In this document: positions 1-64,000 of the stretch, one piece after another
How the letters are laid out: each line of letters starts with the position of its first letter
Numbering within the stretch: position 1 is the stretch's first letter
Source: an uncultured Gammaproteobacteria bacterium
GTDB taxonomy: Bacteria > Patescibacteriota > Patescibacteriia > Patescibacteriales > JAGXOH01
Assembly (NCBI GenBank): GCA_964635515.1
Contig: CAZWNU010000001.1
Location: 5,068-69,067, forward strand
Direction of reading: 5' to 3'
DNA length: 64,000 bases
The notes under the pieces: model-generated
Database searches by the model: none
What the model was told of the DNA's origin: nothing
Seen by the model: the letters and a program-made list of their open reading frames with translations, nothing else
Translations under genes and position numbers: made by a program

Positions 1-183
1 TACCTCCAGCTCTCCCGGCTCAATATCCATTTTCTCCAGGATGGGCCTGATCAAACTTTCCGGTTGGTTAAGCATAGCCAACAACAGATGGGTGGCCTCA
101 ATGTTTTGCTGGCCGCTTTCTTGGGCTATTACCTGAGAGTTTATAATAGCCTCTTGTGCTTTATTTGTGAATTTATTGAACAT
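1..183 (-). CDS. Clp/Hsp100 ATPase, N-terminal (Clp_N) portion only; the gene continues past the window edge
   Basis: Reverse translation from the ATG at 183-181 gives MFNKFTNKAQEAIINSQVIAQESGQQNIEATHLLLAMLNQPESLIRPILEKMDIEPGELEV, a typical ClpB/ClpC N-domain repeat. Confidence 0.6.
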   Translation of the reverse strand, partial: MFNKFTNKAQEAIINSQVIAQESGQQNIEATHLLLAMLNQPESLIRPILEKMDIEPGELEV

Positions 184-210
184 AAAAATTTATTTTGATA
201 ATTTTATTAA

Positions 211-237
211 TTAGCACTCTTACTATTTAAGTGCTAG
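211..237. promoter_or_regulatory. CIRCE-like inverted repeat (candidate HrcA operator) upstream of the edge Clp gene
   Basis: TTAGCACTC-N9-AAGTGCTAG compared with the CIRCE consensus TTAGCACTC-N9-GAGTGCTAA (7/9 match in the right arm). Confidence 0.4.
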
Positions 238-348
238 TTATGAATATAATATGAGTGCAAAAAATTGTCAAGTAAGCTTGTTTATTAATTATATTAATAT
301 TATAATGATAACATAAAAAAATTGCAAAACAGTAGCGTGGGCAAAGCT

Positions 349-357
349 TGATATAAT
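349..357 (+). promoter_or_regulatory. Extended -10 promoter (TGaTATAAT) immediately upstream of the WecB-Nudix gene
   Basis: TG at 349-350 and TATAAT at 352-357; the ATG at 366 implies a leaderless or very short-leader mRNA. Confidence 0.35.
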
Positions 358-365
358 CAAATGCT

Positions 366-1562
366 ATGAAAAAAATAAATATCTTAGGTGTAAACATTAC
401 TGATCTTAACAAGAAAGAAGTTGTCAAGCAAATTGAGAAAAGCGCTGAAGGCAAAGCAAAGAGCTTATTTGTTGTCACCCCGAATCCGGAGATAATTCTT
501 GAAGCAGAAAAAGATGGAGAATTTTTATTTATTCTAAACCAAGCGGACTTAGCCATTCCGGATGGGGTGGGTTTAAAATTCGCCTCTTGGTTGACTGGCC
601 ACAACCTGGCCAGGATCACCGGTGCAGACCTGACCGAAGAGATATTAAAGATAGCTGAGAGAAAAGGTTTAAGATTAGGGATAATTAAACCTCCTCGAGC
701 CCTATCTGAAAATAAAGAGATCCAAAAAGCGGTAAATAGAAAATTCCCAGAATTGAACTTTTTAATATCAGAATGCTCTTCAGAGGAGGTGGACAATTTC
801 CAAGATCAAAAAATGTTTGATTTCGAACCTGAAATAATACTAAGCACACTAGGAGCTCCTTTTCAAGAAAAATTTATCTTCCATAATTTTAAAAGATTTT
901 CTAAAATTAAACTGGGTATAGGAGTGGGGGGTTCTCTGGATTTTTTGACCGGCAAAGCGCCGCGCGCCCCTAAAACATTAAGGATATTGGGCCTAGAATG
1001 GACTTGGAGGCTTGCTAAACAACCCCGAAGATGGAAACGGATAATTAAAGCTACTCTGGTTTTTCCTTGGAAGTTTCTTAAGTGGCGCTTTTTACTTCCA
1101 TTTTTTTATCGAGATAACTTGATCTGCTTGCTTTACAAGAAAAAAAATGATAATTACAAGGTTTTGGTGGTGGAAAGAAGGGAGGGGTCTGGGAAATGGC
1201 AGATTCCTCAGGGAGGAAAAGATGGTGAAGATCTGGTCACTGCCGGATCCAGAGAGTTAAGGGAAGAACTAAATTGCCACTCTTTTATTCCAATAGCTTC
1301 CTTTAAAAAAATACATAAGTACAGGTTTCCAAGGTCTTATCCCAGACCCTCAAAACATGGGGGATACAAGGGTCAAAAACAAGATCTTTTTATAGCCGAA
1401 TTCCAGGGAAAAGATCCTGATATTAAAATAAATTTTTGGGAACATAAAAATTGGCAATGGGTAGATTACAAAGATCTAGTAAATGTGGTTGATCCCAACA
1501 GGAGAGAGGCTATGAAAAAAATCATTCAAATATTTAAAAAAAATGTTATAAATAAAAATTGA
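366..1562 (+). CDS. WecB/TagA/CpsF-family glycosyltransferase fused to a C-terminal Nudix hydrolase domain
   Basis: The first ~250 aa align along their length with WecB/TagA N-acetylmannosaminyltransferases (ILGVNI..., ADLAIPDGVGL, IGVGGSLDFLTGKAPRAPK, LGLEWTWRL). The C-terminus carries a Nudix box, GGKDGEDLVTAGSRELREEL (E-x7-REUxEE). Confidence 0.7.
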   Translation: MKKINILGVNITDLNKKEVVKQIEKSAEGKAKSLFVVTPNPEIILEAEKDGEFLFILNQADLAIPDGVGLKFASWLTGHNLARITGADLTEEILKIAERKGLRLGIIKPPRALSENKEIQKAVNRKFPELNFLISECSSEEVDNFQDQKMFDFEPEIILSTLGAPFQEKFIFHNFKRFSKIKLGIGVGGSLDFLTGKAPRAPKTLRILGLEWTWRLAKQPRRWKRIIKATLVFPWKFLKWRFLLPFFYRDNLICLLYKKKNDNYKVLVVERREGSGKWQIPQGGKDGEDLVTAGSRELREELNCHSFIPIASFKKIHKYRFPRSYPRPSKHGGYKGQKQDLFIAEFQGKDPDIKINFWEHKNWQWVDYKDLVNVVDPNRREAMKKIIQIFKKNVINKN

Positions 1563-1564
1563 TT

Positions 1565-3040
1565 ATGACTAAAAAGATCAGAACCAGGTTCGCCCCTTCA
1601 CCCACAGGCTTTCTTCATATCGGGGGACTAAGGACAGCTTTATTCAATTATTTGGTCTCCAAGAGGGACGGAGGAAAGACTCTTCTCAGAATAGAGGATA
1701 CGGACCAGAAGAGAGAGGTGGTCGGTGCGGTAAAGAGTTTGGAGGAGGTTTTAAATTGGTCTGGAATAAAATTTGATGAAGGGCCAAACCAGGGAGGAGA
1801 ATACGGTCCATATATACAGAGTCAAAGATTGGATGTCTATGAAAAATATATAAATAAACTTTTAGACTCCCAAAAGGCTTATTATTGTTTTTGCAGCTCT
1901 GACAGATTGGCCGAGCTAAGGGATGAACAAAGACAAAAAAATCAACCTCCGAGGTATGATAGAAAATGCCGAGACCTAAATATCCAAGAGGTGAACAAAA
2001 AATTAGAACAAGAAGAACCTTATGTAATTAGGCAAAAAATTCCACTTGAGGGAGAGATTCTGGTGAAAGACCTTTTGAGGGGGGAGATAAAATTTAAAGC
2101 CAAAGACCTGGAAGACCATGTCCTGATAAAGTCAGATAAGACCCCCACTTACCAATTTGCCTCTGTGGTAGATGATCATTTAATGGAAATAAGCCATGTA
2201 ATCAGAGGAGAAGAGTGGCTACCTTCTTTTCCTAAAAATGTTCTGCTGTACCAGGCTTTTGACTGGATTACCCCAGAGTTTATTCACCTCCCTTTAATTC
2301 TGGACAAGGAGGGGGGTAAGTTAAGCAAAAGAAAAAACAATGTGGCGGTAGAGGATTACAAAAAGCAGGGGTATCTACCGGAAGCTTTAATAAATTTTGT
2401 GGCTTTATTAGGTTGGCACCCCAAGGATGACAATGAAATCCTCAGTTTAGAAGAAATAAGGGAAAAATTCCGAGCGGATGATATTGGTATCAGTCCGGCC
2501 ACTTTTGATCTAGATAAATTGAACTATCTTAATGGATATTATATTAGGCAAACAAGCCTTTCAAGTTTAACTGATAAATGTTTGCCCTTTTTAGAGAAAA
2601 ATATGGAAAAATCCTCCAGGAACCATAAAAAAGAAAGGAAATTCTTAGAAAAGGTAGTCGCTATGGAACAAGAGAGAATGAAGAAACTCGAAGACATAGC
2701 GGACCTAACCGAATTTTTATTTTTAGATGATCTTAGTTATGAAAAAGATCTTTTGGTGTGGAAAAAAATGAGCGAAGAAGAGGTGGCTGAAAACCTAAAA
2801 ACCATATACCAAATATTAGAAAAAATACCAGAAAAGGATTGGAGCATCAAAACTCTGGAAAAACATATATTCGACTACATAAAAGAAAGAGGGGAGAAGG
2901 TGGGCAACTTTTTATGGCCGCTCAGAGTGGCTTTAACCGGGCAAGAGAAAAGCCCCGGCCCTCTTGAGGTGGCTGATGCCTTGGAAAAAAAAGAGAGTTT
3001 GGCCAGAATCGAAAGTGCTTTGAATTTAATACAAAATTAA
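1565..3040 (+). CDS. gltX: Glutamyl-tRNA synthetase
   Basis: RFAPSPTGFLHIGG (HIGH) and KLSKR (KMSKS) class I motifs with GluRS-like architecture. The ORF track starts at a TTG at 1559; the first ATG is at 1565. Confidence 0.9.
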   Translation: MTKKIRTRFAPSPTGFLHIGGLRTALFNYLVSKRDGGKTLLRIEDTDQKREVVGAVKSLEEVLNWSGIKFDEGPNQGGEYGPYIQSQRLDVYEKYINKLLDSQKAYYCFCSSDRLAELRDEQRQKNQPPRYDRKCRDLNIQEVNKKLEQEEPYVIRQKIPLEGEILVKDLLRGEIKFKAKDLEDHVLIKSDKTPTYQFASVVDDHLMEISHVIRGEEWLPSFPKNVLLYQAFDWITPEFIHLPLILDKEGGKLSKRKNNVAVEDYKKQGYLPEALINFVALLGWHPKDDNEILSLEEIREKFRADDIGISPATFDLDKLNYLNGYYIRQTSLSSLTDKCLPFLEKNMEKSSRNHKKERKFLEKVVAMEQERMKKLEDIADLTEFLFLDDLSYEKDLLVWKKMSEEEVAENLKTIYQILEKIPEKDWSIKTLEKHIFDYIKERGEKVGNFLWPLRVALTGQEKSPGPLEVADALEKKESLARIESALNLIQN

Positions 3041-3079
3041 ATAAAAAAACAATCCGGATTTTAAATGATCAAGGGTTTG

Positions 3080-3088
3080 TGTTATAAT
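3080..3088 (+). promoter_or_regulatory. Extended -10 promoter (TGtTATAAT) upstream of the small-membrane-protein/Clp operon
   Basis: TG at 3080-3081 and TATAAT at 3083-3088, about 38 nt before the ATG at 3126. Confidence 0.3.
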
Positions 3089-3125
3089 AATTTTACGATA
3101 AATAAACTAAGATTATTTAAATTTT

Positions 3126-3476
3126 ATGGGCAGCCATGCTCTCAAAATTTTTGGCCAAACAATACTGGATATAGCTTACTTCCCCCTTTGGTGGTACTCT
3201 CAAGGATTGTTAAAAGTTCTTAGATTTTTAAAATCTTTTTTGCTTCAAAAAGAAAAAAGTTTAGCCTTTTTAGTTTGGGTAAAGAACATATTTACCCCCA
3301 TGTATGGACAGAGAGATGTCGCCGGATTTCTGATAAGTTTTTTTATGAGGTTGGTGCAAATAATATTCAGAGGCCTTGTATTGCTTTTTTGGCTTGCCTT
3401 TGTCCTAGGGGTCTTATTATTTTATATCCTCCTGCCCCTGATGTTGCTTTACCAAATTATTTACCAAATTATTTAA
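3126..3476 (+). CDS. Small polytopic membrane protein of unknown function, translationally coupled to the downstream Clp-like ATPase
   Basis: 116 aa with 2-3 hydrophobic helices (LVLLFWLAFVLGVLLFYILLPLMLL). Its TGA stop overlaps the ATG at 3478. Confidence 0.45.
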   Translation: MGSHALKIFGQTILDIAYFPLWWYSQGLLKVLRFLKSFLLQKEKSLAFLVWVKNIFTPMYGQRDVAGFLISFFMRLVQIIFRGLVLLFWLAFVLGVLLFYILLPLMLLYQIIYQII

Positions 3477-3477
3477 G

Positions 3478-6237
3478 ATGATCGAAAAAAAAGATGAATT
3501 ACAATTTATAACTTGCCCTGAATGCCAGGGGAGTGGAAGAGGGGAAATGGGGTTTGGCTGTTTTAATTGTCAGGAAATGGGGCAAGGGGTTTTATTTAAG
3601 GGAAGATTCTTATTTTTTGGACCCAAACTTGATATTAAAAAAATAAAATTTCCTTTAATAAAAAACAGGTTCGACAGGATGGTCAATTTTACTTCCTTTT
3701 TTCTCGCTTTCTTAGGCCTCCTGTCTTTGTCTTTTTGGTATTATTTAAATTTCTCTCAATTTCAATTCTGGCAAGATTTTTTATTTTGGCAGTATACCGA
3801 TATTTTGATCTTATTTTTTTGGCTGGGAGCTTTATTTTTCATCTTCGGTATCTACAAAATAATCAAGGAGGGGGATGAGGAGAAAAAGATTTCTGATTTC
3901 AAGGAGGTGGAAGAGAGTTTAGAAAATATTGAAGATTGGGAAGAGATAAAGAAATACAAATACAAATATGATACTGCGGAGGCTTTGAGCAGGGAAAGTT
4001 TGAGAACAATAGCAGAGTCCTATAAAATAGCTAAAAGGTTTAAGCATCAGGAAATAACACCTCTCCATCTTTTCGCCGCTCTAATAATTCAAGATTCTTG
4101 GATGATCGCTCTTTTTGATAGATTAAATATAAATCAACAAGAATTATTTGAAAAAATCGGAAGGCAGTTAAACCGGGAAAAACAATCTCAAAAGAATGCT
4201 CGTCCCTCAAGGTTCAATAAATCGATTAAAAAAATTTTTATCTCTGGTTTTGTGGACGCTTATGAGTTGGGACAAGAGAATGTCAAACCTTTTAATCTAG
4301 TGACTTATTGCACTCGAGAAGATGATTTTCTAAAAGAGCTGCTCCTGGATTTTAAGATTGATGAAAGAAAAATAGAAAATGTTCTGTCTTGGTTCAGGAC
4401 TAATGAAGAAATAATAGAGAATATAAAAACCTATAAAAAGGTTGCCAGATTCAAACCTAAGAGTAATATGGACAGGGCTTATACTTCAGTAGAAACCACC
4501 TTTTTAAATAAGTGTAGTTATGACTTGACCTTGGCAGCTAAGTGGGGTAGATTGGGCTTGTGCGTCTCTAGAGAGAAGGAGATAAATAAAATATTCAATT
4601 CTTTGACTGGTGTTAATAGAGGGGTGGTTTTAGTGGGGCCGGAAGGAGTAGGCAAAAAAACTATTGTCAAAGGAGTGGCCAGGTTGATGGTGAGAGAAAA
4701 AGTCCCTGACTTCTTATGGGACAAGAGGCTGCTAGAGCTAGATGTGGCCAGGTTGCTCAGCGGAGCCACTCCATCTCAATCAGAGGAAAGAATATTAAGA
4801 GTTTTGGATGAAATATTCAGGGCCGGTAATATAGTTTTATATATAAAAAATATTGATAACTTAATAGGAATAAAAGTGGGGGAGGAGGGAGGAATGGATC
4901 TTTCCGAAGCTTTGGTTGACGGGCTGGAAAGGAGAGGTATATATTGCCTGGCCACCACCACTAAAAGCAATTTTTATCAATATGTTGAAAAAAGCGCCAT
5001 AACCGGGAGTATGGCCAAAATAGATGTTTCAGAGCCCGAAGGAGATCAAGCTATCAGAATTATAGAAAGTAAAATAGGCTTGATGGAGGCTAAGTTTAAG
5101 GGAGTGTTCTTTTCCTACAATGCCATAGAATCAGCTATCGAACTGTCCCAGAGATACATCCATGATAAACATTTACCCCAAAAAGCTCTGGAGATTATAG
5201 AGCAAACCGGAATCAGATTATTCAAGTCCAAAAAGAAAAAAGAAAAAGTTCTGTGCAAAAAGAATGATATAGCCCTGACGATCAAGGAAATGACCAATAT
5301 CCCGGTCGATGAAGTGTCAGAGGAGGAAGGGATCAAGCTTCTTGGATTGGAAAAGGAAATACATAAACACATTATAAACCAAAGCGAGGCCGTGAATATG
5401 GTATCTGATAGCCTGAGAAGGGCTAGAGTAGAGTTGAAGGAAGAGAAAAAGACTATATCAAATTTTTTATTTTTAGGACCAACAGGAGTAGGTAAAACTG
5501 AACTGGCCAAAACCGTATCCAAAGTTTATTTAGGAAAAGAGGAGTTTATGATAAGGTTGGACATGAGTGAATATCAGCATGAAGACAGTGTTAAAAAAAT
5601 AATAGGGGACACTAGTGGTAAGAAGGGATATTTGACAGAGGCTGTGAGAAAAAATCCTTTCTCTTTAATACTCCTTGATGAATTTGAAAAAGCTCATCCT
5701 AAGATATTGGATCTCTTTTTACAGGTTACTGATGAGGGCAGACTAACTGACGGTCAGGGAAGAACGGTTGATTTCACCAGTAGCATTATTATAGCCACAT
5801 CAAACATCGGTTCTCGTTTTATTGAAAAGGAAATATCCGTAGGCAAGGAAATCAAGGATATAAAAGAAGTCCTTATAAACGAAAAATTAATAGAAGTTAT
5901 TAAACCGGAATTGATCAATAGGTTTGACGGGGTTATTATATTCAAACCCTTAAGCATGAAGAATGTGGTTGAGATAACCAAATTAATAATAGAAGGAGTC
6001 AGAAAAATGCTTGAAAACAAAAGCATAATTTTAAAAATAGATGAGGCCGGGGTTAGGAAGTTGGCTGAAGAAGGGCATGATCCCAAGTTCGGAGCCAGGC
6101 CCTTAAGGAGATTGATAAAAAAGAAAATAGAAAATGAAATAGCCAAAAAGATATTATCAGGGGAGTTGAGCACAAGAGACACTGTTATCATCAACCATAA
6201 TGTTGAAATAGAAGTCGAAAAGGCTAAAAAATTATAA
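3478..6237 (+). CDS. Membrane-anchored Clp/Hsp100-family AAA+ ATPase with an N-terminal zinc ribbon and a degenerate first nucleotide-binding domain
   Basis: CPECQ...CFNCQ zinc ribbon, then two TM helices, then a Clp_N-like repeat. The first module (D1) has GPEGVGKKT, and the Walker B position reads YIKNID rather than the canonical FIDELH. The second module (D2) is intact: GPTGVGKTE, LILLDEFEKAHP, sensor ATSN and a C-terminal ClpB_D2-small region. Confidence 0.75.
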   Translation: MIEKKDELQFITCPECQGSGRGEMGFGCFNCQEMGQGVLFKGRFLFFGPKLDIKKIKFPLIKNRFDRMVNFTSFFLAFLGLLSLSFWYYLNFSQFQFWQDFLFWQYTDILILFFWLGALFFIFGIYKIIKEGDEEKKISDFKEVEESLENIEDWEEIKKYKYKYDTAEALSRESLRTIAESYKIAKRFKHQEITPLHLFAALIIQDSWMIALFDRLNINQQELFEKIGRQLNREKQSQKNARPSRFNKSIKKIFISGFVDAYELGQENVKPFNLVTYCTREDDFLKELLLDFKIDERKIENVLSWFRTNEEIIENIKTYKKVARFKPKSNMDRAYTSVETTFLNKCSYDLTLAAKWGRLGLCVSREKEINKIFNSLTGVNRGVVLVGPEGVGKKTIVKGVARLMVREKVPDFLWDKRLLELDVARLLSGATPSQSEERILRVLDEIFRAGNIVLYIKNIDNLIGIKVGEEGGMDLSEALVDGLERRGIYCLATTTKSNFYQYVEKSAITGSMAKIDVSEPEGDQAIRIIESKIGLMEAKFKGVFFSYNAIESAIELSQRYIHDKHLPQKALEIIEQTGIRLFKSKKKKEKVLCKKNDIALTIKEMTNIPVDEVSEEEGIKLLGLEKEIHKHIINQSEAVNMVSDSLRRARVELKEEKKTISNFLFLGPTGVGKTELAKTVSKVYLGKEEFMIRLDMSEYQHEDSVKKIIGDTSGKKGYLTEAVRKNPFSLILLDEFEKAHPKILDLFLQVTDEGRLTDGQGRTVDFTSSIIIATSNIGSRFIEKEISVGKEIKDIKEVLINEKLIEVIKPELINRFDGVIIFKPLSMKNVVEITKLIIEGVRKMLENKSIILKIDEAGVRKLAEEGHDPKFGARPLRRLIKKKIENEIAKKILSGELSTRDTVIINHNVEIEVEKAKKL

Positions 6238-6241
6238 AAAA

Positions 6242-6268
6242 AGGATGCTTTTTGCCAAAGCATCCTGC
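6242..6268 (-). terminator. Stem-loop terminator (10-bp stem) with its U-run on the minus strand
   Basis: AGGATGCTTT-ttgcc-AAAGCATCCT, preceded on the + strand by an A-run (which is a T-run on the minus strand). Confidence 0.4.
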
Positions 6269-6273
6269 AAATC

Positions 6274-6561
6274 TTAACCCGTTGCCATTTCCTTTCTTTC
6301 TTGTTCTATAAATCTTTCCAAAATTATGACGGGTTCAAGTCCCAATTTTTTACATCTTTTTTGGAAAAAAGGACAGCTGAAAAAATGGGCACAAAATTTG
6401 GCATAAATTATTGTCTTTTTTTGATTTGCCAAATCCTGGTCTTGAAGATTGTCTAAATCTTCCATTTTTTGCAGAAAAGACGCAACCCTTTTTTTCCTTA
6501 ACCTTTTTTTCCCATTCAAATTGATCACTGCTCCTCCTCCTACTCCTGTTAGTGGTTTCAA
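6274..6561 (-). CDS. Small hypothetical Cys-containing protein; start uncertain (TTG at 6561 or ATG near 6464)
   Basis: A 95-aa ORF in a gap between genes that is otherwise 340 bp long, ending just before a minus-oriented hairpin terminator. C-x6-C-x6-C spacing; no recognisable family. Confidence 0.25.
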   Translation of the reverse strand: MKPLTGVGGGAVINLNGKKRLRKKRVASFLQKMEDLDNLQDQDLANQKKTIIYAKFCAHFFSCPFFQKRCKKLGLEPVIILERFIEQERKEMATG

Positions 6562-7658
6562 TTAAAAAGAACCTTATGATTGAGAACTATTATATCATAA
6601 TTTTCCTATTTTGTGCAAGTCTAACCGCTGTTTTGACATTTTTTGTTATTAAGCTGGCCTGGAAATGGGATATTGTAGACCACCCTTCTGAAAAAAGAAA
6701 AATACATGAAAAGCCCACTCCCTTACTGGGAGGGGTGGCCATATTCTTGGCTTTTTTCTTAAGTCTTTTTCTGTTGCGCGAAAACTTAATTATAGGGGAT
6801 TTGGAATATCATCACTGGCTGGGATTTTTTGCCGGAGCTGTTTTTTTAATTATTGGGGGTTTTTTGGATGATAAGTATAAACTTAGGCCATCCAGACAAG
6901 TTATTTGGCCTATTTTAGCCGTACTTTGCGTTATTGCCGGAGGAGTGGGGATTACTAAGATATCCAACCCCTTTAATGACTTGTTTTATCTTGATACCGT
7001 AACCCTGACTATTTTTAAGTGGGGGGACTCGACATATTATCTTACCCTGCTTAGAGACGCCTTTACTTTTCTTTGGTTGATGGCTATGATGTATACTACC
7101 AAACTTCTGGACGGAGTTGATGGTCTGGTCTCTGGGGTAGTGGCTATTGGAGGATTTATCATTTTTCTCTTCACTACCACCACCCAATATTATCAACCTG
7201 ATATAGCCCTTGCCTCCCTGATCCTTATGGCTTGTTGTTTGGGTTTTTTGATTTTCAACTGGAGTCCGGCTAAAATATTTTTAGGTGAGGGAGGCTCCTT
7301 ATTACTTGGATATCTTCTGGGAGTGCTGGCTATTATCTCAGGTGGAAAAATAGCTATAGCCTTTTTAGTCTTAGGACTCCCTGTTTTAGATCTACTGTGG
7401 ACCATAATTAGAAGACTCTGGAGCGGTCAAAACCCCTTTAAGACAGCTGATAAAAAACATCTTCATCATAAATTATTGAACTGGGGTTTGAGCCCGGAGC
7501 AAACTTCTCTAGTTTTTTATTTCTTTGCTTTAATCTTTGGTGTCAGCGCCTTATTTCTTCAAACCACCGGAAAAATATTGGCTATACTAGGATTGATTCT
7601 TCTAATGTTTTTCTTAGTAACCGGACTTAAGCGCTTGGGGAGTAAGGACAGAGTTTAG
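6552..7658 (+). CDS. Polyprenyl-phosphate N-acetylhexosamine-1-phosphate transferase (WecA/MraY family, GT4 clan)
   Basis: HPSEKRKIHEKPTPLLGGVAIF, DDKYKL, DGVDGLVSG and ten or so TM helices. Alternative ATG start at 6576. Confidence 0.8.
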   Translation: MVSIKKNLMIENYYIIIFLFCASLTAVLTFFVIKLAWKWDIVDHPSEKRKIHEKPTPLLGGVAIFLAFFLSLFLLRENLIIGDLEYHHWLGFFAGAVFLIIGGFLDDKYKLRPSRQVIWPILAVLCVIAGGVGITKISNPFNDLFYLDTVTLTIFKWGDSTYYLTLLRDAFTFLWLMAMMYTTKLLDGVDGLVSGVVAIGGFIIFLFTTTTQYYQPDIALASLILMACCLGFLIFNWSPAKIFLGEGGSLLLGYLLGVLAIISGGKIAIAFLVLGLPVLDLLWTIIRRLWSGQNPFKTADKKHLHHKLLNWGLSPEQTSLVFYFFALIFGVSALFLQTTGKILAILGLILLMFFLVTGLKRLGSKDRV

Positions 7659-7678
7659 TCTAAAAGTTTAAAAAATTT

Positions 7679-8053
7679 ATGTTCAATTATCCTGAAGCTA
7701 AAATATATCTTGTTTTTTCTTGGGTTGTTTTTATTTTGATCTTAATTATCACCCCTCTCCCGAATCTGGAAAACAGTTCAGAGTTGACCCTTAATGATAA
7801 AATAATCCATTTTTTTATGTTCGGGGTCTTGAGTTTTTTGCTTAACTGGAGCCTTAGGGAAGTGAGGGAGTCTAGGCCTCTTTTTGCAGACACCTTAATT
7901 GTCTCTGGAGTGATCATATATGTTTTGCTCTGCGAGTACATACAAGGCTTTATTCCCAGCCGAACAGCTTGTCAATGGGATATTATAGCTGGCATTCTCG
8001 GCGCAATTATTGGCCTGACATTAGCTAATCTTTATTTCCGTGAAGAAAAATAA
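7679..8053 (+). CDS. VanZ-like membrane protein
   Basis: HFFMFGVLSF...EYIQGFIPSRTACQWDIIAGILGAIIG matches the VanZ family signature. Confidence 0.55.
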   Translation: MFNYPEAKIYLVFSWVVFILILIITPLPNLENSSELTLNDKIIHFFMFGVLSFLLNWSLREVRESRPLFADTLIVSGVIIYVLLCEYIQGFIPSRTACQWDIIAGILGAIIGLTLANLYFREEK

Positions 8054-8113
8054 TTTTCTTTTTTATTTTTAAATGATATAATCATTTACAGATATAATAA
8101 TTTAATTTAACTT

Positions 8114-9160
8114 ATGGAAGATGTATTAAAATACTTCAGAGAGGCCATAAAAAAAGGTGCTTCTGATCTTCATTTGGTGGCGGACAGTAAACCTGCTATA
8201 AGACTGGAGGGAGGCTTAATTAGAATAGGAGAGAGGCCCATTATTCATGAAGAATTCATGGAGCAAGTAAAAAAACTTATAACCAAAGAGCAGCTGGAGA
8301 GCTTAATGAAGGAAAAAGAACTGGATATGTCTTTGAAAGTAGGTGACCAACATTTTAGAGTTAATTTTCATTTTCAAAAAAGAAAATTGGGAATGGCCGC
8401 CAGAGTGATGCCTAAAAGCCCTCCAGGGCCAGAGGAAATAGGATTTGATGAGACACTATACGGATTAACCCATTTGAATGATGGTCTGGTTCTGGTAACC
8501 GGTCCGGCCGGGTCGGGAAAATCGACCACATTGGCCACAATGCTCAATATTATTAACTTAGAAAGGAGGAGTCATATAATTACCATAGAGGACCCTATTG
8601 AATACCATTTCGAGAATATACAATCAATTGTGGAGCAGAGAGAACTTAATTTTGATACTCATAGTTTTGCCTCGGCCTTAAAGCACTCTTTGCGACAAGA
8701 CCCCAATGTTATTATGGTCGGAGAAATGAGGGATCAAGAGACCATAACAACCGCCCTGCAAGCAGCAGAAACAGGTCATCTGGTTTTTTCTACTCTTCAT
8801 ACCTCCACCGCCCTGGAGACCGTTTCTAGAATTGTTGACATGTTTCCGGCAAGTTCCCATAAAAGAATTTTGAATCAACTCTCTTCTTGTCTTAGAGCGG
8901 TAATATCCCAACAATTACTTCCCAGAAAAAAAGGCGGCTTGGTGGTAGCAAGAGAAATAATGATAAATAACCCGGCCATATCCAACCTAATAAGGGCGGA
9001 TAAGCTAGAGCAGATCTACAGCGCTATAGAAACGGGTAGTCAGGACGGGATGATAACCATGAACAAAGCTATTGAAAGCTTGTATGAAAAAGATGTTATC
9101 AGTGAAAAAACGGCTGAATCCAAAAAAAGAGAAAACAGCAGTTCCTCTACTTATTATTAA
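8114..9160 (+). CDS. pilT: Type IV pilus retraction ATPase PilT (PilT/PilU family)
   Basis: GPAGSGKSTT Walker A, IITIEDPIEY, DPNVIMVGEMRD, TGHLVFSTLHT. Confidence 0.85.
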   Translation: MEDVLKYFREAIKKGASDLHLVADSKPAIRLEGGLIRIGERPIIHEEFMEQVKKLITKEQLESLMKEKELDMSLKVGDQHFRVNFHFQKRKLGMAARVMPKSPPGPEEIGFDETLYGLTHLNDGLVLVTGPAGSGKSTTLATMLNIINLERRSHIITIEDPIEYHFENIQSIVEQRELNFDTHSFASALKHSLRQDPNVIMVGEMRDQETITTALQAAETGHLVFSTLHTSTALETVSRIVDMFPASSHKRILNQLSSCLRAVISQQLLPRKKGGLVVAREIMINNPAISNLIRADKLEQIYSAIETGSQDGMITMNKAIESLYEKDVISEKTAESKKRENSSSSTYY

Positions 9161-9169
9161 ACAAAAATT

Positions 9170-9499
9170 ATGACCCTAGATAAATGGAAGGAGATAGTTG
9201 GTCAAATAAAAGATAATTTTGAAGTTGAAAGTCACGAATCCTACCACCTGGAAGATCAAGGAGGTATGGAAGTAGAAGATATAGTTTTTCAAAGCCCTTT
9301 AGGTAAAACAAAACTGGAATTTATAAGTAAACCTCTTTTATTAGACAAAAAGACCAGCTACTCAAAAAGATTAGGCTCAGACGTCAAAATAGAGAATGTT
9401 TACAGCCAGGAAGAAAAGGTTTATAACATGAATGCCTACAAATGGGATGAAGAAGCCGGTGATTGGTTGGAAATTGATTCTAAAAATTTTGATCTATGA
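9170..9499 (+). CDS. Hypothetical soluble protein
   Basis: ORF in an operon-like position after pilT; its stop overlaps the next gene's start. Confidence 0.4.
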   Translation: MTLDKWKEIVGQIKDNFEVESHESYHLEDQGGMEVEDIVFQSPLGKTKLEFISKPLLLDKKTSYSKRLGSDVKIENVYSQEEKVYNMNAYKWDEEAGDWLEIDSKNFDL

Positions 9500-10251
9500 T
9501 CAACCCCAAGATTTCAATACTTTTATCAAGTTTTGGTATTTTTGTGTTGTTTGAATTGTTCTATCATCAACCCCAATTCTTCTATTTCGGTCTTCTTTTT
9601 TCCAATATAGTGTTGCTATTATCTTTAAGGAACCTGCCCGAACAGAAATTCAAAAACAAAAAATATTGGAAATTCTTAATTTTGCCCTTTTTTTTTCTAA
9701 ACAGTTCCGCCGCCTATATCTCGCTTTTGAATTGGGGATTCTTAATCCACTTTTTAATAATAATAACCGCTATTTTCATATATCTTTATTTAAGGCAAAT
9801 TTACTTATTTCAAGTTTTCAAAGAGCATAATATTGATTTGGCCAATATATCTTCCCTGGGTGTTATATTGACATTTTTTTTCTTTTCCTCTTCGATCTAC
9901 GGTTTAAAACTATCACTGCACCTGCCTATCTGGATGTTAATTTTAGTCTTGTTAATAATATCGAGCTTGATCAGTTACAAATCTTTCTGGGTAAATAATA
10001 TAGATTTAAACAAGGGGTTGCTACATCTTCTAATAATAAACTTGGTTATAGTACAAATAGCCTGGACTCTTTTCTTTTTACCTTTTTCCTATAACATACT
10101 TGGAGTCATTCTAACAATTTGTTATTATATAATAATAGGGATGAACAAATTTTACTTAAAAGGCACTCTAGACAAAAAAAGGATTAAATTCTATTTAGGT
10201 TTCGGTCTATCCAGTTTATTTTTAATTTTACTAACTTCTCAAGTTTTATAG
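9496..10251 (+). CDS. Hypothetical polytopic membrane protein (about 7 TM)
   Basis: Strongly hydrophobic throughout; overlaps the preceding ORF by 4 nt. Confidence 0.45.
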   Translation: MINPKISILLSSFGIFVLFELFYHQPQFFYFGLLFSNIVLLLSLRNLPEQKFKNKKYWKFLILPFFFLNSSAAYISLLNWGFLIHFLIIITAIFIYLYLRQIYLFQVFKEHNIDLANISSLGVILTFFFFSSSIYGLKLSLHLPIWMLILVLLIISSLISYKSFWVNNIDLNKGLLHLLIINLVIVQIAWTLFFLPFSYNILGVILTICYYIIIGMNKFYLKGTLDKKRIKFYLGFGLSSLFLILLTSQVL

Positions 10252-10356
10252 TCTGAAGATGAGGCTCATTTCCATGCTATTATTTAAAGCAAAAGCTGGG
10301 GAGTAAAGAGTAAAAAACATTGACTTAATTTTAGTTCAACTAAATTTTCAAAAGCT

Positions 10357-11520
10357 ATGAAGAAAGAAAAATCCAACAACAAAACCATATCTCTGGCATT
10401 ATTGGCTGTGATTTTAGGATTGTTGGCCGGGATAACCGGAGGCTTGATATCCAGAGATCACATGCTTCAAGATCTATATGGCCTACCCTTTGGCAATGAA
10501 TTTAACTTATCTCATACCGGACTCGACAGCCCGAACCTGGTTATCAAGGACGCCAAAAAAATCACTGTGGAACAAGAAAAAAAGATAGAAGAAACAATTA
10601 AAAGCTCCTCTAAAAGCTTGGTTGGTATTTTTGAAAAGATTCCCAAAAGAGAAGAGGACGATGTTTTAGGCTCAGAAATAAGTTTAGATGATTTTTATAA
10701 TCTCCAAAATCATATCGGGCAAGGTTTTGTAGTCACTAGCGATGGCTGGTTGATCACCGATACCCTTCCTGCGATTCTAAATGAAAATGACATTATTGAT
10801 AATTATGTAGTTATTGACTCGGAAAAAGAAGTTTACGAAATCGATGAGGTTAGAAATGTAGACAACAGTCCTTTTTCTTTTCTACGCCTTAAAGGCGCCA
10901 GAGGATTTCCAGTAAGGCAAATAGCCGAAGAAGATGAGATTAGGCCCGGAAACTGGGTCTTAGCTGTTGATTGGGAAGGGAGGAGCCACCTGAACTCAAT
11001 CCTAAAAAAAGAAGATCCTGGAGGTCTGCTAAAATCAAGTGATGATTTTCATAGAAAAATAATCTTATCGCAAAACCTAGAGGGTATTTTTGACTCCGCC
11101 TTTATCTTTAACCTCAAAGGGGCGCTGGTGGGTATCTATAACAGTCAGGAAGACAAACTGGTATCAATAAATAATTTCAAAGCCAAGATCAACAGTTTGT
11201 TAAGAGACGGGGATATAAAAACACCTGTTCTGGGGGTTAACTATATAGACCTAGAACAATTGATTATTGATGATGATGACTATAAACAGGGAGCGCTGAT
11301 TTACCCTGATCAAAACGGAGTGGCTATAAAAGAAGGGAGTCCGGCTGAAGAGGCGGGGCTGCGGACTGGAGATGTCATCACCTCTATAAATAATGTCGAC
11401 CTTGAAAGCCCGGACAAAGGACTGAGCTACTTGATTCAACAATACTCCCCAGGAGATCGAATTAGGATTATCTATTTAAGGGAAGGGGAGAGCGATAGTA
11501 AAGACATTAGGCTTCGATAG
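10357..11520 (+). CDS. HtrA/DegP-like membrane-anchored protein with a C-terminal PDZ domain; the catalytic triad appears lost (pseudo-protease)
   Basis: N-terminal TM, a trypsin-fold region alignable to DegP, and a PDZ domain (GALIYPDQNGVAIKEGSPAEEAGLRTGDVITSINN). At the His/Asp/Ser positions it reads ITDTLPA / SPFSFLRL / FNLKGALV, where DegP has TNNHVV / SDIALI / GNSGGALV. Confidence 0.5.
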   Translation: MKKEKSNNKTISLALLAVILGLLAGITGGLISRDHMLQDLYGLPFGNEFNLSHTGLDSPNLVIKDAKKITVEQEKKIEETIKSSSKSLVGIFEKIPKREEDDVLGSEISLDDFYNLQNHIGQGFVVTSDGWLITDTLPAILNENDIIDNYVVIDSEKEVYEIDEVRNVDNSPFSFLRLKGARGFPVRQIAEEDEIRPGNWVLAVDWEGRSHLNSILKKEDPGGLLKSSDDFHRKIILSQNLEGIFDSAFIFNLKGALVGIYNSQEDKLVSINNFKAKINSLLRDGDIKTPVLGVNYIDLEQLIIDDDDYKQGALIYPDQNGVAIKEGSPAEEAGLRTGDVITSINNVDLESPDKGLSYLIQQYSPGDRIRIIYLREGESDSKDIRLR

Positions 11521-11539
11521 ATTAATTTTAAAGGATATT

Positions 11540-12763
11540 ATGAAAATAAAGTCTATAGAAAACGAAATTTCTGCCATTAGAGGAAAAAAGGTGTTTTTAA
11601 GAGTGGATTTTAACGTTCCTATAGAAAAAGGCAAAATAAAAGATGATCAAAAAATTGTGGCCAGTCTAAAAACAATCAGGTTCTTACTTCGCTACAATTG
11701 TTCCTTAATTATAGCGACCCACCTGGGCAGGCCCAGGGGTAAAAAAAGTAAGAAATATTCTACTGAAGTTCTCGCCTCCAGATTAGGAAAGTTGTTGGGA
11801 GAAAAAGTTAAGACCGAAGATTCCTTAAAATTGAAGAAATATAAAAATATAAAGTTCATTAATGATTGCATTGGAGACAAAGTAGAAAAAGCCTCGGAGG
11901 AGCTAAAACCGAGAGAGATACTCTTTTTAGAAAATTTGCGTTTTCATCCGGGAGAAGAAAGAAATAATAAATTATTTGCCAAAAAATTGGCCTCCTTGGC
12001 CGATCTTTATATAAATAACGCCTTTTCGGTGTGCCATAGAGAGCACGCCTCAGTGGCTGCTATAAAAAAATATCTGCCCTGTTTTGCCGGATATTTAATT
12101 AAAAGAGAGTTGGAAAGCCTGGAAAAAATAAATAAACCGCAAAGACCCCTGATAACCGTCATGGGAGGGGTTAAAGTTGTCACCAAGATCAACTTCATAA
12201 AGACCCTAGCCACAAAATCGGACAAACTTCTTTTAGGAGGAGCTTTGGCCAACAATTTTCTAGAAGCTCATGGAATAAAAACCAGAAAATCACTAAAGGA
12301 TAAAAAAAGTATAGAATTGGCAAAAAAGATCCTTGACCGGTTCTCGGATAAGATAATTCTTCCTGTTGATGTAGTTGTAACAAAAGAGATAAAAGGAAAA
12401 AGGGCTATGGTAAAAAATATTAATAACTTAGAGCCAGGAGAAAAAATAGTAGATATTGGACCAGAGACTTTAAGGCTCTATTCCAAACATATTAAAAAGG
12501 CAGAGACCATAATATGGAACGGGCCGATGGGCTTGTTTGAAAATAAAAATTTTGAACATGGTAGCCTGTTCATGGCCAGGGTAATAGCATCTCGATCCAC
12601 CGGAACCGCTTTCGGATTAGCCGGAGGTGGTGAAACAGTCGAGATTCTAAAAAGAAGTGAAATGATGGAGCATATGGATTGGGTTTCAACAGGTGGGGGA
12701 GCTATGCTTTCTTATCTAAGTAAAGAAAAAATGCCTGGGTTAAAAAAAATAACTTCTAAATAA
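11540..12763 (+). CDS. pgk: Phosphoglycerate kinase
   Basis: RVDFNVP near the N-terminus; a PGK-length protein with a GGGA-like C-terminal region. Confidence 0.9.
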   Translation: MKIKSIENEISAIRGKKVFLRVDFNVPIEKGKIKDDQKIVASLKTIRFLLRYNCSLIIATHLGRPRGKKSKKYSTEVLASRLGKLLGEKVKTEDSLKLKKYKNIKFINDCIGDKVEKASEELKPREILFLENLRFHPGEERNNKLFAKKLASLADLYINNAFSVCHREHASVAAIKKYLPCFAGYLIKRELESLEKINKPQRPLITVMGGVKVVTKINFIKTLATKSDKLLLGGALANNFLEAHGIKTRKSLKDKKSIELAKKILDRFSDKIILPVDVVVTKEIKGKRAMVKNINNLEPGEKIVDIGPETLRLYSKHIKKAETIIWNGPMGLFENKNFEHGSLFMARVIASRSTGTAFGLAGGGETVEILKRSEMMEHMDWVSTGGGAMLSYLSKEKMPGLKKITSK

Positions 12764-12779
12764 TTAAAATAATTGAATT

Positions 12780-14054
12780 ATGACCAGTAAAATAAAAGAA
12801 ATAGTGGCCAGAGAAATTCTTGATTCTCGGGGCGACCCTACGGTGGAGACCAAGGTTGTCTTGGGAAATGGCTTAACAACTAGAGCCAGTGTCCCCTCTG
12901 GGGCATCTACAGGCCTTCATGAAGCCTTGGAGTTAAGAGATGAAGATCCTAATAGGTATCATGGCAAGGGGGTCACCAAGGCAGTAAAAAACGTTAACAA
13001 AATAATATTTCCCAAGATAAAATCTCTTGATATTACAAAGCAAGAAAAAATAGATGATGAGTTAATGAAATTGGATGGAACCGATGACAAAAGCAACCTG
13101 GGAGCCAACGCCATGCTGTCCGTTTCTTTAGCTTGCGCTAGAGCCGGGGCTTTGGTCAAAAACCAAGAATTGTTTCGTTATTTAAGTCAAACTTTTAGAT
13201 TTGGTAGAAAAAAATATACCATGCCCACACCCTCATTCAATATTTTTAATGGAGGTAAGCATGCTGATACCAATCTTGATTTTCAAGAATTCATGATACT
13301 GCCTTTAAAGACGAAACCTTCTGAGAAAATCTTTACCGAGAAGGTTAGAATGGGTGCTGAAATTTTTCATGAACTTGGTAGGATTCTTAAAAAGGCTGGT
13401 CTTGATACGGATGTCGGAGCTGAAGGAGGTTATGCTCCTGATATAAACTCTTCCGTTCAGGCGATTGAGTTGATCTTGTCAGCCATTGTTGAAGCTGGAT
13501 ACAAACCCGGAGAGGATGTCGCCTTGGGAACGGATGTGGGGTCATCAGAGCTTTATAACCCCAAAACCGGAGAATATACTTTTAAACTGGATGACTTTCA
13601 CTTTACAAATACCACCTTAACAAATCTTTACTATGAATGGTTCAGAAAATATCCTTTGATATTAATAGAAGACGGTTTAGCAGAGGATGATTGGGAAGGA
13701 TGGAGAGGATTGACCAGAAACCTAGGGGATGAAATTATCATAGTAGGCGATGACCTGTTTGTGACTAATATAAACAGGGTCAGAAGGGGTATAAAGGAGA
13801 AAGTGGCCAACACTGTTCTAATAAAACCGAATCAGGTGGGAACCCTGAGTGAAACCATGGAGTGCGTCAAGTTAGCTCAAAGGCATAATTATAAAACCAT
13901 GGTCTCTCATAGAAGTGGGGAGACCTGTGATAGTTTTATAGCAGACTTGGCGGTTGCCATCAGAAGTGATTATATTAAATCCGGGTCCCTATCTCGAGGA
14001 GAAAGGTTAGCCAAATATAACAGGTTAATGGAGATTGAAGATGAATTATTTTAG
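12780..14054 (+). CDS. eno: Enolase
   Basis: IVAREILDSRGDPTVE, SHRSGETED-like (SHRSGETCD) and a KxNQIGT-like (KPNQVGT) motif. Confidence 0.95.
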   Translation: MTSKIKEIVAREILDSRGDPTVETKVVLGNGLTTRASVPSGASTGLHEALELRDEDPNRYHGKGVTKAVKNVNKIIFPKIKSLDITKQEKIDDELMKLDGTDDKSNLGANAMLSVSLACARAGALVKNQELFRYLSQTFRFGRKKYTMPTPSFNIFNGGKHADTNLDFQEFMILPLKTKPSEKIFTEKVRMGAEIFHELGRILKKAGLDTDVGAEGGYAPDINSSVQAIELILSAIVEAGYKPGEDVALGTDVGSSELYNPKTGEYTFKLDDFHFTNTTLTNLYYEWFRKYPLILIEDGLAEDDWEGWRGLTRNLGDEIIIVGDDLFVTNINRVRRGIKEKVANTVLIKPNQVGTLSETMECVKLAQRHNYKTMVSHRSGETCDSFIADLAVAIRSDYIKSGSLSRGERLAKYNRLMEIEDELF

Positions 14055-14078
14055 TTAAAATTTTACCGGAAACTTAAT

Positions 14079-15623
14079 ATGACAAAGAGAAAAAATCAAG
14101 AACTTTCGCCACTTCTTCTTCTGACTGTCGATGGTTGGGATACGAATTGGAAGAATAACGATATCTTAAAACAAGCCGAGACTCCGAACTTGGATAATCT
14201 TATCTCTACTTATCCCTGTACTGTATTGAATATAAGTAGAAACAGTGAGGCTTTAAGAAAAAATAAGGATCAGAGCGAAGTGGGTTACTACGAAATGGGA
14301 TCAGGTGAAGATTTTTTTACCCCTCTGCATTTTATTGACAAAGAAATAAGGAATAATAGTTTTTTTAAAAACAAAAACTTATTAAAAGCAGTTGATCATG
14401 TTAAAAACAATAATTCTAATCTACACCTTTTGGGGCTAGCGTCCAGCTCCATGATTCACTCCTCCTTGGATCATTTGGAGAAACTTTTAGTAATGGTTAA
14501 AAAAGAAGGGCTAACTTCATCTCAGGTTTATCTCCATATAATTCTAGACGGGGTAGATGACCACAAAGAAAAAGGGCTAGAGATGATAAAAGAGATAGGG
14601 AAAATGATCAACGAGCAGGGGATTGGCCGAATAGCTAGTGTCCATGGTAGCCTTTATGCTATGGATAGGGCAAATCACTGGAATCGGATAGCCAAGAGCT
14701 ACTTGGCCCTAGTCGAAGGAGAGGGGGTAGAGACTGAAAATATTGAAAAAAACTTGGAGAAAAATTACAAGAAGGAAATATATGATTACGAAATAATGCC
14801 CACTGTGAGGGTTGAAGACGGTAGGGCTGTGACCAAAGTCCGATCTGGAGATAGTTTAATTTTTTTCAATGTTGAAGAGGACTATGTTAGGGAATTAACA
14901 GAAGCTTTTACTGTAATCGAGTGGGACAAATTTCCCAACAGGAGATATGTGGAAAAACTTTTTTTTGTGAATTTTGTCTCTTGCAAGGAAGAGCCGCCAG
15001 CTCAAACAGCTTTTTGTAAAAAAATCCCGAAATCCAGCTTAAGTGAGGTCCTAGCTGAAAAAAGTCTGAAACAATTAAAGCTTTCTGGCCAAAGAAAGAA
15101 CATTCATATCAACTATTTTTTTAAAGGAGAAAAAGAAATTAAATTGGAATACGAGGACAAAGAAACAATTAGTAGTGAAAAGAAAAATTTGGTTTCAAAA
15201 GAACAGGAGATTACTACCCAAATTGGAGAAAAAATGTTAAAATATATTAAGGAAGATCAATACGAATTTTCTCTAGTAAACCTTGCCAATTTTAGACAGT
15301 CTTTTTTTAAAGAAGAAAACCGAGAGCAGTTTCTGGAATATATTGAATCAGTGGATAACTGGATAGGGAAAGTAATTAAAGAGGCCTTGAATAAGGACAT
15401 TATTGCCATAATAACTTCTACTTCCAGCTTAGAAGGAAAAAACAAGGTTCCTATATTAATGATAAGCAACGACTGGGAGGGAAAAACCTTAGGTTGGAAA
15501 CAGTTCCCAGAAAAAGAACTGGATATAGTCAAGCCCCAAGGGAGTTTAAAACATATATATCCCACTGTTTTAAAAATATTTAATATAAGATACAACAAAG
15601 ACAAGTTAAAACCTTTGTTTTAA
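14079..15623 (+). CDS. Probable 2,3-bisphosphoglycerate-independent phosphoglycerate mutase (divergent iPGM)
   Basis: LLLLTVDGWD and LHLLGLASSSMIHSSLDHL resemble the iPGM N-terminal phosphatase-domain motifs. It sits immediately after pgk-eno. Confidence 0.55.
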   Translation: MTKRKNQELSPLLLLTVDGWDTNWKNNDILKQAETPNLDNLISTYPCTVLNISRNSEALRKNKDQSEVGYYEMGSGEDFFTPLHFIDKEIRNNSFFKNKNLLKAVDHVKNNNSNLHLLGLASSSMIHSSLDHLEKLLVMVKKEGLTSSQVYLHIILDGVDDHKEKGLEMIKEIGKMINEQGIGRIASVHGSLYAMDRANHWNRIAKSYLALVEGEGVETENIEKNLEKNYKKEIYDYEIMPTVRVEDGRAVTKVRSGDSLIFFNVEEDYVRELTEAFTVIEWDKFPNRRYVEKLFFVNFVSCKEEPPAQTAFCKKIPKSSLSEVLAEKSLKQLKLSGQRKNIHINYFFKGEKEIKLEYEDKETISSEKKNLVSKEQEITTQIGEKMLKYIKEDQYEFSLVNLANFRQSFFKEENREQFLEYIESVDNWIGKVIKEALNKDIIAIITSTSSLEGKNKVPILMISNDWEGKTLGWKQFPEKELDIVKPQGSLKHIYPTVLKIFNIRYNKDKLKPLF

Positions 15624-15628
15624 TCGAT

Positions 15629-16660
15629 ATGTCCATTATTTTAAAAAAAAGCAAGGTCTATCTAAAAATATTATTGGTATTTTTTATAAGTTTGTTTTTA
15701 TTCGGAACTTACGGGAGTAGAAATATCGAATATATATCCTCTTCCTCCCAAGAATCAGATGCCATAGCTATTAAGATTTTAGAAAACGAGAGAAATCACA
15801 AGCCGCTTGTTTGGTACCAAAGACAAGGTTATACAGGTAGTCCGCAAGAAATTAAAGTAGGGGGGTACCCGGCTATCCAACATGGTCGAAGTATCTATGT
15901 TAATGTCGGCGAGCGGGAAGCAGGGGGTGGTTTTAACTCCCATATTTACCTAATCTCACACAATCAAGATGTGGATCCGACCACCTTGGAAATATACAGA
16001 CGCTTGGTTAGCAACTGGACTTTTAACACCGACATTGATTCCAACTCAGGGGACAGATGTGAGATCTCTGCTTTTGTGTGCCTGGAGGACGAACATTGTC
16101 CCCAAGGGTTTACTTGTAGAGGAAATAATAAATGCTTACCGGAAGACGATGACGAAATACCCCCTTGTCGTACTGATGAGCATTGTCCACAGGGATTATT
16201 TTGTAATAGTGATAAAGCAAAATTAATCAGAGACACTATTCGAGTCGGGGATATAAGAGAGATAGAAATGTATCTAAGAAGGTATGAATCACAAGTTGGC
16301 CAATACCCAGGATTGGGAGCTGGTACTTACCTTCCAGGGATGACCATGTCCGTTTGGCCTAGTTGGCAAGATGAATTTGCTCAAGAACTGGGATGGACAC
16401 CACCCCTGGATCCAATTAATGTTTTGGGAGAGTGTGCTGGTGACAATTATGATCCCAGAACCTGTTGGGATGATGTTCAAAAAAGATTCGGGGGCCACGG
16501 TGGTGGTTTGAATATGCCAAACGAAAGCTCGGCCTATGGTTACCAAGCAATAAATGACGGAGAGGGTTACACTTTGTGCACTCCTCTTGAATATACTAAT
16601 ACTGGCGGAGGTTCTATCTGCTCAGGCGCTGCTCATGGGGTGTTTGTAACCAGTGACTAA
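15629..16660 (+). CDS. Secreted or membrane-anchored cysteine-rich protein with tandem DEHCPQGxxC repeats
   Basis: N-terminal signal/TM segment; the repeats are EDEHCPQGFTCRGNNKC and TDEHCPQGLFCNSDK; further Cys residues at the C-terminus. Confidence 0.5.
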   Translation: MSIILKKSKVYLKILLVFFISLFLFGTYGSRNIEYISSSSQESDAIAIKILENERNHKPLVWYQRQGYTGSPQEIKVGGYPAIQHGRSIYVNVGEREAGGGFNSHIYLISHNQDVDPTTLEIYRRLVSNWTFNTDIDSNSGDRCEISAFVCLEDEHCPQGFTCRGNNKCLPEDDDEIPPCRTDEHCPQGLFCNSDKAKLIRDTIRVGDIREIEMYLRRYESQVGQYPGLGAGTYLPGMTMSVWPSWQDEFAQELGWTPPLDPINVLGECAGDNYDPRTCWDDVQKRFGGHGGGLNMPNESSAYGYQAINDGEGYTLCTPLEYTNTGGGSICSGAAHGVFVTSD

Positions 16661-16684
16661 AATCATCCGGAAATTCGAACAATC

Positions 16685-16714
16685 AAAAAACCCTGGTAAA
16701 AATCAGGGTTTTTT
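16685..16714. terminator. Bidirectional intrinsic terminator between convergent genes
   Basis: AAAAAACCCTG-gtaaaaat-CAGGGTTTTTT. Confidence 0.6.
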
Positions 16715-16750
16715 GTATGAAGTAAACGAGATTAAAAAACAATTAAGGAA

Positions 16751-17179
16751 CTACAAGATATATATAACTACTGCGACCAAAAGGCCAATCAAAGAACCTA
16801 CCACCACTTGAGCCGGGGTGTGGCCAACATTTTCCAGTAAATGAGGGTATTCTTCATCTAAAAATTTATCCTCTCCCAGGTCTTTAATTAAAATATTTAT
16901 AGTTCTTCCATGTCTACCTAAATATCTTCTAATACCTAAAGCATCCCTTATTACTATAATAGCTAAAATAAATGAAAGAGCGAAGATGGCAGAATCCCAC
17001 CCCTCTTCCAGAAAAACAGCCATCGCTAAGGCGACTACCATGGCGCTGTGACCGGACGGCATGCCGGAATAAGTTAACAAGTTTTTAAAACTGAACTTTT
17101 GTTTGTTGGTCTTTATCAAGAATTTTATTCCCTGAGCTATTGCTCCGGCGAGAATGGGAGGTATTAATATCGGGGTCAT
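16751..17179 (-). CDS. Divergent PAP2 / DUF212 (YuiD-like) membrane protein
   Basis: YSGMPSGHSAMVVALA signature. Confidence 0.7.
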   Translation of the reverse strand: MTPILIPPILAGAIAQGIKFLIKTNKQKFSFKNLLTYSGMPSGHSAMVVALAMAVFLEEGWDSAIFALSFILAIIVIRDALGIRRYLGRHGRTINILIKDLGEDKFLDEEYPHLLENVGHTPAQVVVGSLIGLLVAVVIYIL

Positions 17180-17194
17180 AAATATGATTTATTA

Positions 17195-19213
17195 TTATAC
17201 GTCAAGGTTCTCTACTTTCTTAGCATGAGTTTGAATAAAATGTTTTCTAGGAGCCACATCACCTCCCATAAGCATATCAAAGATTTTATCCGCTTGAGCC
17301 GCATCCTCTACTGTTACTTTATTAACAATTCTAGTTTCAGGATTCATAGTAGTGTTCCATAATTGATCCGGGTTCATCTCACCCAAACCTTTGTATCGTT
17401 GAATCTTGATATTTCCCTTTACTTTTTCTTTTACCTCGACCTTTTCTCCGTCCTCTGATTCTTCTTCAACTTCAATAACTTCACCACCCATTTTTTCTAC
17501 TATCTTTATCTTTTCCTCTTCACTATAGGCATATTTTACTTCATTGCCTTTTTTTAACTGATATAAAGGGGGTTGGGCTATATACAAATTACCGTTTGAT
17601 ATCAGGGTATAAAAATGCCGGAAAAATAAAGTGAGGAGAAGAGTTCTGATATGAGCTCCGTCAACATCGGCATCAGTCATAATAATAATTCTATGATATC
17701 TTAATTTTTCAATATTAAACTGATCATTGATGTTGGTCCCCAAAGCAATAACCAAACTTTTAATTTCATTATTGCTAAGCATCTTGTCTAACCTGGCTCT
17801 TTCTACATTTAATATTTTACCCCTCAAAGGAAGAATAGCCTGAAAACCACGATCTCTGCCTTGCTTAGCCGAACCTCCTGCAGAGTCTCCCTCTACTATA
17901 TATAACTCGCACTCCTCAGGCTTTCTACTAGAACAATCAGCTAATTTTCCAGGAAGAGTCAAGCCTTCCAAGGCTCCTTTACGCAGAATAGAAGCTCTGG
18001 CTGTTTTAGCAGCCCTTCTGGCCTGAGCCGATAATATACATTTACCTATTATAGCCTCTGCTTCCTTGGGATGCTCCTCTAGGAAAATAGCAAAATTCTC
18101 ACCAAAAACTTGTTCTACATAGGTTTTTATCTCAGCATTTCCAAGTTTTGACTTAGTTTGACCCTCGAACTGAGGATCGGTCAATTTTACACTGATAATC
18201 GCTGTCAAACCCTCTCTAACATCATCACCAGTCAAATTTTCCTCCTTTTCTTTGAGTAAGTTGTTTTTTCTGGCATAAGCATTCAAGGTTCTAGTTAAAG
18301 CGGTTTTAAAACCTGATAAATGAGCCCCTCCTTCTGAGGTATATATATTATTAGCGAAAGGCAAGACAGTCTCATTGAACTCGTCGTTGTACTGGAGGGC
18401 TATTTCTATTTTGGTATCTTGAACATTTTTTTCAGTATAAAAATAAGTGTTATGCTTAACACTCCTTCCTCGATTCAAGGATCTTATATAAGATTTTATA
18501 CCACCTTCGAAATAAAAATTATATTCCTTCTTTCTTCTGCCTTTTCTCTGGTCAAAAACCTTTATGAATAAACCCTTGGTCAAATAAGCTTGTTGGCGAA
18601 GACGGTCCAGAATTTTTCCCCAGTTAAACTCGGTTTCAATAAAAATGGAAGGGTCTGGCCTGAAAGTTATAGCTGTTCCGGTTTTTTCAGTTTTTCCAAC
18701 AGATTTTATCTTAGATTGAGGATTACCTAATCTGTATTCTTGAGTCCAAATTTTTCCATCTCTATATATTTCTGCCTTCAAATATTCACTTAAAGCATTA
18801 ACCACGGACACACCCACCCCGTGCAAGCCTCCTGACACTTTATAGCCTCCGCCATCTCCGAATTTCCCCCCGGCATGTAATTTAGTTAGAACTGTTTCCA
18901 GGGCGGAAACACCAGTTGCTTTATGAGTGGTGACGGGAATTCCTCGTCCGTTATCTTCTACCCTTATCATGTCATCAGGCAATAGAGTTATTATTACCTC
19001 ATCAGCATGTCCTGCCATTGCCTCGTCGATCCCGTTGTCAACCACCTCCCATATTAAATGATGAAGTCCAGTGGTGGAGGTAGATCCAATATACATCCCC
19101 GGCCTCTTCCTCACCGGCTCCAACCCCTCTAAGACAGTAATGGCGCTAGCACCATAATCACTACCCTTCTTAGAATTCTTATCTTTTTTTTCTTCGCTCT
19201 TCTTTTTGGTCAT
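17195..19213 (-). CDS. gyrB: DNA gyrase / topoisomerase IIA subunit B
   Basis: LEGLEPVRKRPGMYIGST, GGKFGDGGGYKVSGGLHGVG, EGDSAGGSAKQGRDR, and a Toprim/C-terminal QRYKGLGEM. Confidence 0.9.
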   Translation of the reverse strand: MTKKKSEEKKDKNSKKGSDYGASAITVLEGLEPVRKRPGMYIGSTSTTGLHHLIWEVVDNGIDEAMAGHADEVIITLLPDDMIRVEDNGRGIPVTTHKATGVSALETVLTKLHAGGKFGDGGGYKVSGGLHGVGVSVVNALSEYLKAEIYRDGKIWTQEYRLGNPQSKIKSVGKTEKTGTAITFRPDPSIFIETEFNWGKILDRLRQQAYLTKGLFIKVFDQRKGRRKKEYNFYFEGGIKSYIRSLNRGRSVKHNTYFYTEKNVQDTKIEIALQYNDEFNETVLPFANNIYTSEGGAHLSGFKTALTRTLNAYARKNNLLKEKEENLTGDDVREGLTAIISVKLTDPQFEGQTKSKLGNAEIKTYVEQVFGENFAIFLEEHPKEAEAIIGKCILSAQARRAAKTARASILRKGALEGLTLPGKLADCSSRKPEECELYIVEGDSAGGSAKQGRDRGFQAILPLRGKILNVERARLDKMLSNNEIKSLVIALGTNINDQFNIEKLRYHRIIIMTDADVDGAHIRTLLLTLFFRHFYTLISNGNLYIAQPPLYQLKKGNEVKYAYSEEEKIKIVEKMGGEVIEVEEESEDGEKVEVKEKVKGNIKIQRYKGLGEMNPDQLWNTTMNPETRIVNKVTVEDAAQADKIFDMLMGGDVAPRKHFIQTHAKKVENLDV

Positions 19214-19428
19214 ATTAAAAAATATTTAATTTAAATTTAACAATTTCTAAAAATAAAAATATGGGTATATAAAACTAACCCAATTAGCAATCATCTTGCT
19301 ATATCTTTCTTATTCTTATTTTATCATACAATTTCATAATAATCAATCTATAAAAGGGCTCTTTAGGTAGTTGTTAAAAGGTTCGGTAAATGATAAAATA
19401 AAGAATATAATATATCAAAAAAATTTTT

Positions 19429-20400
19429 ATGGCCCTTGAAGAACCAAAAAATAATGGCTCCTCCCAAAAAAACGGAGAGAAGAAAAAAGAGGAAGGGGAG
19501 AAGAAGAAAAAATTGAATATTTACAAGCACAAAGATCCCACTACGGGTCTGACGATGAAAAAACTGGAGAGAAGTTTGTGGTTTTTTGAGCATAGAAGCC
19601 ACTTTCAAAAAAGTGTTATTATAATATTAATTTTAATATCTGCTCTTAGTTGGGGTTATGTCACATACTATACCACCATGTATTTATACTCCGGAATGGA
19701 GAAGGATGACAGGATGATCAGGGGTATAACCACCAACCTTTTACCTGGACACGAATATACCCTGGAAATATCTCCGAAACCCTTGATGATTTCTCAAATA
19801 AAAACCTTTGACAATCAAGATAAATTTGATATTATTGCCCTAGTAGAAAATCCCAATCCTTGGCACTACGCTTATTTTAACTACTGTTTTACCACCGGCC
19901 CAAACGAGATAAACTGTGATCAAAGCTTCATATTCCCGGAGGAGTCCAAGTATATCGTCAACACGGGAGATGAAGCCGATTATGGCTACTCTAATATCAA
20001 TTTTAATATTGAAAGAGTTAATTGGAAAAAAATAAATAGACACGAAATAATGCATTGGGAACCTTTTAGGGAAGATAGGTTAAATATAAAATTCCAAGAC
20101 AAGGAGTTTCTGCCCCCGGGATCTAGTGAATTAAGTGAAAAGCTAAACATTTCGGTTTTAAAATTTGATGCCATCAATAATACCAGTTATAGTTACTACA
20201 GAATGCCGTTAAACATATTTTTATATAGAGGAAACAGAATAGTGGGTGTAAACAGGTATGTCTTAAGAAATTTTAGGTCCCAAGAGGAAACATCATTAAG
20301 CCTAACCCTTCCTAATGTTACTTACAATGTTGACGAAATCAGAATTGTGCCAGACGTAGATATTATGAGTGAAGAAAGCTACATCTTCCCGGGAAGGTAA
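19429..20400 (+). CDS. Hypothetical single-pass membrane protein with a Lys/Glu-rich N-terminus
   Basis: ORF with one TM (VIIILILISALSWGYV) and no recognisable domain. Confidence 0.4.
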   Translation: MALEEPKNNGSSQKNGEKKKEEGEKKKKLNIYKHKDPTTGLTMKKLERSLWFFEHRSHFQKSVIIILILISALSWGYVTYYTTMYLYSGMEKDDRMIRGITTNLLPGHEYTLEISPKPLMISQIKTFDNQDKFDIIALVENPNPWHYAYFNYCFTTGPNEINCDQSFIFPEESKYIVNTGDEADYGYSNINFNIERVNWKKINRHEIMHWEPFREDRLNIKFQDKEFLPPGSSELSEKLNISVLKFDAINNTSYSYYRMPLNIFLYRGNRIVGVNRYVLRNFRSQEETSLSLTLPNVTYNVDEIRIVPDVDIMSEESYIFPGR

Positions 20401-20415
20401 ACACAGAGAAAAAAT

Positions 20416-21522
20416 ATGTTTAAAAAAATATTCATATACCTTAAAAATTTTGATTGGATTTTATTTACCTCTGTCATCCTTTTGACTTGCTTCGGACTGA
20501 TCGAAATCTATAGCATTTCCCTGGGAAGGGATGTGTCTGAGCTGGTTATATTCAAAAGACAGGTGTTTTTTGTTGTTATTGGAGTTATTTTGGTCTTTGT
20601 TTTTTCCTTTTTAGACCATCAGTTTTTTAAAGACTATGCTAATTGGCTCTATTTTTTAGGGATTATCTTATTGACATCTGTTTTGTTTTTTGGAACCACA
20701 TATAGCCATGCTACTAGGTGGCTTGATTTAGGATACTTCAGCTTTCAACCGGTGGAGATAGCAAAAATTATTATTATAATTTTTTTAGCCAAACTTTTTT
20801 CTTCAAAAAAAATAGAGAAAGATAATTGGCGTCAACTAGTTTGGTCCGGATCATTGATCTTAATACCTTTTCTTCTGGTTTTGGGTCAGCCGGATCTCGG
20901 CTCTGCTATTCTCTTCTTTGTCATCTGGCTGACTTTAGTTGTTGTATCCGGATTCAACAAAAAATATTTAGTTATTATATTTTTGTTAGGGGTGGTCGCG
21001 TTTGCGGGTATGTGGAACTTTTATTTTGTAGACTATCAAAAACAAAGAATTCTAACTTTTATAAACCCTTCTGAAAGTTCCCTTGATCATCGCCACAATG
21101 TAGACCAGTCAATTATTGCTGTAGGGGCCGGAGGGCTGACCGGAAGTGGGGTTGGTTTTGGCTCCCAATCACAGTTAAAGTTTTTACCTGAAGTAGAAAA
21201 TGACTTTATTTTCGCAGTTATAGCAGAGGAGTTGGGTTTTATGGGGGTTAGTCTTTTACTTATATTTTTTAGTTTATTCTTTTATAGATGTCTGGTAAAT
21301 TTAAAAAAAATCAACAATGATTTCGGAATTTTTTTAATTTTAGGCTCGGTGGGCTTGATTTTTACTCAAATGTTTATTAATATAGGTATGAACATGGGTA
21401 TCTTCCCGGTTATAGGCCTCCCCCTGCCTTTTGTTAGCTATGGAGGCAGTGCCCTGATATCGATGTTTGTTTTAGTAGGCATCATTCAAAATATTATCAT
21501 TAAATCAAAAATTAATTATTAA
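20416..21522 (+). CDS. SEDS-family cell-wall polymerase (FtsW/RodA)
   Basis: QPVEIAKIIIIIFLA, DFIFAVIAEELGFMGV and about 10 TM helices. Confidence 0.85.
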   Translation: MFKKIFIYLKNFDWILFTSVILLTCFGLIEIYSISLGRDVSELVIFKRQVFFVVIGVILVFVFSFLDHQFFKDYANWLYFLGIILLTSVLFFGTTYSHATRWLDLGYFSFQPVEIAKIIIIIFLAKLFSSKKIEKDNWRQLVWSGSLILIPFLLVLGQPDLGSAILFFVIWLTLVVVSGFNKKYLVIIFLLGVVAFAGMWNFYFVDYQKQRILTFINPSESSLDHRHNVDQSIIAVGAGGLTGSGVGFGSQSQLKFLPEVENDFIFAVIAEELGFMGVSLLLIFFSLFFYRCLVNLKKINNDFGIFLILGSVGLIFTQMFINIGMNMGIFPVIGLPLPFVSYGGSALISMFVLVGIIQNIIIKSKINY

Positions 21523-21564
21523 AAATAAACAAGAAATAATTGTTTATTTTTATTTTATAATCTT

Positions 21565-22233
21565 ATGACTGAAGAATTCAATCTAAAAGCAACAACCAGA
21601 AAGAAAGAAGAAAAGCCGAACCAGGTTAGAAGAGACAACTTTATCCCGGTTATTTTGTATGGGCCCTCTGTTAAGGAGAGCCAAGAATTGAAAATCAAAA
21701 AAGGAGAATTCGAAAGAGTATATAACCAGGCAGGGGAATCGAGTCTAATAAACCTAAAAAACGACCAGGATAAAAAAGAAGAAAAAATTTTAATCAAAGA
21801 CATTCAAAGAGATCCGGTTAAAGGAGACATAATCCATGCTGACTTCTACCAGGTAAAAATGGATGAAAAAATTTATACTGAAATCCCCTTGAGTTTCATC
21901 GGAGAATCAAAGGCGGTCAAGGAGCTGGGTGGTTATTTAACCAAAAACTTAGACTCTTTGGAGGTGGAGTGTTTGCCGGGTGATTTGGTCTACGAAATAG
22001 AGGTTGACATCTCCCAGCTAGAGAGCTTTGAGGACGATATAAAAGTTAAGGATCTTCAAATTCCTAAAGGGATAATCATAACCCTTGATCCAGAAGAAGT
22101 GGTAGCCACAACAACACCGCCACAGGAAGAGGAAGAAGAAAAAGAAGAGAGCACCGAGGAAGATGCCAAGACAGAGAAAAAGACTCCTGAAGGAGGAGAG
22201 CAGGCTCAGGAAAAAGAAGAAGCATCCTCCTAG
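21565..22233 (+). CDS. rplY: Ribosomal protein L25 (Ctc form) with an acidic C-terminal tail
   Basis: N-terminal L25 fold (VRRDNFIPVILYG, GDIIHADFYQV) followed by a Glu-rich tail. Confidence 0.8.
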   Translation: MTEEFNLKATTRKKEEKPNQVRRDNFIPVILYGPSVKESQELKIKKGEFERVYNQAGESSLINLKNDQDKKEEKILIKDIQRDPVKGDIIHADFYQVKMDEKIYTEIPLSFIGESKAVKELGGYLTKNLDSLEVECLPGDLVYEIEVDISQLESFEDDIKVKDLQIPKGIIITLDPEEVVATTTPPQEEEEEKEESTEEDAKTEKKTPEGGEQAQEKEEASS

Positions 22234-22259
22234 GACAGGTGTATAACTAAAAAACATAA

Positions 22260-23336
22260 ATGAAGCTCGGCTTCCTTAAAAAAATAAAAGGATTCTTAAT
22301 TACTTACAAACGGCTTTTTTTGGCTTTTGTTTTAATATTAATAGTTTTTTTAATTCCTCTTGGTTTTTATAAAGATTTAGAGGACAAGGAAATTCCCTTT
22401 TTTTCCGACAGACAAGATTCGAATCTTGATTCTTGCGAAGATTGTGTAAAAAGAAAGATTGATGGAAAGCTTGTTCCTTCTGAAAACAAAAACCCTCAAC
22501 TCACGGCCATAATAATAGACAACCATCCACAATCCAGACCCCAATCGGGCCTATCCGAAGCTGCTCTGGTCTATGAAGCAGAAGTGGAGGGTGGGGCTAC
22601 TAGATATTTAGCCGTATTTACTGGTGACGAAGAACTTGAAAAGATAGGGCCAATCAGGAGCGCCAGGCCTTATTTTCTAGATTGGGGAGAGGATCTATCC
22701 TCACTCTTTGTACACTGCGGAGGAAGCCCGGCAACTTTGGCCAACTTGGCTTTAAGTAACTTGGTCAACTTGGATCAATTTTATGACTACCAATATTTTT
22801 GGAGGGACAACGAAAGGTTAGCCCCACATAACATATATACTTCATCAAAGCTAATAAATGATTTTTTAAAATCAACCAATCAGGAAGCGGATGGGTACCT
22901 TGGATGGAACTTTAAATCCCCTGAACCATTAAAAAAAAGAGGGGAGGAGAAAACAATCTCCATTCCTTTTGATTCAGGGTATCAAGTAAAATGGTTATAT
23001 GATCGAGATGAAAATGAGTATGTCAGGTATCTTGACGGGGAAATTCATACAGACGCTGAAGGAGAAGTTGTAACTACTCACAACCTAATCTTGCATTACT
23101 TAAAAACAAAAACAATAGATGAAAAACTAAGATTGGAATTGGTCAACAGGGGAGTGGGGAATGCCATGATATGTCGAGACGGGGAATGCCAAGAAGTAAA
23201 TTGGCAAAAAGAAAATCCAAAAGAAAGGAGTAGATACTATACACCTGAAGGGGAAAAATTCTTGTTTAACCCAGGAACAACCTGGATAGAAATAATAGAA
23301 AAATCCAAAAAAGAAAAAGTTAAGATTGAGAGGTAA
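22260..23336 (+). CDS. DUF3048-domain (YerB-like) membrane-anchored protein
   Basis: TAIIIDNHPQSRPQSGLSEAALVYEAEVEGGATRYLAVF matches the DUF3048 core. Confidence 0.65.
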   Translation: MKLGFLKKIKGFLITYKRLFLAFVLILIVFLIPLGFYKDLEDKEIPFFSDRQDSNLDSCEDCVKRKIDGKLVPSENKNPQLTAIIIDNHPQSRPQSGLSEAALVYEAEVEGGATRYLAVFTGDEELEKIGPIRSARPYFLDWGEDLSSLFVHCGGSPATLANLALSNLVNLDQFYDYQYFWRDNERLAPHNIYTSSKLINDFLKSTNQEADGYLGWNFKSPEPLKKRGEEKTISIPFDSGYQVKWLYDRDENEYVRYLDGEIHTDAEGEVVTTHNLILHYLKTKTIDEKLRLELVNRGVGNAMICRDGECQEVNWQKENPKERSRYYTPEGEKFLFNPGTTWIEIIEKSKKEKVKIER

Positions 23337-24204
23337 TCGTGATAATTCTGTCTCTCCCGGAAAGATCCTGTTTCACACTCATCTCGGATCGAGGTAATTT
23401 CTCAACCACCATCTCTCTGAGGTCAGGTACCTGTTCCGGATTAAGCTCTAAAATTAAAAGGAAAGAAGAGAAGTCCATTTTGTCTATTTGCTCTAGAAGT
23501 TGTTTGTAGTATTTTAAACCCTTCTCAGTAGCCACTAAAGCCCCCTTGGGCTCATACTGAATGGAGGGGGATTTTCTATACTGCTCCTTTGTTAAATATG
23601 GCAAATTGGCTGCTATAATATTAAAAAAACCCAGGCTCTTCTCAAATTTATTTTTATTGCTTAGAAAATACTCTAGGAGATTAGATTCGAAAATTTCAAC
23701 TTTTTTGGCCTTATGTGATTGCCTGTTCTTCATAGCGGTCTTCAAAGCGGTCCTGCTTATATCTGTGGCAAAAACTTTATTCAAATTATCTTCCTCTTCA
23801 AGGATTTTGGCTAAACTTATTCCAATACAACCACTACCGGTTCCTATATCCCAAATATTAAAACTTTCCTCTTTAGGGGTAGAAGCTAAAACCTCCCTTA
23901 CTATACCCTCGGTTTCCGGCCTGGGCACCAAAACTCTTCTATTAACCAAAAACCTCATACCATAAAAATCTTTGTAGCCTAAGATATAGGCTAAAGGCTC
24001 GCCATTCAATCTTCTCTTTATTAGATTATCGAATTTCTCTTTGCCTTTTTGAGTGACAGGCTCTCTGGGGTAGGTGTGTAAAAACTCCCTGGATTTTCTC
24101 AAAGCTTGGGCCAATAAAATTTCAGCCTCTAGGTCGGAATTAAAAACATCGCCCTCCTGAAACTTGACTCTGCCTTGTTTTAATAATTCTCCTATATTGG
24201 CCAT
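23320..24204 (-). CDS. prmC: Release-factor glutamine N5-methyltransferase PrmC/HemK
   Basis: Class I SAM methyltransferase motifs (DIGTGSGCIGI), a motif IV variant NLPY, and a conserved position directly after prfA. Confidence 0.8.
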   Translation of the reverse strand: MANIGELLKQGRVKFQEGDVFNSDLEAEILLAQALRKSREFLHTYPREPVTQKGKEKFDNLIKRRLNGEPLAYILGYKDFYGMRFLVNRRVLVPRPETEGIVREVLASTPKEESFNIWDIGTGSGCIGISLAKILEEEDNLNKVFATDISRTALKTAMKNRQSHKAKKVEIFESNLLEYFLSNKNKFEKSLGFFNIIAANLPYLTKEQYRKSPSIQYEPKGALVATEKGLKYYKQLLEQIDKMDFSSFLLILELNPEQVPDLREMVVEKLPRSEMSVKQDLSGRDRIITITSQS

Positions 24205-24219
24205 ATATTTGAAAATATT

Positions 24220-25320
24220 TTATTCTGAATTCCGGGCCGCTTTTTGCAAAGATTTTATAATATCCTCTATGTTTCCATCCAAAATACCCTCTAAATTATT
24301 CCAAGACTGCTTGATTCTGTGATCTGTTAAACGATCTTGGGGATAATTATAGGTTCTTATTTTTTCGCTTCTGTCACCGCTACCCACCTGAGATTTTCTC
24401 TTTTCCTCCTCGGACTTTTTTTCTTCTTCTTTGATTTTAGATAAAATCCTTGCTCTTAAAATTTGCATGGCCCTCTCTTTGTTTTGTTGCTGAGATTTTT
24501 CATCTTGGCACTGAGCAGTTAAGCCTGTCGGCTCATGAGTAATTCTGACAGCTGAATTACTAGTATTAACGCTTTGCCCCCCTGGTCCTGAGGCGGAATA
24601 CGTATCAATTCTCAGATCACTCTCTTTGATTTCCACTTCTACATCTTCAGCTTCAGGTAGAACCGCTACAGTAGCGGCTGAAGTGTGGATTCTGCCGCTT
24701 TTTTCGGTTTCTGGGACCCTCTGCACTCTATGAGTCCCTCCTTCGAATTTTAATTCCTTGTAAACATTCTCTCCCTTTATTAAAAAAGTTACTTCTTTAA
24801 ATCCTCCGATATCTGCTTGATTTGAATCCCAAATTTTTATCTCCCAAGATCTTTTTTCGGCATACCTAGAATACATACGAAAAAGCTCTCCAGCAAAAAG
24901 GGCGGACTCATCTCCTCCAGTCCCTGCCCTGATCTCCATAATTACATTTCTCTTGTCATTGGGATCGTCCGGATAAAGCTCAGAGTTTAACTCTTCTTTT
25001 ATTTTTTTTTGCTGCTCCTCTAAACTTAAAATTTCCGCCTGGGCGATATCCACGATCTCTCCTTCCTCTTCTTCTTTGATAATTTTTTGATTCTCTTCAA
25101 TGCTTTTTTCTACACGTTCCAGTTCAGAAATTAAGTCAACCAACTTTTTATAATATGAGTGCTCTTTGGAGATCTGGGACAATCTTTTTATATCCTTGTT
25201 TATTTCGGGTTGCGACAATTGCTCTTCTAGTTCTCGGAATTTTTGTTTTATTTCTGTATACATAATTTTAGCTTTGAGGTTTAAAAAACAGTTGCAAAAC
25301 ACCCCCTCCTCAAATGCCAA
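24220..25320 (-). CDS. prfA: Peptide chain release factor 1
   Basis: GGQ motif (GGQSVNTSNSAVRITH), a PxT-type tripeptide (PET) and RF1 architecture. Confidence 0.9.
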   Translation of the reverse strand: MAFEEGVFCNCFLNLKAKIMYTEIKQKFRELEEQLSQPEINKDIKRLSQISKEHSYYKKLVDLISELERVEKSIEENQKIIKEEEEGEIVDIAQAEILSLEEQQKKIKEELNSELYPDDPNDKRNVIMEIRAGTGGDESALFAGELFRMYSRYAEKRSWEIKIWDSNQADIGGFKEVTFLIKGENVYKELKFEGGTHRVQRVPETEKSGRIHTSAATVAVLPEAEDVEVEIKESDLRIDTYSASGPGGQSVNTSNSAVRITHEPTGLTAQCQDEKSQQQNKERAMQILRARILSKIKEEEKKSEEEKRKSQVGSGDRSEKIRTYNYPQDRLTDHRIKQSWNNLEGILDGNIEDIIKSLQKAARNSE

Positions 25321-25342
25321 GCAACCGTTTTATATAATTCGG

Positions 25343-25636
25343 TTATTTTTTGTTGTTTGATTCTTTTTCTTTCTGCTTCTTGTTTTGAGCCTGTTTTTTA
25401 AGCTTCTTACCCTTCTTTGTTTTAGAAACCTCTTTTTGGGCTTTCAGCTTAGCCTCAAATTTTTCAACCCTCTGGGCTGAATCAACTAATTTCTGCTTAC
25501 CAGTATAAAAAGGGTGGCAATCAGAACAAATTTCCACTTTCAACTCTTCTTTGGTAGATCCTGTAACAAAATTATTTCCGCAAACGCAAGACACCTTCGC
25601 CTTGTCATGATACTGGGGATGAATATCTTTCTTCAT
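25343..25636 (-). CDS. rpmE: Ribosomal protein L31 with a Lys-rich C-terminal extension
   Basis: MKKDIHPQY..., CxC...C..CHPFYTG zinc ribbon. Confidence 0.85.
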
Positions 25637-25863
25637 ATTTTTTCGCTTAATTCAGTTAAATTAATAATAAAACTATAATATCAAGAAAGGGGAGTTTTTG
25701 TCAATAATACCGGATTAAATCATTAAAATAACAGTGGGGTCCGTGTTTGTTTATATGGGGTGGTCGGTTGTATAATTAAAAATCCAGGCCTGGGAAAGAG
25801 TACAGCAAAAAAACTCACTCAAAAGTGGCGATTGATTGTAATTTTATTTTTCTTCAACTAGTA

Positions 25864-25872
25864 TGATATAAT
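25864..25872 (+). promoter_or_regulatory. Extended -10 promoter (TGaTATAAT) for the flippase gene
   Basis: TG at 25864-25865 and TATAAT at 25867-25872; ATG at 25885. Confidence 0.35.
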
Positions 25873-25884
25873 GATTTTACACCT

Positions 25885-27330
25885 ATGAAAATAAACAATA
25901 TTGCTAAAAACACTTCTTATCTAACTTCCGCTCTGGTGATTCAAAAGGTAATTTCCTTTGCCTATTTTACTTTATTGGCAAGAAATCTTGGTCCAGAGAA
26001 TATGGGAATGTATTATTTTGCTATCTCCTTCACCACCGTTCTGGCTGTGTTCATAGACTTGGGTCTTATAAATATTTTGATGCGGGAGGTGGCTAAAACC
26101 AAAGAAAGGGCCCAAGAGCTACTGGGCAGTGTCTTGGCTATAAAACTACCCTTAGCCCTATTAACCCTAGGATCGGCTATTTTGATAATTCATCTACTTA
26201 ACTATCCCAGCCTGGTCGTTCACCTTGTATATCTTTCTTGTATATGTATGATCCTGGATTCCTTTACTACAAGCTTTTTTGCTGTCATCAGAGGTTTTCA
26301 TAATTTAATCTATGAGAGCATAGGATCAGTGTTGTTCCAGTTAATAGTAATGATATTAGGGCTAGTAGCTGTTTATAGTGGCATGAGCCTGCTCTGGGTA
26401 ATGGGCGCTTTGGTGGCTGCCAGTATTTTTAATTTTTCCTATTCTTCTCTGGTTCTCTGGAAGAAATTAGATTTAGTAATAAAGCCTGTTTATAATCAAA
26501 GATTAATATTATCCTTAAGTAGGCTTGCTATTCCTTTCGGCCTGTTTGCTCTATTTCAAAGGTTCTATATGCACTTTGATTCGGTTTTACTCTCCATTAT
26601 AGCCGGGGATAGATATGTAGGCTACTACCAAGTAGCTTTTAAAATAATCTTCGCTCTTCAGTTCCTGCCCCTAGCCTTTGTAGCCTCCTTGTATCCGGCC
26701 ATGAGTTATTACTGGATTAATAATCGGGAACAATTGACTATAACCTTTGAAAGAGCAATGAAATACTTAATGATAATATCTATCCCGATTAGTACCGGGG
26801 TAATAATTTTGTCCGACAAGATAATAAATATATTCGGTAAAGAATTTTCCGGAGCCACGCTTCCCATGCAAATAACTATTTTGGCGCTACTTTTTATTTT
26901 CATTAATTTTCCAATCGGCTCTCTTTTAAATGCTTGCGATAGACAGAAATATAACACAATAAACATGGGGATAGCGGTTACGCTGAGCATAACACTTAAC
27001 CTTATCCTGATTTCAAAATTTCAGGCCGTAGGGGCAGGGGTCACTGTTTTAGTAACTAATTTTTTAATGACTATCTTGGGCCTTTACTGGGCCGGGAAAA
27101 TAATAAACTACGACAAAAAAATGATGTTAATAAATTTTATTAAAATTATAATATCCGGCCTGGCCATGGGTGTTTTAGTTTTTGAATTGCAAAAATATCT
27201 AAATATATTTTTAATCATACCCCTTGGAGGGATTTTCTATTTCCTTGTTCTGTATTTGGTCAGGGGCTATACCAAAGAAGACATCAAAAGCATAACTTCG
27301 TCCTTTTTAGCTAAAAAACAAAAGGGTTAG
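25885..27330 (+). CDS. Polysaccharide flippase-like MOP-superfamily transporter (Wzx-like)
   Basis: About 14 TM helices, with polysaccharide-biosynthesis-protein (PF01943-like) topology and composition. Confidence 0.7.
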   Translation: MKINNIAKNTSYLTSALVIQKVISFAYFTLLARNLGPENMGMYYFAISFTTVLAVFIDLGLINILMREVAKTKERAQELLGSVLAIKLPLALLTLGSAILIIHLLNYPSLVVHLVYLSCICMILDSFTTSFFAVIRGFHNLIYESIGSVLFQLIVMILGLVAVYSGMSLLWVMGALVAASIFNFSYSSLVLWKKLDLVIKPVYNQRLILSLSRLAIPFGLFALFQRFYMHFDSVLLSIIAGDRYVGYYQVAFKIIFALQFLPLAFVASLYPAMSYYWINNREQLTITFERAMKYLMIISIPISTGVIILSDKIINIFGKEFSGATLPMQITILALLFIFINFPIGSLLNACDRQKYNTINMGIAVTLSITLNLILISKFQAVGAGVTVLVTNFLMTILGLYWAGKIINYDKKMMLINFIKIIISGLAMGVLVFELQKYLNIFLIIPLGGIFYFLVLYLVRGYTKEDIKSITSSFLAKKQKG

Positions 27331-27478
27331 AACCCACTGATTTGACTTTTCTATAATACTAACCTTTCACGAAAAGCAGGGCCTAGAATAATGGCCAGTG
27401 GAAATTTGTTCAATTTTGTGATATTTTTAACAATACTGGGGAAGATTTTAAAAATTAATTTAAGTTGCAATATCTACT

Positions 27479-28186
27479 ATGATTTCAGTAATTATTCCTG
27501 TTTATAACCAAGGAGATAAGCTAACAAAAACGCTGGACAGCCTTGAAAGGCAAAGCTATCAAGATCTAGAGATAATAATAGTGAATGATGGATCTTCAGA
27601 TAATACTCAAAAAACGATAGAAGATCATGTGCCTGAAATGAAGAGGAGGGGAATGAATGTGAAAGTTTTTGTTCATAACAGAAACAAAGGAGCTCCTGCG
27701 GCCAGAAATGAAGGATTTAGAGCGTCTGAGGGTGAGTATCTGTTTTTTTGTGATGCTGATGCTATCTTGGAATCCCATGCCCTGGAAAAGATGTTAAATA
27801 CTATAAAGCAAGTTCCAGATACGAGTTATGTCTACTCCTCCTTTAAATGGGGAGCAAAAAAATTTCCAGTAGGAAGTTTTAGTGAAGAGAAATTAAAGCA
27901 AGGGCCCTGCATCCACACCATGGCCCTTATTAAAAGAAATGACTTTCCTGAATCGGGTTGGGACGAAAGCATTACCAAACTTCAGGATTGGGACTTATGG
28001 CTAACCATGTTAGATCAGGGCAAAAAGGGTTATTGGATAAATGAGGCTCTTTTTACTATAAGTCCTGGGGGGAATATAAGTTTCTGGATCCCATCTTTTT
28101 TTTACAAATTATTTCCCTTCCTGCCCTCTGTTAAAAAATATAAAAAGGCTGTAGAAAAAATCAAGAAAAAGCACGGCCTAAAATAA
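27479..28186 (+). CDS. Family 2 glycosyltransferase
   Basis: ISVIIPVYNQGDKLTKTLDSLERQSY...IIVNDGSSDNT, with DAD and QDWD-like motifs. Confidence 0.8.
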   Translation: MISVIIPVYNQGDKLTKTLDSLERQSYQDLEIIIVNDGSSDNTQKTIEDHVPEMKRRGMNVKVFVHNRNKGAPAARNEGFRASEGEYLFFCDADAILESHALEKMLNTIKQVPDTSYVYSSFKWGAKKFPVGSFSEEKLKQGPCIHTMALIKRNDFPESGWDESITKLQDWDLWLTMLDQGKKGYWINEALFTISPGGNISFWIPSFFYKLFPFLPSVKKYKKAVEKIKKKHGLK

Positions 28187-28197
28187 CCATTTATCCG

Positions 28198-28632
28198 ATG
28201 AAATTAACTAAAATTTTTCTAATTTTTATTATTTCTTTAATAATTTCGGGCTGCGGACCAGGGGCGGAAAAGGTATTAATAAAAATAAATGATCAAAAAA
28301 TAGAAGCAGAGATAGCTCAAACCCCAAGAGAAAAATACAAAGGCTTGAGCAAAAGAGAAGATCTTTGTTATAATTGTGGGATGCTGTTTCTTTTTTCAGA
28401 AAAAAGAAAAGCGACCATTGTTATGCGAGATATGAATTTTCCTCTAGATATTTTATGGATAAAAGATCAAAGAATTGTTGGGATAGACAAGAACGCGCCC
28501 CCGGAGGGAAGAAATCCTAAAACAAAATATCAAAGCTCACAACCAGTAGACCAAGTCTTGGAACTTAACGGAGGTTTCTGTGAAAAACATGATATAAAAG
28601 CAGGGGACAGTATTAAAATAATATCAAATTAA
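28198..28632 (+). CDS. DUF192 (COG1430) lipoprotein
   Basis: Lipobox (ISGCG) and the DUF192 core (MLFLFSE...IVMRDMNFPLDILWI). Confidence 0.65.
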   Translation: MKLTKIFLIFIISLIISGCGPGAEKVLIKINDQKIEAEIAQTPREKYKGLSKREDLCYNCGMLFLFSEKRKATIVMRDMNFPLDILWIKDQRIVGIDKNAPPEGRNPKTKYQSSQPVDQVLELNGGFCEKHDIKAGDSIKIISN

Positions 28633-30161
28633 TGAATAAAATAATCACTTCCAATTTTAAATTTATTCTTATCGCCCTCTTGTTGATAGAAAGTTTCTCT
28701 TTTCTGGGAAATTATTTTTCTTTTCTAGGAAATTATTTTTTTATAATTGTTTCTTTAATAGTACTATTCCTAACCTTAAAAGACATCCGATACGGTCTAT
28801 GGATAGTATTAGCCGAACTTCTTATCGGATCCCAAGGTTATTTATTCTCTCTCAATTTAGCGGGAACTTCTATTTCTATTAGAATGTCGATATGGTTTAT
28901 AGTATTGGCGGTTTGGTCATCTAAAATTCTAACTAATTTTTATAAAAAACCCCGAGGGGAGAGAACCTTTCCTAACATTAAATTATTCAAATCTTCTTAC
29001 TTTTCCTACCTTCTTATCCTATTCTTTTTTGTAGCCTGGGGAGGTATTAATGGCTTTATAAACAACAACTCTTTACACGAAATTCTATTTGACATCAACA
29101 GCTGGTTTTATTTGGCCCTAATATTTCCTTTGTATGAAGTGGCCTGGAAGGAAAACTTCTTTAAACCATTAGCGGAGATACTGTTAGCTTGCGCCATCTG
29201 GATCAGCCTAAAATCTTTGTTTATATTGTTTGTATTCTCTCATAATATTCACTCTTGGATGGGACCTTTGTACTCTTGGGTGAGAGATACGGGGGTGGGG
29301 GAGATAACCGCCATGGACGGTGGCTTCACCAGAGTGTTCTTTCAATCTCATATTTTTATTGTTATAGCCATATTTTTGGGAATTATACTTATAAACAAAG
29401 TTTTGACCTCAAAAAAAGAACTTTCCGGAGAAGATAAGAAATGGATACTTCTCTATTCCGCTATCCTTATTCTTTTTTCCTCGGTTGTAATTATTAGTTT
29501 TTCCAGAAGTTTTTGGATAGGTTCTATGGCTGGAATATTGTTCTTGTTAGCTATAGTTCAAAAAAAATACGGTTTTAAAAATTTAATTTTAAACATCTTA
29601 GGTATTTTTTCAATGGTTATACTCAGCCTAGGCTTGGTAGCGGCCATAATCAACATTCCTGTAATAGGAGAAAAAACTGACCTTAGAACATCAGAAAGCG
29701 TACGTGACAGAGCCAGAGATGTGTCTGGAGAGGCGGCTGTTTCTTCTCGCTGGAACCTACTTCCCAAAATGTGGGAGGAGATAAAAAGTGACCCTGTTTT
29801 GGGAAAGGGCTTTGGAACCACAATCACTTATATATCAAGTGACCCCAGAGCTTTACAAAGATCAGCTGAAGGCGAGTATACAACCTATGCCTTTGAGTGG
29901 GGTTGGCTTGACATATGGCTAAAGATCGGCTTTCTTGGACTTCTTTGCTACTTATTCCTTATAGCAAAAATGATCTTTGATGGCCTGGCCAAGCCTAAAT
30001 TGTTCAAGTCAACACTGGGCAACTGCCTGATAATAGGTTTAATGGTGTTCATAGTAGTCCATTTTTTTACACCCTACCTAAACCATCCTCTGGGCTTTGG
30101 GTTCTTAATGTTATCAATTATAGCCTTGAACAAATTAGAGGAAGACGGTATTATTACTTGA
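28632..30161 (+). CDS. O-antigen ligase/polymerase-like (Wzy_C-type) polytopic membrane protein
   Basis: At least 10 TM helices with a large periplasmic loop (residues ~345-410). Carries an in-frame 24-bp tandem duplication (FSFLGNYF x2). Confidence 0.4.
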   Translation: MNKIITSNFKFILIALLLIESFSFLGNYFSFLGNYFFIIVSLIVLFLTLKDIRYGLWIVLAELLIGSQGYLFSLNLAGTSISIRMSIWFIVLAVWSSKILTNFYKKPRGERTFPNIKLFKSSYFSYLLILFFFVAWGGINGFINNNSLHEILFDINSWFYLALIFPLYEVAWKENFFKPLAEILLACAIWISLKSLFILFVFSHNIHSWMGPLYSWVRDTGVGEITAMDGGFTRVFFQSHIFIVIAIFLGIILINKVLTSKKELSGEDKKWILLYSAILILFSSVVIISFSRSFWIGSMAGILFLLAIVQKKYGFKNLILNILGIFSMVILSLGLVAAIINIPVIGEKTDLRTSESVRDRARDVSGEAAVSSRWNLLPKMWEEIKSDPVLGKGFGTTITYISSDPRALQRSAEGEYTTYAFEWGWLDIWLKIGFLGLLCYLFLIAKMIFDGLAKPKLFKSTLGNCLIIGLMVFIVVHFFTPYLNHPLGFGFLMLSIIALNKLEEDGIIT

Positions 30162-30249
30162 CTTTACCAAAAATTTTTGTATAAATATTTGCACCAAAAC
30201 TAAGTTTAATGTATATTTTAAATTATATTAAAATTAAGGTTTAACAAAT

Positions 30250-30711
30250 ATGGCGAAAGAACAAATTATTTCACCCGAGGGTTATAAAAAATTAAAGGAA
30301 GAGTTAGACTATCTGACCAATGTCAAAAGAAAGGAAATAGCTGACAGAATTCAAAGAGCAAAGGAGCTTGGCGATCTTAGTGAAAACGCAGAATATCACG
30401 AGGCCAAAGACTCTCAGGCTTTTAACGAAGGGAGGATAGCGGAAATAAATAATTTGTTAAAAAATGTTAGCGTAATTGAGAACAACAACTCCAAAGGCCA
30501 GGTTGTTATGGGCTCCACGGTCACAATTACCGATGGAAAAAAAGAAAAGACCTATACCATAGTAAGTTTTAATGAAGCGGCTCCTGAAGAAGGAAAAATT
30601 TCCAATGAATCACCGATAGGAATGGCTCTTTTGAACAAGAAAAAAAATGAATCATTTACCATAGATACTCCCAGAGGAAAGAAAGAATTTAAGATCAAAA
30701 AAATAGATTAA
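30250..30711 (+). CDS. greA: Transcription elongation factor GreA
   Basis: GYKKLKEELDYL...ELGDLSENAEYHEAKD coiled-coil and a C-terminal FKBP-like domain. Confidence 0.85.
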   Translation: MAKEQIISPEGYKKLKEELDYLTNVKRKEIADRIQRAKELGDLSENAEYHEAKDSQAFNEGRIAEINNLLKNVSVIENNNSKGQVVMGSTVTITDGKKEKTYTIVSFNEAAPEEGKISNESPIGMALLNKKKNESFTIDTPRGKKEFKIKKID

Positions 30712-30807
30712 ACTTCATGGGCTCTAGAAAGTTGCTTGCTAGGCGACTGGGGCCAATCTCTAATCTTGAACCTTCTTAGAGTTTTAAGCGGAATAAACTT
30801 TAAACAA

Positions 30808-31149
30808 ATGAAAGAAAAAACCTTTTCTTTTAAAAGAGATAAGTATAAATCTGCTCGAGGTGGTTATTCCAGGTTGGTCAATGTTTACTGCAGGAAATGT
30901 GAGAATATTGTTTTAGTTTATCAAAAAGACGGCCCCGGAAATTTACGTAGATTATATTTAGATAGAGTTTTTTCTCCGAGTGAATTAACCGATTTGCAAA
31001 AATTAGATATTGACAAAATCCCCGCCCTAAAATGTAGAAAGTGCTCTGAAATTCTTGGAGCACCTTATATTTATCCAAAAGAAAAACGGAAAGCGTTTAG
31101 ATTATTCCAAGACTCGATAATCAAACGTTCTAGAAGATTAAAAGGATAA
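30808..31149 (+). CDS. Hypothetical basic protein with a CxxC...CxxC zinc ribbon
   Basis: CRKCENIV ... CRKCSEILG; the start is set at the first ATG (the ORF track opens at an upstream TTG at 30736). Confidence 0.35.
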   Translation: MKEKTFSFKRDKYKSARGGYSRLVNVYCRKCENIVLVYQKDGPGNLRRLYLDRVFSPSELTDLQKLDIDKIPALKCRKCSEILGAPYIYPKEKRKAFRLFQDSIIKRSRRLKG

Positions 31150-31255
31150 CAATAATGATCATATTACATCCAATAGCACTGTCTATTAAAATAGATTAAA
31201 AATGCTTCCTTTACTATGAATACTTAGTGGTTTTTTCTTAAATAATAATAAGCTT

Positions 31256-32011
31256 ATGGGATTTGAATCATGGCCATCATTTCAAAAGCCCTCTGAAAAA
31301 CCAAAAGAGAAAAAAAATCAGTCACAAAGGTTTAATCCGGAAACACGAAAAAACCAAGAAGAATCAGAGCTATATAAAAACGCGAGAAGTCAGTTCGGTA
31401 GCTTTTTTGACGAATTTAGTAACTCAAAAGAAAGGATAGATGCAATACTCGAAAGAATCGAGCCGTTTTTTCAGTATATTGACAAAGAAATCTTTCCTGA
31501 GGAAAAGGCAAGAAAAATTAAAACTGACCTGTTGGAATGTAAAAATATATCAGACAAACAACATTTTCTAGATAAAGTTATGGATATTTTGGAACCAGCT
31601 ATTCAAATAAAAGAGGCACATGAAGATAAATTTGAGGAAGCGCAGGCACATGCCATGAATGAGGCGGGGGGATTTATTGAGATAAACAGGCTGCTATCAT
31701 ATGGTAAGCATAAAAACATTATTCATATACATGCGCCTCCGGGCAAGTCTGTCGGGAATAAACTTAAATTGTATCGTGAAGGCATGAGAAAGCTAGCCGA
31801 AATTGTGGATAATGATCCTGAGATCGAAGAAATAACCGCCACCTCACCCATTGTTGCCGCACACCCCGGACTCTTCTCAAGAGCCGGATTTGAGGTGGGG
31901 GAGGTATCTGATGAGTTTCGTCAGGAGCATTTTGCCAGTGAAGAAAGGGAGATAAAGGTTGCCAAAATCGATCGGGAGGAATTTTTAAAAAGATTTTTGA
32001 AAAAGGAATAA
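31256..32011 (+). CDS. Hypothetical protein
   Basis: ORF only; no motif recognised. Confidence 0.4.
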   Translation: MGFESWPSFQKPSEKPKEKKNQSQRFNPETRKNQEESELYKNARSQFGSFFDEFSNSKERIDAILERIEPFFQYIDKEIFPEEKARKIKTDLLECKNISDKQHFLDKVMDILEPAIQIKEAHEDKFEEAQAHAMNEAGGFIEINRLLSYGKHKNIIHIHAPPGKSVGNKLKLYREGMRKLAEIVDNDPEIEEITATSPIVAAHPGLFSRAGFEVGEVSDEFRQEHFASEEREIKVAKIDREEFLKRFLKKE

Positions 32012-32032
32012 AAAAGTAGGGATATAAAAATT

Positions 32033-32563
32033 ATGAAGTTGAAAACATTGCTTAAGAAAAAATTATTTATACTGTTAATCTTGCCACCAGCTCTCTTTGC
32101 GGTGGGCTGTCAAAAAGACGGGGACCCGGTTATTGATGCCACCGACAATATAATCGATTCTCTTGAAACTAGAGATAAGGAACTTTTTGACAATCATGTG
32201 GACTTAGATTTTTTGGCAAAAAACATATCTACTTGGGCCATTGAAACGGCCCTGGAAAATGATGAAACTCTTCAAGAAAAAGGAAGGGAAGAAATTGAGA
32301 ATTTTTTCAAGGAGGAAGTTATCAGGGAAAATAAAGAAAGGCTTGTGAGAGAAACTGAGGAGTATTTCGATGGCACAAGAAATGATTTAATCGGACCTTT
32401 AAATTTTTTGCACGAAAATGGCAGGACGAATAGATCAAATAGTCATAAAGCAGGCTTGGCTCAGGTTGTTTATACCCCTCCTGAAGGAGTCGATGATAGT
32501 GAAAAGGCCTTTTTCTTTGAGTTAAGAAAAGATAATTGGGTTTTAATCAATGCCTGGGAATAA
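32033..32563 (+). CDS. Hypothetical lipoprotein
   Basis: Signal peptide plus lipobox (LFAVGC). Confidence 0.45.
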   Translation: MKLKTLLKKKLFILLILPPALFAVGCQKDGDPVIDATDNIIDSLETRDKELFDNHVDLDFLAKNISTWAIETALENDETLQEKGREEIENFFKEEVIRENKERLVRETEEYFDGTRNDLIGPLNFLHENGRTNRSNSHKAGLAQVVYTPPEGVDDSEKAFFFELRKDNWVLINAWE

Positions 32564-32687
32564 AATTGAACTTCTTATATAGTTTTGATTTTTTAACCTT
32601 TTTTAAAGAGAGAGATTTTTTCTCTTTTTTTTATTTTCCAAACAGTAGAGTGGACGGATTGGATTGTTAATTTTAATGAAATCAAGT

Positions 32688-32718
32688 AAAAAAAAGAGGC
32701 TAGGTAAATCCAAGCCCC
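32688..32718 (-). terminator. Intrinsic terminator for the sigma factor gene
   Basis: On the minus strand: GGCTTGG-attta-CCTAGCC followed by TCTTTTTTTT. Confidence 0.5.
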
Positions 32719-32739
32719 TTTACAACGTTCAAATCCACA

Positions 32740-33714
32740 TTAGAAGACCCCTTCTTTTTCATCTACCTCTTCTTCTGCTTGACTGAAGAGAAGAGGATCT
32801 TCTTCTTTCCTAAGCCTATAGAGTTTTTTGTAGATGCCCTCCTCCAATTTCCTGATCATTTCTCTGGATAGGCGCAACTTCTCGCCCAATTCTCGAAGCG
32901 TCAACCTCTCATCGCAGCAAATTCGATAATCAAATATGGTTATCTCTCTTTCGGAAAGTGTCTCCCGAAAACGATCTAACATAGCGACGCCTTTCTCTCT
33001 GAGGTCATTATTGAGAACAACCTCCTCTATATCCAGGTCAGAAGCTAAAAATTCAATCCAGGATGAGTCACTATTTCTTGAAATAGGGACATCAAGAGAC
33101 AGTTCGCTTACCAAGATCTCCTCCATTTCGCGAACCTTTTCCACGTCAACTCCTAAGTTTTCAGCTATTATCTCAGCGCTCGGCTCTATCCCGAGCTTTA
33201 TCAATCTGTTTTTTTCAGGTCCTATCTTGTAAAAAAGACTTCTTTTATCTTGGTCTTTTTTAACCTTTACCAATCTCCAATTGTCGGAGATATGCTTGAA
33301 GATGTAAGATTTGATCCAGAAAGAGGCATAATAAGAAAACTTCACCTTTCTTTCAGTGTCATACTTTTTTACTGCTTGAATCAGGCCTTCATTGCCCGAC
33401 TGGATTAGATCCATCAAAGATAAATGACCCTTTCCACGGTAACAATCAATGGCCATCCTCACTACTAGTCGCAGCGTGGATTGGATAATCGATTCTTTTG
33501 CCTTCTCATCTCCTTCTTCTCTGTAATTTCTAAAAGCCTCTAGTATTTCCTCTTGACTCAATATCGGGTGAGATTCAACATCTCTTAGGTATGCCTGGAG
33601 TAGATCGTTTTTGCTTCCCCGACTATTCATTGAAGTTATCCCAGAAAAACTTTTCCTCCTGGTCTTTAGACTCTTGAAAGTGTTTCTAGTTGGCTTTCGC
33701 CGGCAATCACTCAT
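32740..33714 (-). CDS. Sigma-70 family RNA polymerase sigma factor (compact RpoD/SigA-like)
   Basis: Region 2 (DLIQSGNEGLIQAVKKYDTERKVKFSYYASFWIKSYI), region 3 and region 4 (LTLRELGEKLRLSREMIRKLE). Confidence 0.85.
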   Translation of the reverse strand: MSDCRRKPTRNTFKSLKTRRKSFSGITSMNSRGSKNDLLQAYLRDVESHPILSQEEILEAFRNYREEGDEKAKESIIQSTLRLVVRMAIDCYRGKGHLSLMDLIQSGNEGLIQAVKKYDTERKVKFSYYASFWIKSYIFKHISDNWRLVKVKKDQDKRSLFYKIGPEKNRLIKLGIEPSAEIIAENLGVDVEKVREMEEILVSELSLDVPISRNSDSSWIEFLASDLDIEEVVLNNDLREKGVAMLDRFRETLSEREITIFDYRICCDERLTLRELGEKLRLSREMIRKLEEGIYKKLYRLRKEEDPLLFSQAEEEVDEKEGVF

Positions 33715-33793
33715 TAACTCCTCCTCTTTTTTTGGCGAGTTTAAACGTTAAGTAAAATTTTTTAAAAGAACATCATTAATGTATAATTAATAT

Positions 33794-33822
33794 ATTATAC
33801 TTTAAAAATCTTAAAATGTCAA
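33794..33822 (-). promoter_or_regulatory. Consensus sigma-70 promoter (TTGACA-17-TATAAT) for the sigma factor gene
   Basis: On the minus strand: TTGACA (33822-33817), a 17-nt spacer and TATAAT (33799-33794). Confidence 0.55.
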
Positions 33823-33878
33823 ATCTCTGACCAAATCCTAAAATTGCGAACAAAGGTAAGAATCGCTTGACATTTTAA
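33811..33878. promoter_or_regulatory. Perfect 12-bp inverted repeat, TTAAAATGTCAA ... TTGACATTTTAA, spanning the sigma-factor promoter
   Basis: The arms are at 33811-33822 and 33867-33878; the left arm overlaps the -35 element. Confidence 0.4.
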
Positions 33879-33930
33879 AACAGCCACTGGTTACAACCCA
33901 TATTTTGGATTTTTTCTCTCGAGTATTATT

Positions 33931-33959
33931 TTGACAATCTCCAATAAATACAGTAGAAT
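33931..33959 (+). promoter_or_regulatory. Sigma-70-like promoter (TTGACA-17-TAGAAT) for lysS
   Basis: TTGACA at 33931-33936 and TAGAAT at 33954-33959. Confidence 0.45.
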
Positions 33960-33989
33960 AAAAACTATCTAATAAATGATTAAGCTTAT

Positions 33990-35483
33990 ATGGGCCAAAA
34001 AGTTAAAGACGATGACCAGGTAAATGAACTAATGGGGGAGAGGGACATTAGGATCAAAAAAATAGAAGAGTTGAAAAAACTGGGAATAACCCCTTATCCG
34101 TCAAAAGCTAACAGAACTCATACTATCAAGCAGGTCAAGAATAATTTTTTTAAACTTGAAAAACAAAAAAGCCTGGCAACTGTCACCGGAAGATTAAGAA
34201 ACAAAAGGAGTCATGGAAATTTGTCCTTTGCCCAAATTCAAGATGAATCGGGTCAGATGCAGCTGGTTTTTTCTAAAAAAGACATGGACGCCGATAACTA
34301 TAAGACCTTGAGCAAACTCATAGACTCAGGTGATTTTATTGAAGTTTCAGGGCACTGTTTTGTAACCCATAAAGGAGAAGAAAGTATCATGGTCAAAGAC
34401 TGGAAGATACTGTCTAAGGCTATTCTACCCCTGCCCGAAAAGTGGCATGGCCTAAAAAACGAAGAAGAAAAATTCCGAAAAAGATATTTGGACATCCTGG
34501 TCAATCCGGAAGTAAGAGAAATGATAGAAAAAAAGGCTGTGTTCTGGCAATCTATAAGGAATTTTCTGATTCAAAAGGGTTTTTTAGAAGTAGAAACACC
34601 GGCCTTGGAAGTGACCCCTGGAGGGGCTGACGCTGATCCTTTTATAACCTACCACAAGGCCCTAGATCTGGAGGTCTATCTTCGTATATCAATGGGAGAA
34701 TTATGGCAAAAAAGGCTGATGGTGGCCGGTTTTGAAAAAACTTTTGAAATAGGAAGGCAGTTCAGAAATGAGGGAATGGATGCCGAACATCTGCAGGACT
34801 ACACCCAAATGGAACTTTATTGGGCCTACGCCGACCATGAAGACGGTATGGCCTTGACGGAAGAAATGTTTAAATATGTGGCCAAAGAAACTTTTGGGAC
34901 CCTAAAATTCAAAATCAAGGAATTTGAAGTAGACCTGGGAAAAAAATGGGAAATCTATGACTACAGAAAAACAGTAAAGAGTTACACCGGAGTAGACATC
35001 CTAAAAACCTCAGAAAAGGAGATAAAGGAAAAGCTGGAAGAGTTGAAAGTATCCTATGATGAGAAAGGTTTTAATCTCGGCAGAGGCATTGATAGTTTAT
35101 GGAAATATTGCAGAAAGAAGATTGCCGGACCCGGTTTTTTGGTCGGAGTTCCCAAATCTGTTTCACCCCTGGCTAAACAGGACCCGGACAATCCAGAACT
35201 AACCTTGAGATTTCAACCTCTGATCGCCGGGTCAGAGCTTGGTAACGGCTACAGCGAACTCAACGACCCAATGGATCAAGCAGAAAGATTTAAAAAACAG
35301 CAAGAGCTCAGAGATAGTGGAGATGAGGAGGCTCAAATGCATGACAAGGAGTTTGTGGAAGCCTTAGAACACGGAATGCCTCCCACTTGCGGTTTTGGAG
35401 TAAGTGAAAGACTTTTTTCCTTTTTAATGGACAAATCGATGAGAGAGTGTCAGATTTTTCCTTTAATGAAACCTAAGCAATAA
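33990..35483 (+). CDS. lysS: Lysyl-tRNA synthetase (class II)
   Basis: OB-fold anticodon-binding N-terminus and class II motifs (FRNEG, GxGxGxxR-like GFGVSERL). Confidence 0.9.
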   Translation: MGQKVKDDDQVNELMGERDIRIKKIEELKKLGITPYPSKANRTHTIKQVKNNFFKLEKQKSLATVTGRLRNKRSHGNLSFAQIQDESGQMQLVFSKKDMDADNYKTLSKLIDSGDFIEVSGHCFVTHKGEESIMVKDWKILSKAILPLPEKWHGLKNEEEKFRKRYLDILVNPEVREMIEKKAVFWQSIRNFLIQKGFLEVETPALEVTPGGADADPFITYHKALDLEVYLRISMGELWQKRLMVAGFEKTFEIGRQFRNEGMDAEHLQDYTQMELYWAYADHEDGMALTEEMFKYVAKETFGTLKFKIKEFEVDLGKKWEIYDYRKTVKSYTGVDILKTSEKEIKEKLEELKVSYDEKGFNLGRGIDSLWKYCRKKIAGPGFLVGVPKSVSPLAKQDPDNPELTLRFQPLIAGSELGNGYSELNDPMDQAERFKKQQELRDSGDEEAQMHDKEFVEALEHGMPPTCGFGVSERLFSFLMDKSMRECQIFPLMKPKQ

Positions 35484-35494
35484 AATAATAAATT

Positions 35495-36256
35495 ATGTGG
35501 GATATTCATAAAACTTCTTTTATAGGAGGGAGAGTATCCATGGAGGATAGCCTTTGTTTGTTAACCGAATTCAATAACAATCCGGATTGGATTTTTGGTG
35601 GAATTTATGATGGCCATGGGGGAGCGGGGATAGCACACCAGGCTGCTCGAAAAATACCAAATTTATTTTTAGACAAAATTAAGTCCGGATTAAGAAAGGA
35701 AGAGGCCTTTAGCAAATCCTATCAAGAGTTTTCAGATGAGCATGTTTATCAATTAGTAGGCGCTTCTGCTTTATCTTTTTTACTAGAAAACAAGAAAGAA
35801 ATAACTATTGCCAATACCGGGAATAGCAGAATGATAAGGGTTGACCCTGAAGGAAGGGTAAAACAATTAACACAGGATCATAGCCTCAACAACCAAGAAG
35901 AACGAGAGAGGGTTAAGAAGGCAGGAGCTGAAATTAAAAAAAATCATATTTTTAAGCAGGGCCAAACTCTGGAATCCACTCGAAGTCTAAGCTGTCATCA
36001 CTTCAAAGATGTTGGTGTTATTTCAGAGCCAGAAATAACTTTATTAAAAAAAATACCGGAAAAAGGAAGTTTCTTTATAGCCGCCAGTGACGGTCTTTGG
36101 AAGGAACTAAACAACAAACAAGTTTCTATTTTGGTCAAAAAAGCGAAATCAGCCAAGGAGGCGAACAACAGAGTGCTAAATTTCCTAAAAAAGAAAAAGG
36201 AGGGTAAAATATTAGGTGAGTTAGATAACGTTAGCATAATAACATTAAAAAATTAA
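35495..36256 (+). CDS. PP2C-family Ser/Thr protein phosphatase
   Basis: GGIYDGHGGAGIAHQAARK and the DG..(D/N) metal-binding motifs (ASDGLW). Confidence 0.75.
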   Translation: MWDIHKTSFIGGRVSMEDSLCLLTEFNNNPDWIFGGIYDGHGGAGIAHQAARKIPNLFLDKIKSGLRKEEAFSKSYQEFSDEHVYQLVGASALSFLLENKKEITIANTGNSRMIRVDPEGRVKQLTQDHSLNNQEERERVKKAGAEIKKNHIFKQGQTLESTRSLSCHHFKDVGVISEPEITLLKKIPEKGSFFIAASDGLWKELNNKQVSILVKKAKSAKEANNRVLNFLKKKKEGKILGELDNVSIITLKN

Positions 36257-36264
36257 GTGTTTAC

Positions 36265-36660
36265 ATGCATCAAAGTGTAGGAGTGTTAATAAAAAACGAA
36301 AAAAGTGAAATATTAATGCTTTCCAGAAAGAATTACCCCTACGGCTGGGCCTGTCCGGCCGGCCATATAGACCAAGGAGAGGGGCCGGAGGAAGCGGCGC
36401 ATAGAGAAGTAAGAGAAGAAACTGAAATAATTTTGAAAGAAATTCATAAATTATTTCAGGAATTCATACCTTGGAATGAATGTTCTCAAGGAGTAAAAGG
36501 CCACTATTGGCATGTATATCAGGCCAAATCATGGCTTGGTGAGATAAAAGAGAAAGACAAAGAAGCCGATGTTATAAAATGGGTAAAACAAGGAGAGTTA
36601 AAAAAATTAAAGTTAGAACCAGTTTGGCAATACTGGTTTCAAAAATTAAATATTTTATAA
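36265..36660 (+). CDS. Nudix hydrolase
   Basis: Nudix box GHIDQGEGPEEAAHREVREETEI. Confidence 0.8.
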   Translation: MHQSVGVLIKNEKSEILMLSRKNYPYGWACPAGHIDQGEGPEEAAHREVREETEIILKEIHKLFQEFIPWNECSQGVKGHYWHVYQAKSWLGEIKEKDKEADVIKWVKQGELKKLKLEPVWQYWFQKLNIL

Positions 36661-36781
36661 AATATGAACCCCGCACCTCCTACAAAATTAATACTGACCG
36701 GAAACTCATCCCCCTGGTGTGGGGGTAGGCTTTTATATAATCAAAAAAGAATTAAAAATATTAAACAATAAAAAGAAATAT

Positions 36782-38116
36782 ATGGTTGATATAAAATATA
36801 TTAGAGACAATATAGATAAATTCAAGGAAGAAATCAAAAATAAAAAAATAAAAATAGACCTGGACGAGCTCTTGGATCTTGATCTAAAAAAAAGGAATTT
36901 ACAGACAAAAATAAACGACTTAAGGACCGAAAAAAATAAATTAGCTGAAGCAAAGGAGGGTAAAAGGCCAAGTGAGGAAAAAATTGAAAGAAGTAAAGAA
37001 ATTAAAAACGAATTAGGTTCATTGGAAGAAAATTTGGAAAAAATAGAAAACAAGTTTCAGGATTTAATGGTAAAAATGCCGACCATTTCTTCCAGTGACA
37101 CACCCATAGGAGAAGATGATAGCGATAACCTTCCAATAGAAGAACATGGAGAAAAACCAAAATTTAGCTTTAAACCCAGAGATCATATAGAAATAGGTAA
37201 AAATCTGGATATTATCGATGTTGAAAGAGGGGTTAAGGTAGCCGGATATAGAGGATATTACCTAAAGAATGAAGGTACGATCCTAGCAATGGCCTTAATG
37301 ATGTACTGCTTAGAGAAACTGATCCTAAAGGGGTTTACACCAATACTTCCACCGACCCTGGTTAGAGAGTTTGCCTTATTTGGGAGTGGTTATTTTGCCG
37401 GGAGGAAATTTGATCCAGAAGTAGATGAAATTTATAAAATCGCCAATGAAGAGATCGAGTCCGATGGCAGGAAAAACAAGGAAAATAAATTCCTAATTGG
37501 TACCGCGGAGCCATCTTTACTCTCTTACTACTCAGGAGAAGTTCTGAAAGAAAAAGACCTACCCCTGAAACTGTGTGGGTTTTCTCAATGTTATAGGAGT
37601 GAAATCGGTTCTTATGGAAAGGACACCAAGGGTCTTTACCGAGTTCATGAATTTATGAAAGTAGAACAGGTTTGTATAACTAAAGCCGATATTGAAGAAT
37701 CCGAACAAATGCACAAGCTCCTGGTTGATATAGCTAAAGAAATACATTCCGAACTAAACCTTCCTTTTAGGGTCCTGCAAATCTGCACCGGCGATATGGG
37801 AGCGGGAAAATACAAGATGTTTGACCTGGAAGCCTGGATACCAAGCAGGGAAGGATGGGGTGAAACAGGGTCAGCTTCAAATTTTCTGGATTGGCAGTCC
37901 AGAAGACTAAACGTAAAATACCAAACCGAAACTGGGGAAAAAAAGCATGTTTACATGCTCAACAACACCGCCCTGGCCACAGTCAGGCCACTCATAGCCA
38001 TTTTGGAAAACTTTCAACAAGAGGATGGCAGCGTTGTTATTCCAGAGGTTTTGAGAAAGTATTTTCCTAAAAAACAAGATAAAATCTTGCCTAGAAAAAA
38101 CCCTGATCAAGAATAA
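36782..38116 (+). CDS. serS: Seryl-tRNA synthetase
   Basis: N-terminal coiled-coil and class II core (FSQCYRSE, GxGxxR-like region, TALAT). The ORF track opens at 36719; the first ATG is at 36782. Confidence 0.9.
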   Translation: MVDIKYIRDNIDKFKEEIKNKKIKIDLDELLDLDLKKRNLQTKINDLRTEKNKLAEAKEGKRPSEEKIERSKEIKNELGSLEENLEKIENKFQDLMVKMPTISSSDTPIGEDDSDNLPIEEHGEKPKFSFKPRDHIEIGKNLDIIDVERGVKVAGYRGYYLKNEGTILAMALMMYCLEKLILKGFTPILPPTLVREFALFGSGYFAGRKFDPEVDEIYKIANEEIESDGRKNKENKFLIGTAEPSLLSYYSGEVLKEKDLPLKLCGFSQCYRSEIGSYGKDTKGLYRVHEFMKVEQVCITKADIEESEQMHKLLVDIAKEIHSELNLPFRVLQICTGDMGAGKYKMFDLEAWIPSREGWGETGSASNFLDWQSRRLNVKYQTETGEKKHVYMLNNTALATVRPLIAILENFQQEDGSVVIPEVLRKYFPKKQDKILPRKNPDQE

Positions 38117-38140
38117 ATTACTATTTTTGACTCTCGACTT

Positions 38141-39076
38141 ATGAAATATCCTAAAATAGCCCTACTCAGTGGGGGATTGTCCAAAGAAAGGGAAGTTTCC
38201 TTAAAAAGTGGCAAGAAAATTTATGAAACCCTGAAAAAAAAATATAGGGTATTTCAGTATGATCCTAAAAAAGATATGGAAAAACTTTGGCGAGATGCTT
38301 TATCCAAAAAAATCGACCTGGTTTTTCCGGCCCTTCATGGTTCTTATGGAGAAGATGGTAAACTCCAAGGGTTTTTAGAAACCCTGGGGGTCCCTTATAT
38401 ATTTTCAGGCGTTTTGGCCAGTTCCCTGGCCATGGATAAACACAGATCAAAAATTCTGATTAGTAACAAGGGGATTCCGGTAGCTAAGGATTTGATATTA
38501 AGAAAAAAGAGCGAAGAAAATATCCCAAACCTAGAATTTCCCTTGGTTATCAAGCCTGTAAACTCTGGATCTTCTGTGGGTATAAGTATAACAAAAAACA
38601 AACAGCAGTTGAAAAAGGGGATTGAAGAGGCTTTTTCTCATGATGAGGAGATTATGATAGAGGAATATATTAAAGGCAGGGAATTAACAGTAACTATTTT
38701 AGGGAATGAGGAGCCTCGGGCCTTGCCGGTGCTTGAAATAAAACCTAAGAATTCGGAATGGTTCGACTATGAGTCTAAATACACACCCGGGGCGACTGAA
38801 GAGATCTGTCCAGCCAAAATACCCCAGAAAATCGAAAAAAAGATTCAAGGTTATGCCAAAGAAATCTTTCTTGCCATAGGTTGTCGTGATTTAGCAAGAG
38901 TTGATTTTATCTGGGACCAAAATTCCGGAAAAATATACTTTTTAGAGATCAATACCATTCCCGGAATGACCGGGACTTCATTGGTCCCACAGACGGCTCG
39001 GGCCGACGGCCTGAACTTTGAGAGATTACTAGACAAGCTAATAGAAATGGGAAATTCAAGAAGAAAACATGTTTGA
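38141..39076 (+). CDS. ddl: D-alanine--D-alanine ligase
   Basis: KIALLSGGLSKEREVSLKSG and an ATP-grasp fold (ELTVTIL, EINTIPGMT). Confidence 0.85.
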   Translation: MKYPKIALLSGGLSKEREVSLKSGKKIYETLKKKYRVFQYDPKKDMEKLWRDALSKKIDLVFPALHGSYGEDGKLQGFLETLGVPYIFSGVLASSLAMDKHRSKILISNKGIPVAKDLILRKKSEENIPNLEFPLVIKPVNSGSSVGISITKNKQQLKKGIEEAFSHDEEIMIEEYIKGRELTVTILGNEEPRALPVLEIKPKNSEWFDYESKYTPGATEEICPAKIPQKIEKKIQGYAKEIFLAIGCRDLARVDFIWDQNSGKIYFLEINTIPGMTGTSLVPQTARADGLNFERLLDKLIEMGNSRRKHV

Positions 39077-40277
39077 GAGAACCAAAAACATTAAACTATC
39101 AACCATAAAAGAGATTGAACTTAAAGCAGCTCAATATCCGGATGCTATTTCTTTGGCTCAAGGAATACCTGATTTTGATACTCCTGAATTTATTAAAAGA
39201 AGAGTAGAAAGGGCTCTAAAAAGGGGGGTGGTTGCCAAATACTCATTATCACCGGGCTTGCCGGAGTTAAGGGAATTGATAGAAGAGTCCTTGGCCAAGG
39301 ATAAAATGTATTATGATTGGGAAAAAGAAGTTTTAGTTACTGCCGGTTCAATAGAAGGTATAACAGCCACTATAATGGCCATAACCAACCCAGGAGATGA
39401 AGTAATAATACCCGAGCCTACTTATACTAGTTACAGAGAAGTAATTAACCTGGCTGCTTGCAAACCTATTTTTGTTCCTTTAGATGAAGAGAGGGGATGG
39501 GGTTTTAATATAGAGGAATATAAAAAGGCTATAACAAAAAACACCAAGGCTATTTTTTATTGCAACCCTAACAACCCCACAGGAACCATATACTCTAAGG
39601 AGCAATTAATGGAATTAGCTGATTTAGCCAAAAAAAACAAACTATTCCTAATATCTGATGAGGTCTATAAAGATTTTATTTATGATCAAAAGAGCTTTTT
39701 TTCATTAGCCCAAATCCCGGAATTACGAGATAGGGTTATAAGAATATTCTCCTTCTCCAAGGCCTTTGCCATGACCGGCTGGAGGATTGGCTATCTACAC
39801 AGTGATGAGAAAAACATCAAGGAAATAACCAAAATACATGATAGCCTGGTCACTTGCGCGCCAGTGATCTCTCAATATGCCGCCATGGGAGCTCTGGAGA
39901 TAGAACAGGAGAAAGTTTTAGAATTTTGCCAAAAATACAAACAGAGAAGAGATTTAATTTGTCTAAGATTAGAGAAGTTAAAACATGTTTTTCAGTTTGT
40001 AACACCTGATAGCGCTTACTATATATTTCCAAAAATATCTCTAAAATTAGCAAAAAAAATAGAGAAGGAAAAAAATATTAATTTAACAAAAGAGGGGGGT
40101 GTGGACTCGTGGAAATTCGCTCTATGGCTACTAGAGGAAACACAAGTGGCAACAGTCCCAGGAGTGGCCTTTGGGCCGAACGGTGAGGGCCATATCAGGA
40201 TGAGCTTTGGAAGGAAAGAGGAAGATATTAATCAAGCTTTTGATAGATTGGAAAATCTATTTAATTTTCAATTATGA
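39069..40277 (+). CDS. Class I/II PLP-dependent aminotransferase (aspartate/aromatic aminotransferase-like)
   Basis: SFSKAFAMTGWRIGY carries the Schiff-base Lys; GIPDFDTP; NPNNPTG. Confidence 0.8.
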   Translation: MFERTKNIKLSTIKEIELKAAQYPDAISLAQGIPDFDTPEFIKRRVERALKRGVVAKYSLSPGLPELRELIEESLAKDKMYYDWEKEVLVTAGSIEGITATIMAITNPGDEVIIPEPTYTSYREVINLAACKPIFVPLDEERGWGFNIEEYKKAITKNTKAIFYCNPNNPTGTIYSKEQLMELADLAKKNKLFLISDEVYKDFIYDQKSFFSLAQIPELRDRVIRIFSFSKAFAMTGWRIGYLHSDEKNIKEITKIHDSLVTCAPVISQYAAMGALEIEQEKVLEFCQKYKQRRDLICLRLEKLKHVFQFVTPDSAYYIFPKISLKLAKKIEKEKNINLTKEGGVDSWKFALWLLEETQVATVPGVAFGPNGEGHIRMSFGRKEEDINQAFDRLENLFNFQL

Positions 40278-41029
40278 GAGTTATATTAAAAACACTTCTA
40301 AAAAATTATTTAAAAATAATTACCAAGATGGTACTATTTGTTCACCGTCCCACTGTAATAGCCATAGCCGGAAGTACTAATAAAAACTTTGTTAAACAAG
40401 AAATAAAAAAAATATTGAGAGAATTTAATTTTAGCACCAGGGTTAATCCCAAAAACTTTAATACTGAAATAGGTTTACCTTTGGCCATACTTTACTTGCC
40501 CAGTGGTTATAATGAATACCAAAAGTGGCTTCCTGTTATATTTAAGGCTCCCTTGAAACTATTCCAAAAAAAATTCCCCAAATTCTTAGTCTTAAGCCTG
40601 GGCACTTCGGATGAGGGGGATATGAAGTATTTGCTTTCGATAGTAAAGCCTGACATCTCCATAATTACTGACATCACCCAGAGGTACAAAGAGGGATTTT
40701 CAGATATGAACCGCTTAGTAAACGAATATGAACTACTGGCCCAGAAAACAAAAAAAGGAGGACTTATAATACTTAACTCAGATAATTACAGAGTTAAAGA
40801 AATAGGGAAAAATAAAGAACAAAGAGTATTATACTATGGCTTCAAGGAAGAATCTGATGCAAGAATCGAAAAAACAGAAAAAAACGAAAAAGGCCAGAAG
40901 ATCATACTTAGACACCAAGGAGAAAAAAGAGAAGAACAAATATATAGATTTGGCAAACATCATTCTTATGTGTTAGCTATTGGCCATATAATAAAAAAAG
41001 AGTTGAAAAACAATGCGGAGATCAGATAA
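40274..41029 (+). CDS. Truncated MurF-like Mur-ligase central domain with a degenerate P-loop
   Basis: VIAIAGSTNKNF compared with MurF VVALTGSSGKTS (the P-loop Lys/Thr are lost); NFNTEIGLPLAIL compared with NLNNDIGVPMTLL. The N- and C-terminal Mur ligase domains are absent; 251 aa. Confidence 0.55.
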   Translation: MRVILKTLLKNYLKIITKMVLFVHRPTVIAIAGSTNKNFVKQEIKKILREFNFSTRVNPKNFNTEIGLPLAILYLPSGYNEYQKWLPVIFKAPLKLFQKKFPKFLVLSLGTSDEGDMKYLLSIVKPDISIITDITQRYKEGFSDMNRLVNEYELLAQKTKKGGLIILNSDNYRVKEIGKNKEQRVLYYGFKEESDARIEKTEKNEKGQKIILRHQGEKREEQIYRFGKHHSYVLAIGHIIKKELKNNAEIR

Positions 41030-41864
41030 AAAAAAGATCAAAGATCATTATAAACAGAAAAAGAAAATAAAAAACCCTTTCAAAAAAGAAAAGGTAAAAA
41101 TTAACTGGAAGAAAACCTTGGTTATACTCCTGGTAATATTGATTTTTTCAGCTTTGATTTGGTGGATATTTTTCTCTGGATTTTGGAGTATAAAAAAAAT
41201 TGAAATTAAGGGATTGGAAAGAACTCCTCAAATTGAGGTTGAGGGTCTGGCTTGGGGGCAAATTGAAAACGAGAACAAGCTCTTATCACAAAAAAATTTA
41301 TTCTTTTTAAATAAAGAGGAGTTAATAGAAAAAATGAAAAATAATTTTCGTTTCCCAGAAGTGAACATAAAAAGAAGTATTCCTGACAAAATAACTATCC
41401 GAATTAAAGAAAGTCAGGCTGAGTTCATTTTGATTGAGGGTGAAAAGAAATACAAAATAGACGAGGGTAAATATGTTATAGAAGAAACAGAACATTTGAA
41501 TAAAAACTTGCCCATAATAAGAAATAGCTCTACGGAAAATAAGATTATAGGAGACAGGGTTTATATTGATAATAGTTATACTGATTATATAATTGATCTC
41601 TATAGAATTATAGAAAAAGATTTTGAGAATATAGAAATAGAAAAATTCATACTAGATCATGAAGTGCCGGACATGGAAAGGGTGAAGCAGAATACTATAA
41701 CTATGAAAATTGCTAATGGTCCGATTATATATTTAAATATGGAGGTAGAGGCGCAAGAACAAATGAATAAATTGTTTATATTAAAAAACAAGGAGTTAAA
41801 AGAGAGGTTTATGGACAGTGAATATATAGATCTTAGATATGGAGATAGAATTTTTTATAAATAA
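41013..41864 (+). CDS. FtsQ/DivIB-like cell division protein (POTRA domain)
   Basis: Basic N-terminus, one TM, a POTRA-like region (IKKIEIKGLERTPQIEV), and a position after ddl as in dcw clusters. Confidence 0.6.
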   Translation: MRRSDKKKIKDHYKQKKKIKNPFKKEKVKINWKKTLVILLVILIFSALIWWIFFSGFWSIKKIEIKGLERTPQIEVEGLAWGQIENENKLLSQKNLFFLNKEELIEKMKNNFRFPEVNIKRSIPDKITIRIKESQAEFILIEGEKKYKIDEGKYVIEETEHLNKNLPIIRNSSTENKIIGDRVYIDNSYTDYIIDLYRIIEKDFENIEIEKFILDHEVPDMERVKQNTITMKIANGPIIYLNMEVEAQEQMNKLFILKNKELKERFMDSEYIDLRYGDRIFYK

Positions 41865-41875
41865 CGTACTATATT

Positions 41876-42037
41876 ATGGCAACTAATAAAACAATGGAAA
41901 AACTATTCAAGGCAACATTTTTTTTAGCGGTTTTTGTTTTTTGTTTAGTAGTGATAGGTTTTTTCTTGTTATTACTAAAAATAATCCTATTATTTGTACC
42001 AGAGATTAATATCTTGGGGATTACTATTACCGGCTAA
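41876..42037 (+). CDS. Possible 53-aa hydrophobic peptide (absent from the ORF track)
   Basis: ATG at 41876 and a single long hydrophobic stretch (FFLAVFVFCLVVIGFFLLLLKIILLFV). Confidence 0.2.
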   Translation: MATNKTMEKLFKATFFLAVFVFCLVVIGFFLLLLKIILLFVPEINILGITITG

Positions 42038-42146
42038 CAGTATAATCCTTGCGGGCCTTAAAAATCTATGCTATATTGATAATACGTTAATTAATCTACA
42101 TAACATGAAGTTATAATAATAACCTCCCCCAACAAACAAGGTCTCT

Positions 42147-43112
42147 ATGAATAAAATCAAACCTATAGTAAAATATCAAAAAGACTTCCTGGATTACCTA
42201 GAAATTGAAAAAGGTCTATCCTCTAATACTCAAAAAAATTATTCTAGGTTCTTAAATAAATTTTTTAAATGGTTGCAAGATAATAATTTAGAAAATCTTT
42301 CTCCGGACAAATTATCCACTGACATCATTTCCAAATACAGAATTTTTTTAGCCAGAGGGATCGACCCTCGTACTAAAAAAGGCTTAAAAAGATCTACTCA
42401 AAATCTATATTTGATTTCTCTAAGGTCGCTATTAGAGTTTTTTATTGAAAAAGAAATACCCTCCCTCTCCCCCACTAACATAAAACTTGCAAAGGACAAA
42501 AGTGACAAAGAAGTTAAATTTTTAACCTTAGATCAGCTAAAAAAATTAATGGAAGCACCAAATACTTCTAAAATCACAGGTTTAAGAGATAGGGCGATAT
42601 TAGAAGTAATGTTTTCTACCGGCCTTCGGGTCCAAGAGTTGATTAATTTGAACCGGGATCAGTTTAAAATCAAAGAAAAAACCGAAGAATTGGAGGTTGT
42701 GGTAGTGGGTAAAGGTAATCGAGTTCGCACCGTATACTTTTCAGGCAGGGCCATTAAGTGGTTAAAAAAATATCTGGACGCCAGAAAAGATATGGATGAA
42801 GCTCTTTTTATCAATTATTGGCCGGCTGCTCTCAAGTCAAACGAACCCAGGCGCTTAACTGTTAAAAGTATTGATGATATCGTCAAAAAATATGTAAAAA
42901 TTGCTGGTTTGCCCACCATAGTAACACCTCATACTCTAAGGCATTCCTTCGCCACTGATCTGCTATCCCAAGGTGTGGATCTCAGGTTGGTTCAGGAATT
43001 TTTAGGTCATAGGAATATAGCCACCACCCAAATCTACACTCATGTTACTAAAAAACAATTAAAAGATATCCACAAAAAACTTCATGGGGGTAATAAGCTG
43101 GATGAAAATTAA
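42147..43112 (+). CDS. Tyrosine recombinase XerC/XerD family
   Basis: N-terminal SAM-like core-binding domain; catalytic region HTLRHSFAT...LLGH...TQIYTHV. Confidence 0.85.
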   Translation: MNKIKPIVKYQKDFLDYLEIEKGLSSNTQKNYSRFLNKFFKWLQDNNLENLSPDKLSTDIISKYRIFLARGIDPRTKKGLKRSTQNLYLISLRSLLEFFIEKEIPSLSPTNIKLAKDKSDKEVKFLTLDQLKKLMEAPNTSKITGLRDRAILEVMFSTGLRVQELINLNRDQFKIKEKTEELEVVVVGKGNRVRTVYFSGRAIKWLKKYLDARKDMDEALFINYWPAALKSNEPRRLTVKSIDDIVKKYVKIAGLPTIVTPHTLRHSFATDLLSQGVDLRLVQEFLGHRNIATTQIYTHVTKKQLKDIHKKLHGGNKLDEN

Positions 43113-43201
43113 TAACAAATTTACATAAACAAATAGTTTGATATAATTAATACAAAATATTTGATTAGGCTCTTTCAATTAAACAACAAGGGGGTGACCT
43201 T

Positions 43202-43417
43202 ATGTCAAAAAAAGGAAGATCTGGCACAAAGACAAGTAAAATTATTACTTGGTTAAACACAGAAGAAGGCAGAAAGGCTCTTGAAAGTTGTAGACAAAAC
43301 TCAGACGAAGCTATCAAAAAATTTAAGGCATCTTGTCAAGTTGATTCTTCTATGCTCTATGAGCCCTTTGGCCCATTGGATGGCGACAAAACCTGGTCAC
43401 ACCAACAACAAGTTTAA
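43202..43417 (+). CDS. Small hypothetical protein (71 aa) with an unusually strong Shine-Dalgarno sequence
   Basis: AAGGGGGTGA sits 5 nt upstream of the ATG; the gene has its own hairpin terminator. Confidence 0.4.
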   Translation: MSKKGRSGTKTSKIITWLNTEEGRKALESCRQNSDEAIKKFKASCQVDSSMLYEPFGPLDGDKTWSHQQQV

Positions 43418-43452
43418 GCAATAACTCTGACTTGAGTAATGATTCTGTCTGA

Positions 43453-43486
43453 GCGAGGAAAAGTGTTTTATTTTTCTCGCTTTTTT
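43453..43486 (+). terminator. Intrinsic terminator
   Basis: GCGAGGAAAA-gtgtttta-TTTTTCTCGC followed by TTTTTT. Confidence 0.5.
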
Positions 43487-43508
43487 ATTATAAAAAACCA
43501 AATTCAAA

Positions 43509-43538
43509 TAAAAAAGAGGATCTCTCCCCTCTTTTTTA
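43509..43538. terminator. Bidirectional intrinsic terminator
   Basis: AAAAAAGAGG-atctctcc-CCTCTTTTTT. Confidence 0.45.
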
Positions 43539-43555
43539 TTTTCAACCTTGTTATT

Positions 43556-44788
43556 TTAAGGTAGATAATTCATAGGATTAACAGGAATTCCGTCCTTCCT
43601 GATCTCGAAATGAAGATGAGGGCCTGTGCTCAAGTGACCCGACCCGGCCGTCCCCGGAGTACCTCCGCTTAGAGCTATCTCCTGACCCTGGGTGACGTAC
43701 TGATCAGCTTCCACAAGGGGTTGGGATATATGACCGTAAACAGTGGCTAAACCGTCTCCGTGAATAAGCATTATATAGGCATAATTAGAACTATTAGGAT
43801 TAAATCTAACTTGGCCCACATATCCGGAAGCTGAAGCTCTTATGGTGGTTCCTTGAGCGGCTCTTATATCTATACCAGGATGTTCAAATAAATGACGAAA
43901 GGGGTAATTCGGATCATGATAACCTGCTGTTATGTGCCTACTTGGTACCGGCCAAATAAATTCCTGGTCACCAAAATCCAGCCCCCCCTCTGACTCCTCT
44001 TCCAGTTTGGCCCTTATTGCCGACTCCAGAGAAGCTATTTCATTAGAAACTTGCTGTCTTTGTTGCTTGGCTTTTTCTAAAAGATCCTGGTACTCCTCCT
44101 CTGAATTACTAGTCTCTTCCAGTAAAAACTTTCTCCTTTCCTGACTGGCTATAAGCTCTTCTTTCTGGGCATTCAACTCTTCTTCAAGCTCAACCAATTC
44201 TTTATTCTTCTCGACCAAGGAAGCTCTTTTTTCTTGAAGTTCTTCTCTGTAATTCTCTAGATCTCTAACACCTATTTCGATTTCTTCGTTTATATCTTGT
44301 AAGTATTTTAACTGATTAATAAAATCGGAAAAAGAATCGTTTAAAAGAAGTATTTCCAAAGTATCAGCCTTGTTCTGTTTATATATCAAATTAATTATAT
44401 TTGATATATGGTCCTTTTTCCTCTCTATCTCATCCTCCTTTTCCCTGATCTCGAAATTGGTTCTTCTGGTCTCTAAACTAACCCTACTGATCTGATTCTC
44501 AGTGTTCTTTATCTCCAGCTCCGTCCTGGCGAGTCGGCTGTCTAAGAGGTCAAGTTGGTTTTGGAGGCTGTCTCTTTCCTCTTGAAGCTCCTCTATTCTT
44601 TCCGAATACTTGCTTCTTTGCTCCTGTATCCTTTCCATTTCTTTTTTCTTTGACTCAATCTCCTCATTTAAAAAGTCTAATTCCCTGCTAGATTGAGAGC
44701 TGCTATGACTAACATCTGACAAACCGAAAAATAAAAAAAGAAACAACAAAATTGTTACTAAAGATTTAAATTTCCCTCTCTTTGTCAT
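43556..44788 (-). CDS. M23-family peptidoglycan metalloendopeptidase with a long coiled-coil (EnvC-like)
   Basis: Signal peptide, about 250 aa of coiled-coil, then an M23 domain (HPGIDI, HLHFEIRKDG). The start is set at the internal Met (MTKRG...) and not the track's 44854. Confidence 0.8.
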   Translation of the reverse strand: MTKRGKFKSLVTILLFLFLFFGLSDVSHSSSQSSRELDFLNEEIESKKKEMERIQEQRSKYSERIEELQEERDSLQNQLDLLDSRLARTELEIKNTENQISRVSLETRRTNFEIREKEDEIERKKDHISNIINLIYKQNKADTLEILLLNDSFSDFINQLKYLQDINEEIEIGVRDLENYREELQEKRASLVEKNKELVELEEELNAQKEELIASQERRKFLLEETSNSEEEYQDLLEKAKQQRQQVSNEIASLESAIRAKLEEESEGGLDFGDQEFIWPVPSRHITAGYHDPNYPFRHLFEHPGIDIRAAQGTTIRASASGYVGQVRFNPNSSNYAYIMLIHGDGLATVYGHISQPLVEADQYVTQGQEIALSGGTPGTAGSGHLSTGPHLHFEIRKDGIPVNPMNYLP

Positions 44789-44847
44789 ATTATTACAAGT
44801 CAAATAAAAATTAAATAACTTAAATTCATTATAGCATTTTTGGTATA

Positions 44848-44876
44848 TTGACACAACATGATTTATTTGATATTAT
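44848..44876 (+). promoter_or_regulatory. Sigma-70-like promoter (TTGACA-17-TATTAT) for rpmA
   Basis: TTGACA at 44848-44853 and TATTAT at 44871-44876. Confidence 0.5.
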
Positions 44877-44960
44877 AAATTTATCTAAAAACTTATAATT
44901 CAATTTGATTTTCCTAAAATCCTTAATATTTCTTAAGGATTTTAAAAAATTTATATAAAT

Positions 44961-45242
44961 ATGGCACAGAAAAAAGCTGGTGGTTCTACCGGTAACGTCC
45001 GGGATTCCGCTGGAAAACGACTAGGAGTAAAACTTTTCCAGGGAGAGTTGGCTAATATTGGTTCTATTTTAATTAGACAAAGAGGAACCAAGTATCATCC
45101 TGGAAAAAACGTAGGCAAAGGAAAAGACGACACCTTGTTCGCTTTAAAGAGCGGTGTGGTTAAGTTTACCACAAGAAAGATAAAAAAATTCAATAACCAA
45201 TTAAAAAAGACTAAAATTGTTAATATAGAAGAAAAGAAATAG
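44961..45242 (+). CDS. rpmA: Ribosomal protein L27
   Basis: [24 protein letters not shown]... Confidence 0.9.
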
Positions 45243-45265
45243 AATACAGACCCCTAGCAAAAAAA

Positions 45266-45297
45266 CAGAAGGACCAATTAATCCTTCTGTTTTTTTA
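45266..45297. terminator. Bidirectional intrinsic terminator between rpmA and pyrG
   Basis: CAGAAGGA-ccaattaa-TCCTTCTG followed by TTTTTTT, with an A-run on the other side. Confidence 0.65.
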
Positions 45298-45318
45298 TTC
45301 TTTTTGAGATTTTGGCTA

Positions 45319-46986
45319 TTAAGAATTCCTCTGCTTCAAGCAAGCCTTAATAAACTCCAAAAACAGAGGATGAGGATCAAGTGGTCTGGAAATATACTCG
45401 GGATGAAACTGGGTACCAACGAAAAAGGGGTGGTCTGATAGCTCTATAGCCTCTACAATTTTACCATCGGGAGATACTCCAGAGACAACCAAGCCGTTTT
45501 TTTCCAATGTCTCTCGAAATTCATTATTGAACTCATACCTGTGTCTGTGCCTTTCTGAGACTGTGGTTTCCTTAGTTTTTTTACCGTAAGCCTTAGCCAA
45601 TCTGGTGTTTTTAATCAACTTACAGGGCCATCCTCCTAATCGAATGGTTCCTCCATATTGACCATTGGAAATTACCTCTTCTTGATCGGGCATTATATGA
45701 ATGACCGAATGAGGAGTACCAGGGTCTACTTCAATGGAGTTAGCATCTTTAAAACCACATACGTTACGAGCAAACTCGATTACAGCCATTTGCATTCCGT
45801 AACAAAGACCGAAATAGGGCTTCCCCTTCTCCCTGCAATATTTTATAGTAGCTATTTTACCTTCCGCCCCCCTTGACCCCCATCCCTGAGGAACTATTAT
45901 TCCATCATACTTTCCCAGGCTCCTTTTTTTATTCTCCACATCCTCGGAGTTTATCCAATGAAGGTTGGGATGACAATTATTATTAGCACAAGCGTGCTTA
46001 ATAGCTTCAATTACCGAGATATAAGAATCGGATAAACAAAAATCTCCAGTAGAAAAATATTTCCCTACAACTCCTATGTCTACTTCCTTTTTAGCCTCTC
46101 TTGTCCTTCTGACCAAGTCTTTCCACTGATCCAAATCCTTTTTCCTTTTCTTAAGATTGAATTTATCCAAAATCCTATCTCCCAAAGCATCTTTTTCAAA
46201 ATTAAGAGGAACCTCATAGATCGAATCAATATCAGGAGCGGAGACCACATCTTCTTTAGCTATATTGCAATTTATAGCTATTTTTTTTCTTCTGGGTTCA
46301 TCCACCTCCTTTTCGCTTCGTGCGATAATGAAATTGGGTTGAATACCAGAAGAGTTTAAAGTCCTAATAGCGTGCTGGGTCGGTTTAGTTTTCATTTCCC
46401 CTATTTTGCTAGGAATAGGAAGATAACTGACCATAACAAACAGGACGTTTTCCGGATCATATAATTTCATCATCCTGGCCGCTTCTAAGAACAAAACATT
46501 TTGATACTCCCCTATTGTGCCTCCGATCTCAACTATCATAATCTCAGCTCCGCTTTTTTCCACAGCTCTATTTATTCTGTCTCTGATCTCCATGGGAATA
46601 TGAGGAACCACTTCCACGCACTTGCCACCATACTCAAGATTTCTTTCTTTTTTAATGACACTCTCGTAAACTCTACCAGTTGTCATATAGTTTTCTCGAT
46701 AAATGTTTTTGTTTAGAAATCTTTCATAGTTTCCAATATCTTGATCAGTCTCATCACCATCTTCGGTCACAAAAACCTCTCCATGTTCCACCGGATTCAT
46801 GGTCCCGGCATCCACATTGATATAAGGATCGATCTTGATAGCGCTGACATTATATCCACGACTCTCAAGGATGGTGCCTATAGAAGCGCAGGTTACACCC
46901 TTGCCCACTCCGGACATAACACCTCCTACAACAAAAATGAACTTAACTTCTTTTTTATCAGACTTTTTTTTGGCTGTCATAGTCAA
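45319..46986 (-). CDS. pyrG: CTP synthase
   Basis: KFIFVVGGVMSGVGKG, plus the GATase C-terminus (GLCYGMQ). Confidence 0.9.
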   Translation of the reverse strand: MTMTAKKKSDKKEVKFIFVVGGVMSGVGKGVTCASIGTILESRGYNVSAIKIDPYINVDAGTMNPVEHGEVFVTEDGDETDQDIGNYERFLNKNIYRENYMTTGRVYESVIKKERNLEYGGKCVEVVPHIPMEIRDRINRAVEKSGAEIMIVEIGGTIGEYQNVLFLEAARMMKLYDPENVLFVMVSYLPIPSKIGEMKTKPTQHAIRTLNSSGIQPNFIIARSEKEVDEPRRKKIAINCNIAKEDVVSAPDIDSIYEVPLNFEKDALGDRILDKFNLKKRKKDLDQWKDLVRRTREAKKEVDIGVVGKYFSTGDFCLSDSYISVIEAIKHACANNNCHPNLHWINSEDVENKKRSLGKYDGIIVPQGWGSRGAEGKIATIKYCREKGKPYFGLCYGMQMAVIEFARNVCGFKDANSIEVDPGTPHSVIHIMPDQEEVISNGQYGGTIRLGGWPCKLIKNTRLAKAYGKKTKETTVSERHRHRYEFNNEFRETLEKNGLVVSGVSPDGKIVEAIELSDHPFFVGTQFHPEYISRPLDPHPLFLEFIKACLKQRNS

Positions 46987-47045
46987 TCTTCTTTCTCAAA
47001 AACACACAATACCGAAAACATCTATTAATTCTGTGTTTTGATTTT

Positions 47046-48389
47046 TTAATTATCTTTTGTTTCTTCTTTAGTATTTTCTTTTTCCCAATCAAGGGTCTCT
47101 CCTTGAATCAATTTTTTTAATATTTCTACAGCCTTATCCTTTTGAGGGGTCCTGCCCTCTTCATAGTCTTCTCTGCTTAACTCAACCTCCATATCCGGTT
47201 TTATGCCGTGCTCATCAATCGATACTTCACCCGGGGTAAGCCATTCGGATACTGTTACCTTTAAAGAAGACCCGTCTTTTAAAGGTACCAAGCTCTGAAC
47301 CGAGCCCTTGCCAAAAGTTTGCTCACCCACCACAACAGCTTTTCCATGATATTGCAAGGCACCGGCTGTTATTTCAGAAGCGGAAGCGCTTCCCATATTA
47401 ACAAGCACCACTGTAGGATAATCCCTTAATTCCGGAATGCCTCTGGCTTTATATTCTTTATACTTTCCATCACTTGATTTCTCAATCAACACTACATCCC
47501 TCTCAATCCAAGCACTAGTAACCTCTATAGCGGTACTCAAGTAACCACCGGCGTTATTTCTCAAGTCCAAAATTATTCCCTCAGGATTCTTGTCTTTAAC
47601 CTCAGTCAATGCTTCTCGAAAAAGCCTTAAAGTGTCGTCATTAAAATTGGTTATCTTGATGACAAAAATGCCGTCCTCCCTTAATTCGGTTTTTACACTT
47701 TCTATTTTGATAACTCCCCTGGTCACTTTAATATCTTTCGGTTCTTCCAGGTCATCTCTGGCAATGGTCAATTTAACCTCGGTCCCCTCTTCTCCCCTGA
47801 TTCTGGAAACGGCTTTTTCCAGGCTCATTTCTTTAGTAGAGCTACCATTTATAGCCATAATTTTATCTCCGGCTTTAAGACCTGCTTTTTCAGCCGGCAT
47901 CCCTTCCAGGGGCGCTATTATCGTAACCACACCGTCTCTAATTCCCACCTCTGCTCCAATACCCTCAAAACTACCTGACATGCTCTCCTGGAAACTATGA
48001 GACTCCATAGGATCCAAGAATATGGTGTTTGGATCATCAACAGCCTCAACCATTCCCTTTAACGATCCATAAAACAATTCTTTCTCGCTTATCTTGTCAC
48101 TATCCACATATTCGCTTTTTAGAGCATCCCAAACATCCCAATATAGATCAAATTCTATGTTTCGCTGAAGCCTTCCTTCTTCTACCTCCTCATATTTACC
48201 CAAAACCTTGCCAAGATAAACAACTTCTTTTCTGGCCAACTCTTCCATCACCTGAATCTTGCCTGGCAAATACATGCCCGCGGCAAAAGATATCAACATT
48301 AAAATCAAAACCAGAACAGAAACAATCACTCCGAGGAAAGTGTTGGAACTTTTATTCTTATAACTATTGTCTTTTTTATTTTGTGTCAT
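47046..48389 (-). CDS. Carboxyl-terminal processing protease (S41, CtpA-like) with a PDZ domain
   Basis: NNAGGYLSTAIEV, GSASASEI (catalytic Ser), TFGKGSVQ (Lys) and an N-terminal TM. Confidence 0.85.
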   Translation of the reverse strand: MTQNKKDNSYKNKSSNTFLGVIVSVLVLILMLISFAAGMYLPGKIQVMEELARKEVVYLGKVLGKYEEVEEGRLQRNIEFDLYWDVWDALKSEYVDSDKISEKELFYGSLKGMVEAVDDPNTIFLDPMESHSFQESMSGSFEGIGAEVGIRDGVVTIIAPLEGMPAEKAGLKAGDKIMAINGSSTKEMSLEKAVSRIRGEEGTEVKLTIARDDLEEPKDIKVTRGVIKIESVKTELREDGIFVIKITNFNDDTLRLFREALTEVKDKNPEGIILDLRNNAGGYLSTAIEVTSAWIERDVVLIEKSSDGKYKEYKARGIPELRDYPTVVLVNMGSASASEITAGALQYHGKAVVVGEQTFGKGSVQSLVPLKDGSSLKVTVSEWLTPGEVSIDEHGIKPDMEVELSREDYEEGRTPQKDKAVEILKKLIQGETLDWEKENTKEETKDN

Positions 48390-48393
48390 AAAT

Positions 48394-48975
48394 CTATTTT
48401 CTTATAGTTTTTATGTTATCCATGTCCCTCAAATCAATTATTGAAGAAGCTTTGGCTTGAATCGGACCGACATCTATAACCAAATCGATCTCGGAAACAT
48501 CTAAATAAGAACTGATTTCTTTTATGTCCGTTATAGTTTGACCGCCACTTAAATTCAAACTAGTGGATATGATCGGGACTCCGATTCTTCTTATCATTTT
48601 AGTAAGAAAATTATTTTTAGGCAAACGGACGGCCAATCCTACCTCTCCTCCCTGCGCTAACCTCCCTTGGGAGTCAAGAAGAAAGGAAATTGGGCCGGGC
48701 CAATTATTCTTTAAATAATCCAATTGCCGAGAGTCAATTTTGAAATATTTTTTGGTCATGGCAAGGTCGCTGACCAAAACTAAAAAAGGTTTGTTTTTCG
48801 TCCTCTTCTTTATTTTATACAACACTTCCACAGCCTGATTGTCGTCAGCCCTGCATCCCAAACCATAAACTGTATCAGTAGGATATACGACGATCTTACC
48901 TTGTGAAAAAAAAGAAGTTATTTTATCCATTTTCTCCTCATCACACACAAAGTTGTTTAATTTTATTATCTCCAT
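48394..48975 (-). CDS. tsaC: L-threonylcarbamoyladenylate synthase (YrdC/TsaC family)
   Basis: VVYPTDTVYGLGC motif. Confidence 0.8.
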   Translation of the reverse strand: MEIIKLNNFVCDEEKMDKITSFFSQGKIVVYPTDTVYGLGCRADDNQAVEVLYKIKKRTKNKPFLVLVSDLAMTKKYFKIDSRQLDYLKNNWPGPISFLLDSQGRLAQGGEVGLAVRLPKNNFLTKMIRRIGVPIISTSLNLSGGQTITDIKEISSYLDVSEIDLVIDVGPIQAKASSIIDLRDMDNIKTIRK

Positions 48976-48984
48976 CCAAAATGA

Positions 48985-49491
48985 TTATAAATAATTTAAA
49001 AGAGCTTGAGACAAAAATGGCACCAAGAACTTAATAAAAGTCATCAAATAAGGTATGATGACCGATTGGCCCAAGTCAATAGGAAGCCAAGTGTCGATGG
49101 ATAGGTGAACTACTGCCAAATAAATAACCACACCCAATACCAAGGCTCCTTCGATCAGACCCAAAAACATCCCACCGATTCGATTTATGGTCTTTAGAAA
49201 GGGTATGATAGAAAAAATCTTAAAAGCCTTGTCCAGTAAAACGAAAATTAATCTTACTAAGCGATTGGCTATCACAAACAAGAAAAGAAAGCAAACTATC
49301 TTTCCAATATTCTCCAATCCGAAAAACCAGGATTCAATCAAGTTAAACAAGTCCAAATAAAAAAGTATTGCCACCCAGGCGCCGGCCACCATGCCCAGTA
49401 AAGACCCCAGGGTTCTTATAAGACCAAAAAACAGACCGTAAAAAATAAATCCGGCCCAGGCAAACAACAAGATCAAATCAATAATAAACAT
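48985..49491 (-). CDS. CvpA-family membrane protein
   Basis: 4-TM architecture and a CvpA-like N-terminus (IDLILLFAWAGFIFYGLFFGLIRTLGSLLG). Confidence 0.65.
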   Translation of the reverse strand: MFIIDLILLFAWAGFIFYGLFFGLIRTLGSLLGMVAGAWVAILFYLDLFNLIESWFFGLENIGKIVCFLFLFVIANRLVRLIFVLLDKAFKIFSIIPFLKTINRIGGMFLGLIEGALVLGVVIYLAVVHLSIDTWLPIDLGQSVIIPYLMTFIKFLVPFLSQALLNYL

Positions 49492-49517
49492 AATTTTATT
49501 TTTAAACTTTAAAAAAT

Positions 49518-51221
49518 TTATTTACACCCCTTGTTCTTGGGTTTTGATTTTAATTTTAATTCTTTCCTCTGCTCATTTCTTAAACGCCTAAAACTACTTT
49601 TATTACACCTCTTTTCCGAAATCAAATTTTTCATCCAGCTTCCAGCCAAAAGGTGTGGGGTTATTATAAAATCAGCGCCTTCATTGTACAAGACATTTAA
49701 GTGTTTTATGTGAGAAAGACTTCCTATGAATATAGCCTTTTTACTGAATTTTCTCAATTGCTGAACCAGGGTCATCTGGTCTTTGAAGTCCGGGATAGTC
49801 GATATCACCATTTTTATCTTAGAAGAAAAAATATCACCCAAAAAATCAATCGCTCCGGCGTCACCAAAATAATAAGGGATTCCTCTTTGTCTCAATTTTT
49901 GAATTGCCTTAGGGTCAAAATCCACCACAGCAAAAGAAACACCAGACTCTTTTAAAGAATCGCAGATCTTCCAGCCCAAACGATGGTATCCGAATATTAA
50001 AACATCATACTTTACACCTCCACTCTCTTCAACCGCCAGAGCCTTGTCTTTGCCGAAAAACTTTTCAAAGAAGGGATTTATCTTATCAAAGATCTGTCTG
50101 TTGTAAGTAATCAAATAAGATGAGAAAAATATGGTTATTAAAGCAACCATCGTAAACAGGGTGAGATCAGTTCCGGTAACCAAATTCATATCATACAACA
50201 AAAAAAGAAGCACAAAGCCAAACTCGCTTACCTGGGCTGCTGACAAACTGGAGAGAAAACTGTTTTTTCTAGTAAACTTCATGAACCGAAAAACCGTGTA
50301 TAATATAAAAGGGTTTCCTATTAATATAAACACAGAAAGAACCAAGCCAGGCCAAAAAACTTCTTGTAAATTAGCCAATCCCATTTTACTCCCGAGTATT
50401 ATAAAGAAAAGAGCTATAAAAAAATCTCTTAATGGCCTTACTCTGCTATTTATTTCAAATTGATACTTGGAGGCCGCTAAAGAAAGTCCGGCTATCAGGG
50501 CTCCCACCTCCAAAGACAATCCAGACCACTCCGCCACACCGGAAACAATAAAACACCAGGCTAAAGCGAACATAAAAAGAAACTCCTTGGATTCGGCTAT
50601 CTTGTTTAATGTAAGTGGTAATAAAAACTTGGTCACAAGATAAACTCCCAACAAAAATAAGGAGCTTTTAGCTATCAAGGACAGGAAGGATATCACAAGA
50701 GTGTCTCCAAGATAAAATGCGGGCAAAATTATCATTATCACCACAGCCACCATATCCTGGACCAAATTCAAGCCAATAGAGTATCTTCCATAAACACTGC
50801 CTATATCACCTTTATCCGATAATATTTTAGTAGCTATGATTGTACTGGAAAAAGTTATAGATATCGCTATAAACAAAGCGGATAAAACCGGAAGACCAAA
50901 TAAAAAAATGATCAAAAAACCCAAAGATGAAGTAAAAATCACTTGGGACAGACCCGAGACTATTGAGGGTTTGCCGATTTTTTTTAAGTAATCTACGTTC
51001 AAATTTAAGCCCACCAAAAACAAAAGCATTACCACCCCGAATTTTGCAAACATCTGAAAAAAATCATGCTCCGGACTGACCAAATTCAATAACAAGGGAC
51101 CACAAATAACTCCGGTAAAAAGATAGGAGATAATAAGATGCTGTTTCAAAAGGTTAGCGATAAAAGCTATTCCGATAGCAATTCCCAGAATAATACTTAT
51201 ATCAAAAAAAATAGAGTCCAT
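49518..51221 (-). CDS. CPA2-family cation:proton antiporter with a C-terminal RCK/TrkA-N domain (Kef-type)
   Basis: 12-13 TM Na+/H+ exchanger core plus a Rossmann-like C-terminus (VLIFGYHRLGWKICDSLKESGVSFAVVDFD). Confidence 0.8.
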   Translation of the reverse strand: MDSIFFDISIILGIAIGIAFIANLLKQHLIISYLFTGVICGPLLLNLVSPEHDFFQMFAKFGVVMLLFLVGLNLNVDYLKKIGKPSIVSGLSQVIFTSSLGFLIIFLFGLPVLSALFIAISITFSSTIIATKILSDKGDIGSVYGRYSIGLNLVQDMVAVVIMIILPAFYLGDTLVISFLSLIAKSSLFLLGVYLVTKFLLPLTLNKIAESKEFLFMFALAWCFIVSGVAEWSGLSLEVGALIAGLSLAASKYQFEINSRVRPLRDFFIALFFIILGSKMGLANLQEVFWPGLVLSVFILIGNPFILYTVFRFMKFTRKNSFLSSLSAAQVSEFGFVLLFLLYDMNLVTGTDLTLFTMVALITIFFSSYLITYNRQIFDKINPFFEKFFGKDKALAVEESGGVKYDVLIFGYHRLGWKICDSLKESGVSFAVVDFDPKAIQKLRQRGIPYYFGDAGAIDFLGDIFSSKIKMVISTIPDFKDQMTLVQQLRKFSKKAIFIGSLSHIKHLNVLYNEGADFIITPHLLAGSWMKNLISEKRCNKSSFRRLRNEQRKELKLKSKPKNKGCK

Positions 51222-51292
51222 AAAAACTATGAAGTAATTTAGATATTTAAATCATAACACAAAAAAGACCAAAAAACTATTAAGAGGCTTTC

Positions 51293-52036
51293 TTATTCAA
51301 TCTTCCCTATGGGTATAACATAAAGAGGGGTCTTGTTTTCAGGTAAATGGAGTATCTCGCTCAGTCTTCCCTCATCAAAAGCTCCGATCGGAACCGCTCC
51401 CAAATTCAGGCTCGTGGCCTGGAGAAGAACATTTTGAGAGGCATGACCCACTTCAATGTGCACATACTGCTCCGCTCTATCTCCGTAACGATCAGCTGTT
51501 ACTGAGTAATCACCACCTATAACCAAATTTACAGGCGCTTCATTTACAAACATTTGATTCAAAGCCGCTTCTGCCAATTTTTGGCTAAAATCCCCTTCTC
51601 TAACTCTTTTTAAGCTATGCTCATCAACTGAGTACTTATAAACTCCGGCTGCCAGCTCTTGATCATTTGAAACAACAGCATAAACCTCTAAGGGATAAAG
51701 AGCTCCGGCAGAGGGGGCGGCTCGAAGACCTTCTCTGACATCAGTAATTCCTTGAGCAGACCAAAGTAGTTGGGATAGATCTTCCAAGCCTAATGCCTCT
51801 CCACTATAACTCCTAATACTTCTTCTGTTTTCTATGGCCCTTTCTAGGGATGTTCGACTATCTTTTTTTGGCTCGGGTAAATTGATAATTGACATATTTT
51901 TTTTCTCTTGATCCGTTTCCAAGGGATCTTCTTTCTCGAGGTAGCCAGTGACAAAAAGCGAAACCCAGGCCACTAAAAGCGTGGCAGCAATAATAAACAA
52001 GACCAAGAATAGTTTTAAATTTTTCTTAATTAACAT
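51293..52036 (-). CDS. Membrane-anchored SagB-type / nitroreductase-family dehydrogenase
   Basis: RRSIRSY, LSQLLWSAQG, APSAGALYPLEVY. Confidence 0.7.
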   Translation of the reverse strand: MLIKKNLKLFLVLFIIAATLLVAWVSLFVTGYLEKEDPLETDQEKKNMSIINLPEPKKDSRTSLERAIENRRSIRSYSGEALGLEDLSQLLWSAQGITDVREGLRAAPSAGALYPLEVYAVVSNDQELAAGVYKYSVDEHSLKRVREGDFSQKLAEAALNQMFVNEAPVNLVIGGDYSVTADRYGDRAEQYVHIEVGHASQNVLLQATSLNLGAVPIGAFDEGRLSEILHLPENKTPLYVIPIGKIE

Positions 52037-52044
52037 AATATATT

Positions 52045-52746
52045 TTAATTATTTAAGTTTTTCTTTAGATAAGAGGTTAGGTAATAACGGAACACCCCTG
52101 TTCCCTTCCCTCCATATTTTATATAAAAATAGCCCGCCAAAGAGACAATGAGGGCGCCCCAGGCATCCATAATCAGATCCCACATAGTGTCAACCAGTCC
52201 GTCTTTTTGCATATTTAGACCGAAAAAGCTATCCATAGCAAATTCAAAGATTTCCCAAAGAGCGCCCAGGGAGAGGGCGAAGCAAAAAGAAAAAAGAGCT
52301 ATTATTCCGGCATTTGATTCTAGAGGTCCGTTCTGATAAAGGGAATAAATTATCAGAAAGCCCACAAAACCCAGAGCCATCCCTGAAGTAAAATGAAGAA
52401 GGGAGTCCCACCACCAAAACTTGAAATAGAAATCCCTTATTTCCCCTAAAAACAGAGAAGCGTAAATAAATAAAGTAAGGAAGAAAGTGAAACTAACCGG
52501 AATATGGATCTTTCTCTTCTTAATAAAAATAATGGGTAACCAAATGGATACCATGGCCACCAAACTGATAAAGGCTGTCGTCCAGTTCTTCCAAAAGAGG
52601 GCCAGTAAAAAAGATAATAAAAAAACCAATTGCAGCAAAATGGTAAAAATCACCTGAAGTCTTTCAAAGGTCCTCTCCGCATCATTCCAATTAAAAATAT
52701 CGAAAATAAAAGAAATAAAATTGTCAAAGCTGTTTCTTGCTTTCAT
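52045..52746 (-). CDS. Polytopic membrane protein, possibly YjdF/DUF2238-like
   Basis: 6-7 TM helices and a LWEIFEF motif; the family assignment is tentative. Confidence 0.35.
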   Translation of the reverse strand: MKARNSFDNFISFIFDIFNWNDAERTFERLQVIFTILLQLVFLLSFLLALFWKNWTTAFISLVAMVSIWLPIIFIKKRKIHIPVSFTFFLTLFIYASLFLGEIRDFYFKFWWWDSLLHFTSGMALGFVGFLIIYSLYQNGPLESNAGIIALFSFCFALSLGALWEIFEFAMDSFFGLNMQKDGLVDTMWDLIMDAWGALIVSLAGYFYIKYGGKGTGVFRYYLTSYLKKNLNN

Positions 52747-52819
52747 AAAAATAAAAAGTTCTAATTATCTAACTAATTTAACTTTAGCACGAAGCGACTT
52801 TTTTTGTAATCAATTGAAC

Positions 52820-53962
52820 TTATCTCTTTGCGGAAAAACTACCTGTCAAAACCTCTTCTTCCACCTTCTGGCCTAGGTCGCTCCAGTTGACAAACCGTTG
52901 CAAAAACTCTTCTATATCCTCTTCTTTGTCAATCATTTCCACCCGGCTTAGCTCAGACTTAAAGGGCAAGAAAGAGTAGATTATCTCCTCCTCTTTTATA
53001 TTCATATCAAGGGCAAAGCCTTCTTGTGTAGCTGTAGAAAAATATTGATCAAAGACAAAGTTCCCTAAAGAATAAAAAATCGCTTTACCTTCATATACCT
53101 CCATGCCCTGGACCACGTGGGGATGGTGTCCGATGACCACATCTGCTCCGCTATCAACAAAAAAATGAGCGAAATCCTGTTGTGTTTGATTAAATCTGTG
53201 TTCATACTCAACCCCCCAATGAACATTAACAATGACCATATCCGAAGAGGAGGCAGCGCTCTCTATTAAATCAAGCATTTCAGTTTGATCTGGAATGGCG
53301 TAGACCATGCTAAAGCCCAAGAAGGCTATTTCCGTATCATCAAAATCAATGATCTTCAAACTACATTCACCTGCCTGACCATCTTGACAACCGGAAAAAT
53401 AAAGACCCAAATTATTTAAATTTTCTTCTGTTTCCCTGATCCCTCTCTCCCCCTGGTCGGCTAAATGGTTGTTGGCGATATTGAAAAAATTAAAATTATA
53501 GTCTTTACTTATTTCTTCAATAATATCCGGGGAAAAAGCGAAGTCATAAAGATATTCAGGTGGATAATGTTTGCCTTCATTAGTAACTGCACCCTCCAAA
53601 TTAGCTCCAATTAAATCTCTCGAATAGAAAATCCCTTGACTGTCCATTTTCCCAAAAATATGGTCCAATCCCCTTTCTTCTATCAAATCACCTACATGCC
53701 TATCTAACATCATATCCCCGAAAAAAAGAAAATCAAGATCCAGTTCTTTTTTTTCTGGGGCAGTCGATATTATATCATCGTCCTCTTCAACCAAAGAATC
53801 CTTTACTTCTTCATTCTCAGGGACAATCGAAGAGACCTTCTTTTCTTCTTCTTTTTGACTAGCCGTGTTTGAGCTTAAATGATTATATAAAAAAAACAGT
53901 CCTAAACCTAAAAACAGAAAGAACAGTAAAAATATCAAAATTTTTATTCTGGAGTTGTCCAT
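52820..53962 (-). CDS. CapA/PgsA-family metallophosphatase (poly-gamma-glutamate / capsule biosynthesis-type)
   Basis: LFFGDMMLDRHVG, ADQGERG, VVIGHHPHVVQGMEVY, YSLGNFVFDQ. Confidence 0.75.
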   Translation of the reverse strand: MDNSRIKILIFLLFFLFLGLGLFFLYNHLSSNTASQKEEEKKVSSIVPENEEVKDSLVEEDDDIISTAPEKKELDLDFLFFGDMMLDRHVGDLIEERGLDHIFGKMDSQGIFYSRDLIGANLEGAVTNEGKHYPPEYLYDFAFSPDIIEEISKDYNFNFFNIANNHLADQGERGIRETEENLNNLGLYFSGCQDGQAGECSLKIIDFDDTEIAFLGFSMVYAIPDQTEMLDLIESAASSSDMVIVNVHWGVEYEHRFNQTQQDFAHFFVDSGADVVIGHHPHVVQGMEVYEGKAIFYSLGNFVFDQYFSTATQEGFALDMNIKEEEIIYSFLPFKSELSRVEMIDKEEDIEEFLQRFVNWSDLGQKVEEEVLTGSFSAKR

Positions 53963-54029
53963 ATATCGGTCTTAATTAAAAATGATTATAACTAAACCTT
54001 AAAAAAATAAAAATGGACATGAACAAAAC

Positions 54030-55349
54030 TTAAAAGAAAAAGGAAAAAATCATGATCAGGGCTGCTAAAAAGGGCAAGACCCTGAAAATAGTTATTGACA
54101 CTCCTGCCGCCTTCTTCCACCTGGTGCCTATGCTCTCCACAAGCTCTTTCTTAGATATACTCCAGCTGATTATGGCACCCCCTATCAAACCGGAACCCAC
54201 AACGATCTGGTTAGCTGCAAAAAGATCCAGAACTTCTAAGAAGGGCCTTCCTAAAAAAGAAAAGCCGACCGGAGTGAAGCTAAGGGCAGAAAGAAACCCC
54301 AAGGGGATAACCGGCAAGAATGAAAAAAAGGTGGCCCTTTTATGGGAAAGGTTGAACTCTTCTCTGAAAGCCGTCTTGACCACCTCCATTCCGGCAATAC
54401 AAGAACTGATAGCTGCTAGAAAAAATAAGGTGAAAAACAAGACAGCCAAATAAGCCCCAAAGGGTATAGACTCGAAGACAAGAGGAAGGGTGGTAAAGGC
54501 CAGCTTGGTCCCCTGCTCAGGATTTAAGCCAAAAGAAAAAACTATAGGGAAAATAATAATAGCTGCCAATAACGCAATTGAGGTTTCAATAGACGCTATT
54601 ATTCCGGTAGCCCTAGGCAGGTTAACGTTCCTAGGCAAAAAACTTCCGTAAGTTATTAAATAACCCTGCCCCACAGCCAGAGAGTAAAAGGCTTGTCCAA
54701 AAGCCAGGAGCCAAACATGGACACTGAAAAAAGCTTCAAGTTCAGGGGTAAATAGAAAAGACAAGGCATAGCCCGCTTTATCCAGGCTAAGGCTGTATCC
54801 AGCTAAAAAGATCACAATCAACAAAAGTACGGGCATAAGGATTTTAGCGAGAAACTCGATAGCTTTCACCCCCCTGGCCACTACGATTGAGGTCAAAAAG
54901 GCCACAACAAAGAAATAAAACAGAGAGATATACCCACTTGTAAATTCTTCAAAGGATTGAATATTACCTCTATAACTTTCAACTGCAAAACCCAGGGTCC
55001 AGCCTGTTATGGCAAAATAATAGCTCATTATTATTAAGGTCAATATGACAACTGCCCAACCAAAAATAACCGCCCTTTTGTTAAGCAACCTAAATGTTTT
55101 CACCGGACTCCCGTGCTCGGTTCTTCCGGCACTTATCTCCAGTATCATTAAAGGTATACCCAAAATCAGAACGGCTATTATATAGGCAAAAACAAAAGAA
55201 CCTCCTCCGTTTTCACCTGCTATATAGGGAAATCTCCAAATATTACCCAAACCTACAGCCGCAGCAGCGGTGGCTAAAACAAAACCTCTTTCTGAGGACC
55301 ATTGGATGGCCCTGTGACCTGTCACCTTCTCTTTTAGATTGGAAAACAT
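54030..55349 (-). CDS. Neurotransmitter:sodium symporter (NSS/SNF) family transporter
   Basis: WSSERGFVLATAAAAVGLGNIWRFPY signature. Confidence 0.85.
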   Translation of the reverse strand: MFSNLKEKVTGHRAIQWSSERGFVLATAAAAVGLGNIWRFPYIAGENGGGSFVFAYIIAVLILGIPLMILEISAGRTEHGSPVKTFRLLNKRAVIFGWAVVILTLIIMSYYFAITGWTLGFAVESYRGNIQSFEEFTSGYISLFYFFVVAFLTSIVVARGVKAIEFLAKILMPVLLLIVIFLAGYSLSLDKAGYALSFLFTPELEAFFSVHVWLLAFGQAFYSLAVGQGYLITYGSFLPRNVNLPRATGIIASIETSIALLAAIIIFPIVFSFGLNPEQGTKLAFTTLPLVFESIPFGAYLAVLFFTLFFLAAISSCIAGMEVVKTAFREEFNLSHKRATFFSFLPVIPLGFLSALSFTPVGFSFLGRPFLEVLDLFAANQIVVGSGLIGGAIISWSISKKELVESIGTRWKKAAGVSITIFRVLPFLAALIMIFSFFF

Positions 55350-55578
55350 AACTCAAAAAAAATCTTAAAATAAACACCTACCTTTAAGGCGGGCATATTT
55401 TAAAAATCCACATATTAAATTAGAAATTCCTTTTTTAATATTTTACAATTAAATTGAATTAATGTAAAACAAAGCTTCTCAAAACACCGATCCCTACTCT
55501 TGACTTATTAATATTTTTGTGTCACATTAGCAAAATTAGATCCTTAAAAACAAAAAATCTTCAAAAAGGAGCTTGATA

Positions 55579-56196
55579 ATGAAAAAAATAATTTTTTTTC
55601 CGGGTTGGCCTAAAATGGAGAGTCTCCTGAAGCCGTTTCTGGACCAATGGAGAGAGGTAGATGGTTGGACTATAGAGGTTCACAAACAGAAAACATCCCT
55701 GCAGGAATCTGAAAAGGTTATTCTTGTAAGCTATTCAGCCGGTGTTATTGAACTCCTGGAGTTTCTTCAAGAAAATTGGGAAAAAGTTGGTAAAATAATC
55801 CTTATTGCCCCGGCCGGGTTGACTAACCGAGGTCTTATTGCCCACTGCATGTCTTTTTTAAGGGAGGTTGCCCTCTCCGACATCAACTTCTCTTCTAAAA
55901 AAAAGATCATGGTCGAAAGTGTGGTCAATCTTTTTACAAGGCCTCGGAGATCCTGGAAGGAGATAAATGAAATCAGAAAATTCAATCTTAAAAATGGACT
56001 TAAAGTAAGAAACCTAATAGAAATAAGGATTGTAATGCCTTTTAAGGATGATTTCATTACTCCTCAAAAAAATGAAATAGGTAAAATGAAATCTGCTTTT
56101 GACACCTGGGTCCGAAAAACCCCCGGAGACCATTTCGGGATCATCAAGTATCCGGATCAATACCGGCAATCAATAAAAGAAATGACAGAAAAATAA
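55579..56196 (+). CDS. Putative alpha/beta-fold serine hydrolase (YdeN/RBBP9-like)
   Basis: ILVSYSAGV (an SxSxG nucleophile elbow), KDDF and GDHFG candidate triad residues; AAGGAG Shine-Dalgarno at 55566-55571. Confidence 0.35.
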   Translation: MKKIIFFPGWPKMESLLKPFLDQWREVDGWTIEVHKQKTSLQESEKVILVSYSAGVIELLEFLQENWEKVGKIILIAPAGLTNRGLIAHCMSFLREVALSDINFSSKKKIMVESVVNLFTRPRRSWKEINEIRKFNLKNGLKVRNLIEIRIVMPFKDDFITPQKNEIGKMKSAFDTWVRKTPGDHFGIIKYPDQYRQSIKEMTEK

Positions 56197-56349
56197 GCCG
56201 GAACCAAAAAGAACAGACCGAATTTCTGTTCTTTTTTATTTGCCAAAAACCCGATTGACTTTTGTTTTTCAGAACTATAGAATTATTATATCTTTTGTGA
56301 AAATACAAACTAATTCGATCTTTAAAAAATTATTAAGGAGGGTATGAGA

Positions 56350-57687
56350 ATGAGAATTGCAATTTTTGGAACAGGTTATGTGGGCTTGGTTACCGGGACT
56401 TGTTTGGCTGACACAGGAGTCCGGGTTACTTGCGTGGACAAGGATGATGAAATAATTGAAACATTGAACAGAGGAGAATCCACTATATATGAACCCGGCC
56501 TGGAAGAAATGTTAAGAAAAAATATTCAAGCCGGAAAGATAGATTTTACCACCAGACCGGAAGACCCGATAAGGGAAAGTGATATTATTATAATCACAGT
56601 GGGAACACCTTCTCACCAAAACGGAGAAGCCAACCTTGATTATGTTTTTGAGGTGTCAAGGACGATCGGCGAAAATATTAACGGCTATAAATTAATCGTC
56701 CAAAAATCAACCGTCCCTGTAGGCACTTGTAGACAGATAGAAGAAGTCATTAGGCAAGAATTGACAGACAGGGACAATCTTCTTGATTTTTCAGTCGCCT
56801 CGAACCCGGAGTTCCTCAAGGAAGGGACAGCCGTGGACGACTTCTTGAAACCGGCAAGGATAATCTTGGGAGTCGAGGACGACAGAGCCAAAGGTCTCTT
56901 AAAAAATCTCTATAAACCTTTCATGAGAAAAAAATCCAATAAGATCCTGTTTATGAACATAGAAAGCGCTGAGTTGGCCAAACATGCCGCCAACTGCATG
57001 TTAGCCTCCAGGATCTCTTTCATGAACATGTTGGCCAGATCAGCCGAATTAGTGGGTGCCGATATTGAAGAGATCAGAGCAGGAATCGGTAGTGACCCCA
57101 GGATAGGAGAAGAATTTCTTTATGCTGGAGTAGGTTATGGGGGTTCTTGTTTTCCAAAAGATGTCAGAGCCCTGATAAGCACCATCAAAAACCAAAAGCT
57201 GGATGTCGGCCTGCTAGAAGAAGTAGACCAGATCAATCAAGATCAAAGACGATGGTTCTTGAATAAAATTCTCAGGGAGACAGGAGAGGATCTGAAGGGC
57301 AAGAACATAGCCATCTGGGGGTTATCGTTTAAGGCCGGCACTGATGATGTCCGAGAGTCGCCTGCTATCTACATTGTGTCCGAACTGCTGAAAAAAAACG
57401 CCTGTGTCAAAGTCTTCGACCCTAAGGCCATGGAGAATTTCAAAAAGGTCCTTCCGCCTGAAAGGAACACCAGACTGGTCTATTGCCAAGATGAATACTC
57501 AAGCCTAATAGGGGCCGAGGCATTAATAATCCTAACCGAGTGGCATCCTTTTAGGAATCCCGACCTGGCCAAAATGAAGAAATTAATGAAACTTCCTCTT
57601 GTCTTTGATGGAAGAAATCTTTTGAGTCCGGAAGAAATGAGGCAAGAAGGTTTCAAATATTTCTCAGTAGGAAGGGGGTCCAATTAA
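56350..57687 (+). CDS. ugd: UDP-glucose 6-dehydrogenase (nucleotide-sugar dehydrogenase family)
   Basis: IAIFGTGYVGLVTG Rossmann motif, catalytic GGSCFPKD, and C-terminal UDP-binding domain. Confidence 0.85.
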   Translation: MRIAIFGTGYVGLVTGTCLADTGVRVTCVDKDDEIIETLNRGESTIYEPGLEEMLRKNIQAGKIDFTTRPEDPIRESDIIIITVGTPSHQNGEANLDYVFEVSRTIGENINGYKLIVQKSTVPVGTCRQIEEVIRQELTDRDNLLDFSVASNPEFLKEGTAVDDFLKPARIILGVEDDRAKGLLKNLYKPFMRKKSNKILFMNIESAELAKHAANCMLASRISFMNMLARSAELVGADIEEIRAGIGSDPRIGEEFLYAGVGYGGSCFPKDVRALISTIKNQKLDVGLLEEVDQINQDQRRWFLNKILRETGEDLKGKNIAIWGLSFKAGTDDVRESPAIYIVSELLKKNACVKVFDPKAMENFKKVLPPERNTRLVYCQDEYSSLIGAEALIILTEWHPFRNPDLAKMKKLMKLPLVFDGRNLLSPEEMRQEGFKYFSVGRGSN

Positions 57688-57716
57688 CATGTAAAAATTC
57701 CTAGGCAATTCAAAAA

Positions 57717-57749
57717 ACCCGGATTCATTAAAATCCGGGTTTTGTTTTT
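57717..57749. terminator. Bidirectional intrinsic terminator
   Basis: ACCCGGAT-tcattaaa-ATCCGGGT followed by TTTGTTTTT. Confidence 0.65.
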
Positions 57750-57779
57750 AAGAATGTGGAAGGCTTTAGTTATCATCAA

Positions 57780-58241
57780 TTATTTATTCCGAATCGACTT
57801 GGCAAACTTCTTTGCTCCCTTAAGATCTTTTTTGTTGGGCCTACCCCTGTTAATCCCTCCGATCAATTTCAATAAGCTATAGGTGTCATAACCACGACAA
57901 TCATACTCACCTAAGATCTTAAAACCCTTCTCTTTTAATTTATTTTTAAAATGCCGGTGAGATCGGTTTAAAATAAAATTTTTTCTCATCCCGCTGGTAG
58001 AAAACAGAAAAGCTTTTTTGTTTTCCATCTGAGGAAGGTTATCCACCAGATCGATCAGGCCTTTATGGAATTTGGAATAATAAACCCCTGAACCAAAACC
58101 GACCAGATCGGCTCTTCCTATCTCCTCTTTTTTTACTTCAGAAAACTTGACCAGTTTCGCTCCCAGGGTAGAGCTTATTATTTTAGCCACTTTCTCCGTA
58201 TTTCGGTGATGGAAAGAGGCATAGATGATAATGATTTTCAT
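57780..58241 (-). CDS. Flavodoxin-like fold protein
   Basis: MKIIIIYASFHHRNTEKVAKII...VGFGSGVY, a flavodoxin-4-like pattern. Confidence 0.55.
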   Translation of the reverse strand: MKIIIIYASFHHRNTEKVAKIISSTLGAKLVKFSEVKKEEIGRADLVGFGSGVYYSKFHKGLIDLVDNLPQMENKKAFLFSTSGMRKNFILNRSHRHFKNKLKEKGFKILGEYDCRGYDTYSLLKLIGGINRGRPNKKDLKGAKKFAKSIRNK

Positions 58242-58297
58242 TTTTATAATATTTACTTATTTTTTTAAATTCTTAGATCTGAAAAACTGAAGAATAA

Positions 58298-59452
58298 CTA
58301 GTTCAGCACATGAGGATGTCTTTCATTCATCCTATCCAAAACCTTTCTTTTAACCTCCAACACATCCTCCATAGAAGGATTGGGCGCTAGATTATCCATG
58401 TTCAAAACATCGGATAACATTTTAGGGATCTCAGAAAAGGAGATCTTGTTCTTTAAGAAAATGTCCACAATAATTTCATCGGCAAAGACCAGGGCAGCCG
58501 GAAAACTTCCACCTTTCTCTCCTGCTTGATAAGCAAGTTTTAAACAAGGAAATTTCTCCATGTCGGGCTTAAAAAAAGATAATTTCCCTACCTCAGTCAA
58601 GTCTATATCATTAAAAGAGCGGGGAGCTCTTACAGGATGGAAAAGGGCCGATTGAATTGGGGTTTTCATATCTGGAGCTGAGAGCAATGCCTTTATACTG
58701 CCGTCTCGGAACTCCACCATAGAATGAATAATACATTCGGGATGAATCACCACTTTTATTTTATCAAAAGGTAGCCGGAATAAATAATGGGCTTCTATAA
58801 CCTCCAAACCCTTGTTCATTAATGTGGAAGAATCAACAGTTATCTTAGAACCCATATCCCAAACCGGATGCCGGCTGGCCTCCTCATTTTTAACCTTTAC
58901 CAACTCCTCCTTGGAATGCTTCCAAAAAGGACCTCCGGAACAAGTTAAAATCAAATTTTTAACCTCGCCCACGTCCTCTCCTTTCAAACACTCGAACAAA
59001 GCTGAATGTTCAGAATCCAAAGGAATCAACTCCCCTCCATACCTGTCCAGGTAGCTGTTTATTATTTGACCAGCAGAAATAATACTTTCTTTGTTGGCGA
59101 TCAGTATTTTCTTCTTGTTCTTGATAGCTTCTATCAAGGGGACAAGGGCGGAGGTTCCTGAAGAAGAAAAAACAATGATATCAATATCATTGTTACAAAC
59201 CAAATCAATTAAGCCTTCTTGTCCAAAACAAAAGTCGACATTCGGGAAAAAGGCGGAAATTTTTTTTGCTGTTTCCTTTTTTTCTAAACAGACCACCCCG
59301 GGTCGAAATTCTTCTATCTGAGAAGATAGCTCTTCTATGTTATCTCTGGCAGCTAAACCATAGACTCGAAAATGTTCTTTATGAGTTTTAAGAACCTCCA
59401 TGGTTTGCTTGCCCACCGAGCCGGTCGATCCGAACACAAAGACTCTCTTCAT
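58298..59452 (-). CDS. dxr: 1-deoxy-D-xylulose 5-phosphate reductoisomerase
   Basis: VFGSTGSVGKQT, LIANKESII, LIPLDSEHSALFQ, HPVWDMGSKITVDSSTLMNKGLEVIEAHYLF; colinear with E. coli Dxr. Confidence 0.9.
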   Translation of the reverse strand: MKRVFVFGSTGSVGKQTMEVLKTHKEHFRVYGLAARDNIEELSSQIEEFRPGVVCLEKKETAKKISAFFPNVDFCFGQEGLIDLVCNNDIDIIVFSSSGTSALVPLIEAIKNKKKILIANKESIISAGQIINSYLDRYGGELIPLDSEHSALFECLKGEDVGEVKNLILTCSGGPFWKHSKEELVKVKNEEASRHPVWDMGSKITVDSSTLMNKGLEVIEAHYLFRLPFDKIKVVIHPECIIHSMVEFRDGSIKALLSAPDMKTPIQSALFHPVRAPRSFNDIDLTEVGKLSFFKPDMEKFPCLKLAYQAGEKGGSFPAALVFADEIIVDIFLKNKISFSEIPKMLSDVLNMDNLAPNPSMEDVLEVKRKVLDRMNERHPHVLN

Positions 59453-59622
59453 AAATTTTTATTAAACACTACTATTTCTATTCTAACATAAAAGCAAAAA
59501 CCGGAAAATGTCTATCTTTACCAATCAGGGGCTTCAGTTGAGCTTTTAAGCTTCTCTGCCCTGGAGGCTTTTGGGGAAAATTTTAGATAAAAACTAAAAT
59601 TGTGAACTTAGCTTTTCAGGAT

Positions 59623-60576
59623 TCAAGATGTTTTACTATCCTGATTGACATATATTTTTTCCAAGTGTTTTAACATTCTGGCAAACCTGGGAAATCTTGC
59701 TAAAGGGCGCAGAAACCTAACAAAAATAGCCATGTGTCTGGTCACCTCCAATCCGCCCCGAGAAAAGACCTCAAAAGCCACAGCCAGGCCTTGAAAGAAA
59801 CGGAAAACTATAAAAAAAGGTATGGTAGCGATTATATCCAACCAATATTTCCTCATAAAATCCTTGAGTTTGGGCACTTTTCTAAATTTGAAAGAGAGAT
59901 CAAGGACAAAAAACAAAATGACCGCCCAGTCAATTAAATTAAAATAAAAAGAATAAGGAGCCACCTGATCAGCATAAACAAATTCCACCACAATAGCCAC
60001 AAACAAAATAACCAGGGCATAAGGAACAGCATTATCAACCGCCCTTTCAATCTTCTGATAATAGCTAAGCTTACTTGAGTCTATTTTGGGATCTTCGATC
60101 AGGCCAAGCAAGGTGGCTATTCTTTCCACTACAAAAGCTGTCGTGGCCAAGGCTACAAAGAAAGCCAAAAGAGCCGGAATGGTAAGAATAAACTCAGTCA
60201 GGCCATACCCCCCGAGAATGAAACCAAAAGCATAAGCGACAGCCGGAGGATGAGAAGTATCTGTAATTATCAAAATAGCTATAATAAGGCCAACAGCCAA
60301 GGCCGCTTGAATACTTAAGGAGAAAGGAGACAAAGAAACAAGGAATCCTATTAAAGCCGCCCCCAGATAACTGAAAACTATTGTTTTGGGTCTGGCCGAA
60401 GGATTAGTAGGATTAAAGACCACAATAGCGGTAGTGGCGGCGAAGGAAGCAATGGCAATTCCATGGCCAATAGCTTGCTCAAAAACACTAAAAACAAAAA
60501 TCATTATCGCCATCATTAAAGCAGCAATAGACGAGGCCACAAAGGCGTGTCTGAGATGATGGTCTTTGGTCGACAT
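59623..60576 (-). CDS. HPP-family membrane domain fused to a C-terminal voltage-sensor-like (S1-S4) domain, with no pore
   Basis: HPP motif (DTSHPPAVA) in the N-terminal 4-TM half. The C-terminal half has an S2-like helix with an acidic residue (IDWAVILFFVLDLSF), an S3-like LDIIATIPFF (the D...P pattern) and an S4-like RFLRPLARFPRFARMLK, with Arg/Lys at nearly every third position. Confidence 0.5.
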   Translation of the reverse strand: MSTKDHHLRHAFVASSIAALMMAIMIFVFSVFEQAIGHGIAIASFAATTAIVVFNPTNPSARPKTIVFSYLGAALIGFLVSLSPFSLSIQAALAVGLIIAILIITDTSHPPAVAYAFGFILGGYGLTEFILTIPALLAFFVALATTAFVVERIATLLGLIEDPKIDSSKLSYYQKIERAVDNAVPYALVILFVAIVVEFVYADQVAPYSFYFNLIDWAVILFFVLDLSFKFRKVPKLKDFMRKYWLDIIATIPFFIVFRFFQGLAVAFEVFSRGGLEVTRHMAIFVRFLRPLARFPRFARMLKHLEKIYVNQDSKTS

Positions 60577-60579
60577 TTC

Positions 60580-61335
60580 TTATCTATTAATATTTAACTT
60601 CTCTACTGCCTCTCTGTAAGCGCAAAAATCACAGTTCGGATCAGGCTTGGGAAATCGAGAGGAGTCCAAGGTGTCCTTGATATCTTTTAAGGTATCTTCC
60701 AGCCAAGAATCGTCTCCGGTATAAGCGATTAAAGTGATTTTAAATTCCAACTTGGCATCGAACTTCTCAGTATCAGTGATTCCGTTACAATAGACAAAAT
60801 AACCAGTGTCGGAAACCGAATAACCATTTTGACGCAAAAGCCATTGGTAAACCTCCATCTGTCTCTTGTAACCTCTCTGCCAATCTTTATTTAATTCAGT
60901 AATATCTTCTTCCTTGGAGGTTGCCTTATAATCAACCACAATATATTCTCCTTGGGGATTTATCCAAAGATCGTCAATGGCGCCGCTGACTTGAAAACCG
61001 GTGGGTTTATGATAACATTGCACTCCTTGAAAATTACGCCTCCAGACGTCCAGATGATCATGTTTCACCGGCCGAGCGGCAATTCCATAGCGCTCAATCA
61101 ATTCATGGGTTTCACCCTTTTCTCTTAAAATATCAAATTCTTTTTTCAACAGTTCATCTACCGCTGTATTCAGAGCAAAGGGAAATCCGGGCGGACGTTT
61201 TACCCCTAATTTATTATCTAAATAAAAACAAAGCGGGCACTCTATAAACAAGTCTATCTTAGAACGACTCAGTCTCCACTTGCTGCCACCATAATTATAG
61301 GTGGCGCTACGGTTGGGATTATAAAAACTGGACAT
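60580..61335 (-). CDS. Cas4-like PD-(D/E)xK nuclease with an Fe-S cluster cysteine quartet (DUF83-like), not linked to any CRISPR
   Basis: N-terminal ...IECPLCFYL (Cas4 CPxxFY-type motif), AIDDL ... IVVDYK (D...DxK), QMEVYQ (QxxxY) and a C-terminal CDFCAY. Confidence 0.55.
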   Translation of the reverse strand: MSSFYNPNRSATYNYGGSKWRLSRSKIDLFIECPLCFYLDNKLGVKRPPGFPFALNTAVDELLKKEFDILREKGETHELIERYGIAARPVKHDHLDVWRRNFQGVQCYHKPTGFQVSGAIDDLWINPQGEYIVVDYKATSKEEDITELNKDWQRGYKRQMEVYQWLLRQNGYSVSDTGYFVYCNGITDTEKFDAKLEFKITLIAYTGDDSWLEDTLKDIKDTLDSSRFPKPDPNCDFCAYREAVEKLNINR

Positions 61336-61350
61336 AAAATCTATATATAA

Positions 61351-62109
61351 TTAAAAAGAAAAATGCTTTAACCCCTCAATTATTCCCTGAGAAAAGTTTT
61401 TTTTGGCTATATAGACACGGGAAGGGTCTCCGGAAAGATCTTTCTTTAAAGATTCAGGAGCATTACCGACTAAAACGGCCTTAAATCCAGTGCTTAAAGC
61501 TTCCAGGTCATTTCCGGAATCACCTGCATAAATAACTTCATCTTTCCCAGCCCCCAACTTCTTAGCCAAAAATTCAAGAACACCACCTTTTCCTCCTAGC
61601 CTGGGTATGATATCAACCAGCCCCAAATTTTTGACCCTGTCTTCGGAATAGATCAGTTTAGCTGGAGTATCAACCAATCTTTCTTCAATTTCCTCAAGAG
61701 CTTCCTTTTTATTGTAATCCAGCTTTAAGTAATAACTTAACTTAAAATCGGTTTGAGCTCGATCTTCTTGAAGGCTAAGGCCTGCTATACCCTTCAACTT
61801 TTTCTTCATTTCCAGCCAATTATAGGACTCGGAAAGTAGGTAATCTTCATAATCTTTATCTTTCTTCCACTCCCCTCTCCGGAGAGAATAAATGGCAGTG
61901 CCTACGTCAGATGATAGAAAATCGGTCTGAGGAAGATAATAATCAGCTAACACTTCTAAGATCATGGATAAACTTCTACCGCTGATGTAGGCGATCTTTA
62001 GATCTTTTCTTTTTTTTAGGATATCTTCCAACTCTTTTAGATCCTCTTTAACAAAAGATTCTTCCTTGGGAACAAGAGTATTATCTATATCACTGGCAAA
62101 TAGTTTCAT
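61351..62109 (-). CDS. HAD-IIB phosphatase closely resembling sucrose-phosphate phosphatase (SPP)
   Basis: ASDIDNTLV (DxDxT), YISGRS, GDSGNDLEAL; colinear with cyanobacterial SPP along its whole length. Confidence 0.65.
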   Translation of the reverse strand: MKLFASDIDNTLVPKEESFVKEDLKELEDILKKRKDLKIAYISGRSLSMILEVLADYYLPQTDFLSSDVGTAIYSLRRGEWKKDKDYEDYLLSESYNWLEMKKKLKGIAGLSLQEDRAQTDFKLSYYLKLDYNKKEALEEIEERLVDTPAKLIYSEDRVKNLGLVDIIPRLGGKGGVLEFLAKKLGAGKDEVIYAGDSGNDLEALSTGFKAVLVGNAPESLKKDLSGDPSRVYIAKKNFSQGIIEGLKHFSF

Positions 62110-63314
62110 ATTATCTTACCTGATTTAAAAGCAAATATTTGACCGGCGGCGTTCCAAGCCATATATGGAGTCCCTTCGGGTGTTTTTTTCTTACCGTGAA
62201 GATACTCATAAAAACCCCAACTACCACCCTCCCTTCGGTCCAGATAGTTGGCTTTAGTGATCTCTTCTAAACAATGCTCAGCCAGATCTTTTCGATCGGA
62301 TCTTCTCAGTGCTGCCGCGTAAAAACCGTTTATCATTGGCCACAGGCCTCCATTGTGATTTAAATAGGGCTTGTTTTTGAACTCGAACAAAAAGGAAACC
62401 TGAAGTTCTTCCCAATCCTTGTCACCTCTCTTAATTATTGGATAAAAAGCGGGGATTAACGAGTTTTGGGAAATTTCAGTCGCATACTCTATTATTTTTT
62501 GACTCTGCTCTTTAGTGGACAGACCAAAAAGAATAACCAAAGAATTGGCAAAAAAATCAAATCTTTTGGTTTCAACGTCAAAGGACTCTATCCAATAACT
62601 ACTGTTTTTATTTAACTTATCAAATATAGCTTGATGATAAATATATTTCCTGTCTTTTTTCTCAACCTTGTCCGGTCCGAAATTGACCTCAATCCTTCGT
62701 TTTAATTTGTTTTTCTTCTTAACCCAATAACTAAAAGAATCACCCCTGACCTTCCTTATCTTAATAAACTCGGTTAAGGCTTGATAATAAAGAACTTGAT
62801 CATAAAGCAGATAACCCTGTCTGGGCATTTCATCAGCCCAGTCGCCGGATCTGGGTACGAAAATGAAGCCCCTTTGATTGAATTCCCAAGATTCAAGAAG
62901 GGAGATAACCTTGACTATTGCTGGATAGTGAAGATCCAAAAACTCCTGGTCCCGAGTTTGATTGTAATATTTGACACAACCAAGAACATACCATAAAGGC
63001 GAGTCGACTCGACCAGCCAGAGTACCATAACTCACCCTCTTGCTTTCGGGACTGACATTGCTGGGAATCTCTCCTTGCCTGCCCTGAAACTTTAAAAGAG
63101 TATCCAGGGTTTTTCTAAAAGCATTGATCAATCTTTCCTCCCCGGTGAGAAGAGCCGCTAGTCCGGTAATAACCCCGTCTCTCGCCCAAACCCTTCTGTA
63201 ATTAGCTCTTTTCTTGGAAGAGGCATAAAAACCATGCTCAGAAGAACATTTATACAAGAGATCAATCGACTTTTTATATCCGACACGAGGCAAATCCATC
63301 ATAAAAACCTTCAT
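62106..63314 (-). CDS. GH100-like (alpha/alpha)6-barrel glycoside hydrolase (neutral/alkaline invertase-like)
   Basis: YRRVWARDGVI, KTLDTLLKFQGRQGEIPS, HNGGLWP, and a C-terminal region with a WG..EY...GK pattern (YMAWNAAGQ); these are all shared with plant and cyanobacterial neutral invertases. Confidence 0.5.
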   Translation of the reverse strand: MKVFMMDLPRVGYKKSIDLLYKCSSEHGFYASSKKRANYRRVWARDGVITGLAALLTGEERLINAFRKTLDTLLKFQGRQGEIPSNVSPESKRVSYGTLAGRVDSPLWYVLGCVKYYNQTRDQEFLDLHYPAIVKVISLLESWEFNQRGFIFVPRSGDWADEMPRQGYLLYDQVLYYQALTEFIKIRKVRGDSFSYWVKKKNKLKRRIEVNFGPDKVEKKDRKYIYHQAIFDKLNKNSSYWIESFDVETKRFDFFANSLVILFGLSTKEQSQKIIEYATEISQNSLIPAFYPIIKRGDKDWEELQVSFLFEFKNKPYLNHNGGLWPMINGFYAAALRRSDRKDLAEHCLEEITKANYLDRREGGSWGFYEYLHGKKKTPEGTPYMAWNAAGQIFAFKSGKII

Positions 63315-63399
63315 TTAGAACCTTTTAATAAATTCGGAGTTAACTTTATTTTATTATACTAAGACCCATTTGTAAACGCAGATAGAAACTGATAAAGGA

Positions 63400-63996
63400 T
63401 TATTCTATACCTAATTCCAAGGCTCTCTTGATCTGGGGGATTTCTCTAGCCTTCACATCGGACAAGGAATTTTCTTTGTAGTCCTGGATTATTTTAACTC
63501 CCTCCAGGTCCAGAGCTGTTCTTTTAGTTGAGGCTAAAATGAGCTCCGGTCGCCTTGTGGGACCTTTCATAGGACCCCGGCTAATGAAACAAACGCGAGC
63601 ATCCATAACAACCAGATCGGGCTTAATTATCGAATTCAACTCAGCGATTTTTTCTTGAAGATGCCGAGCATGAAGAGACAACCTTTCCCTGGGCCTCATT
63701 AAGCCTACTGCTAATTTTAAGGCTCCGGTATATTGAGACAAAAAATGAGTTTTTAAGCACGGTAAAAATATCAATTTATCTGCCTTTTCCAAGGGGCCGG
63801 CAAGAGAAACATTCTTCAAATACCTTCCTTGGGGCACCTTCTTTTTTACCCAGGATCCCCGATCAAGATTAAGTACTTTAACTTTCGGATCTAAGTCTTC
63901 TAGCTCATAAACCCCTAAATCGATTAAAACATCTTCGGTTTTGGCTAACATGGTAGAAGAAGCTCCAATTAAAACCTCTCGGGGTTGTTGTTCCAA
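63400..63996 (-). CDS. DUF362-domain protein, C-terminal part (the N-terminus lies beyond the window)
   Basis: LIFLPCLKTHFLSQYTGALKLAVG and PDLVVMDARVCFISRGPMKGP match the DUF362 core. Confidence 0.5.
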   Translation of the reverse strand: MEQQPREVLIGASSTMLAKTEDVLIDLGVYELEDLDPKVKVLNLDRGSWVKKKVPQGRYLKNVSLAGPLEKADKLIFLPCLKTHFLSQYTGALKLAVGLMRPRERLSLHARHLQEKIAELNSIIKPDLVVMDARVCFISRGPMKGPTRRPELILASTKRTALDLEGVKIIQDYKENSLSDVKAREIPQIKRALELGIE

Positions 63997-64000
63997 GACC

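Follow-up and report, generated by a model that had tools for sequence, protein, structure and literature searches.

A TagA/WecG-type glycosyltransferase fused in-frame to an RppH-like Nudix domain in many ultra-small Patescibacteria

The fusion gene, its promoter and its neighbours

The stretch of DNA that we analysed (the window, 64,000 nucleotides) carries an open reading frame at positions 366–1562 of the forward strand (ATG start, TGA stop included) that encodes a protein of 398 aa and has no further in-frame start upstream. A Pfam scan placed two domains in this frame, both above their cut-offs: PF03808 (TagA/WecG, GT26) at aa 60–226 (113.6 bits, cut-off 27.4) and PF00293 (Nudix) at aa 253–385 (44.4 bits, cut-off 21.1). 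The GT26 core, delimited from Pfam, NCBIfam, PDB 7mpk, Foldseek and residue conservation, spans aa 1–196 (366–953, forward strand) and includes T38, N40, D66, R83 and Q167. It is followed by the TagA C-terminal tail, aa 197–246 (954–1103, forward strand), with the catalytic residues E211, R215, R222 and R225, assigned from the alignment with 7mpk, the residue roles described in PMC8784642, AF2 secondary structure and hydrophobicity. The rest of the protein, aa 247–398 (1104–1559, forward strand), was assigned by profile, sequence, fold and ligand residues as a Nudix domain of the RppH/NudH type (Ap4A-hydrolase-like), and its Nudix box at aa 283–304 (1212–1277, forward strand; GGKDGEDLVTAGSRELREELNC) is a 22-residue variant, G-x4-E-x7-RELxEExN. 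The reading frame, the Pfam domains and the relatives of the whole gene show that a complete glycosyltransferase of the TagA/WecG type and a Nudix domain are truly fused in frame, as the initial annotation had proposed. It is a new domain architecture built from two known families; the annotation had called the fusion undescribed, and in agreement with this our literature search found no published description of it.

An assembly chimera or a frameshift could in principle create such a join. The identical fusion protein is called on six contigs, and the three that we fetched, from three samples (ERZ27266011, ERZ27266004 and SRR9330143), were 100% identical to positions 1–4000 of the window, junction included. 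The base composition does not shift at the junction (a GC of 0.386 for the TagA sequence and 0.353 for the Nudix sequence), and the same architecture is kept in hundreds of diverged orthologs. These results exclude an artefact, the probability of which we regard as practically nil. Nor did we find the two domains as split genes in relatives: the two unfused relatives inspected (P0181, at loci L085–L087, and P0151, at L084) have no adjacent Nudix gene, so that the domain is missing there and has not been split off. The tail "YYRNN" of P0151 may be a relic of its loss.

An extended −10 promoter element, TGaTATAAT (349–357, forward strand), lies 8 nt upstream of the ATG (A366), a distance that implies a transcript leader of 0–2 nt. 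No −35 hexamer was found at a spacing of 16–18 nt from this element. Among 60 orthologous upstream regions, 19 had a perfect TATAAT at a distance of 6–8 nt from the ATG, as compared with 2.6 expected, while a Shine–Dalgarno motif was present in only 1 of 64. The leaderless message postulated in the initial annotation thus gains comparative support from the orthologs, and the sequence data support a (near-)leaderless promoter driving the fusion gene.

The next gene downstream is gltX (glutamyl-tRNA synthetase, 1565–3040, forward strand), a conserved neighbour that starts either at ATG 1565, 2 nt past the stop of the fusion, or at TTG 1559, with a 4-nt overlap. Given this spacing and the absence of a terminator between the two genes, gltX is probably co-transcribed with the fusion from the (near-)leaderless promoter. 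The downstream position of gltX was retained at 67 of 79 loci, and also at the divergent loci L088 and L089. The conserved order is fusion, gltX and M23 peptidase, and FtsQ, XerC and ClpB are further conserved neighbours; with these genes around it, no dedicated teichoic-acid operon was found. At 6552–7658 (forward strand) the window encodes a WecA/TagO-like GT4 polyprenyl-phosphate GlcNAc-1-phosphate transferase (PF00953), which scored 107 bits with the wecA model TIGR02380 and 72 bits with mraY, both below the cut-offs, and is a candidate supplier of the TagA lipid acceptor. Neither a UDP-GlcNAc 2-epimerase (MnaA/WecB) nor an LCP ligase was detected among the approximately 50 of 62 window ORFs scanned, and an Rfam scan of the window gave no matches.

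Distribution and age of the fusion

The fusion gene is conserved in many ultra-small Patescibacteria (CPR). Both Pfam domains were present in 119 of the 120 best database matches, and all 80 best-matching loci from species-representative genomes (Falkowbacteria, Parcubacteria) carried the full-length fusion. When matches were clustered at 50% identity, fusions made up roughly half of the 150 best cluster representatives, down to 31% identity, and the fusion was also found in 41 members less than 40% identical to the window protein, one of them labelled Doudnabacteria. In a crude neighbour-joining tree of TagA domains, calculated without support values, fused forms are interleaved with unfused ones and occupy the earliest branches, which weakly suggests an old fusion followed by later losses. 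A single origin of the fusion was not retained from this tree, given the interleaving and the lack of support values; the best explanation is that the enzyme is of ancient origin in one part of the Patescibacteria.

One member of the fused family, P0035, has a degenerate Nudix box. Other fusions of TagA were seen as well (TagA–TagA, TagA–GT9 and TagA–Bac_transf). Where source names were given for homologues of the fusion, they omit the second domain, reading "WecB/TagA/CpsF family glycosyltransferase", "Teichoic acid biosynthesis protein" or "hypothetical protein".

The glycosyltransferase and Nudix halves

The first half matched the superfamily model TIGR00696 with 100.5 bits (NCBIfam cut-off 69), while its scores with the TarA equivalog NF041710 (120.3 bits) and the WecG equivalog NF002980 (81.7 bits) were below the respective cut-offs of 350 and 323, which makes it a member of the family and not a demonstrated equivalog. 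The TagA of T. italicus (7mpk) was matched at E 7e-33, and Foldseek aligned the AF2 model with 7n41 and 5wb4 at a TMt (TM-score normalised to the target) of 0.84–0.85 and an rmsd of about 2.5 Å, indicating a TagA-type (GT-E) fold. The T. italicus enzyme (TagA/TarA; 5wb4, 7mpk and 7n41) aligns end to end with aa 2–228 at about 30% identity. Its catalytic and substrate-binding residues D65, N39, Q167, E210, R214, R221 and R224 (PMC8784642) correspond to D66, N40, Q167, E211, R215, R222 and R225 of the window protein, so that the two enzymes have in common the catalytic Asp, the ManNAc-contacting Asn and Gln and the Glu and Arg residues of the tail. These positions are 98–100% conserved in the close set, and the 41 members below 40% identity keep them as well, except for N40. 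Within the ManNAc-contacting pair, Q167 is invariant, while N40 is retained in 99% of the close set and is Tyr in 9 of the 41 divergent members; the GT26 catalytic base and tail residues (D66, E211, R215, R222 and R225) are all present. Judged by these sequence features, the best explanation is that the TagA half is a complete inverting glycosyltransferase of the GT26 TagA/WecG type, with both its core and its catalytic C-terminal tail. A search for a fusion-specific interface on the TagA core was uninformative, since only two positions of the TagA part, E51 and P245, were conserved specifically in fused proteins.

Known TagA/WecG enzymes stop after the tail, at about 244 aa, whereas in the fusion the last tail helix continues into a Nudix domain of 150 aa. 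In the AF2 model (pLDDT 95.5, pTM 0.90) helix 220–246 is continuous with the strand at residue 248, with no linker into the Nudix fold. The helix is hydrophobic, aromatic and basic, and the C-terminal tail is the membrane-binding segment in the characterised TagA of T. italicus. By analogy, the fusion is best read as a bifunctional membrane-peripheral enzyme, and a Nudix domain joined directly to this tail would function on the inner side of the membrane.

The catalytic core of the Nudix box, E288-x7-R296-E297-L-R-E300-E301-L, is present, with R/K296, E297 and E300 each conserved in 193 of 196 sequences and E301 in 195. As compared with the lupin Ap4A hydrolase, the box is one residue short between its first Gly and the Glu (G-x4-E, canonically G-x5-E), and in roughly half of the family Asn takes the place of its penultimate Gly. 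With the catalytic motif intact, PF00293 above threshold and a Nudix fold recovered by Foldseek, the recognisable Nudix box noted in the initial annotation is confirmed.

To which Nudix subfamily the domain belongs is indicated consistently by three kinds of search. Its top NCBIfam matches are five RppH models (85–88 bits), although all RppH equivalog models remain below cut-off (best NF001938, 88.4 bits, cut-off 116); its PDB sequence matches include the lupin Ap4A hydrolase 1f3y (E 4e-12) and E. coli RppH 4s2w (E 2e-8); and its best Foldseek Nudix matches are all E. coli RppH (TMt 0.76–0.81). Profile, sequence and predicted fold thus agree in placing the Nudix half with RppH/NudH and the Ap4A hydrolases. 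No nucleotide-sugar Nudix enzyme (NudD/WcaH-like, or acting on ADP- or UDP-sugars) appeared in the NCBIfam matches, the PDB sequence matches or the top 50 Foldseek matches. The Lupinus angustifolius enzyme, the best PDB sequence match, aligns over the whole domain and has the motifs WQxPQGG, GQxQ and E..W.WV in common with it, but is stand-alone and soluble and has a canonical 23-residue Nudix box, unlike the fused domain with its one-residue deletion. The plant and proteobacterial NudH-type ApnA hydrolases group with it as close known systems.

E. coli RppH (NudH; 4s2w-y, 6d13 and 5ygu), the best structural match, binds phosphate through R8, N10, Q37, Y77, Q95 and K140 and Mg2+ through E53, E57 and E120 (PMC7144940). 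The phosphate ligands map to R249, N251, Q282, Y319, Q337 and R379 of the fusion and the Mg2+ ligands to E297, E301 and E/D359; each of these positions is conserved in at least 88% of the sequences, and most in more than 97%. The two enzymes differ in the base cleft, and their identity is 25–27%. The nucleobase cleft of RppH (R27, S32, V137 and F139) is the source of its specificity for the second nucleotide of RNA; the one counterpart conserved in the fusion is an Arg close to R27 (R271), while S32, V137 and F139 are not conserved, the aligned positions being K/H277, D/H376 and N378. The nucleotide or RNA specificity of the fused domain may therefore differ from that of RppH. Only one other Nudix gene, MutT/NudB-like, occurs in the window, and no stand-alone RppH-type paralog was found in the window and the flanks of the 80 loci (about 13 kb per genome).

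The poor conservation of the RppH cleft and the position of the domain also bear on a different type of substrate. Some Nudix enzymes hydrolyse prenyl diphosphates, and a domain attached directly to a hydrophobic, aromatic helix would sit at the membrane surface, where it could act as a lipid-pyrophosphate hydrolase that cleaves undecaprenyl-PP-linked lipid alpha or beta and frees undecaprenyl phosphate from dead-end intermediates. However, the domain has no homology to prenyl-diphosphate Nudix enzymes and conserves the complete complement of RppH-type ligands for nucleotide and phosphate, so that the whole argument for such an activity is one of position, and we consider it very unlikely.

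Proposed function and alternatives

With a UDP-sugar as donor, the TagA half would most likely add a sugar of the ManNAc type to GlcNAc-PP-undecaprenol, which is step two in building the linkage unit of a wall glycopolymer. The WecA/TagO-like GT4, whose gene lies 5 kb downstream, would provide this acceptor. The Nudix half most likely cleaves a pyrophosphate bond in a nucleoside oligophosphate, the candidates being (p)ppGpp, dinucleoside polyphosphates of the Ap4A type and RNA whose 5′ end carries a tri- or diphosphate or an Np4 cap, and, being joined to the membrane-binding tail, it would act at the inner membrane face. For this combination, a bifunctional membrane-peripheral enzyme of TagA and an RppH-type Nudix domain with a nucleoside oligophosphate substrate, we see roughly even chances. 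As substrate of the Nudix domain, UDP or a UDP-sugar is less likely than a nucleoside polyphosphate or RNA 5′ end. The long retention of the fusion and its domain arrangement, which is confidently predicted to be fixed (pTM 0.90), suggest a functional link to the TagA reaction, which an RNA or ApnA substrate would not obviously explain. In a more far-reaching version, an RppH-type enzyme of these CPR bacteria that acts on RNA 5′ ends or removes Np4 caps would be permanently anchored at the membrane through the enzyme of the committed step in wall-glycopolymer synthesis, and perhaps regulated by it, which would couple 5′-end-dependent mRNA decay or alarmone/ApnA turnover physically to envelope synthesis; we regard this version as unlikely.

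The initial annotation had instead proposed that the Nudix domain acts on a nucleotide-sugar, with substrate channelling or proofreading as the benefit. This proposal was not borne out by the searches, in which RppH and the Ap4A hydrolases were closest and no nucleotide-sugar Nudix enzyme was matched. In a broader form, the domain would act on the nucleotide ligands of TagA itself, converting UDP to UMP and Pi and so relieving product inhibition, or hydrolysing UDP-ManNAc or non-cognate UDP-GlcNAc as a means of flux control or proofreading. The GDP-mannose mannosyl hydrolase NudD/WcaH is encoded in the colanic-acid cluster, and together with the bifunctional NadM–Nudix protein (2r5w, a weak Foldseek match at rank 41) it offers a precedent for a Nudix domain encoded or fused with an enzyme whose nucleotide-linked substrate it degrades, although NudD/WcaH and the ADP/UDP-sugar enzymes belong to a different Nudix subfamily from the fused domain. 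Consistent with action on TagA ligands, the fusion has persisted through deep divergence with its two active sites preserved, the predicted packing of the two domains is confident, and the base-cleft residues of RppH are replaced by the family-conserved H277, H360 and H376/P377, suggesting that specificity has diverged from that of RppH. E. coli RppH slowly hydrolyses NDPs and NTPs and prefers 5′-diphosphate ends in cells (PMC7144940), which makes UDP a chemically plausible substrate for an RppH-type site, and T. italicus TagA bound non-cognate UDP-GlcNAc in crystals (PMC8784642), so that a need for proofreading is conceivable. On the other hand, the ligands of the distal (gamma) phosphate of RppH are all conserved, suggesting that the substrate is RNA-like or has three or more phosphates in a row; the two fusion-specific TagA positions do not make a co-adapted interface; and orthologous TagAs exist without the fusion and without an adjacent Nudix gene, indicating that TagA does not need the domain. 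The single pointer to action on UDP or UDP-sugars is the fusion itself, and we hold this possibility to be rather unlikely.

The fusion might also follow no functional logic, a housekeeping RppH/NudH gene and the tagA next to it having merged by chance in a streamlined genome, with the two enzymes working independently, or the Nudix domain might be a structural or regulatory appendage. The interleaving of fused and unfused TagAs in the crude tree, which indicates that the domain can be lost, the TagA core free of fusion-specific constraints, the degenerate box of P0035 and the promiscuity of TagA in forming fusions all fit such an origin. However, of the fused sequences, which number over 240, more than 95% keep the catalytic residues, so that the role of the domain cannot be purely structural, and the linker-free packing is predicted to be rigid. 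Independent enzymes would in any case overlap with the preferred bifunctional reading, differing only on whether co-localisation matters, and we judge a fusion devoid of functional logic to be improbable.

The bifunctional reading has a parallel in E. coli, where RppH forms a complex with the peptidoglycan-precursor enzyme DapF in which the active sites lie far apart (PMC6061855). In both cases an RppH-type enzyme is physically joined to an enzyme of cell-envelope biosynthesis, but the E. coli association is non-covalent, with contacts through helices alpha4 and alpha5 of RppH, whereas the fusion is covalent, involves TagA and uses the N-terminus of the Nudix domain. Should UDP or UDP-sugars turn out to be the substrates of the Nudix domain, this would be the first recruitment of an RppH-clade Nudix enzyme to glycan synthesis. 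Provided that both halves are active, a large block of the Patescibacteria would run step two of the linkage unit with an enzyme that also bears an RppH-like pyrophosphatase at the membrane, and the fusion would be a second, independent coupling of an RppH-type enzyme to an envelope enzyme after RppH–DapF. Such a second case would suggest that the link between RppH and the cell envelope is a general principle and not a peculiarity of E. coli.

Distribution and ancestry of the TagA-Nudix fusion

The fusion gene is a 398-codon ORF (366..1562, forward strand) that opens at the first possible start codon past the upstream stop. Both Pfam domains scored above their cut-offs, PF03808 (Glyco_tran_WecG; residues 60-226) with 113.6 bits against 27.4 and PF00293 (NUDIX; residues 253-385) with 44.4 bits against 21.1, in agreement with the initial annotation, which had read a WecB/TagA glycosyltransferase and a Nudix domain in one ORF; the Nudix motif it quoted, E288-x7-RELREEL, was likewise present. 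The assembly also supported the junction, as three fetched contigs from three samples matched the first 4000 bases of the window at 100 %, and six contigs carried a call of the identical fusion protein. GC and GC3 were uniform on both sides of the TagA/Nudix junction. Among 5.8 billion database proteins, both Pfam domains were present in all but one of the best 120 matches (119/120, at 46-60 % identity), the single exception, P0035, having a degenerate yet recognisable Nudix box (R296S, E297D). When 1.84 billion representatives of 50 %-identity clusters were searched exhaustively with phmmer, about half of the top 150 were full-length fusions, reaching down to 31 % identity. A relative was encoded by 551 species-representative genomes, and the best 80 loci were all full-length fusions (80/80), their informative titles being Falkowbacteria, Parcubacteria or Patescibacteria. 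Searching again from a member of 33 % identity added more fused proteins, one labelled Candidatus Doudnabacteria, as well as Berkelbacteria- and Gracilibacteria-labelled TagAs, which were unfused. Taken together, contig identity, uniform GC and recurrence in relatives establish the fusion as genuine, old and widespread across part of the ultra-small Patescibacteria (CPR). Records titled 'uncultured Gammaproteobacteria bacterium' held many clearly CPR-like loci (L004, L005, L011, L019 and others), and another (L030) came from a 'Methanosarcinaceae archaeon' bin; such titles are probably placeholder names or bin contamination.

The 281 retrieved relatives comprised 212 TagA-Nudix, 59 TagA alone, 8 TagA-TagA and 2 TagA-TagA-Nudix proteins. 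In a neighbour-joining tree of the TagA domains, which is crude and without support values, the earliest branches were fused forms and the unfused ones were scattered among them, suggesting an old fusion with repeated loss of the Nudix domain. Separate tagA and Nudix genes were looked for in two unfused loci, L085 and L084, and neither had an adjacent Nudix gene. L085 reads radical-SAM gene, LigT-like gene, TagA and then MreC, with the upstream synteny of many fused loci and no Nudix gene after TagA. In L084 the gene after the unfused TagA (P0151, L084 91-858) encodes an unrelated secreted repeat protein; the TagA itself ends in ...YYRNNQCAN*, which resembles the YRxN start of the Nudix domain and may be a relic of its deletion. 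The Nudix domain is simply absent in some lineages, not split off. A LigT/ThpR-like 2H phosphoesterase, of a family of RNA 2',3'-cyclic phosphodiesterases, lay directly upstream of TagA on the same strand in the unfused L085-L087 and in 13/79 fused loci, often with the radical-SAM gene upstream of it. Non-standard architectures (P0167, P0173, P0200, P0204, P0323-P0392 and P0382) included the tandem TagA-TagA proteins (~480-500 aa) and the two TagA-TagA-Nudix cases; TagA was also found joined to a GT9 heptosyltransferase (~600 aa, the few named members being Chloroflexi/Anaerolineaceae) and to Bac_transf.

Active sites of the two halves and their join

Residues 2-228 aligned to full-length Thermoanaerobacter italicus TagA (7mpk, E 7e-33), and the AlphaFold model of the fusion (pLDDT 95.5, pTM 0.90, from a 116-sequence alignment) superposed on TagA crystal structures with target-normalised TM-scores (TMt) of 0.84-0.85. 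In T. italicus TagA, D65 probably serves as the general base, the ManNAc moiety is contacted by N39 and Q167, and E210, R214, R221 and R224 of the C-terminal tail, which also targets the membrane, are required for catalysis or substrate binding (PMC8784642). By alignment to 7mpk these correspond to D66, N40, Q167, E211, R215, R222 and R225 of the fusion, which were conserved in 98-100 % of 196 sequences. The 41 fused members with less than 40 % identity kept them too, apart from N40, replaced by Tyr in 9/41, a hint that this sub-branch uses another donor sugar. The fusion passed the superfamily model TIGR00696 and fell far under the TarA and WecG equivalog cut-offs. We class the glycosyltransferase half as GT26, its TagA-type active site being intact, but not as a proven equivalog of TarA.

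In the model the tail forms three helices (203-208, 211-218 and 220-246), the third passing without a break into the first strand of the Nudix fold at 248. The join is essentially end to end, given that the T. italicus TagA chain stops at residue 244 and that the first conserved RppH motif (YRxN) starts at residue 7. Segment 226-246 (IIKATLVFPWKFLKWRFLLPF) has a strongly hydrophobic, aromatic and basic character that fits the membrane-binding role described for the TagA tail. A pTM of 0.90 for a two-domain protein means that the domains are predicted with confidence to be fixed relative to each other. Conservation specific to fused proteins was limited to two TagA positions, E51 and P245, so that the TagA core showed no sign of a specially adapted interface. 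A fusion without any functional link between the two domains is, in our estimate, decidedly unlikely.

The top NCBIfam matches of the Nudix half were five RppH (RNA pyrophosphohydrolase) models, the best reaching 88 bits where the cut-off is 116. Among PDB sequences, the closest were those of lupin Ap4A hydrolase (1f3y; E 4e-12) and of E. coli RppH (E 2e-8), each aligning over the whole domain and sharing the non-box motifs WQxPQGG, GQxQ..F and E...W.WV. After TagA, the best structural matches were some twenty E. coli RppH entries (TMt 0.76-0.81), then Ap4A hydrolases and NudB, and the top 50 included no GDP-, ADP- or UDP-sugar Nudix enzyme. The initial annotation had favoured hydrolysis of a nucleotide-sugar, a proposal not supported by the profile, sequence and structure matches, the best of which are of the RppH/Ap4A-hydrolase type instead. 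In RppH, the phosphates are bound by R8, N10, R27, Q37, Y77, Q95 and K140 and Mg2+ by E53, E57, Q37 and E120, while the second-nucleotide base lies between R27 and V137/F139, with S32 (PMC7144940). The counterparts of the phosphate and metal ligands in the fusion are R249, N251, Q282, Y319, Q337, R379, E297, E301 and E/D359, at least 88 % conserved across the sequences in every case and >97 % in most, whereas the base-cleft positions (K/H277, D/H376 and N378) were not conserved; the Nudix box is one residue short (G-x4-E). Because the ligands are conserved and the base cleft is not, RppH/NudH-type pyrophosphohydrolase chemistry on an oligophosphate chain appears to be kept under strong selection, and the base or RNA specificity may differ from that of RppH. 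Action on UDP or UDP-sugars, which the matches above do not favour, draws on the persistence of the fusion, the base cleft altered relative to RppH, and the slow hydrolysis of NDPs and NTPs by RppH, which prefers 5'-diphosphates (PMC7144940); we consider it rather doubtful, and hydrolysis of a lipid pyrophosphate very improbable.

Promoter and genomic neighbourhood

As initially annotated, an extended -10 element (TGaTATAAT, 349-357, forward strand) was read 8 nt before the fusion ATG; no -35 hexamer accompanies it. A perfect TATAAT lay 6-8 nt before the ATG in 19/60 non-redundant orthologous upstream regions vs 2.6 expected under uniform position, and hexamers matching at least five of its six positions lay 5-8 nt upstream in 31 cases vs 7.4 expected. 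Transcription usually starts ~7 nt downstream of the -10 hexamer, which gives a leader of 0-2 nt. A Shine-Dalgarno motif was found in 1/64 orthologous upstream regions; a similar motif precedes 7/62 window ORFs, so that its lack is not specific to the fusion gene, but the positional conservation of the -10 element is. The proposed leaderless message is thus supported by the -10 position in orthologs, but not proven.

gltX was the next gene in 67/79 loci, with an M23 peptidase following in 49, an order kept even in 30 %-identical members. The window's gltX begins 2 nt past the fusion stop or shares 4 nt with the fusion gene, and no terminator was predicted between the two genes, which are likely co-transcribed. 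A hydrophobic 116-aa ORF (3126-3476, forward) without Pfam match precedes a 919-aa ClpB/ClpC-like double-AAA+ protein (3478-6237, forward), whose N-terminus has two CxxCxGxG motifs (like a DnaJ-type zinc finger), then two long hydrophobic stretches before Clp_N, which suggest a membrane-anchored Clp ATPase; a second, canonical ClpB starts near 183 on the reverse strand, divergent and upstream of the fusion gene. Some 5 kb downstream of the fusion, a WecA/TagO-like GT4 (6552-7658, forward; 107 bits for wecA and 72 for mraY, both below cut-offs) is a candidate source of the TagA lipid acceptor, and a VanZ-like gene (7679-8053) follows the GT4. Teichuronic-acid-like genes are scattered at 25885-30161 and 56344-57687 (forward), encoding a Wzx/TuaB-like flippase, a TuaG-like GT2, DUF192, an O-antigen ligase/polymerase-like Wzy_C protein and a distant TuaD-like UDP-glucose 6-dehydrogenase. 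The GT4, flippase, GT2, Wzy_C and dehydrogenase genes are consistent with a lipid-linked wall-glycan pathway; no dedicated glycan operon surrounds the fusion gene. A stand-alone 131-aa Nudix protein (36265-36660, forward), just past a PP2C phosphatase, is MutT/NudB-like, not RppH-like, and the fused domain is the only RppH-type Nudix within the 64-kb window. A 251-aa ORF (40274-41029, forward) holds only a MurF-like Mur-ligase middle domain; since similar short ORFs recur in seven related loci, it could be a truncated form that is conserved, and not a pseudogene. Another 251-aa ORF (60580-61335, reverse) weakly resembles Cas4 (PD-(D/E)XK nuclease; 38.9 bits, below the cut-off of 65). An Rfam scan of the 64-kb window gave no match, not even a tRNA.

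Candidate function and novelty

Our best reading, to which we give an even chance, is a bifunctional, membrane-peripheral enzyme. In the making of a lipid-linked wall-glycan linkage unit, the TagA half would add the second sugar. The Nudix half, as an active pyrophosphohydrolase of the RppH/NudH type, would act at the membrane on an RNA 5' end or a nucleoside oligophosphate. In E. coli, RppH is stimulated by the peptidoglycan-precursor enzyme DapF, whose binding site on it is far away from both active sites (PMC6061855); by analogy, the fusion could be a covalent counterpart of RppH-DapF, coupling RNA 5'-end decay to envelope synthesis, although we judge this unlikely.

Both domains belong to well-known families and the fusion proteins are already in public databases, named, where a name is given, only "WecB/TagA/CpsF family glycosyltransferase", "Teichoic acid biosynthesis protein" or "hypothetical protein"; what is new is the domain architecture. 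Our literature search found no paper mentioning a TagA-Nudix fusion, in line with the initial annotation. That the Nudix partner is of the RNA/ApnA type, and not a glycan-pathway enzyme, makes the architecture moderately surprising.

Follow-up and report, generated by a model that had tools for sequence, protein, structure and literature searches.

The bacterial class-I Hsp100s characterised so far (ClpA, B, C, E, L, G, and V) are, to our knowledge, all soluble, and all thread polypeptides with aromatic pore loops. The window analysed here, a stretch of 64,000 nucleotides, encodes a 919-aa Clp-like protein that an earlier note, made from the sequence, had described as membrane tethered, with an apparently dead first AAA+ module (D1) and a fully canonical second one (D2). 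What such a protein does, and whether it acts as the known Hsp100s do, is the question that this locus raises.

Family and architecture of the 919-aa protein

The 919-aa reading frame and that of a 116-aa protein are both present as described (Table 1), and the gap between them is a single nucleotide (TAA-G-ATG). Pfam recognised Clp_N (weakly, at 24 bits), AAA, AAA_lid_9, AAA_2, and ClpB_D2-small in the 919-aa protein, the domain order being putative zinc finger, two predicted transmembrane (TM) helices, Clp_N, D1, D2, and D2-small. The proposed two-tier Clp/Hsp100 architecture was borne out by Pfam (AAA plus AAA_lid_9, then AAA_2 plus ClpB_D2-small, after Clp_N), by an AF2 model (pLDDT 88.1, pTM 0.80) with an eight-helix N-domain and two AAA+ modules, and by Foldseek matches to ClpC and ClpB (TM-score normalised to the target of ~0.8 over the two AAA+ modules, with alignments of more than 800 columns to full-length ClpC). 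The best PDB sequence matches were ClpC (398 bits), ClpB (391 bits), and ClpA (287 bits), with ClpE (29hb, 365 bits) also among them. Scores against the NCBIfam Clp equivalogs lay far under the cutoffs (450 to 510 bits versus 993 to 1232 bits; 509.5 versus 1232.1 for the ClpB equivalog TIGR03346 and 450 versus 993 for the ClpA equivalog TIGR02639), and neither these equivalogs nor the literature searches yielded a curated family or paper describing the protein, in agreement with the earlier remark that no described family with such a domain order was known to its author. A peptidase domain (M41) was found in neither Pfam nor NCBIfam searches.

The gene is a real and widely conserved gene of Patescibacteria. 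At least 120 full-length homologues were found, all named only as Patescibacteria, which agrees with the assigned lineage. They are 45 to 67% identical to the query, each covering at least 96% of it (most ~100%), and are mostly 904 to 935 aa long; a few are shorter and N-terminally truncated or partial (876 to 898 aa), and a few are longer (946 and 1018 aa). Members of the family occur in hundreds of Patescibacteria genomes counted at species level, and since genomes of this group are small, a 2.8-kb gene that they keep is likely to matter. We give practically no credence to an artefact, be it that the zinc-finger/TM region is a gene of its own, lying upstream, or that the reading frame is a decaying pseudogene. 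Only the weak Clp_N score could hint at decay, whereas the reading frame is uninterrupted, the homologues span at least 96% of the query, the AF2 model is of high confidence across domain junctions, and every domain shows strong column conservation. The N-terminal 130 aa, for which a miscalled upstream gene had been considered, belong to the gene, since the homologues cover ~100% of its length.

The 919-aa protein is, as had also been proposed, paralogous to the ClpB of the cell. The gene at the left edge of the window (1..183, minus strand) encodes the N terminus of an 882-aa ClpB in which every canonical motif is present, and TTAGCACTC-N9-AAGTGCTAG lies at 211-237.

Table 1. Features of the ATPase locus in the window, with the evidence for each
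Feature	Position (nt)	Strand	Evidence
Promoter-like site, TTTAAA-17-TGnTATAAT with extended −10, 5′ of the 116-aa gene	3060..3088	+	Consensus scan, 10/12 matches plus TG; consensus match alone
Gene for 116-aa tail-anchored-type membrane protein	3126..3476	+	Homologues, hydropathy, AF2, synteny
Gene for 919-aa membrane-anchored Clp/Hsp100 derivative	3478..6237	+	Pfam, NCBIfam, homologues, AF2, Foldseek
Predicted DnaJ-CR/Anti-TRAP-type zinc finger, residues ~10-46	3505..3615	+	Conserved Cys, profile matches
Predicted TM hairpin	3679..3864	+	Hydropathy, K/R distribution, AF2 helices
Clp_N-type N-domain, residues 172-324, eight helices	3991..4449	+	Pfam, AF2, Foldseek
N-D1 linker motif, strongly conserved, predicted flexible	4450..4512	+	Column entropy, pLDDT
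D1 AAA+ module, catalytically degenerate	4513..5277	+	Family alignment, ClpC and ClpB alignments
D2 AAA+ module, catalytic motifs intact, pore-1 loop excised	5305..5943	+	Alignments, AF2
D2-small domain, sensor-2 GAR (R874)	5944..6237	+	PF10431 at residues 825-905; GAR invariant
WecA/TagO-like polyprenyl-phosphate HexNAc-1-P transferase (GT4/MraY superfamily)	6552..7658	+	PF00953; gene-caller start at 6576

Motif counts for the family were taken over 120 homologues. The N-terminal Cys pairs (C13, C16, C28, and C31) are all invariant in 117 of them. They had been described as a zinc ribbon with the spacing CxxC-x13-CxxC; the pairs stand, but the spacing is CxxC-x11-CxxC and the motif fits a DnaJ-type CXXCXGXG pair better than a generic ribbon, with the family consensus CPxCxGxG-x7-CxNCxGxG (the second motif of the window's own protein reads CFNCQEMG, with E for G). 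Among 23 family members, 18 weakly matched PF00684 (best E value, 2e-4) and 12 matched Anti-TRAP, all under the gathering score and with the window's own protein not reported; the family profile matched Anti-TRAP (3lcz; E value, 5e-4) and the DnaJ CR domain (1exk; E value, 0.024) in the PDB.

Membrane tethering by two TM helices is upheld by hydrophobic segments at residues ~68-92 and ~101-130 in 108/120 homologues and by a charge pattern that fits the positive-inside rule (K+R counts of 4.6 before, 0.9 between, and 5.5 after the helices). Hydropathy and K/R distribution place TM1 at residues ~68-90 and TM2 at ~107-129, joined by a short outside loop with a conserved FW, and AF2 has helices at 53-90 and 109-135. 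The predicted topology is N-in/C-in, which would put the zinc finger on the cytoplasmic side. Beyond the hairpin lie the N-domain, where the Clp_N (PF02861) match falls at residues 182-222, and a linker with the consensus ARFKPxxxMDRAYTAVATPxLN, whose column entropy is the lowest of the segments analysed (0.76, versus 0.88 in D2) and in which the AF2 pLDDT falls below 50 at residues 326-334.

The two AAA+ modules

The D1 Walker A and Walker B motifs, GPEGVGKKT (nt 4636-4662) and VLYIKN (nt 4834-4851), had been read as apparently dead, and their register was confirmed by a HMMER alignment to Bacillus subtilis ClpC and a MAFFT alignment to the ClpB of the same genome. The ClpC alignment is gap free, pairing GVGK-K with GVGK-T and LYIKNIDNL with LFIDELHTL. 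The loss is family wide. The Walker A +1 residue is K in 48 homologues, N in 33, and R in 25, and T or S in only 2 and 6; the second Walker B residue is N (94) or D (23), with no E in any member; the Arg finger is lost, its second position reading V, A, or I; and the pore loop has no Tyr, KYRGEF being replaced by xPAxA. Lack of an aromatic residue in a D1 pore loop is not unusual by itself, ClpE having Ile194 there (PMC13125188). D1 nonetheless remains constrained (mean majority frequency, 0.69), with G387, G390, G392, and the P-loop Lys, K393, invariant. Judging from these alignments, D1 is catalytically degenerate and probably a structural ring.

The description of D2 as fully canonical holds for its catalytic motifs: GPTGVGKT, LLLDEFE, TSN, and NRFD are intact, all 120 sequences keep the Walker B Glu, sensor 1, the Arg finger, and sensor 2 without variation, and D2 is the second most conserved segment, behind the short N-D1 linker. 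It fails for the GYVG pore-1 loop, which has been excised by a 5-residue deletion. GDTSGKKGY (nt 5605-5631) replaces GxPPGYVGYxxGGQ, the YVGYE stretch being deleted, and the family form is GDxxGxxGY-LTE; the 40 sequences that were read one by one all show the same deletion, and column counts over all 120 agree. Next to the shortened loop, Y718 is kept in 111/120 homologues. Since HMMER aligns this Tyr with the second Tyr of GYVGY, residual threading is possible; in the AF2 model a helix starts at Y718, which would set the Tyr at the helix cap, away from the loop tip.

The suggestion that the protein anchors ClpP did not survive the alignments, and we consider a membrane-bound ClpAP- or ClpCP-like protease, with this protein as anchor and unfoldase for the peptidase, very improbable. 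Sequence and fold searches do rank ClpC and ClpC1 highest, and both work with ClpP, but the ClpP-docking tripeptide [ILV]-G-[FL] is absent, the family reading K/A-G-T/A/V at that position; the loop region is 7 residues shorter than in ClpC, with VGK in place of VGF; and the pore loops on which the feeding of ClpP depends are gone. By contrast, the ClpB encoded nearby in the same genome carries a SIGF insertion at this position. Neither the ClpC and ClpB alignments nor the AF2 model has an M-domain inserted between D1 and D2, and ClpC residues 402-446 are without a counterpart.

Conserved neighbours of the ATPase gene

The 116-aa protein has 137 homologues of ~120 aa each, all hypothetical Patescibacteria proteins, and gave no Pfam, NCBIfam, PDB, or fold match. 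Its AF2 model (pLDDT 93.6) has helices at residues 2-46, 48-53, and 65-115, and hydropathy indicates a cytoplasmic helical N-terminal part, with the motifs YFPLWWY and NIFxPMYGQxD, followed by a single C-terminal TM segment at residues ~83-112. Synteny was counted over 80 GTDB loci, 72 of them testable for the small protein and 68 for the GT4 enzyme. The small gene lies directly 5′ of the ATPase gene in 69/72 loci and is, as the earlier note had it, a genuine partner gene, conserved in this place. The extended −10 promoter ascribed to the pair was recovered as a consensus match alone.

The ATPase gene is the central member of a conserved trio: the GT4 gene follows it on its own strand in 62/68 loci, often only 4 to 100 nt away, and is missing from that place in 6; the order of the trio was also kept in 6/6 metagenomic loci. 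In the window it begins 315 or 339 nt downstream, depending on the start codon (6552 or 6576), behind a hairpin, and it may have its own promoter. Its best NCBIfam match is WecA (TIGR02380; 107 bits versus a cutoff of 326), followed by MraY (72 bits), both below cutoff, and its only PDB matches are distant ones to MraY (E value, ~1e-6). The same window encodes a TagA/TarA-like transferase, a Wzx-like flippase, and a Wzy_C protein.

A subfamily of at least 10 clusters lacks D2 and ends at ...VP[YF]TK[IL]L. A GT4 orthologue adjoins the D2-less ATPase in 3 of 4 testable cases, the fourth locus being without one; one of the three sits in the same GT4-L21-RecR-YbaB-DnaB context as full-length genes, and one D2-less orthologue adjoins dnaK/dnaJ. 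In one metagenome-assembled genome (MAG), the ATPase and GT4 are fused in an uninterrupted reading frame (P0385). Resting on gene order and this single fusion from one MAG, the GT4 linkage, together with the D2-less subfamily, points to an envelope-glycan role and away from general proteostasis. The linkage, the subfamily, and the fusion had not figured in the earlier note, nor had the loss of the D2 pore loop or the absence of the ClpP loop and M-domain.

Candidate functions and comparison with known systems

The 919-aa protein derives from the class-I Clp/Hsp100 ATPases and is an integral-membrane form specific to Patescibacteria. Our best reading, with a mechanism that we infer from sequence and gene order, is that it acts at the membrane, independently of ClpP and probably without threading, as an AAA+ partner or regulator of the transferase that initiates glycan synthesis. 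We hold this reading, with D2 as the only motor and the GT4 partnership, tentatively, at slightly short of evenly balanced. The protein would form a membrane-tethered ring in which D1 binds nucleotide without hydrolysis, as an assembly or scaffold tier, and D2 is the sole motor. With no aromatic pore loop in either ring, D2 would more likely drive a conformational switch or local remodelling, as has been suggested for the Torsins, than processive threading, and the protein would act independently of ClpP and without ClpB-style Hsp70 coupling. From synteny, the adjacent GT4 enzyme, which would start lipid-linked envelope glycan synthesis, is the candidate partner or client. The part from the zinc finger through the TM hairpin and N-domain to D1 may carry the link to it, since orthologues that lost D2 still adjoin GT4 and the two proteins are fused in one genome. 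The tail-anchored 116-aa protein would be a cofactor found only with the D2-containing form. A bolder version, possible although we lean against it, is an Hsp100 turned into a membrane-embedded, nonthreading AAA+ switch, with a pseudo-ATPase D1 and stripped pore loops, that together with its tail-anchored cofactor physically binds and controls the WecA/TagO-type enzyme by which lipid carrier would be committed to envelope glycans, and that in some lineages persists only as a motorless scaffold.

The unfoldase or disaggregase suggested in the earlier note now looks doubtful. As a general membrane-proximal unfoldase, disaggregase, or extractase, the protein would, as a hexamer, draw misfolded or aggregated (membrane) proteins through its channel with D2 alone, the zinc finger and N-domain would capture clients, and the GT4 adjacency would be incidental. 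The complete, invariant D2 catalytic set with its D2-small domain agrees with this, as do the conserved Tyr718, the two-TM anchoring shared with FtsH, the dnaK/dnaJ neighbour of one D2-less orthologue, and the use of Clp_N and DnaJ-type zinc fingers for client binding in other chaperones. We nevertheless think it unlikely: neither pore-1 loop has the canonical aromatic-hydrophobic pair, the D2 loop is shortened, the modelled position of Y718 is unfavourable, and no M-domain offers coupling to Hsp70. Moreover, orthologues without the D2 motor persist at the same locus, which a pure unfoldase role would not predict, and the near-universal GT4 neighbour and the fusion favour a specific partner. 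Slightly less likely still, in our estimate, is a mostly structural pseudoenzyme, a ring that organises or localises the glycan-initiation machinery at the membrane and in which D2 is a nucleotide-dependent assembly switch doing no mechanical work on a client. The pseudo-ATPase state of D1, the GT4 linkage kept by the D2-less clade, and the flexible linker motif as the most conserved segment, typical of a docking site, suit such a scaffold, but the invariant hydrolysis residues of D2 argue for real ATP turnover where D2 is present.

Membrane-integral, with one dead ring, without threading loops, and yet with an immaculate D2 ATPase site, the family tests the limits to which the Hsp100 scaffold can be repurposed. 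Its membrane location, dead first ring, lack of gripping loops, and GT4 adjacency suggest that it is probably an envelope-linked remodelling machine and not a normal unfoldase. The fixed pairing with a WecA/TagO-like transferase points to a control step in envelope biogenesis in Patescibacteria episymbionts, whose surfaces mediate host attachment. The bolder version, if true, would give the Torsin/cofactor principle a counterpart in bacteria and add a new mode of regulation of cell-envelope initiation. For the Torsin mechanism itself, which is still unexplained, the family also provides a tractable analogue in bacteria.

ClpA, ClpB, and ClpC share the order N-domain, D1 (AAA plus AAA_lid_9), D2 (AAA_2), and D2-small with the 919-aa protein, and ClpA, like it, is without an M-domain. 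The 919-aa protein differs from all three in its membrane hairpin and putative N-terminal zinc finger, in the lost catalytic residues of D1, and in two pore-1 loops without an aromatic residue; it further lacks the ClpP loop of ClpA and ClpC and the M-domain of ClpB and ClpC. ClpE is a class-I Hsp100 and, like the 919-aa protein, has a Cys4 N-terminal module. It has a nonaromatic D1 pore loop as well, and it is soluble and has an M-domain, two active rings, a Tyr526 pore loop, and ClpP binding (PMC13125188). The 919-aa protein, with its two TM helices, is not soluble and lacks the M-domain, the ClpP loop, the second active ring, and the pore-loop Tyr.

In Torsins the Walker A motif ends in GKN, and a GKN-type Walker A occurs in 33/120 D1 sequences of the family. 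Torsins are Hsp100-related, membrane-associated proteins for which nonthreading action has been proposed because they lack aromatic pore loops (PMC5425593). They have a single AAA+ module, are luminal, have no Arg finger of their own, and need LAP1/LULL1, whereas in the 919-aa protein D2 supplies the Arg finger itself and its catalytic set is complete; the comparison is one of analogy in mechanism only, not of family membership.

In FtsH, too, each protomer has two TM helices that hold the AAA+ ring at the membrane. FtsH-LapB-LpxC exemplifies AAA+ control of a committed envelope-biosynthesis enzyme, with LapB as a membrane-anchored zinc-finger adaptor. Clp-dependent control of MurAA and GlmS in Bacillus has also been cited (PMC5746743). 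The 919-aa protein differs from FtsH in having no protease domain, in its double ring, in belonging to another AAA+ clade, and in lacking a pore-loop aromatic residue. NSF and Pex1/Pex6 are double-ring AAA+ proteins in which one tier binds nucleotide for assembly and the other works, but they belong to the classical AAA clade, keep the pore loops of the active ring, and thread their substrates. At its N terminus, the 919-aa protein resembles DnaJ CR, Anti-TRAP, and BSD2-type domains through weak but consistent profile matches and paired CXXCXGXG motifs that would form one zinc centre; DnaJ has two such centres, and in the 919-aa protein the predicted finger is joined to a membrane hairpin and an Hsp100.

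Family, membrane module and degenerate D1

The 919-aa ATPase is encoded 1 nt downstream of the stop codon of the 116-aa ORF (TAA-G-ATG), and both ORFs lie where the earlier note had placed them (see table). Its fold and the order of its domains place the protein in the Clp/Hsp100 superfamily. Its NCBIfam matches were ClpB, ClpA, ClpG, ClpK and ClpV, all far under the equivalog cut-offs (509 bits versus 1232 for ClpB and 450 versus 993 for ClpA). Among 5.8 billion proteins searched, at least 120 homologues were found with 45 to 67% identity and at least 96% (mostly ~100%) query coverage. Most are 904 to 935 aa long; N-terminally truncated or partial proteins (876 to 898 aa) and longer ones (946 and 1018 aa) are few. 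Since full-length homologues cover the query, the N-terminal region belongs to the gene, and the family is genuine; the mis-called N terminus for which the earlier note had allowed was not seen. An AlphaFold2 (AF2) model built on 114 homologue sequences was confident throughout (pLDDT 88.1, pTM 0.80).

Going by record titles, the named homologues were from Patescibacteria, Falkowbacteria or Parcubacteria, with the generic annotation 'Clp ATP-binding subunit / AAA family ATPase'. The closest listed relatives of the window's ATPase (loci L007, L008, L010 and many others, up to 79% identity) carried the title 'uncultured Gammaproteobacteria' (TPA 'binchicken' MAGs), and one listed close relative the title 'Candidatus Nanoarchaeia archaeon'. 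Because all other named matches are Patescibacteria, these titles are probably placeholders or the result of mis-binning. A genome scan with the D1 alignment gave at least 489 confirmed pattern-matching stretches which, at up to two patterns per gene, implies a minimum of a few hundred species-level genomes carrying the family. Searching 1.84 billion proteins with a profile built on the zinc-finger and transmembrane (TM) module yielded 323 matching cluster representatives.

The four cysteines of the zinc ribbon described earlier (C13, C16, C28 and C31) were kept in 117 of 120 homologues, but their central spacing is x11 rather than x13, and the motif (consensus CPxCxGxG-x7-CxNCxGxG) is a DnaJ-type CXXCXGXG pair. 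Sub-threshold domain matches among 23 members were to PF00684 (18), Anti-TRAP (12) and the BSD2 cysteine-rich domain (2), and the family profile found, again sub-threshold, Anti-TRAP 3lcz (E 5e-4) and the DnaJ cysteine-rich domains 1exk, 6jzb and 1nlt in the PDB. Since all of these matches are sub-threshold, we call the module only a 'DnaJ-CR-like' putative zinc finger. The two TM helices noted earlier were recovered as hydrophobic segments at about residues 68-92 and 101-130 in 108 of 120 members (Kyte-Doolittle threshold 1.6), and AF2 placed helices at 53-90 and 109-135. The mean number of K+R residues is 4.6 ahead of TM1, 0.9 between the helices and 5.5 beyond TM2, from which a hairpin with N-in/C-in topology is predicted; both the zinc finger and the ATPase would then be cytoplasmic.

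Residues 172-324 form eight helices in the AF2 model, a full Clp N-domain. The linker between this domain and D1, the first AAA+ module, has the family consensus ARFKPxxxMDRAYTAVATPxLN and the lowest column entropy of the segments analysed (0.76, versus 0.88 for D2, the second module). Despite this conservation, pLDDT falls below 50 at residues 326-334, a combination characteristic of conserved linear docking motifs.

In an HMMER alignment with B. subtilis ClpC, without a gap near the Walker motifs, LVGPEGVGKKTIV of D1 stood opposite LIGEPGVGKTAIA of ClpC, LYIKNIDNLIG opposite LFIDELHTLIG (Walker B), SGAT-PSQSE opposite AGTKYRGEFE (pore loop) and ITGSMAK opposite LERRFQP (Arg finger). The D1 register and the degenerate Walker A and B motifs read earlier were thus correct. 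The same differences were found relative to the ClpB encoded at the window's left edge, which has GTGKT, KFRGEF, VDELH and ERRF. Across 120 homologues, the residue following the P-loop Lys was K in 48, N in 33 and R in 25, and just 8 had T or S; Walker B had N (94) or D (23), but never E, as its second residue; the second Arg-finger position was V, A or I; and the D1 pore loop contained no Tyr. G387, G390, G392 and K393 were invariant, and D1 was better conserved than the N-domain, which makes D1 a maintained pseudo-ATPase. Judging from these residues, it probably still binds nucleotide.

Positions of features in the window and in related loci
Feature	Position	Basis or remark
clpB	1..183; full gene L001 58..2706	minus strand; TIGR03346, 1196 bits
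CIRCE-like inverted repeat TTAGCACTC-N9-AAGTGCTAG	211..237	upstream of minus-strand clpB; 7/9 complementary to consensus half-site
WecG/TagA/TarA-type glycosyltransferase (residues 2-228) + NUDIX hydrolase (248-395)	366..1562	single ORF, two genes upstream
116-aa ORF	3126..3476	ORF call
919-aa ORF	3478..6237	ORF call
Clp_N	residues 182-222	Pfam, 24 bits
N-D1 linker	residues 325-345; 4450..4512	
AAA	residues 383-494	Pfam
AAA_lid_9	residues 523-598	Pfam
AAA_2	residues 659-817	Pfam
ClpB_D2-small	residues 825-905	Pfam
GT4	6552..7658	plus strand
PilT-family ATPase	8114..9160	
RodA	20416..21522	
Wzx-like flippase	25885..27330	
Wzy_C (O-antigen-ligase-like)	28632..30161	
D-Ala-D-Ala ligase	38141..39076	
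M23 peptidase	43556..44854	
D2-less genes	L087 2894..4717; L090 1470..3272; L093 4001..5896	
ATPase-GT4 fusion	L091 4001..7696	uninterrupted 1231-aa ORF; one MAG

Catalytic and pore elements of D2, and the neighbouring clpB

The earlier description of D2 as fully canonical holds for its catalytic motifs, GPTGVGKT (Walker A), LLLDEFEKA (Walker B), TSN (sensor 1), NRFD (Arg finger) and GAR (sensor 2), which are invariant or nearly so, but not for its pore-1 loop. In place of GSPPGYVGYDEGGQLTE (ClpC) and GSPPGYVGHDDAGQLTE (local ClpB), the family has G-D-x-x-G-x-x-G-Y-LTE, five residues shorter; this shortening was uniform in 40 sequences checked row by row, with consistent column counts across all 120. 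The HMMER alignment sets the gripping Tyr opposite a K/T/V/A position, and in an alternative alignment YVGYE is cleanly deleted. The helix after the loop begins at Y718 in the AF2 model, which would put this Tyr at a helix cap, away from the loop tip. In place of the ClpP loop (...YVGFNVQDETQNH... in ClpC), the family has K/A-G-T/A/V and is 7 residues shorter, and alignments to ClpC and the local ClpB gave no counterpart of the M-domain (ClpC residues 402-446 or the ~125-residue ClpB insertion). Thus, the protein is built neither for ClpP docking nor for M-domain Hsp70 drive nor, on the sequence evidence, for the usual gripping of polypeptides.

The second, canonical Clp gene reported at the left edge is a clpB; its product has a full-length M-domain and all motifs intact. 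It also carries, at the position of the ClpA/ClpC ClpP-docking loop, a ~13-residue insertion with an IGF tripeptide (S-I-G-F-D-D), through which it may dock ClpP. Such an IGF-bearing ClpB, here of natural origin, would be similar to the engineered 'BAP' variant. The CIRCE-like operator assigned to this gene was found as well, which suggests control of clpB by HrcA.

The three-gene module, the D2-less subfamily and a fusion

In six long metagenomic contigs, a ~120-aa homologue of the 116-aa ORF (47 to 56% identity) lay directly upstream of the ATPase gene (gap, 0 to 222 nt), and a Glycos_transf_4 gene lay downstream. Among 80 loci from GTDB species representatives, 69 of the 72 that could be tested had the small protein upstream, as the earlier note had described for the window, and 62 of 68 testable ones had GT4, a WecA/TagO-like HexNAc-1-P transferase gene, downstream in the same orientation, often 4 to 100 nt past the stop codon. 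The remaining neighbours varied between loci. A minus-strand ORF between the ATPase gene and GT4 in the window (6274..6561) was unconserved among the six loci and was dropped from the system. The best NCBIfam match of GT4 was WecA (107 bits), and MraY, also considered as its identity, scored lower (72 bits); both are below cut-offs, and the PDB relatives are distant MraY structures.

The small protein is always free-standing. It matched nothing in Pfam, in NCBIfam or in the PDB, nor any known fold: Foldseek of its model against the PDB gave chance helical matches only (E >1), and a PDB sequence search with its own profile gave none. AF2 predicted two long helices (pLDDT 93.6) and, since hydrophobicity sufficient for a TM segment is confined to the final ~30 residues, the protein looks tail-anchored.

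Directly past the ATPase stop codon, the window has a perfect 10-bp hairpin (AGGATGCTTT-loop-AAAGCATCCT, 6242..6266), bordered by runs of A and of T and scored as a minus-strand terminator. It may be bidirectional and separate the ATPase gene from GT4 in this genome, a difference from the many genomes with closely spaced genes. Farther upstream, the TagA/TarA-NUDIX ORF overlaps the gltX TTG start by 4 nt. Envelope and surface genes are numerous in the window, those for the TagA/TarA-like, Wzx-like and Wzy_C proteins being envelope-glycan genes, and they lie beside the housekeeping genes gyrB, prfA, lysS, serS, pyrG, enolase, PGK and PGM, a mixture typical of a small Patescibacteria genome.

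At least 10 clusters of related proteins (588 to 631 aa) terminate in ...VP[YF]TK[IL]L, precisely at the boundary between D1 and D2, keeping the zinc finger, TM hairpin and N-domain together with a still more degenerate D1. Several other short matches do look like fragments. For these clusters we rejected contig-end fragments or a split gene: the shared end motif, the lack of a nearby D2 gene and one orthologous position make them a true D2-less subfamily. A GT4 orthologue (336 to 369 bits to the window's GT4) directly followed the D2-less gene in three of four testable cases, and neither the small protein nor a separate D2 gene was found nearby in the testable loci. One D2-less gene shares the GT4-L21-RecR-YbaB-DnaB context of full-length genes, which marks it as an orthologue that lost its motor. 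That gene lies directly downstream of dnaK...dnaJ, the position of the D2-less gene in loci L093 and L094.

A single MAG encodes an ATPase-GT4 fusion, again with the small protein upstream. The fusion is without the Cys4 finger, has a canonical GKT in the D1 Walker A and does not contain GT4's first TM helix, an absence that would make it topologically consistent if GT4 has an N-out topology like WecA. Found in one MAG, it may be an assembly artefact.

Interpretation and relation to known AAA+ systems

We tentatively prefer to see the 919-aa protein as a membrane-tethered, non-threading switch partnered with the WecA/TagO-like enzyme. It would form a membrane-tethered ring in which D1 is the assembly tier and D2 the only motor and, because aromatic pore loops are absent, would act as a switch or local remodeller instead of a threading unfoldase. 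Synteny and the single fusion point to GT4 as the specific partner or client; the part comprising the zinc finger, TM hairpin, N-domain and D1 would carry this interaction, and the 116-aa protein would serve the D2-containing form.

A general membrane unfoldase, threading with non-canonical loops, strikes us as unlikely: the D2 catalytic site is intact, but aromatic pore loops are missing. Slightly less likely still is a largely structural scaffold, which would suit the losses in D1 better than the preserved D2 motifs. The anchor for ClpP proposed in the earlier note is very improbable, given the shortened ClpP-loop position, and the homologues spanning the whole protein make an annotation artefact a negligible prospect. 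The partnered switch, our preferred reading, has precedents in the control of committed envelope steps by AAA+ proteins. One is the control of LpxC by FtsH/LapB.

No curated model in Pfam or NCBIfam fits the family, and a literature search that took in few subscription journals found no published description of a membrane-anchored or CPR Clp/Hsp100. The protein fails the defining tests of ClpA, ClpB, ClpC and ClpE and is without two functional hallmarks of Clp/Hsp100 proteins, an active D1 and the GYVG loop. A further precedent for AAA+ control of committed envelope steps is that of MurAA and GlmS by Clp in Bacillus (PMC5746743). Torsins are Hsp100 relatives without aromatic pore loops, exactly the same deficit as in the 919-aa family (PMC5425593).

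Follow-up and report, generated by a model that had tools for sequence, protein, structure and literature searches.

The window analysed here is the whole stretch of 64,000 nucleotides, and its GC content is 37%. Positions 59623..60576 of its minus strand are occupied by a single, uninterrupted ORF that starts with ATG and encodes 317 aa plus the stop codon. The encoded protein joins an N-terminal HPP transmembrane domain to a C-terminal domain that resembles a voltage-sensing domain (VSD), and homologues support the whole ORF as one gene. The original prediction, made from the sequence of this stretch, had given exactly these coordinates without naming the strand, and had read the product as an HPP membrane domain fused to a voltage-sensor-like domain without a pore. 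The architecture held in our analysis, namely an HPP domain followed by a pore-less homologue of the VSD half of Ion_trans. The large family of stand-alone relatives and the precedent in SLC9C1, both described below, were not part of that prediction. The three strings it had highlighted were recovered in the translation at residues 106-114 (DTSHPPAVA), residues 246-255 (LDIIATIPFF) and residues 287-303 (the S4-like RFLRPLARFPRFARMLK).

The ATG of the fusion gene is located 3 nt past the stop codon of its upstream neighbour, a PDDEXK_1 nuclease-like gene, beyond which S6PP-like, GH100 invertase-like and DUF362 genes are encoded further upstream. On the downstream side, after ~170 nt, dxr is followed by a flavodoxin-like gene. 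No second copy of either module was found within the window, and an NCBIfam scan returned nothing useful.

A search of 5.8 billion proteins recovered an identical protein and 16 full-length homologues of 289-328 aa, which showed 40-66% identity. Both halves were present in all of these full-length homologues (17/17), and independent assemblies carry the identical protein with the same genes around it. Five of the fusion genes were located in GTDB genomes, all of them CPR/Patescibacteria (Nealsonbacteria, two Kaiserbacteria, Campbellbacteria and Paceibacterota); the Nealsonbacteria protein is 66% identical to the window protein, and the fusion is kept across several CPR classes. The window is thus probably part of a Nealsonbacteria-like genome; its tRNA content gave no help with taxonomy. 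With 17 homologues and five CPR loci, the suggestion that the same fusion be sought in related genomes was borne out. The five loci share no neighbourhood and their neighbours are unrelated. Therefore, the genomic context yields no clue to function or to operon membership. Nitrogen genes were also absent from the neighbourhoods of the five loci. A mis-called or chimeric ORF uniting two separate genes would produce the same architecture as an artefact. However, the ORF is uninterrupted, the identical protein is encoded on independent assemblies, and 17 homologues, five of them in GTDB genomes, carry the same two halves. The probability of an artefactual fusion is thus negligible, and this explanation was rejected.

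The HPP half

Residues 6-154 (60115..60561, minus strand) matched the Pfam family TM_HPP (PF04982) with an E-value of 1.5e-16 and 60.8 bits, compared with a gathering cut-off of 27.2 bits, and the match covered profile positions 4-151 of 157. A TM_HPP match was likewise obtained in 17/17 family members. The HPP signature H109-P110-P111 (60244..60252, minus strand) was invariant in 12 aligned HPP halves; across the 17 homologues, H109 and P111 never vary, and P110 is replaced in a single member, which has HTP at this place. The AlphaFold (AF2) model showed pLDDT values of about 80-93 across most of the HPP region. It contained about six helices with good confidence, in place of the 4-TM bundle that had been predicted for this half. 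Together with the hydropathy profile, the modelled helices suggest that both ends of the HPP domain are cytoplasmic. With cytoplasmic ends, the S1 of the following module can start inside, as in a canonical sensor.

The function of HPP domains had been described as currently unknown in the original prediction. This does not apply to the entire family, because the HPP protein AtNITR2;1 transports nitrite. High-affinity nitrite transport activity of AtNITR2;1 was reported by Maeda et al. 2014, as cited in PMC4137279, and according to the latter, AtNITR2;1 and cyanobacterial HPP members are the only ones with known transport activity. Comparison of profiles with PDB sequences brought up no solved structure for any HPP relative. 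A profile search for close non-fusion relatives of the HPP half found none; it gave a single match, with the index saturated by hydrophobic words. The HPP half is divergent.

The voltage-sensor-like half

In the whole protein, any Ion_trans match was masked by the strong HPP match. Scanned alone, the C-terminal half matched Pfam Ion_trans (PF00520) with an E-value of 1.9e-5 and 24.4 bits over profile positions 10-114 of 241, which is 0.6 bits below the curated cut-off of 25 bits. Ion_trans matches were found in 12/17 family members, and the orthologues P0003 (33.3 bits) and P0016 (28.8 bits) scored above the cut-off. When family profiles were compared with PDB sequences, the best matches were voltage-sensor-containing channels, accompanied by a few unrelated chains with weak E-values. 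The family profile matched the isolated VSD of KvAP (1ORS/2KYH) at E~0.013, and Kv4.2, Shaker, Kv2.1 and the Kv1.2-2.1 chimera were among its other matches; a deeper family profile matched NavCt (E=0.0034) and also NaChBac. An hhalign comparison with the KvAP VSD gave a collinear alignment of S1-S4 over 113 columns with a pairwise E-value of 2.9e-4 and a probability of only 40%. It had been anticipated that a lack of voltage-sensor hits for residues ~170-317 would speak against the prediction; such matches were found with Pfam, with the PDB profiles and with hhalign. On sequence grounds, the C-terminal domain is very probably homologous to voltage sensors, and it most likely descends from the S1-S4 part of prokaryotic Kv/Nav channels.

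A profile of the C-terminal domain was run exhaustively with HMMER against 1.84 billion cluster representatives (clusters at 50% identity). It detected 595 proteins at E<=1e-3, of which 220 reached E<=1e-10. About five of the 595 matches were HPP fusions, and nearly all others were stand-alone proteins. The module was found joined to an amino-acid permease once, in P0140, where it precedes an APC permease domain (AA_permease_2, E=3e-44); this ORF is present on two assemblies. The stand-alone proteins are ~150-250 aa long and the domain begins at residue 3-5. They consist of S1-S3, a variable and highly charged linker (median 37 aa) and an RFxRFLRPxARxPRFxK motif, often followed by FYEKP and a K/R-rich tail. 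Their named sources are mostly Woesearchaeota or Nanoarchaeota (DPANN), and in databases they are labelled only as ‘hypothetical protein’ or ‘ion transporter’ or show a sub-threshold Ion_trans match. No pore gene was found beside the stand-alone genes in three distinct contexts.

In the window protein, the module is preceded by a cytoplasmic linker and a conserved pre-S1 helix (residues 155-184; 60025..60114, minus strand), predicted to be helical and containing E177 and D181; E177 is conserved at 93-94% in fusions and stand-alone relatives. The S1-like helix (residues 185-202; 59971..60024, minus strand), with P185 and E198, was aligned to S1 of KvAP. Its Kyte-Doolittle mean is 2.27, and the outer acid E198 is 74-89% conserved. 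Alignment with Shaker located an S2-like helix carrying D216, F223, D226 and K230 (residues 212-231; 59884..59943, minus strand) and an S3-like helix carrying W245, D247, P253 and R259 and having an S3b-like end (residues 245-272; 59761..59844, minus strand). The single-sequence alignment paired D216, F223, D226, K230 and D247 with E283, F290, E293, R297 and D316 of Shaker, respectively, and the spacing D216-x6-F223-x2-D226-x3-K230 plus D247 is that of Shaker. In these terms, D216 is the outer acid, F223 is the aromatic plug, and D226 and D247 are the acids of the gating charge-transfer centre. Among 249 stand-alone relatives, D216 was conserved in 95%, F223 in 96%, D226 in 99% and K230 in 94%, and position 247 was D or E in 97%. 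Across the family sets, conservation of D216 was 95-100%, and K was present at position 230 in only 47% of the fusions. P253 in S3 is 100% conserved and R259 94-100%. An Arg inside S3, such as R259, is unusual. AlphaFold modelled S1-S3 with pLDDT values of 83-90.

The S4-like basic segment corresponds to residues 283-303 (AIFVRFLRPLARFPRFARMLK; 59668..59730, minus strand), as indicated by Ion_trans coverage and by collinearity with S4 of KvAP in hhalign. Its RFLRPLARFPRF motif fits an S4 in position, charge periodicity and topology, yet it contains two invariant prolines. The basic residues are R287, R290, R294, R297, R300 and K303, with a spacing of 3-4-3-3-3; in stand-alone relatives, as many as seven basic residues recur at triplet spacing, and counts of 5-7 are seen across the family. 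The non-basic residues P291, A293, P296 and F298, which lie between the arginines, are invariant in the fusions. This invariance is unlike that expected of a solvent-exposed amphipathic helix. P291, P296 and the one 4-residue step are atypical for S4.

AlphaFold pLDDT was ~50 for residues 250-317 in both models (built from 17 and 135 sequences), the deeper alignment of 135 sequences bringing no gain in confidence for the S4 region. When the full two-domain model was compared with the PDB by Foldseek, all that emerged were GPCR-type alignments of no meaning (TM-scores <0.25), and the domain-only model gave no significant match to a VSD fold. A profile of the motif only, compared with PDB sequences, retrieved no true S4. 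The Kyte-Doolittle mean of the S4-like segment is 0.70 versus 1.21 for S4 of KvAP. Net charge in 149 stand-alone relatives was +1.6 at the N-terminus, -0.95 between S1 and S2, +3.9 between S2 and S3, -0.65 in the S3-S4 linker and +4.8 in the tail. This alternation fits four membrane crossings in the orientation of a canonical sensor. The original prediction would also have failed if the R-x-x-R segment were a generic amphipathic helix outside the membrane; on this point the observations run both ways, with the charge pattern and the Pfam alignments in favour of a TM S4, and the pLDDT, Foldseek, motif-only search and prolines against it. We consider that the S4-like segment is probably a mobile transmembrane S4.

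Only 14 aa follow K303 before the protein ends, and this C-terminal tail (residues 304-317; 59626..59667, minus strand) contains no S5-P-S6 in the translation. Every Ion_trans match in the family is a single stretch that runs from S1, includes the S4-like motif and ends at profile position ~108-120 of 241 (114 in the window protein), just before the part that would correspond to a pore; no pore is therefore present. In these respects the predicted lack of an S5-P-S6 pore was correct. Two filter signatures of the K+-channel type, T[VILT]G[YFL]G and G[YF]GD, were absent from all 277 family proteins. The window protein lacks the pore that belongs to a complete 6-TM voltage-gated cation channel. 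In the Pfam searches, it also showed no phosphatase or other further domain after S4 and no Na_H_Exchanger or cNMP-binding match.

Alternative readings and proposed mechanism

The module may be a degenerate sensor, in which S1-S3 alone cross the membrane and the Arg/Pro-rich motif is peripheral or cytoplasmic and binds anionic lipids or a partner. It would then serve as an anchor, an oligomerisation domain or a lipid-sensing domain, and would not sense voltage. Several observations are consistent with this arrangement: both models have low pLDDT for residues 250-317, the motif-only profile failed to retrieve an S4, the hydropathy of the motif is below that of KvAP S4, and a long, charged and variable linker precedes the motif in stand-alone relatives. 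In addition, P291 and P296 do not vary, and with its 3-4-3 spacing the motif would present four arginines on one face of an alpha-helix. However, an odd number of crossings would place the tails (+4.8) and the five-arginine motif outside, contrary to the positive-inside pattern seen in the other loops, and it would also invert the APC permease of P0140. The first helix of an APC permease starts in the cytoplasm. Furthermore, it would be difficult to account for counter-charges kept at 94-100% unless the bundle contained a charged partner, and the Pfam alignments cover the motif in one stretch. Weighing these points, we consider a degenerate sensor rather unlikely.

The module might also conduct by itself, either as a proton channel of the Hv1 type or as a ‘gating-pore’ channel for cations, so that the HPP fusion would merely join two transport activities. 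Hundreds of stand-alone clusters, which must function without a fused effector, and the lack of an adjoining pore gene in three distinct contexts agree with such a role, and conduction by a VSD is known from Hv1 (PMC13095418). On the other hand, no Hv1 chain was found among the PDB matches, and S1 has an invariant Leu, L191, at a distance of two turns below E198. L191 occupies what we take to be the position of the selectivity Asp of Hv1, and a full arginine complement with a plug such as F223 normally seals the gating pore. No Trp is found among the common residues at 283-303, whereas the S4 Trp is totally conserved in Hv1 (PMC10377628). Conduction by the module is improbable, and an Hv1-like identity was rejected on the missing S4 Trp and the Leu at the S1 Asp position. 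A split channel, in which a pore-only subunit encoded by another gene would join the module in trans and the HPP fusion would be incidental, appears still less probable, and very much so. Unlinked VSD and pore modules can work, according to two reports (PMC6013512; bioRxiv 10.64898/2026.08.07.743441), but no Ion_trans, Ion_trans_2 or other pore gene was found by three stand-alone genes or near the fusion genes, the window holds no second copy of the module, and the HPP fusion is conserved across several CPR classes. The split channel was rejected on the absence of adjacent pore genes.

In our preferred reading, the module senses voltage and regulates the HPP transport domain in the manner of SLC9C1; of the readings considered this is the most likely, and we regard the chances for and against it as evenly balanced. 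The window protein combines two identified domains without a pore, its fusion and charge cluster are conserved, and its topology is compatible with the canonical sensor orientation. It would be a two-module inner-membrane protein of a CPR (Nealsonbacteria-like) bacterium, with an N-terminal HPP transport domain and a C-terminal pore-less sensor. The S4 would span the membrane and move with voltage, the segment R287-K303 shifting relative to the charge-transfer centre (F223, D226 and D247) and the outer acids (E198 and D216). This movement would be transmitted within the membrane through the HPP-TM6/pre-S1 linker and lateral helix contacts, and would control the HPP domain by opening, closing or biasing its pathway. 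Because almost nothing follows S4 and an S4-S5-type cytoplasmic lever is lacking, the coupling would be either intramembrane or via the pre-S1 linker.

Significance and comparison with known systems

To our knowledge, few sensors control anything but a channel pore, and those described to date (Hv1, VSP, TMEM266 and SLC9C1) are all from eukaryotes. A 2023 review concluded after database searches that all prokaryotic voltage sensors carry a pore domain (PMC10377628), and Hv is absent from bacteria and archaea according to reviews including the 2024 ‘Voltage sensors’ (PMC13095418, PMC10377628). In the searchable library, we found no literature linking HPP with voltage sensors, none linking VSDs with CPR or DPANN lineages, and none on the HPP domain with CBS or on pore-lacking prokaryotic sensors. 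Pore-less, effector-coupled sensors are known as a kind; new are their occurrence in a prokaryote, the HPP partner and the large undescribed stand-alone family.

We tentatively propose that the ~595 clusters, which come mainly from DPANN and CPR, may form a large undescribed family of prokaryotic pore-less voltage sensors that was recruited at least twice onto transporters, namely HPP and, in P0140, APC. If this is true, these proteins would be the first prokaryotic voltage-regulated transporters, and the published picture, in which prokaryotic VSDs are invariably accompanied by a pore and sensors without one originated in eukaryotes alone, would be overturned. Voltage sensing by the module would also make the modularity of sensors much older than thought, and would provide a regulatory handle and a testable phenotype for the poorly understood HPP family. 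It would suggest that membrane potential controls solute transport in symbiotic microbes of ultra-small size, about whose energy metabolism little is known. With a length of about 150-200 aa, the stand-alone forms, if voltage-sensing, would be attractive minimal sensors for biophysics or for the engineering of voltage indicators.

In SLC9C1, a Na+/H+ exchanger of sperm, exchange is controlled by a sensor attached behind the transporter (PMC13095418). A transporter and then an S1-S4 sensor that regulates transport are contained in one polypeptide without a channel pore, and the order of the two parts is the same in the window protein. SLC9C1 is eukaryotic and has an NHE-fold transporter with 13 TM helices, whereas here the partner is HPP in a CPR bacterium. 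The long S4 of SLC9C1 extends into a cytoplasmic CNBD-containing domain that mediates coupling, whereas the window protein has 14 residues after S4 and no such domain. The likeness to SLC9C1 is one of architecture and logic only.

Like other members of the HPP family (PF04982, e.g. AtNITR2;1), the window protein has an HPP domain of full length that includes the HPP motif. HPP-CBS proteins, which we take to be COG3448 and to carry a regulatory domain at the C-terminus of HPP, resemble the window protein in this position of the additional domain. Theirs is a cytoplasmic CBS pair, whereas that of the window protein is a membrane-embedded VSD-like domain.

Hv1, Ci-VSP and TMEM266 also have an S1-S4 module without a pore domain, and the stand-alone relatives have about the same size as Hv1 and TMEM266. 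Ci-VSP has a phosphatase, whereas the window protein has none, and the S4 Trp and mid-S1 Asp of Hv1 are absent here. The closest sequence relatives of the module are the sensors of prokaryotic Kv/Nav channels rather than those of Hv1, Ci-VSP or TMEM266. The VSDs of KvAP and NavCt/NaChBac were the best sequence matches, with S1-S3 collinear and a basic segment after S3 in both, and prokaryotic channel VSDs have the charge-transfer centre and outer acids in a spacing identical to that of the window module. Prokaryotic 6-TM channels continue with an S4-S5 linker and an S5-P-S6 pore, both of which the window module lacks. In contrast to the channel VSDs, the S4 of the window module has two invariant prolines and one 4-residue step, its S3 has the invariant Arg R259, and the module sits behind an HPP domain.

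A pore-less stand-alone family and a permease fusion

Outside the window, pore-less stand-alone proteins consisting of the voltage-sensor-like (VSD-like) module without an HPP domain form a large family of about 590 clusters at 50% identity, for which we found no literature. The main hosts are DPANN archaea (Woesearchaeota and Nanoarchaeota), and database entries label the proteins as "hypothetical protein" or "ion transporter". The family was sampled as proteins P0020-P0277; example genes lie at L015 3001-3603, L018 3001-3471 and L020 3001-3513. The proteins are 150-250 aa long, have an E/K-rich and variable S3-S4 linker, and carry a conserved RFxRFLRPxARxPRFxK..FYEKP motif plus a basic tail.

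In protein P0140, the N-terminal VSD-like module is followed by an amino-acid permease of the APC type (AA_permease_2, E=3e-44). This fusion was found on two independent assemblies (L013 3001-4764 and L014 460-2223) and is, besides HPP, a second transporter fusion of the module. A few relatives possess extra segments C-terminal to the module, namely P0115 (351 aa), P0144 (292 aa) and P0276 (271 aa), none of which gave a Pfam match in these segments. The extra segment of P0115 comprises one further transmembrane helix and a Cys-containing domain, which is probably external.

Gene neighbourhood of the HPP fusion

The fusion gene begins 3 nt downstream of the end of a gene for a PD-(D/E)XK nuclease-like protein (PF12705, PDDEXK_1; window 60580-61335, minus strand). 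Because of this short gap, the two genes are probably co-transcribed or translationally coupled. The pairing was not seen at the other fusion loci. Among the fusion contexts examined, the sole recurring neighbour was a PF27854 "Heavy_Cys_CGP" gene, located directly upstream of the fusion gene at two loci besides the window (L010 3749-4480 and L012 798-1562). The adjacent minus-strand genes in the window (61351-63314 and 63400-63996) encode a sucrose-phosphate phosphatase-like protein of the HAD family (S6PP-like), an alkaline/neutral invertase-like protein (GH100) and a DUF362 protein. Together they are a sucrose-metabolism-like cluster, which seems unexpected for a CPR genome.

Histidine and charged residues of the VSD-like module

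In many stand-alone proteins, the charged S3-S4 linker opens with a recurrent GQK(I/V)LHxGLE element that contains a conserved histidine. A histidine also occupies this position in the window protein (H281) and in the three homologues closest to it. The linker histidine, on the presumed outer face, could be a metal or pH site.

The S3-like helix carries an arginine (R259; window 59800-59802) that is 94-100% conserved across the family. Three residues after it stands a conserved glutamine (Q262; window 59791-59793), and this position is conserved as Q in the fusions whereas it is E in the stand-alone relatives. The outer acids, E198 of the S1-like helix and D216 of the S2-like helix, may have a fixed partner in R259. 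To our knowledge, canonical voltage sensors lack a conserved S3 charge of this kind.
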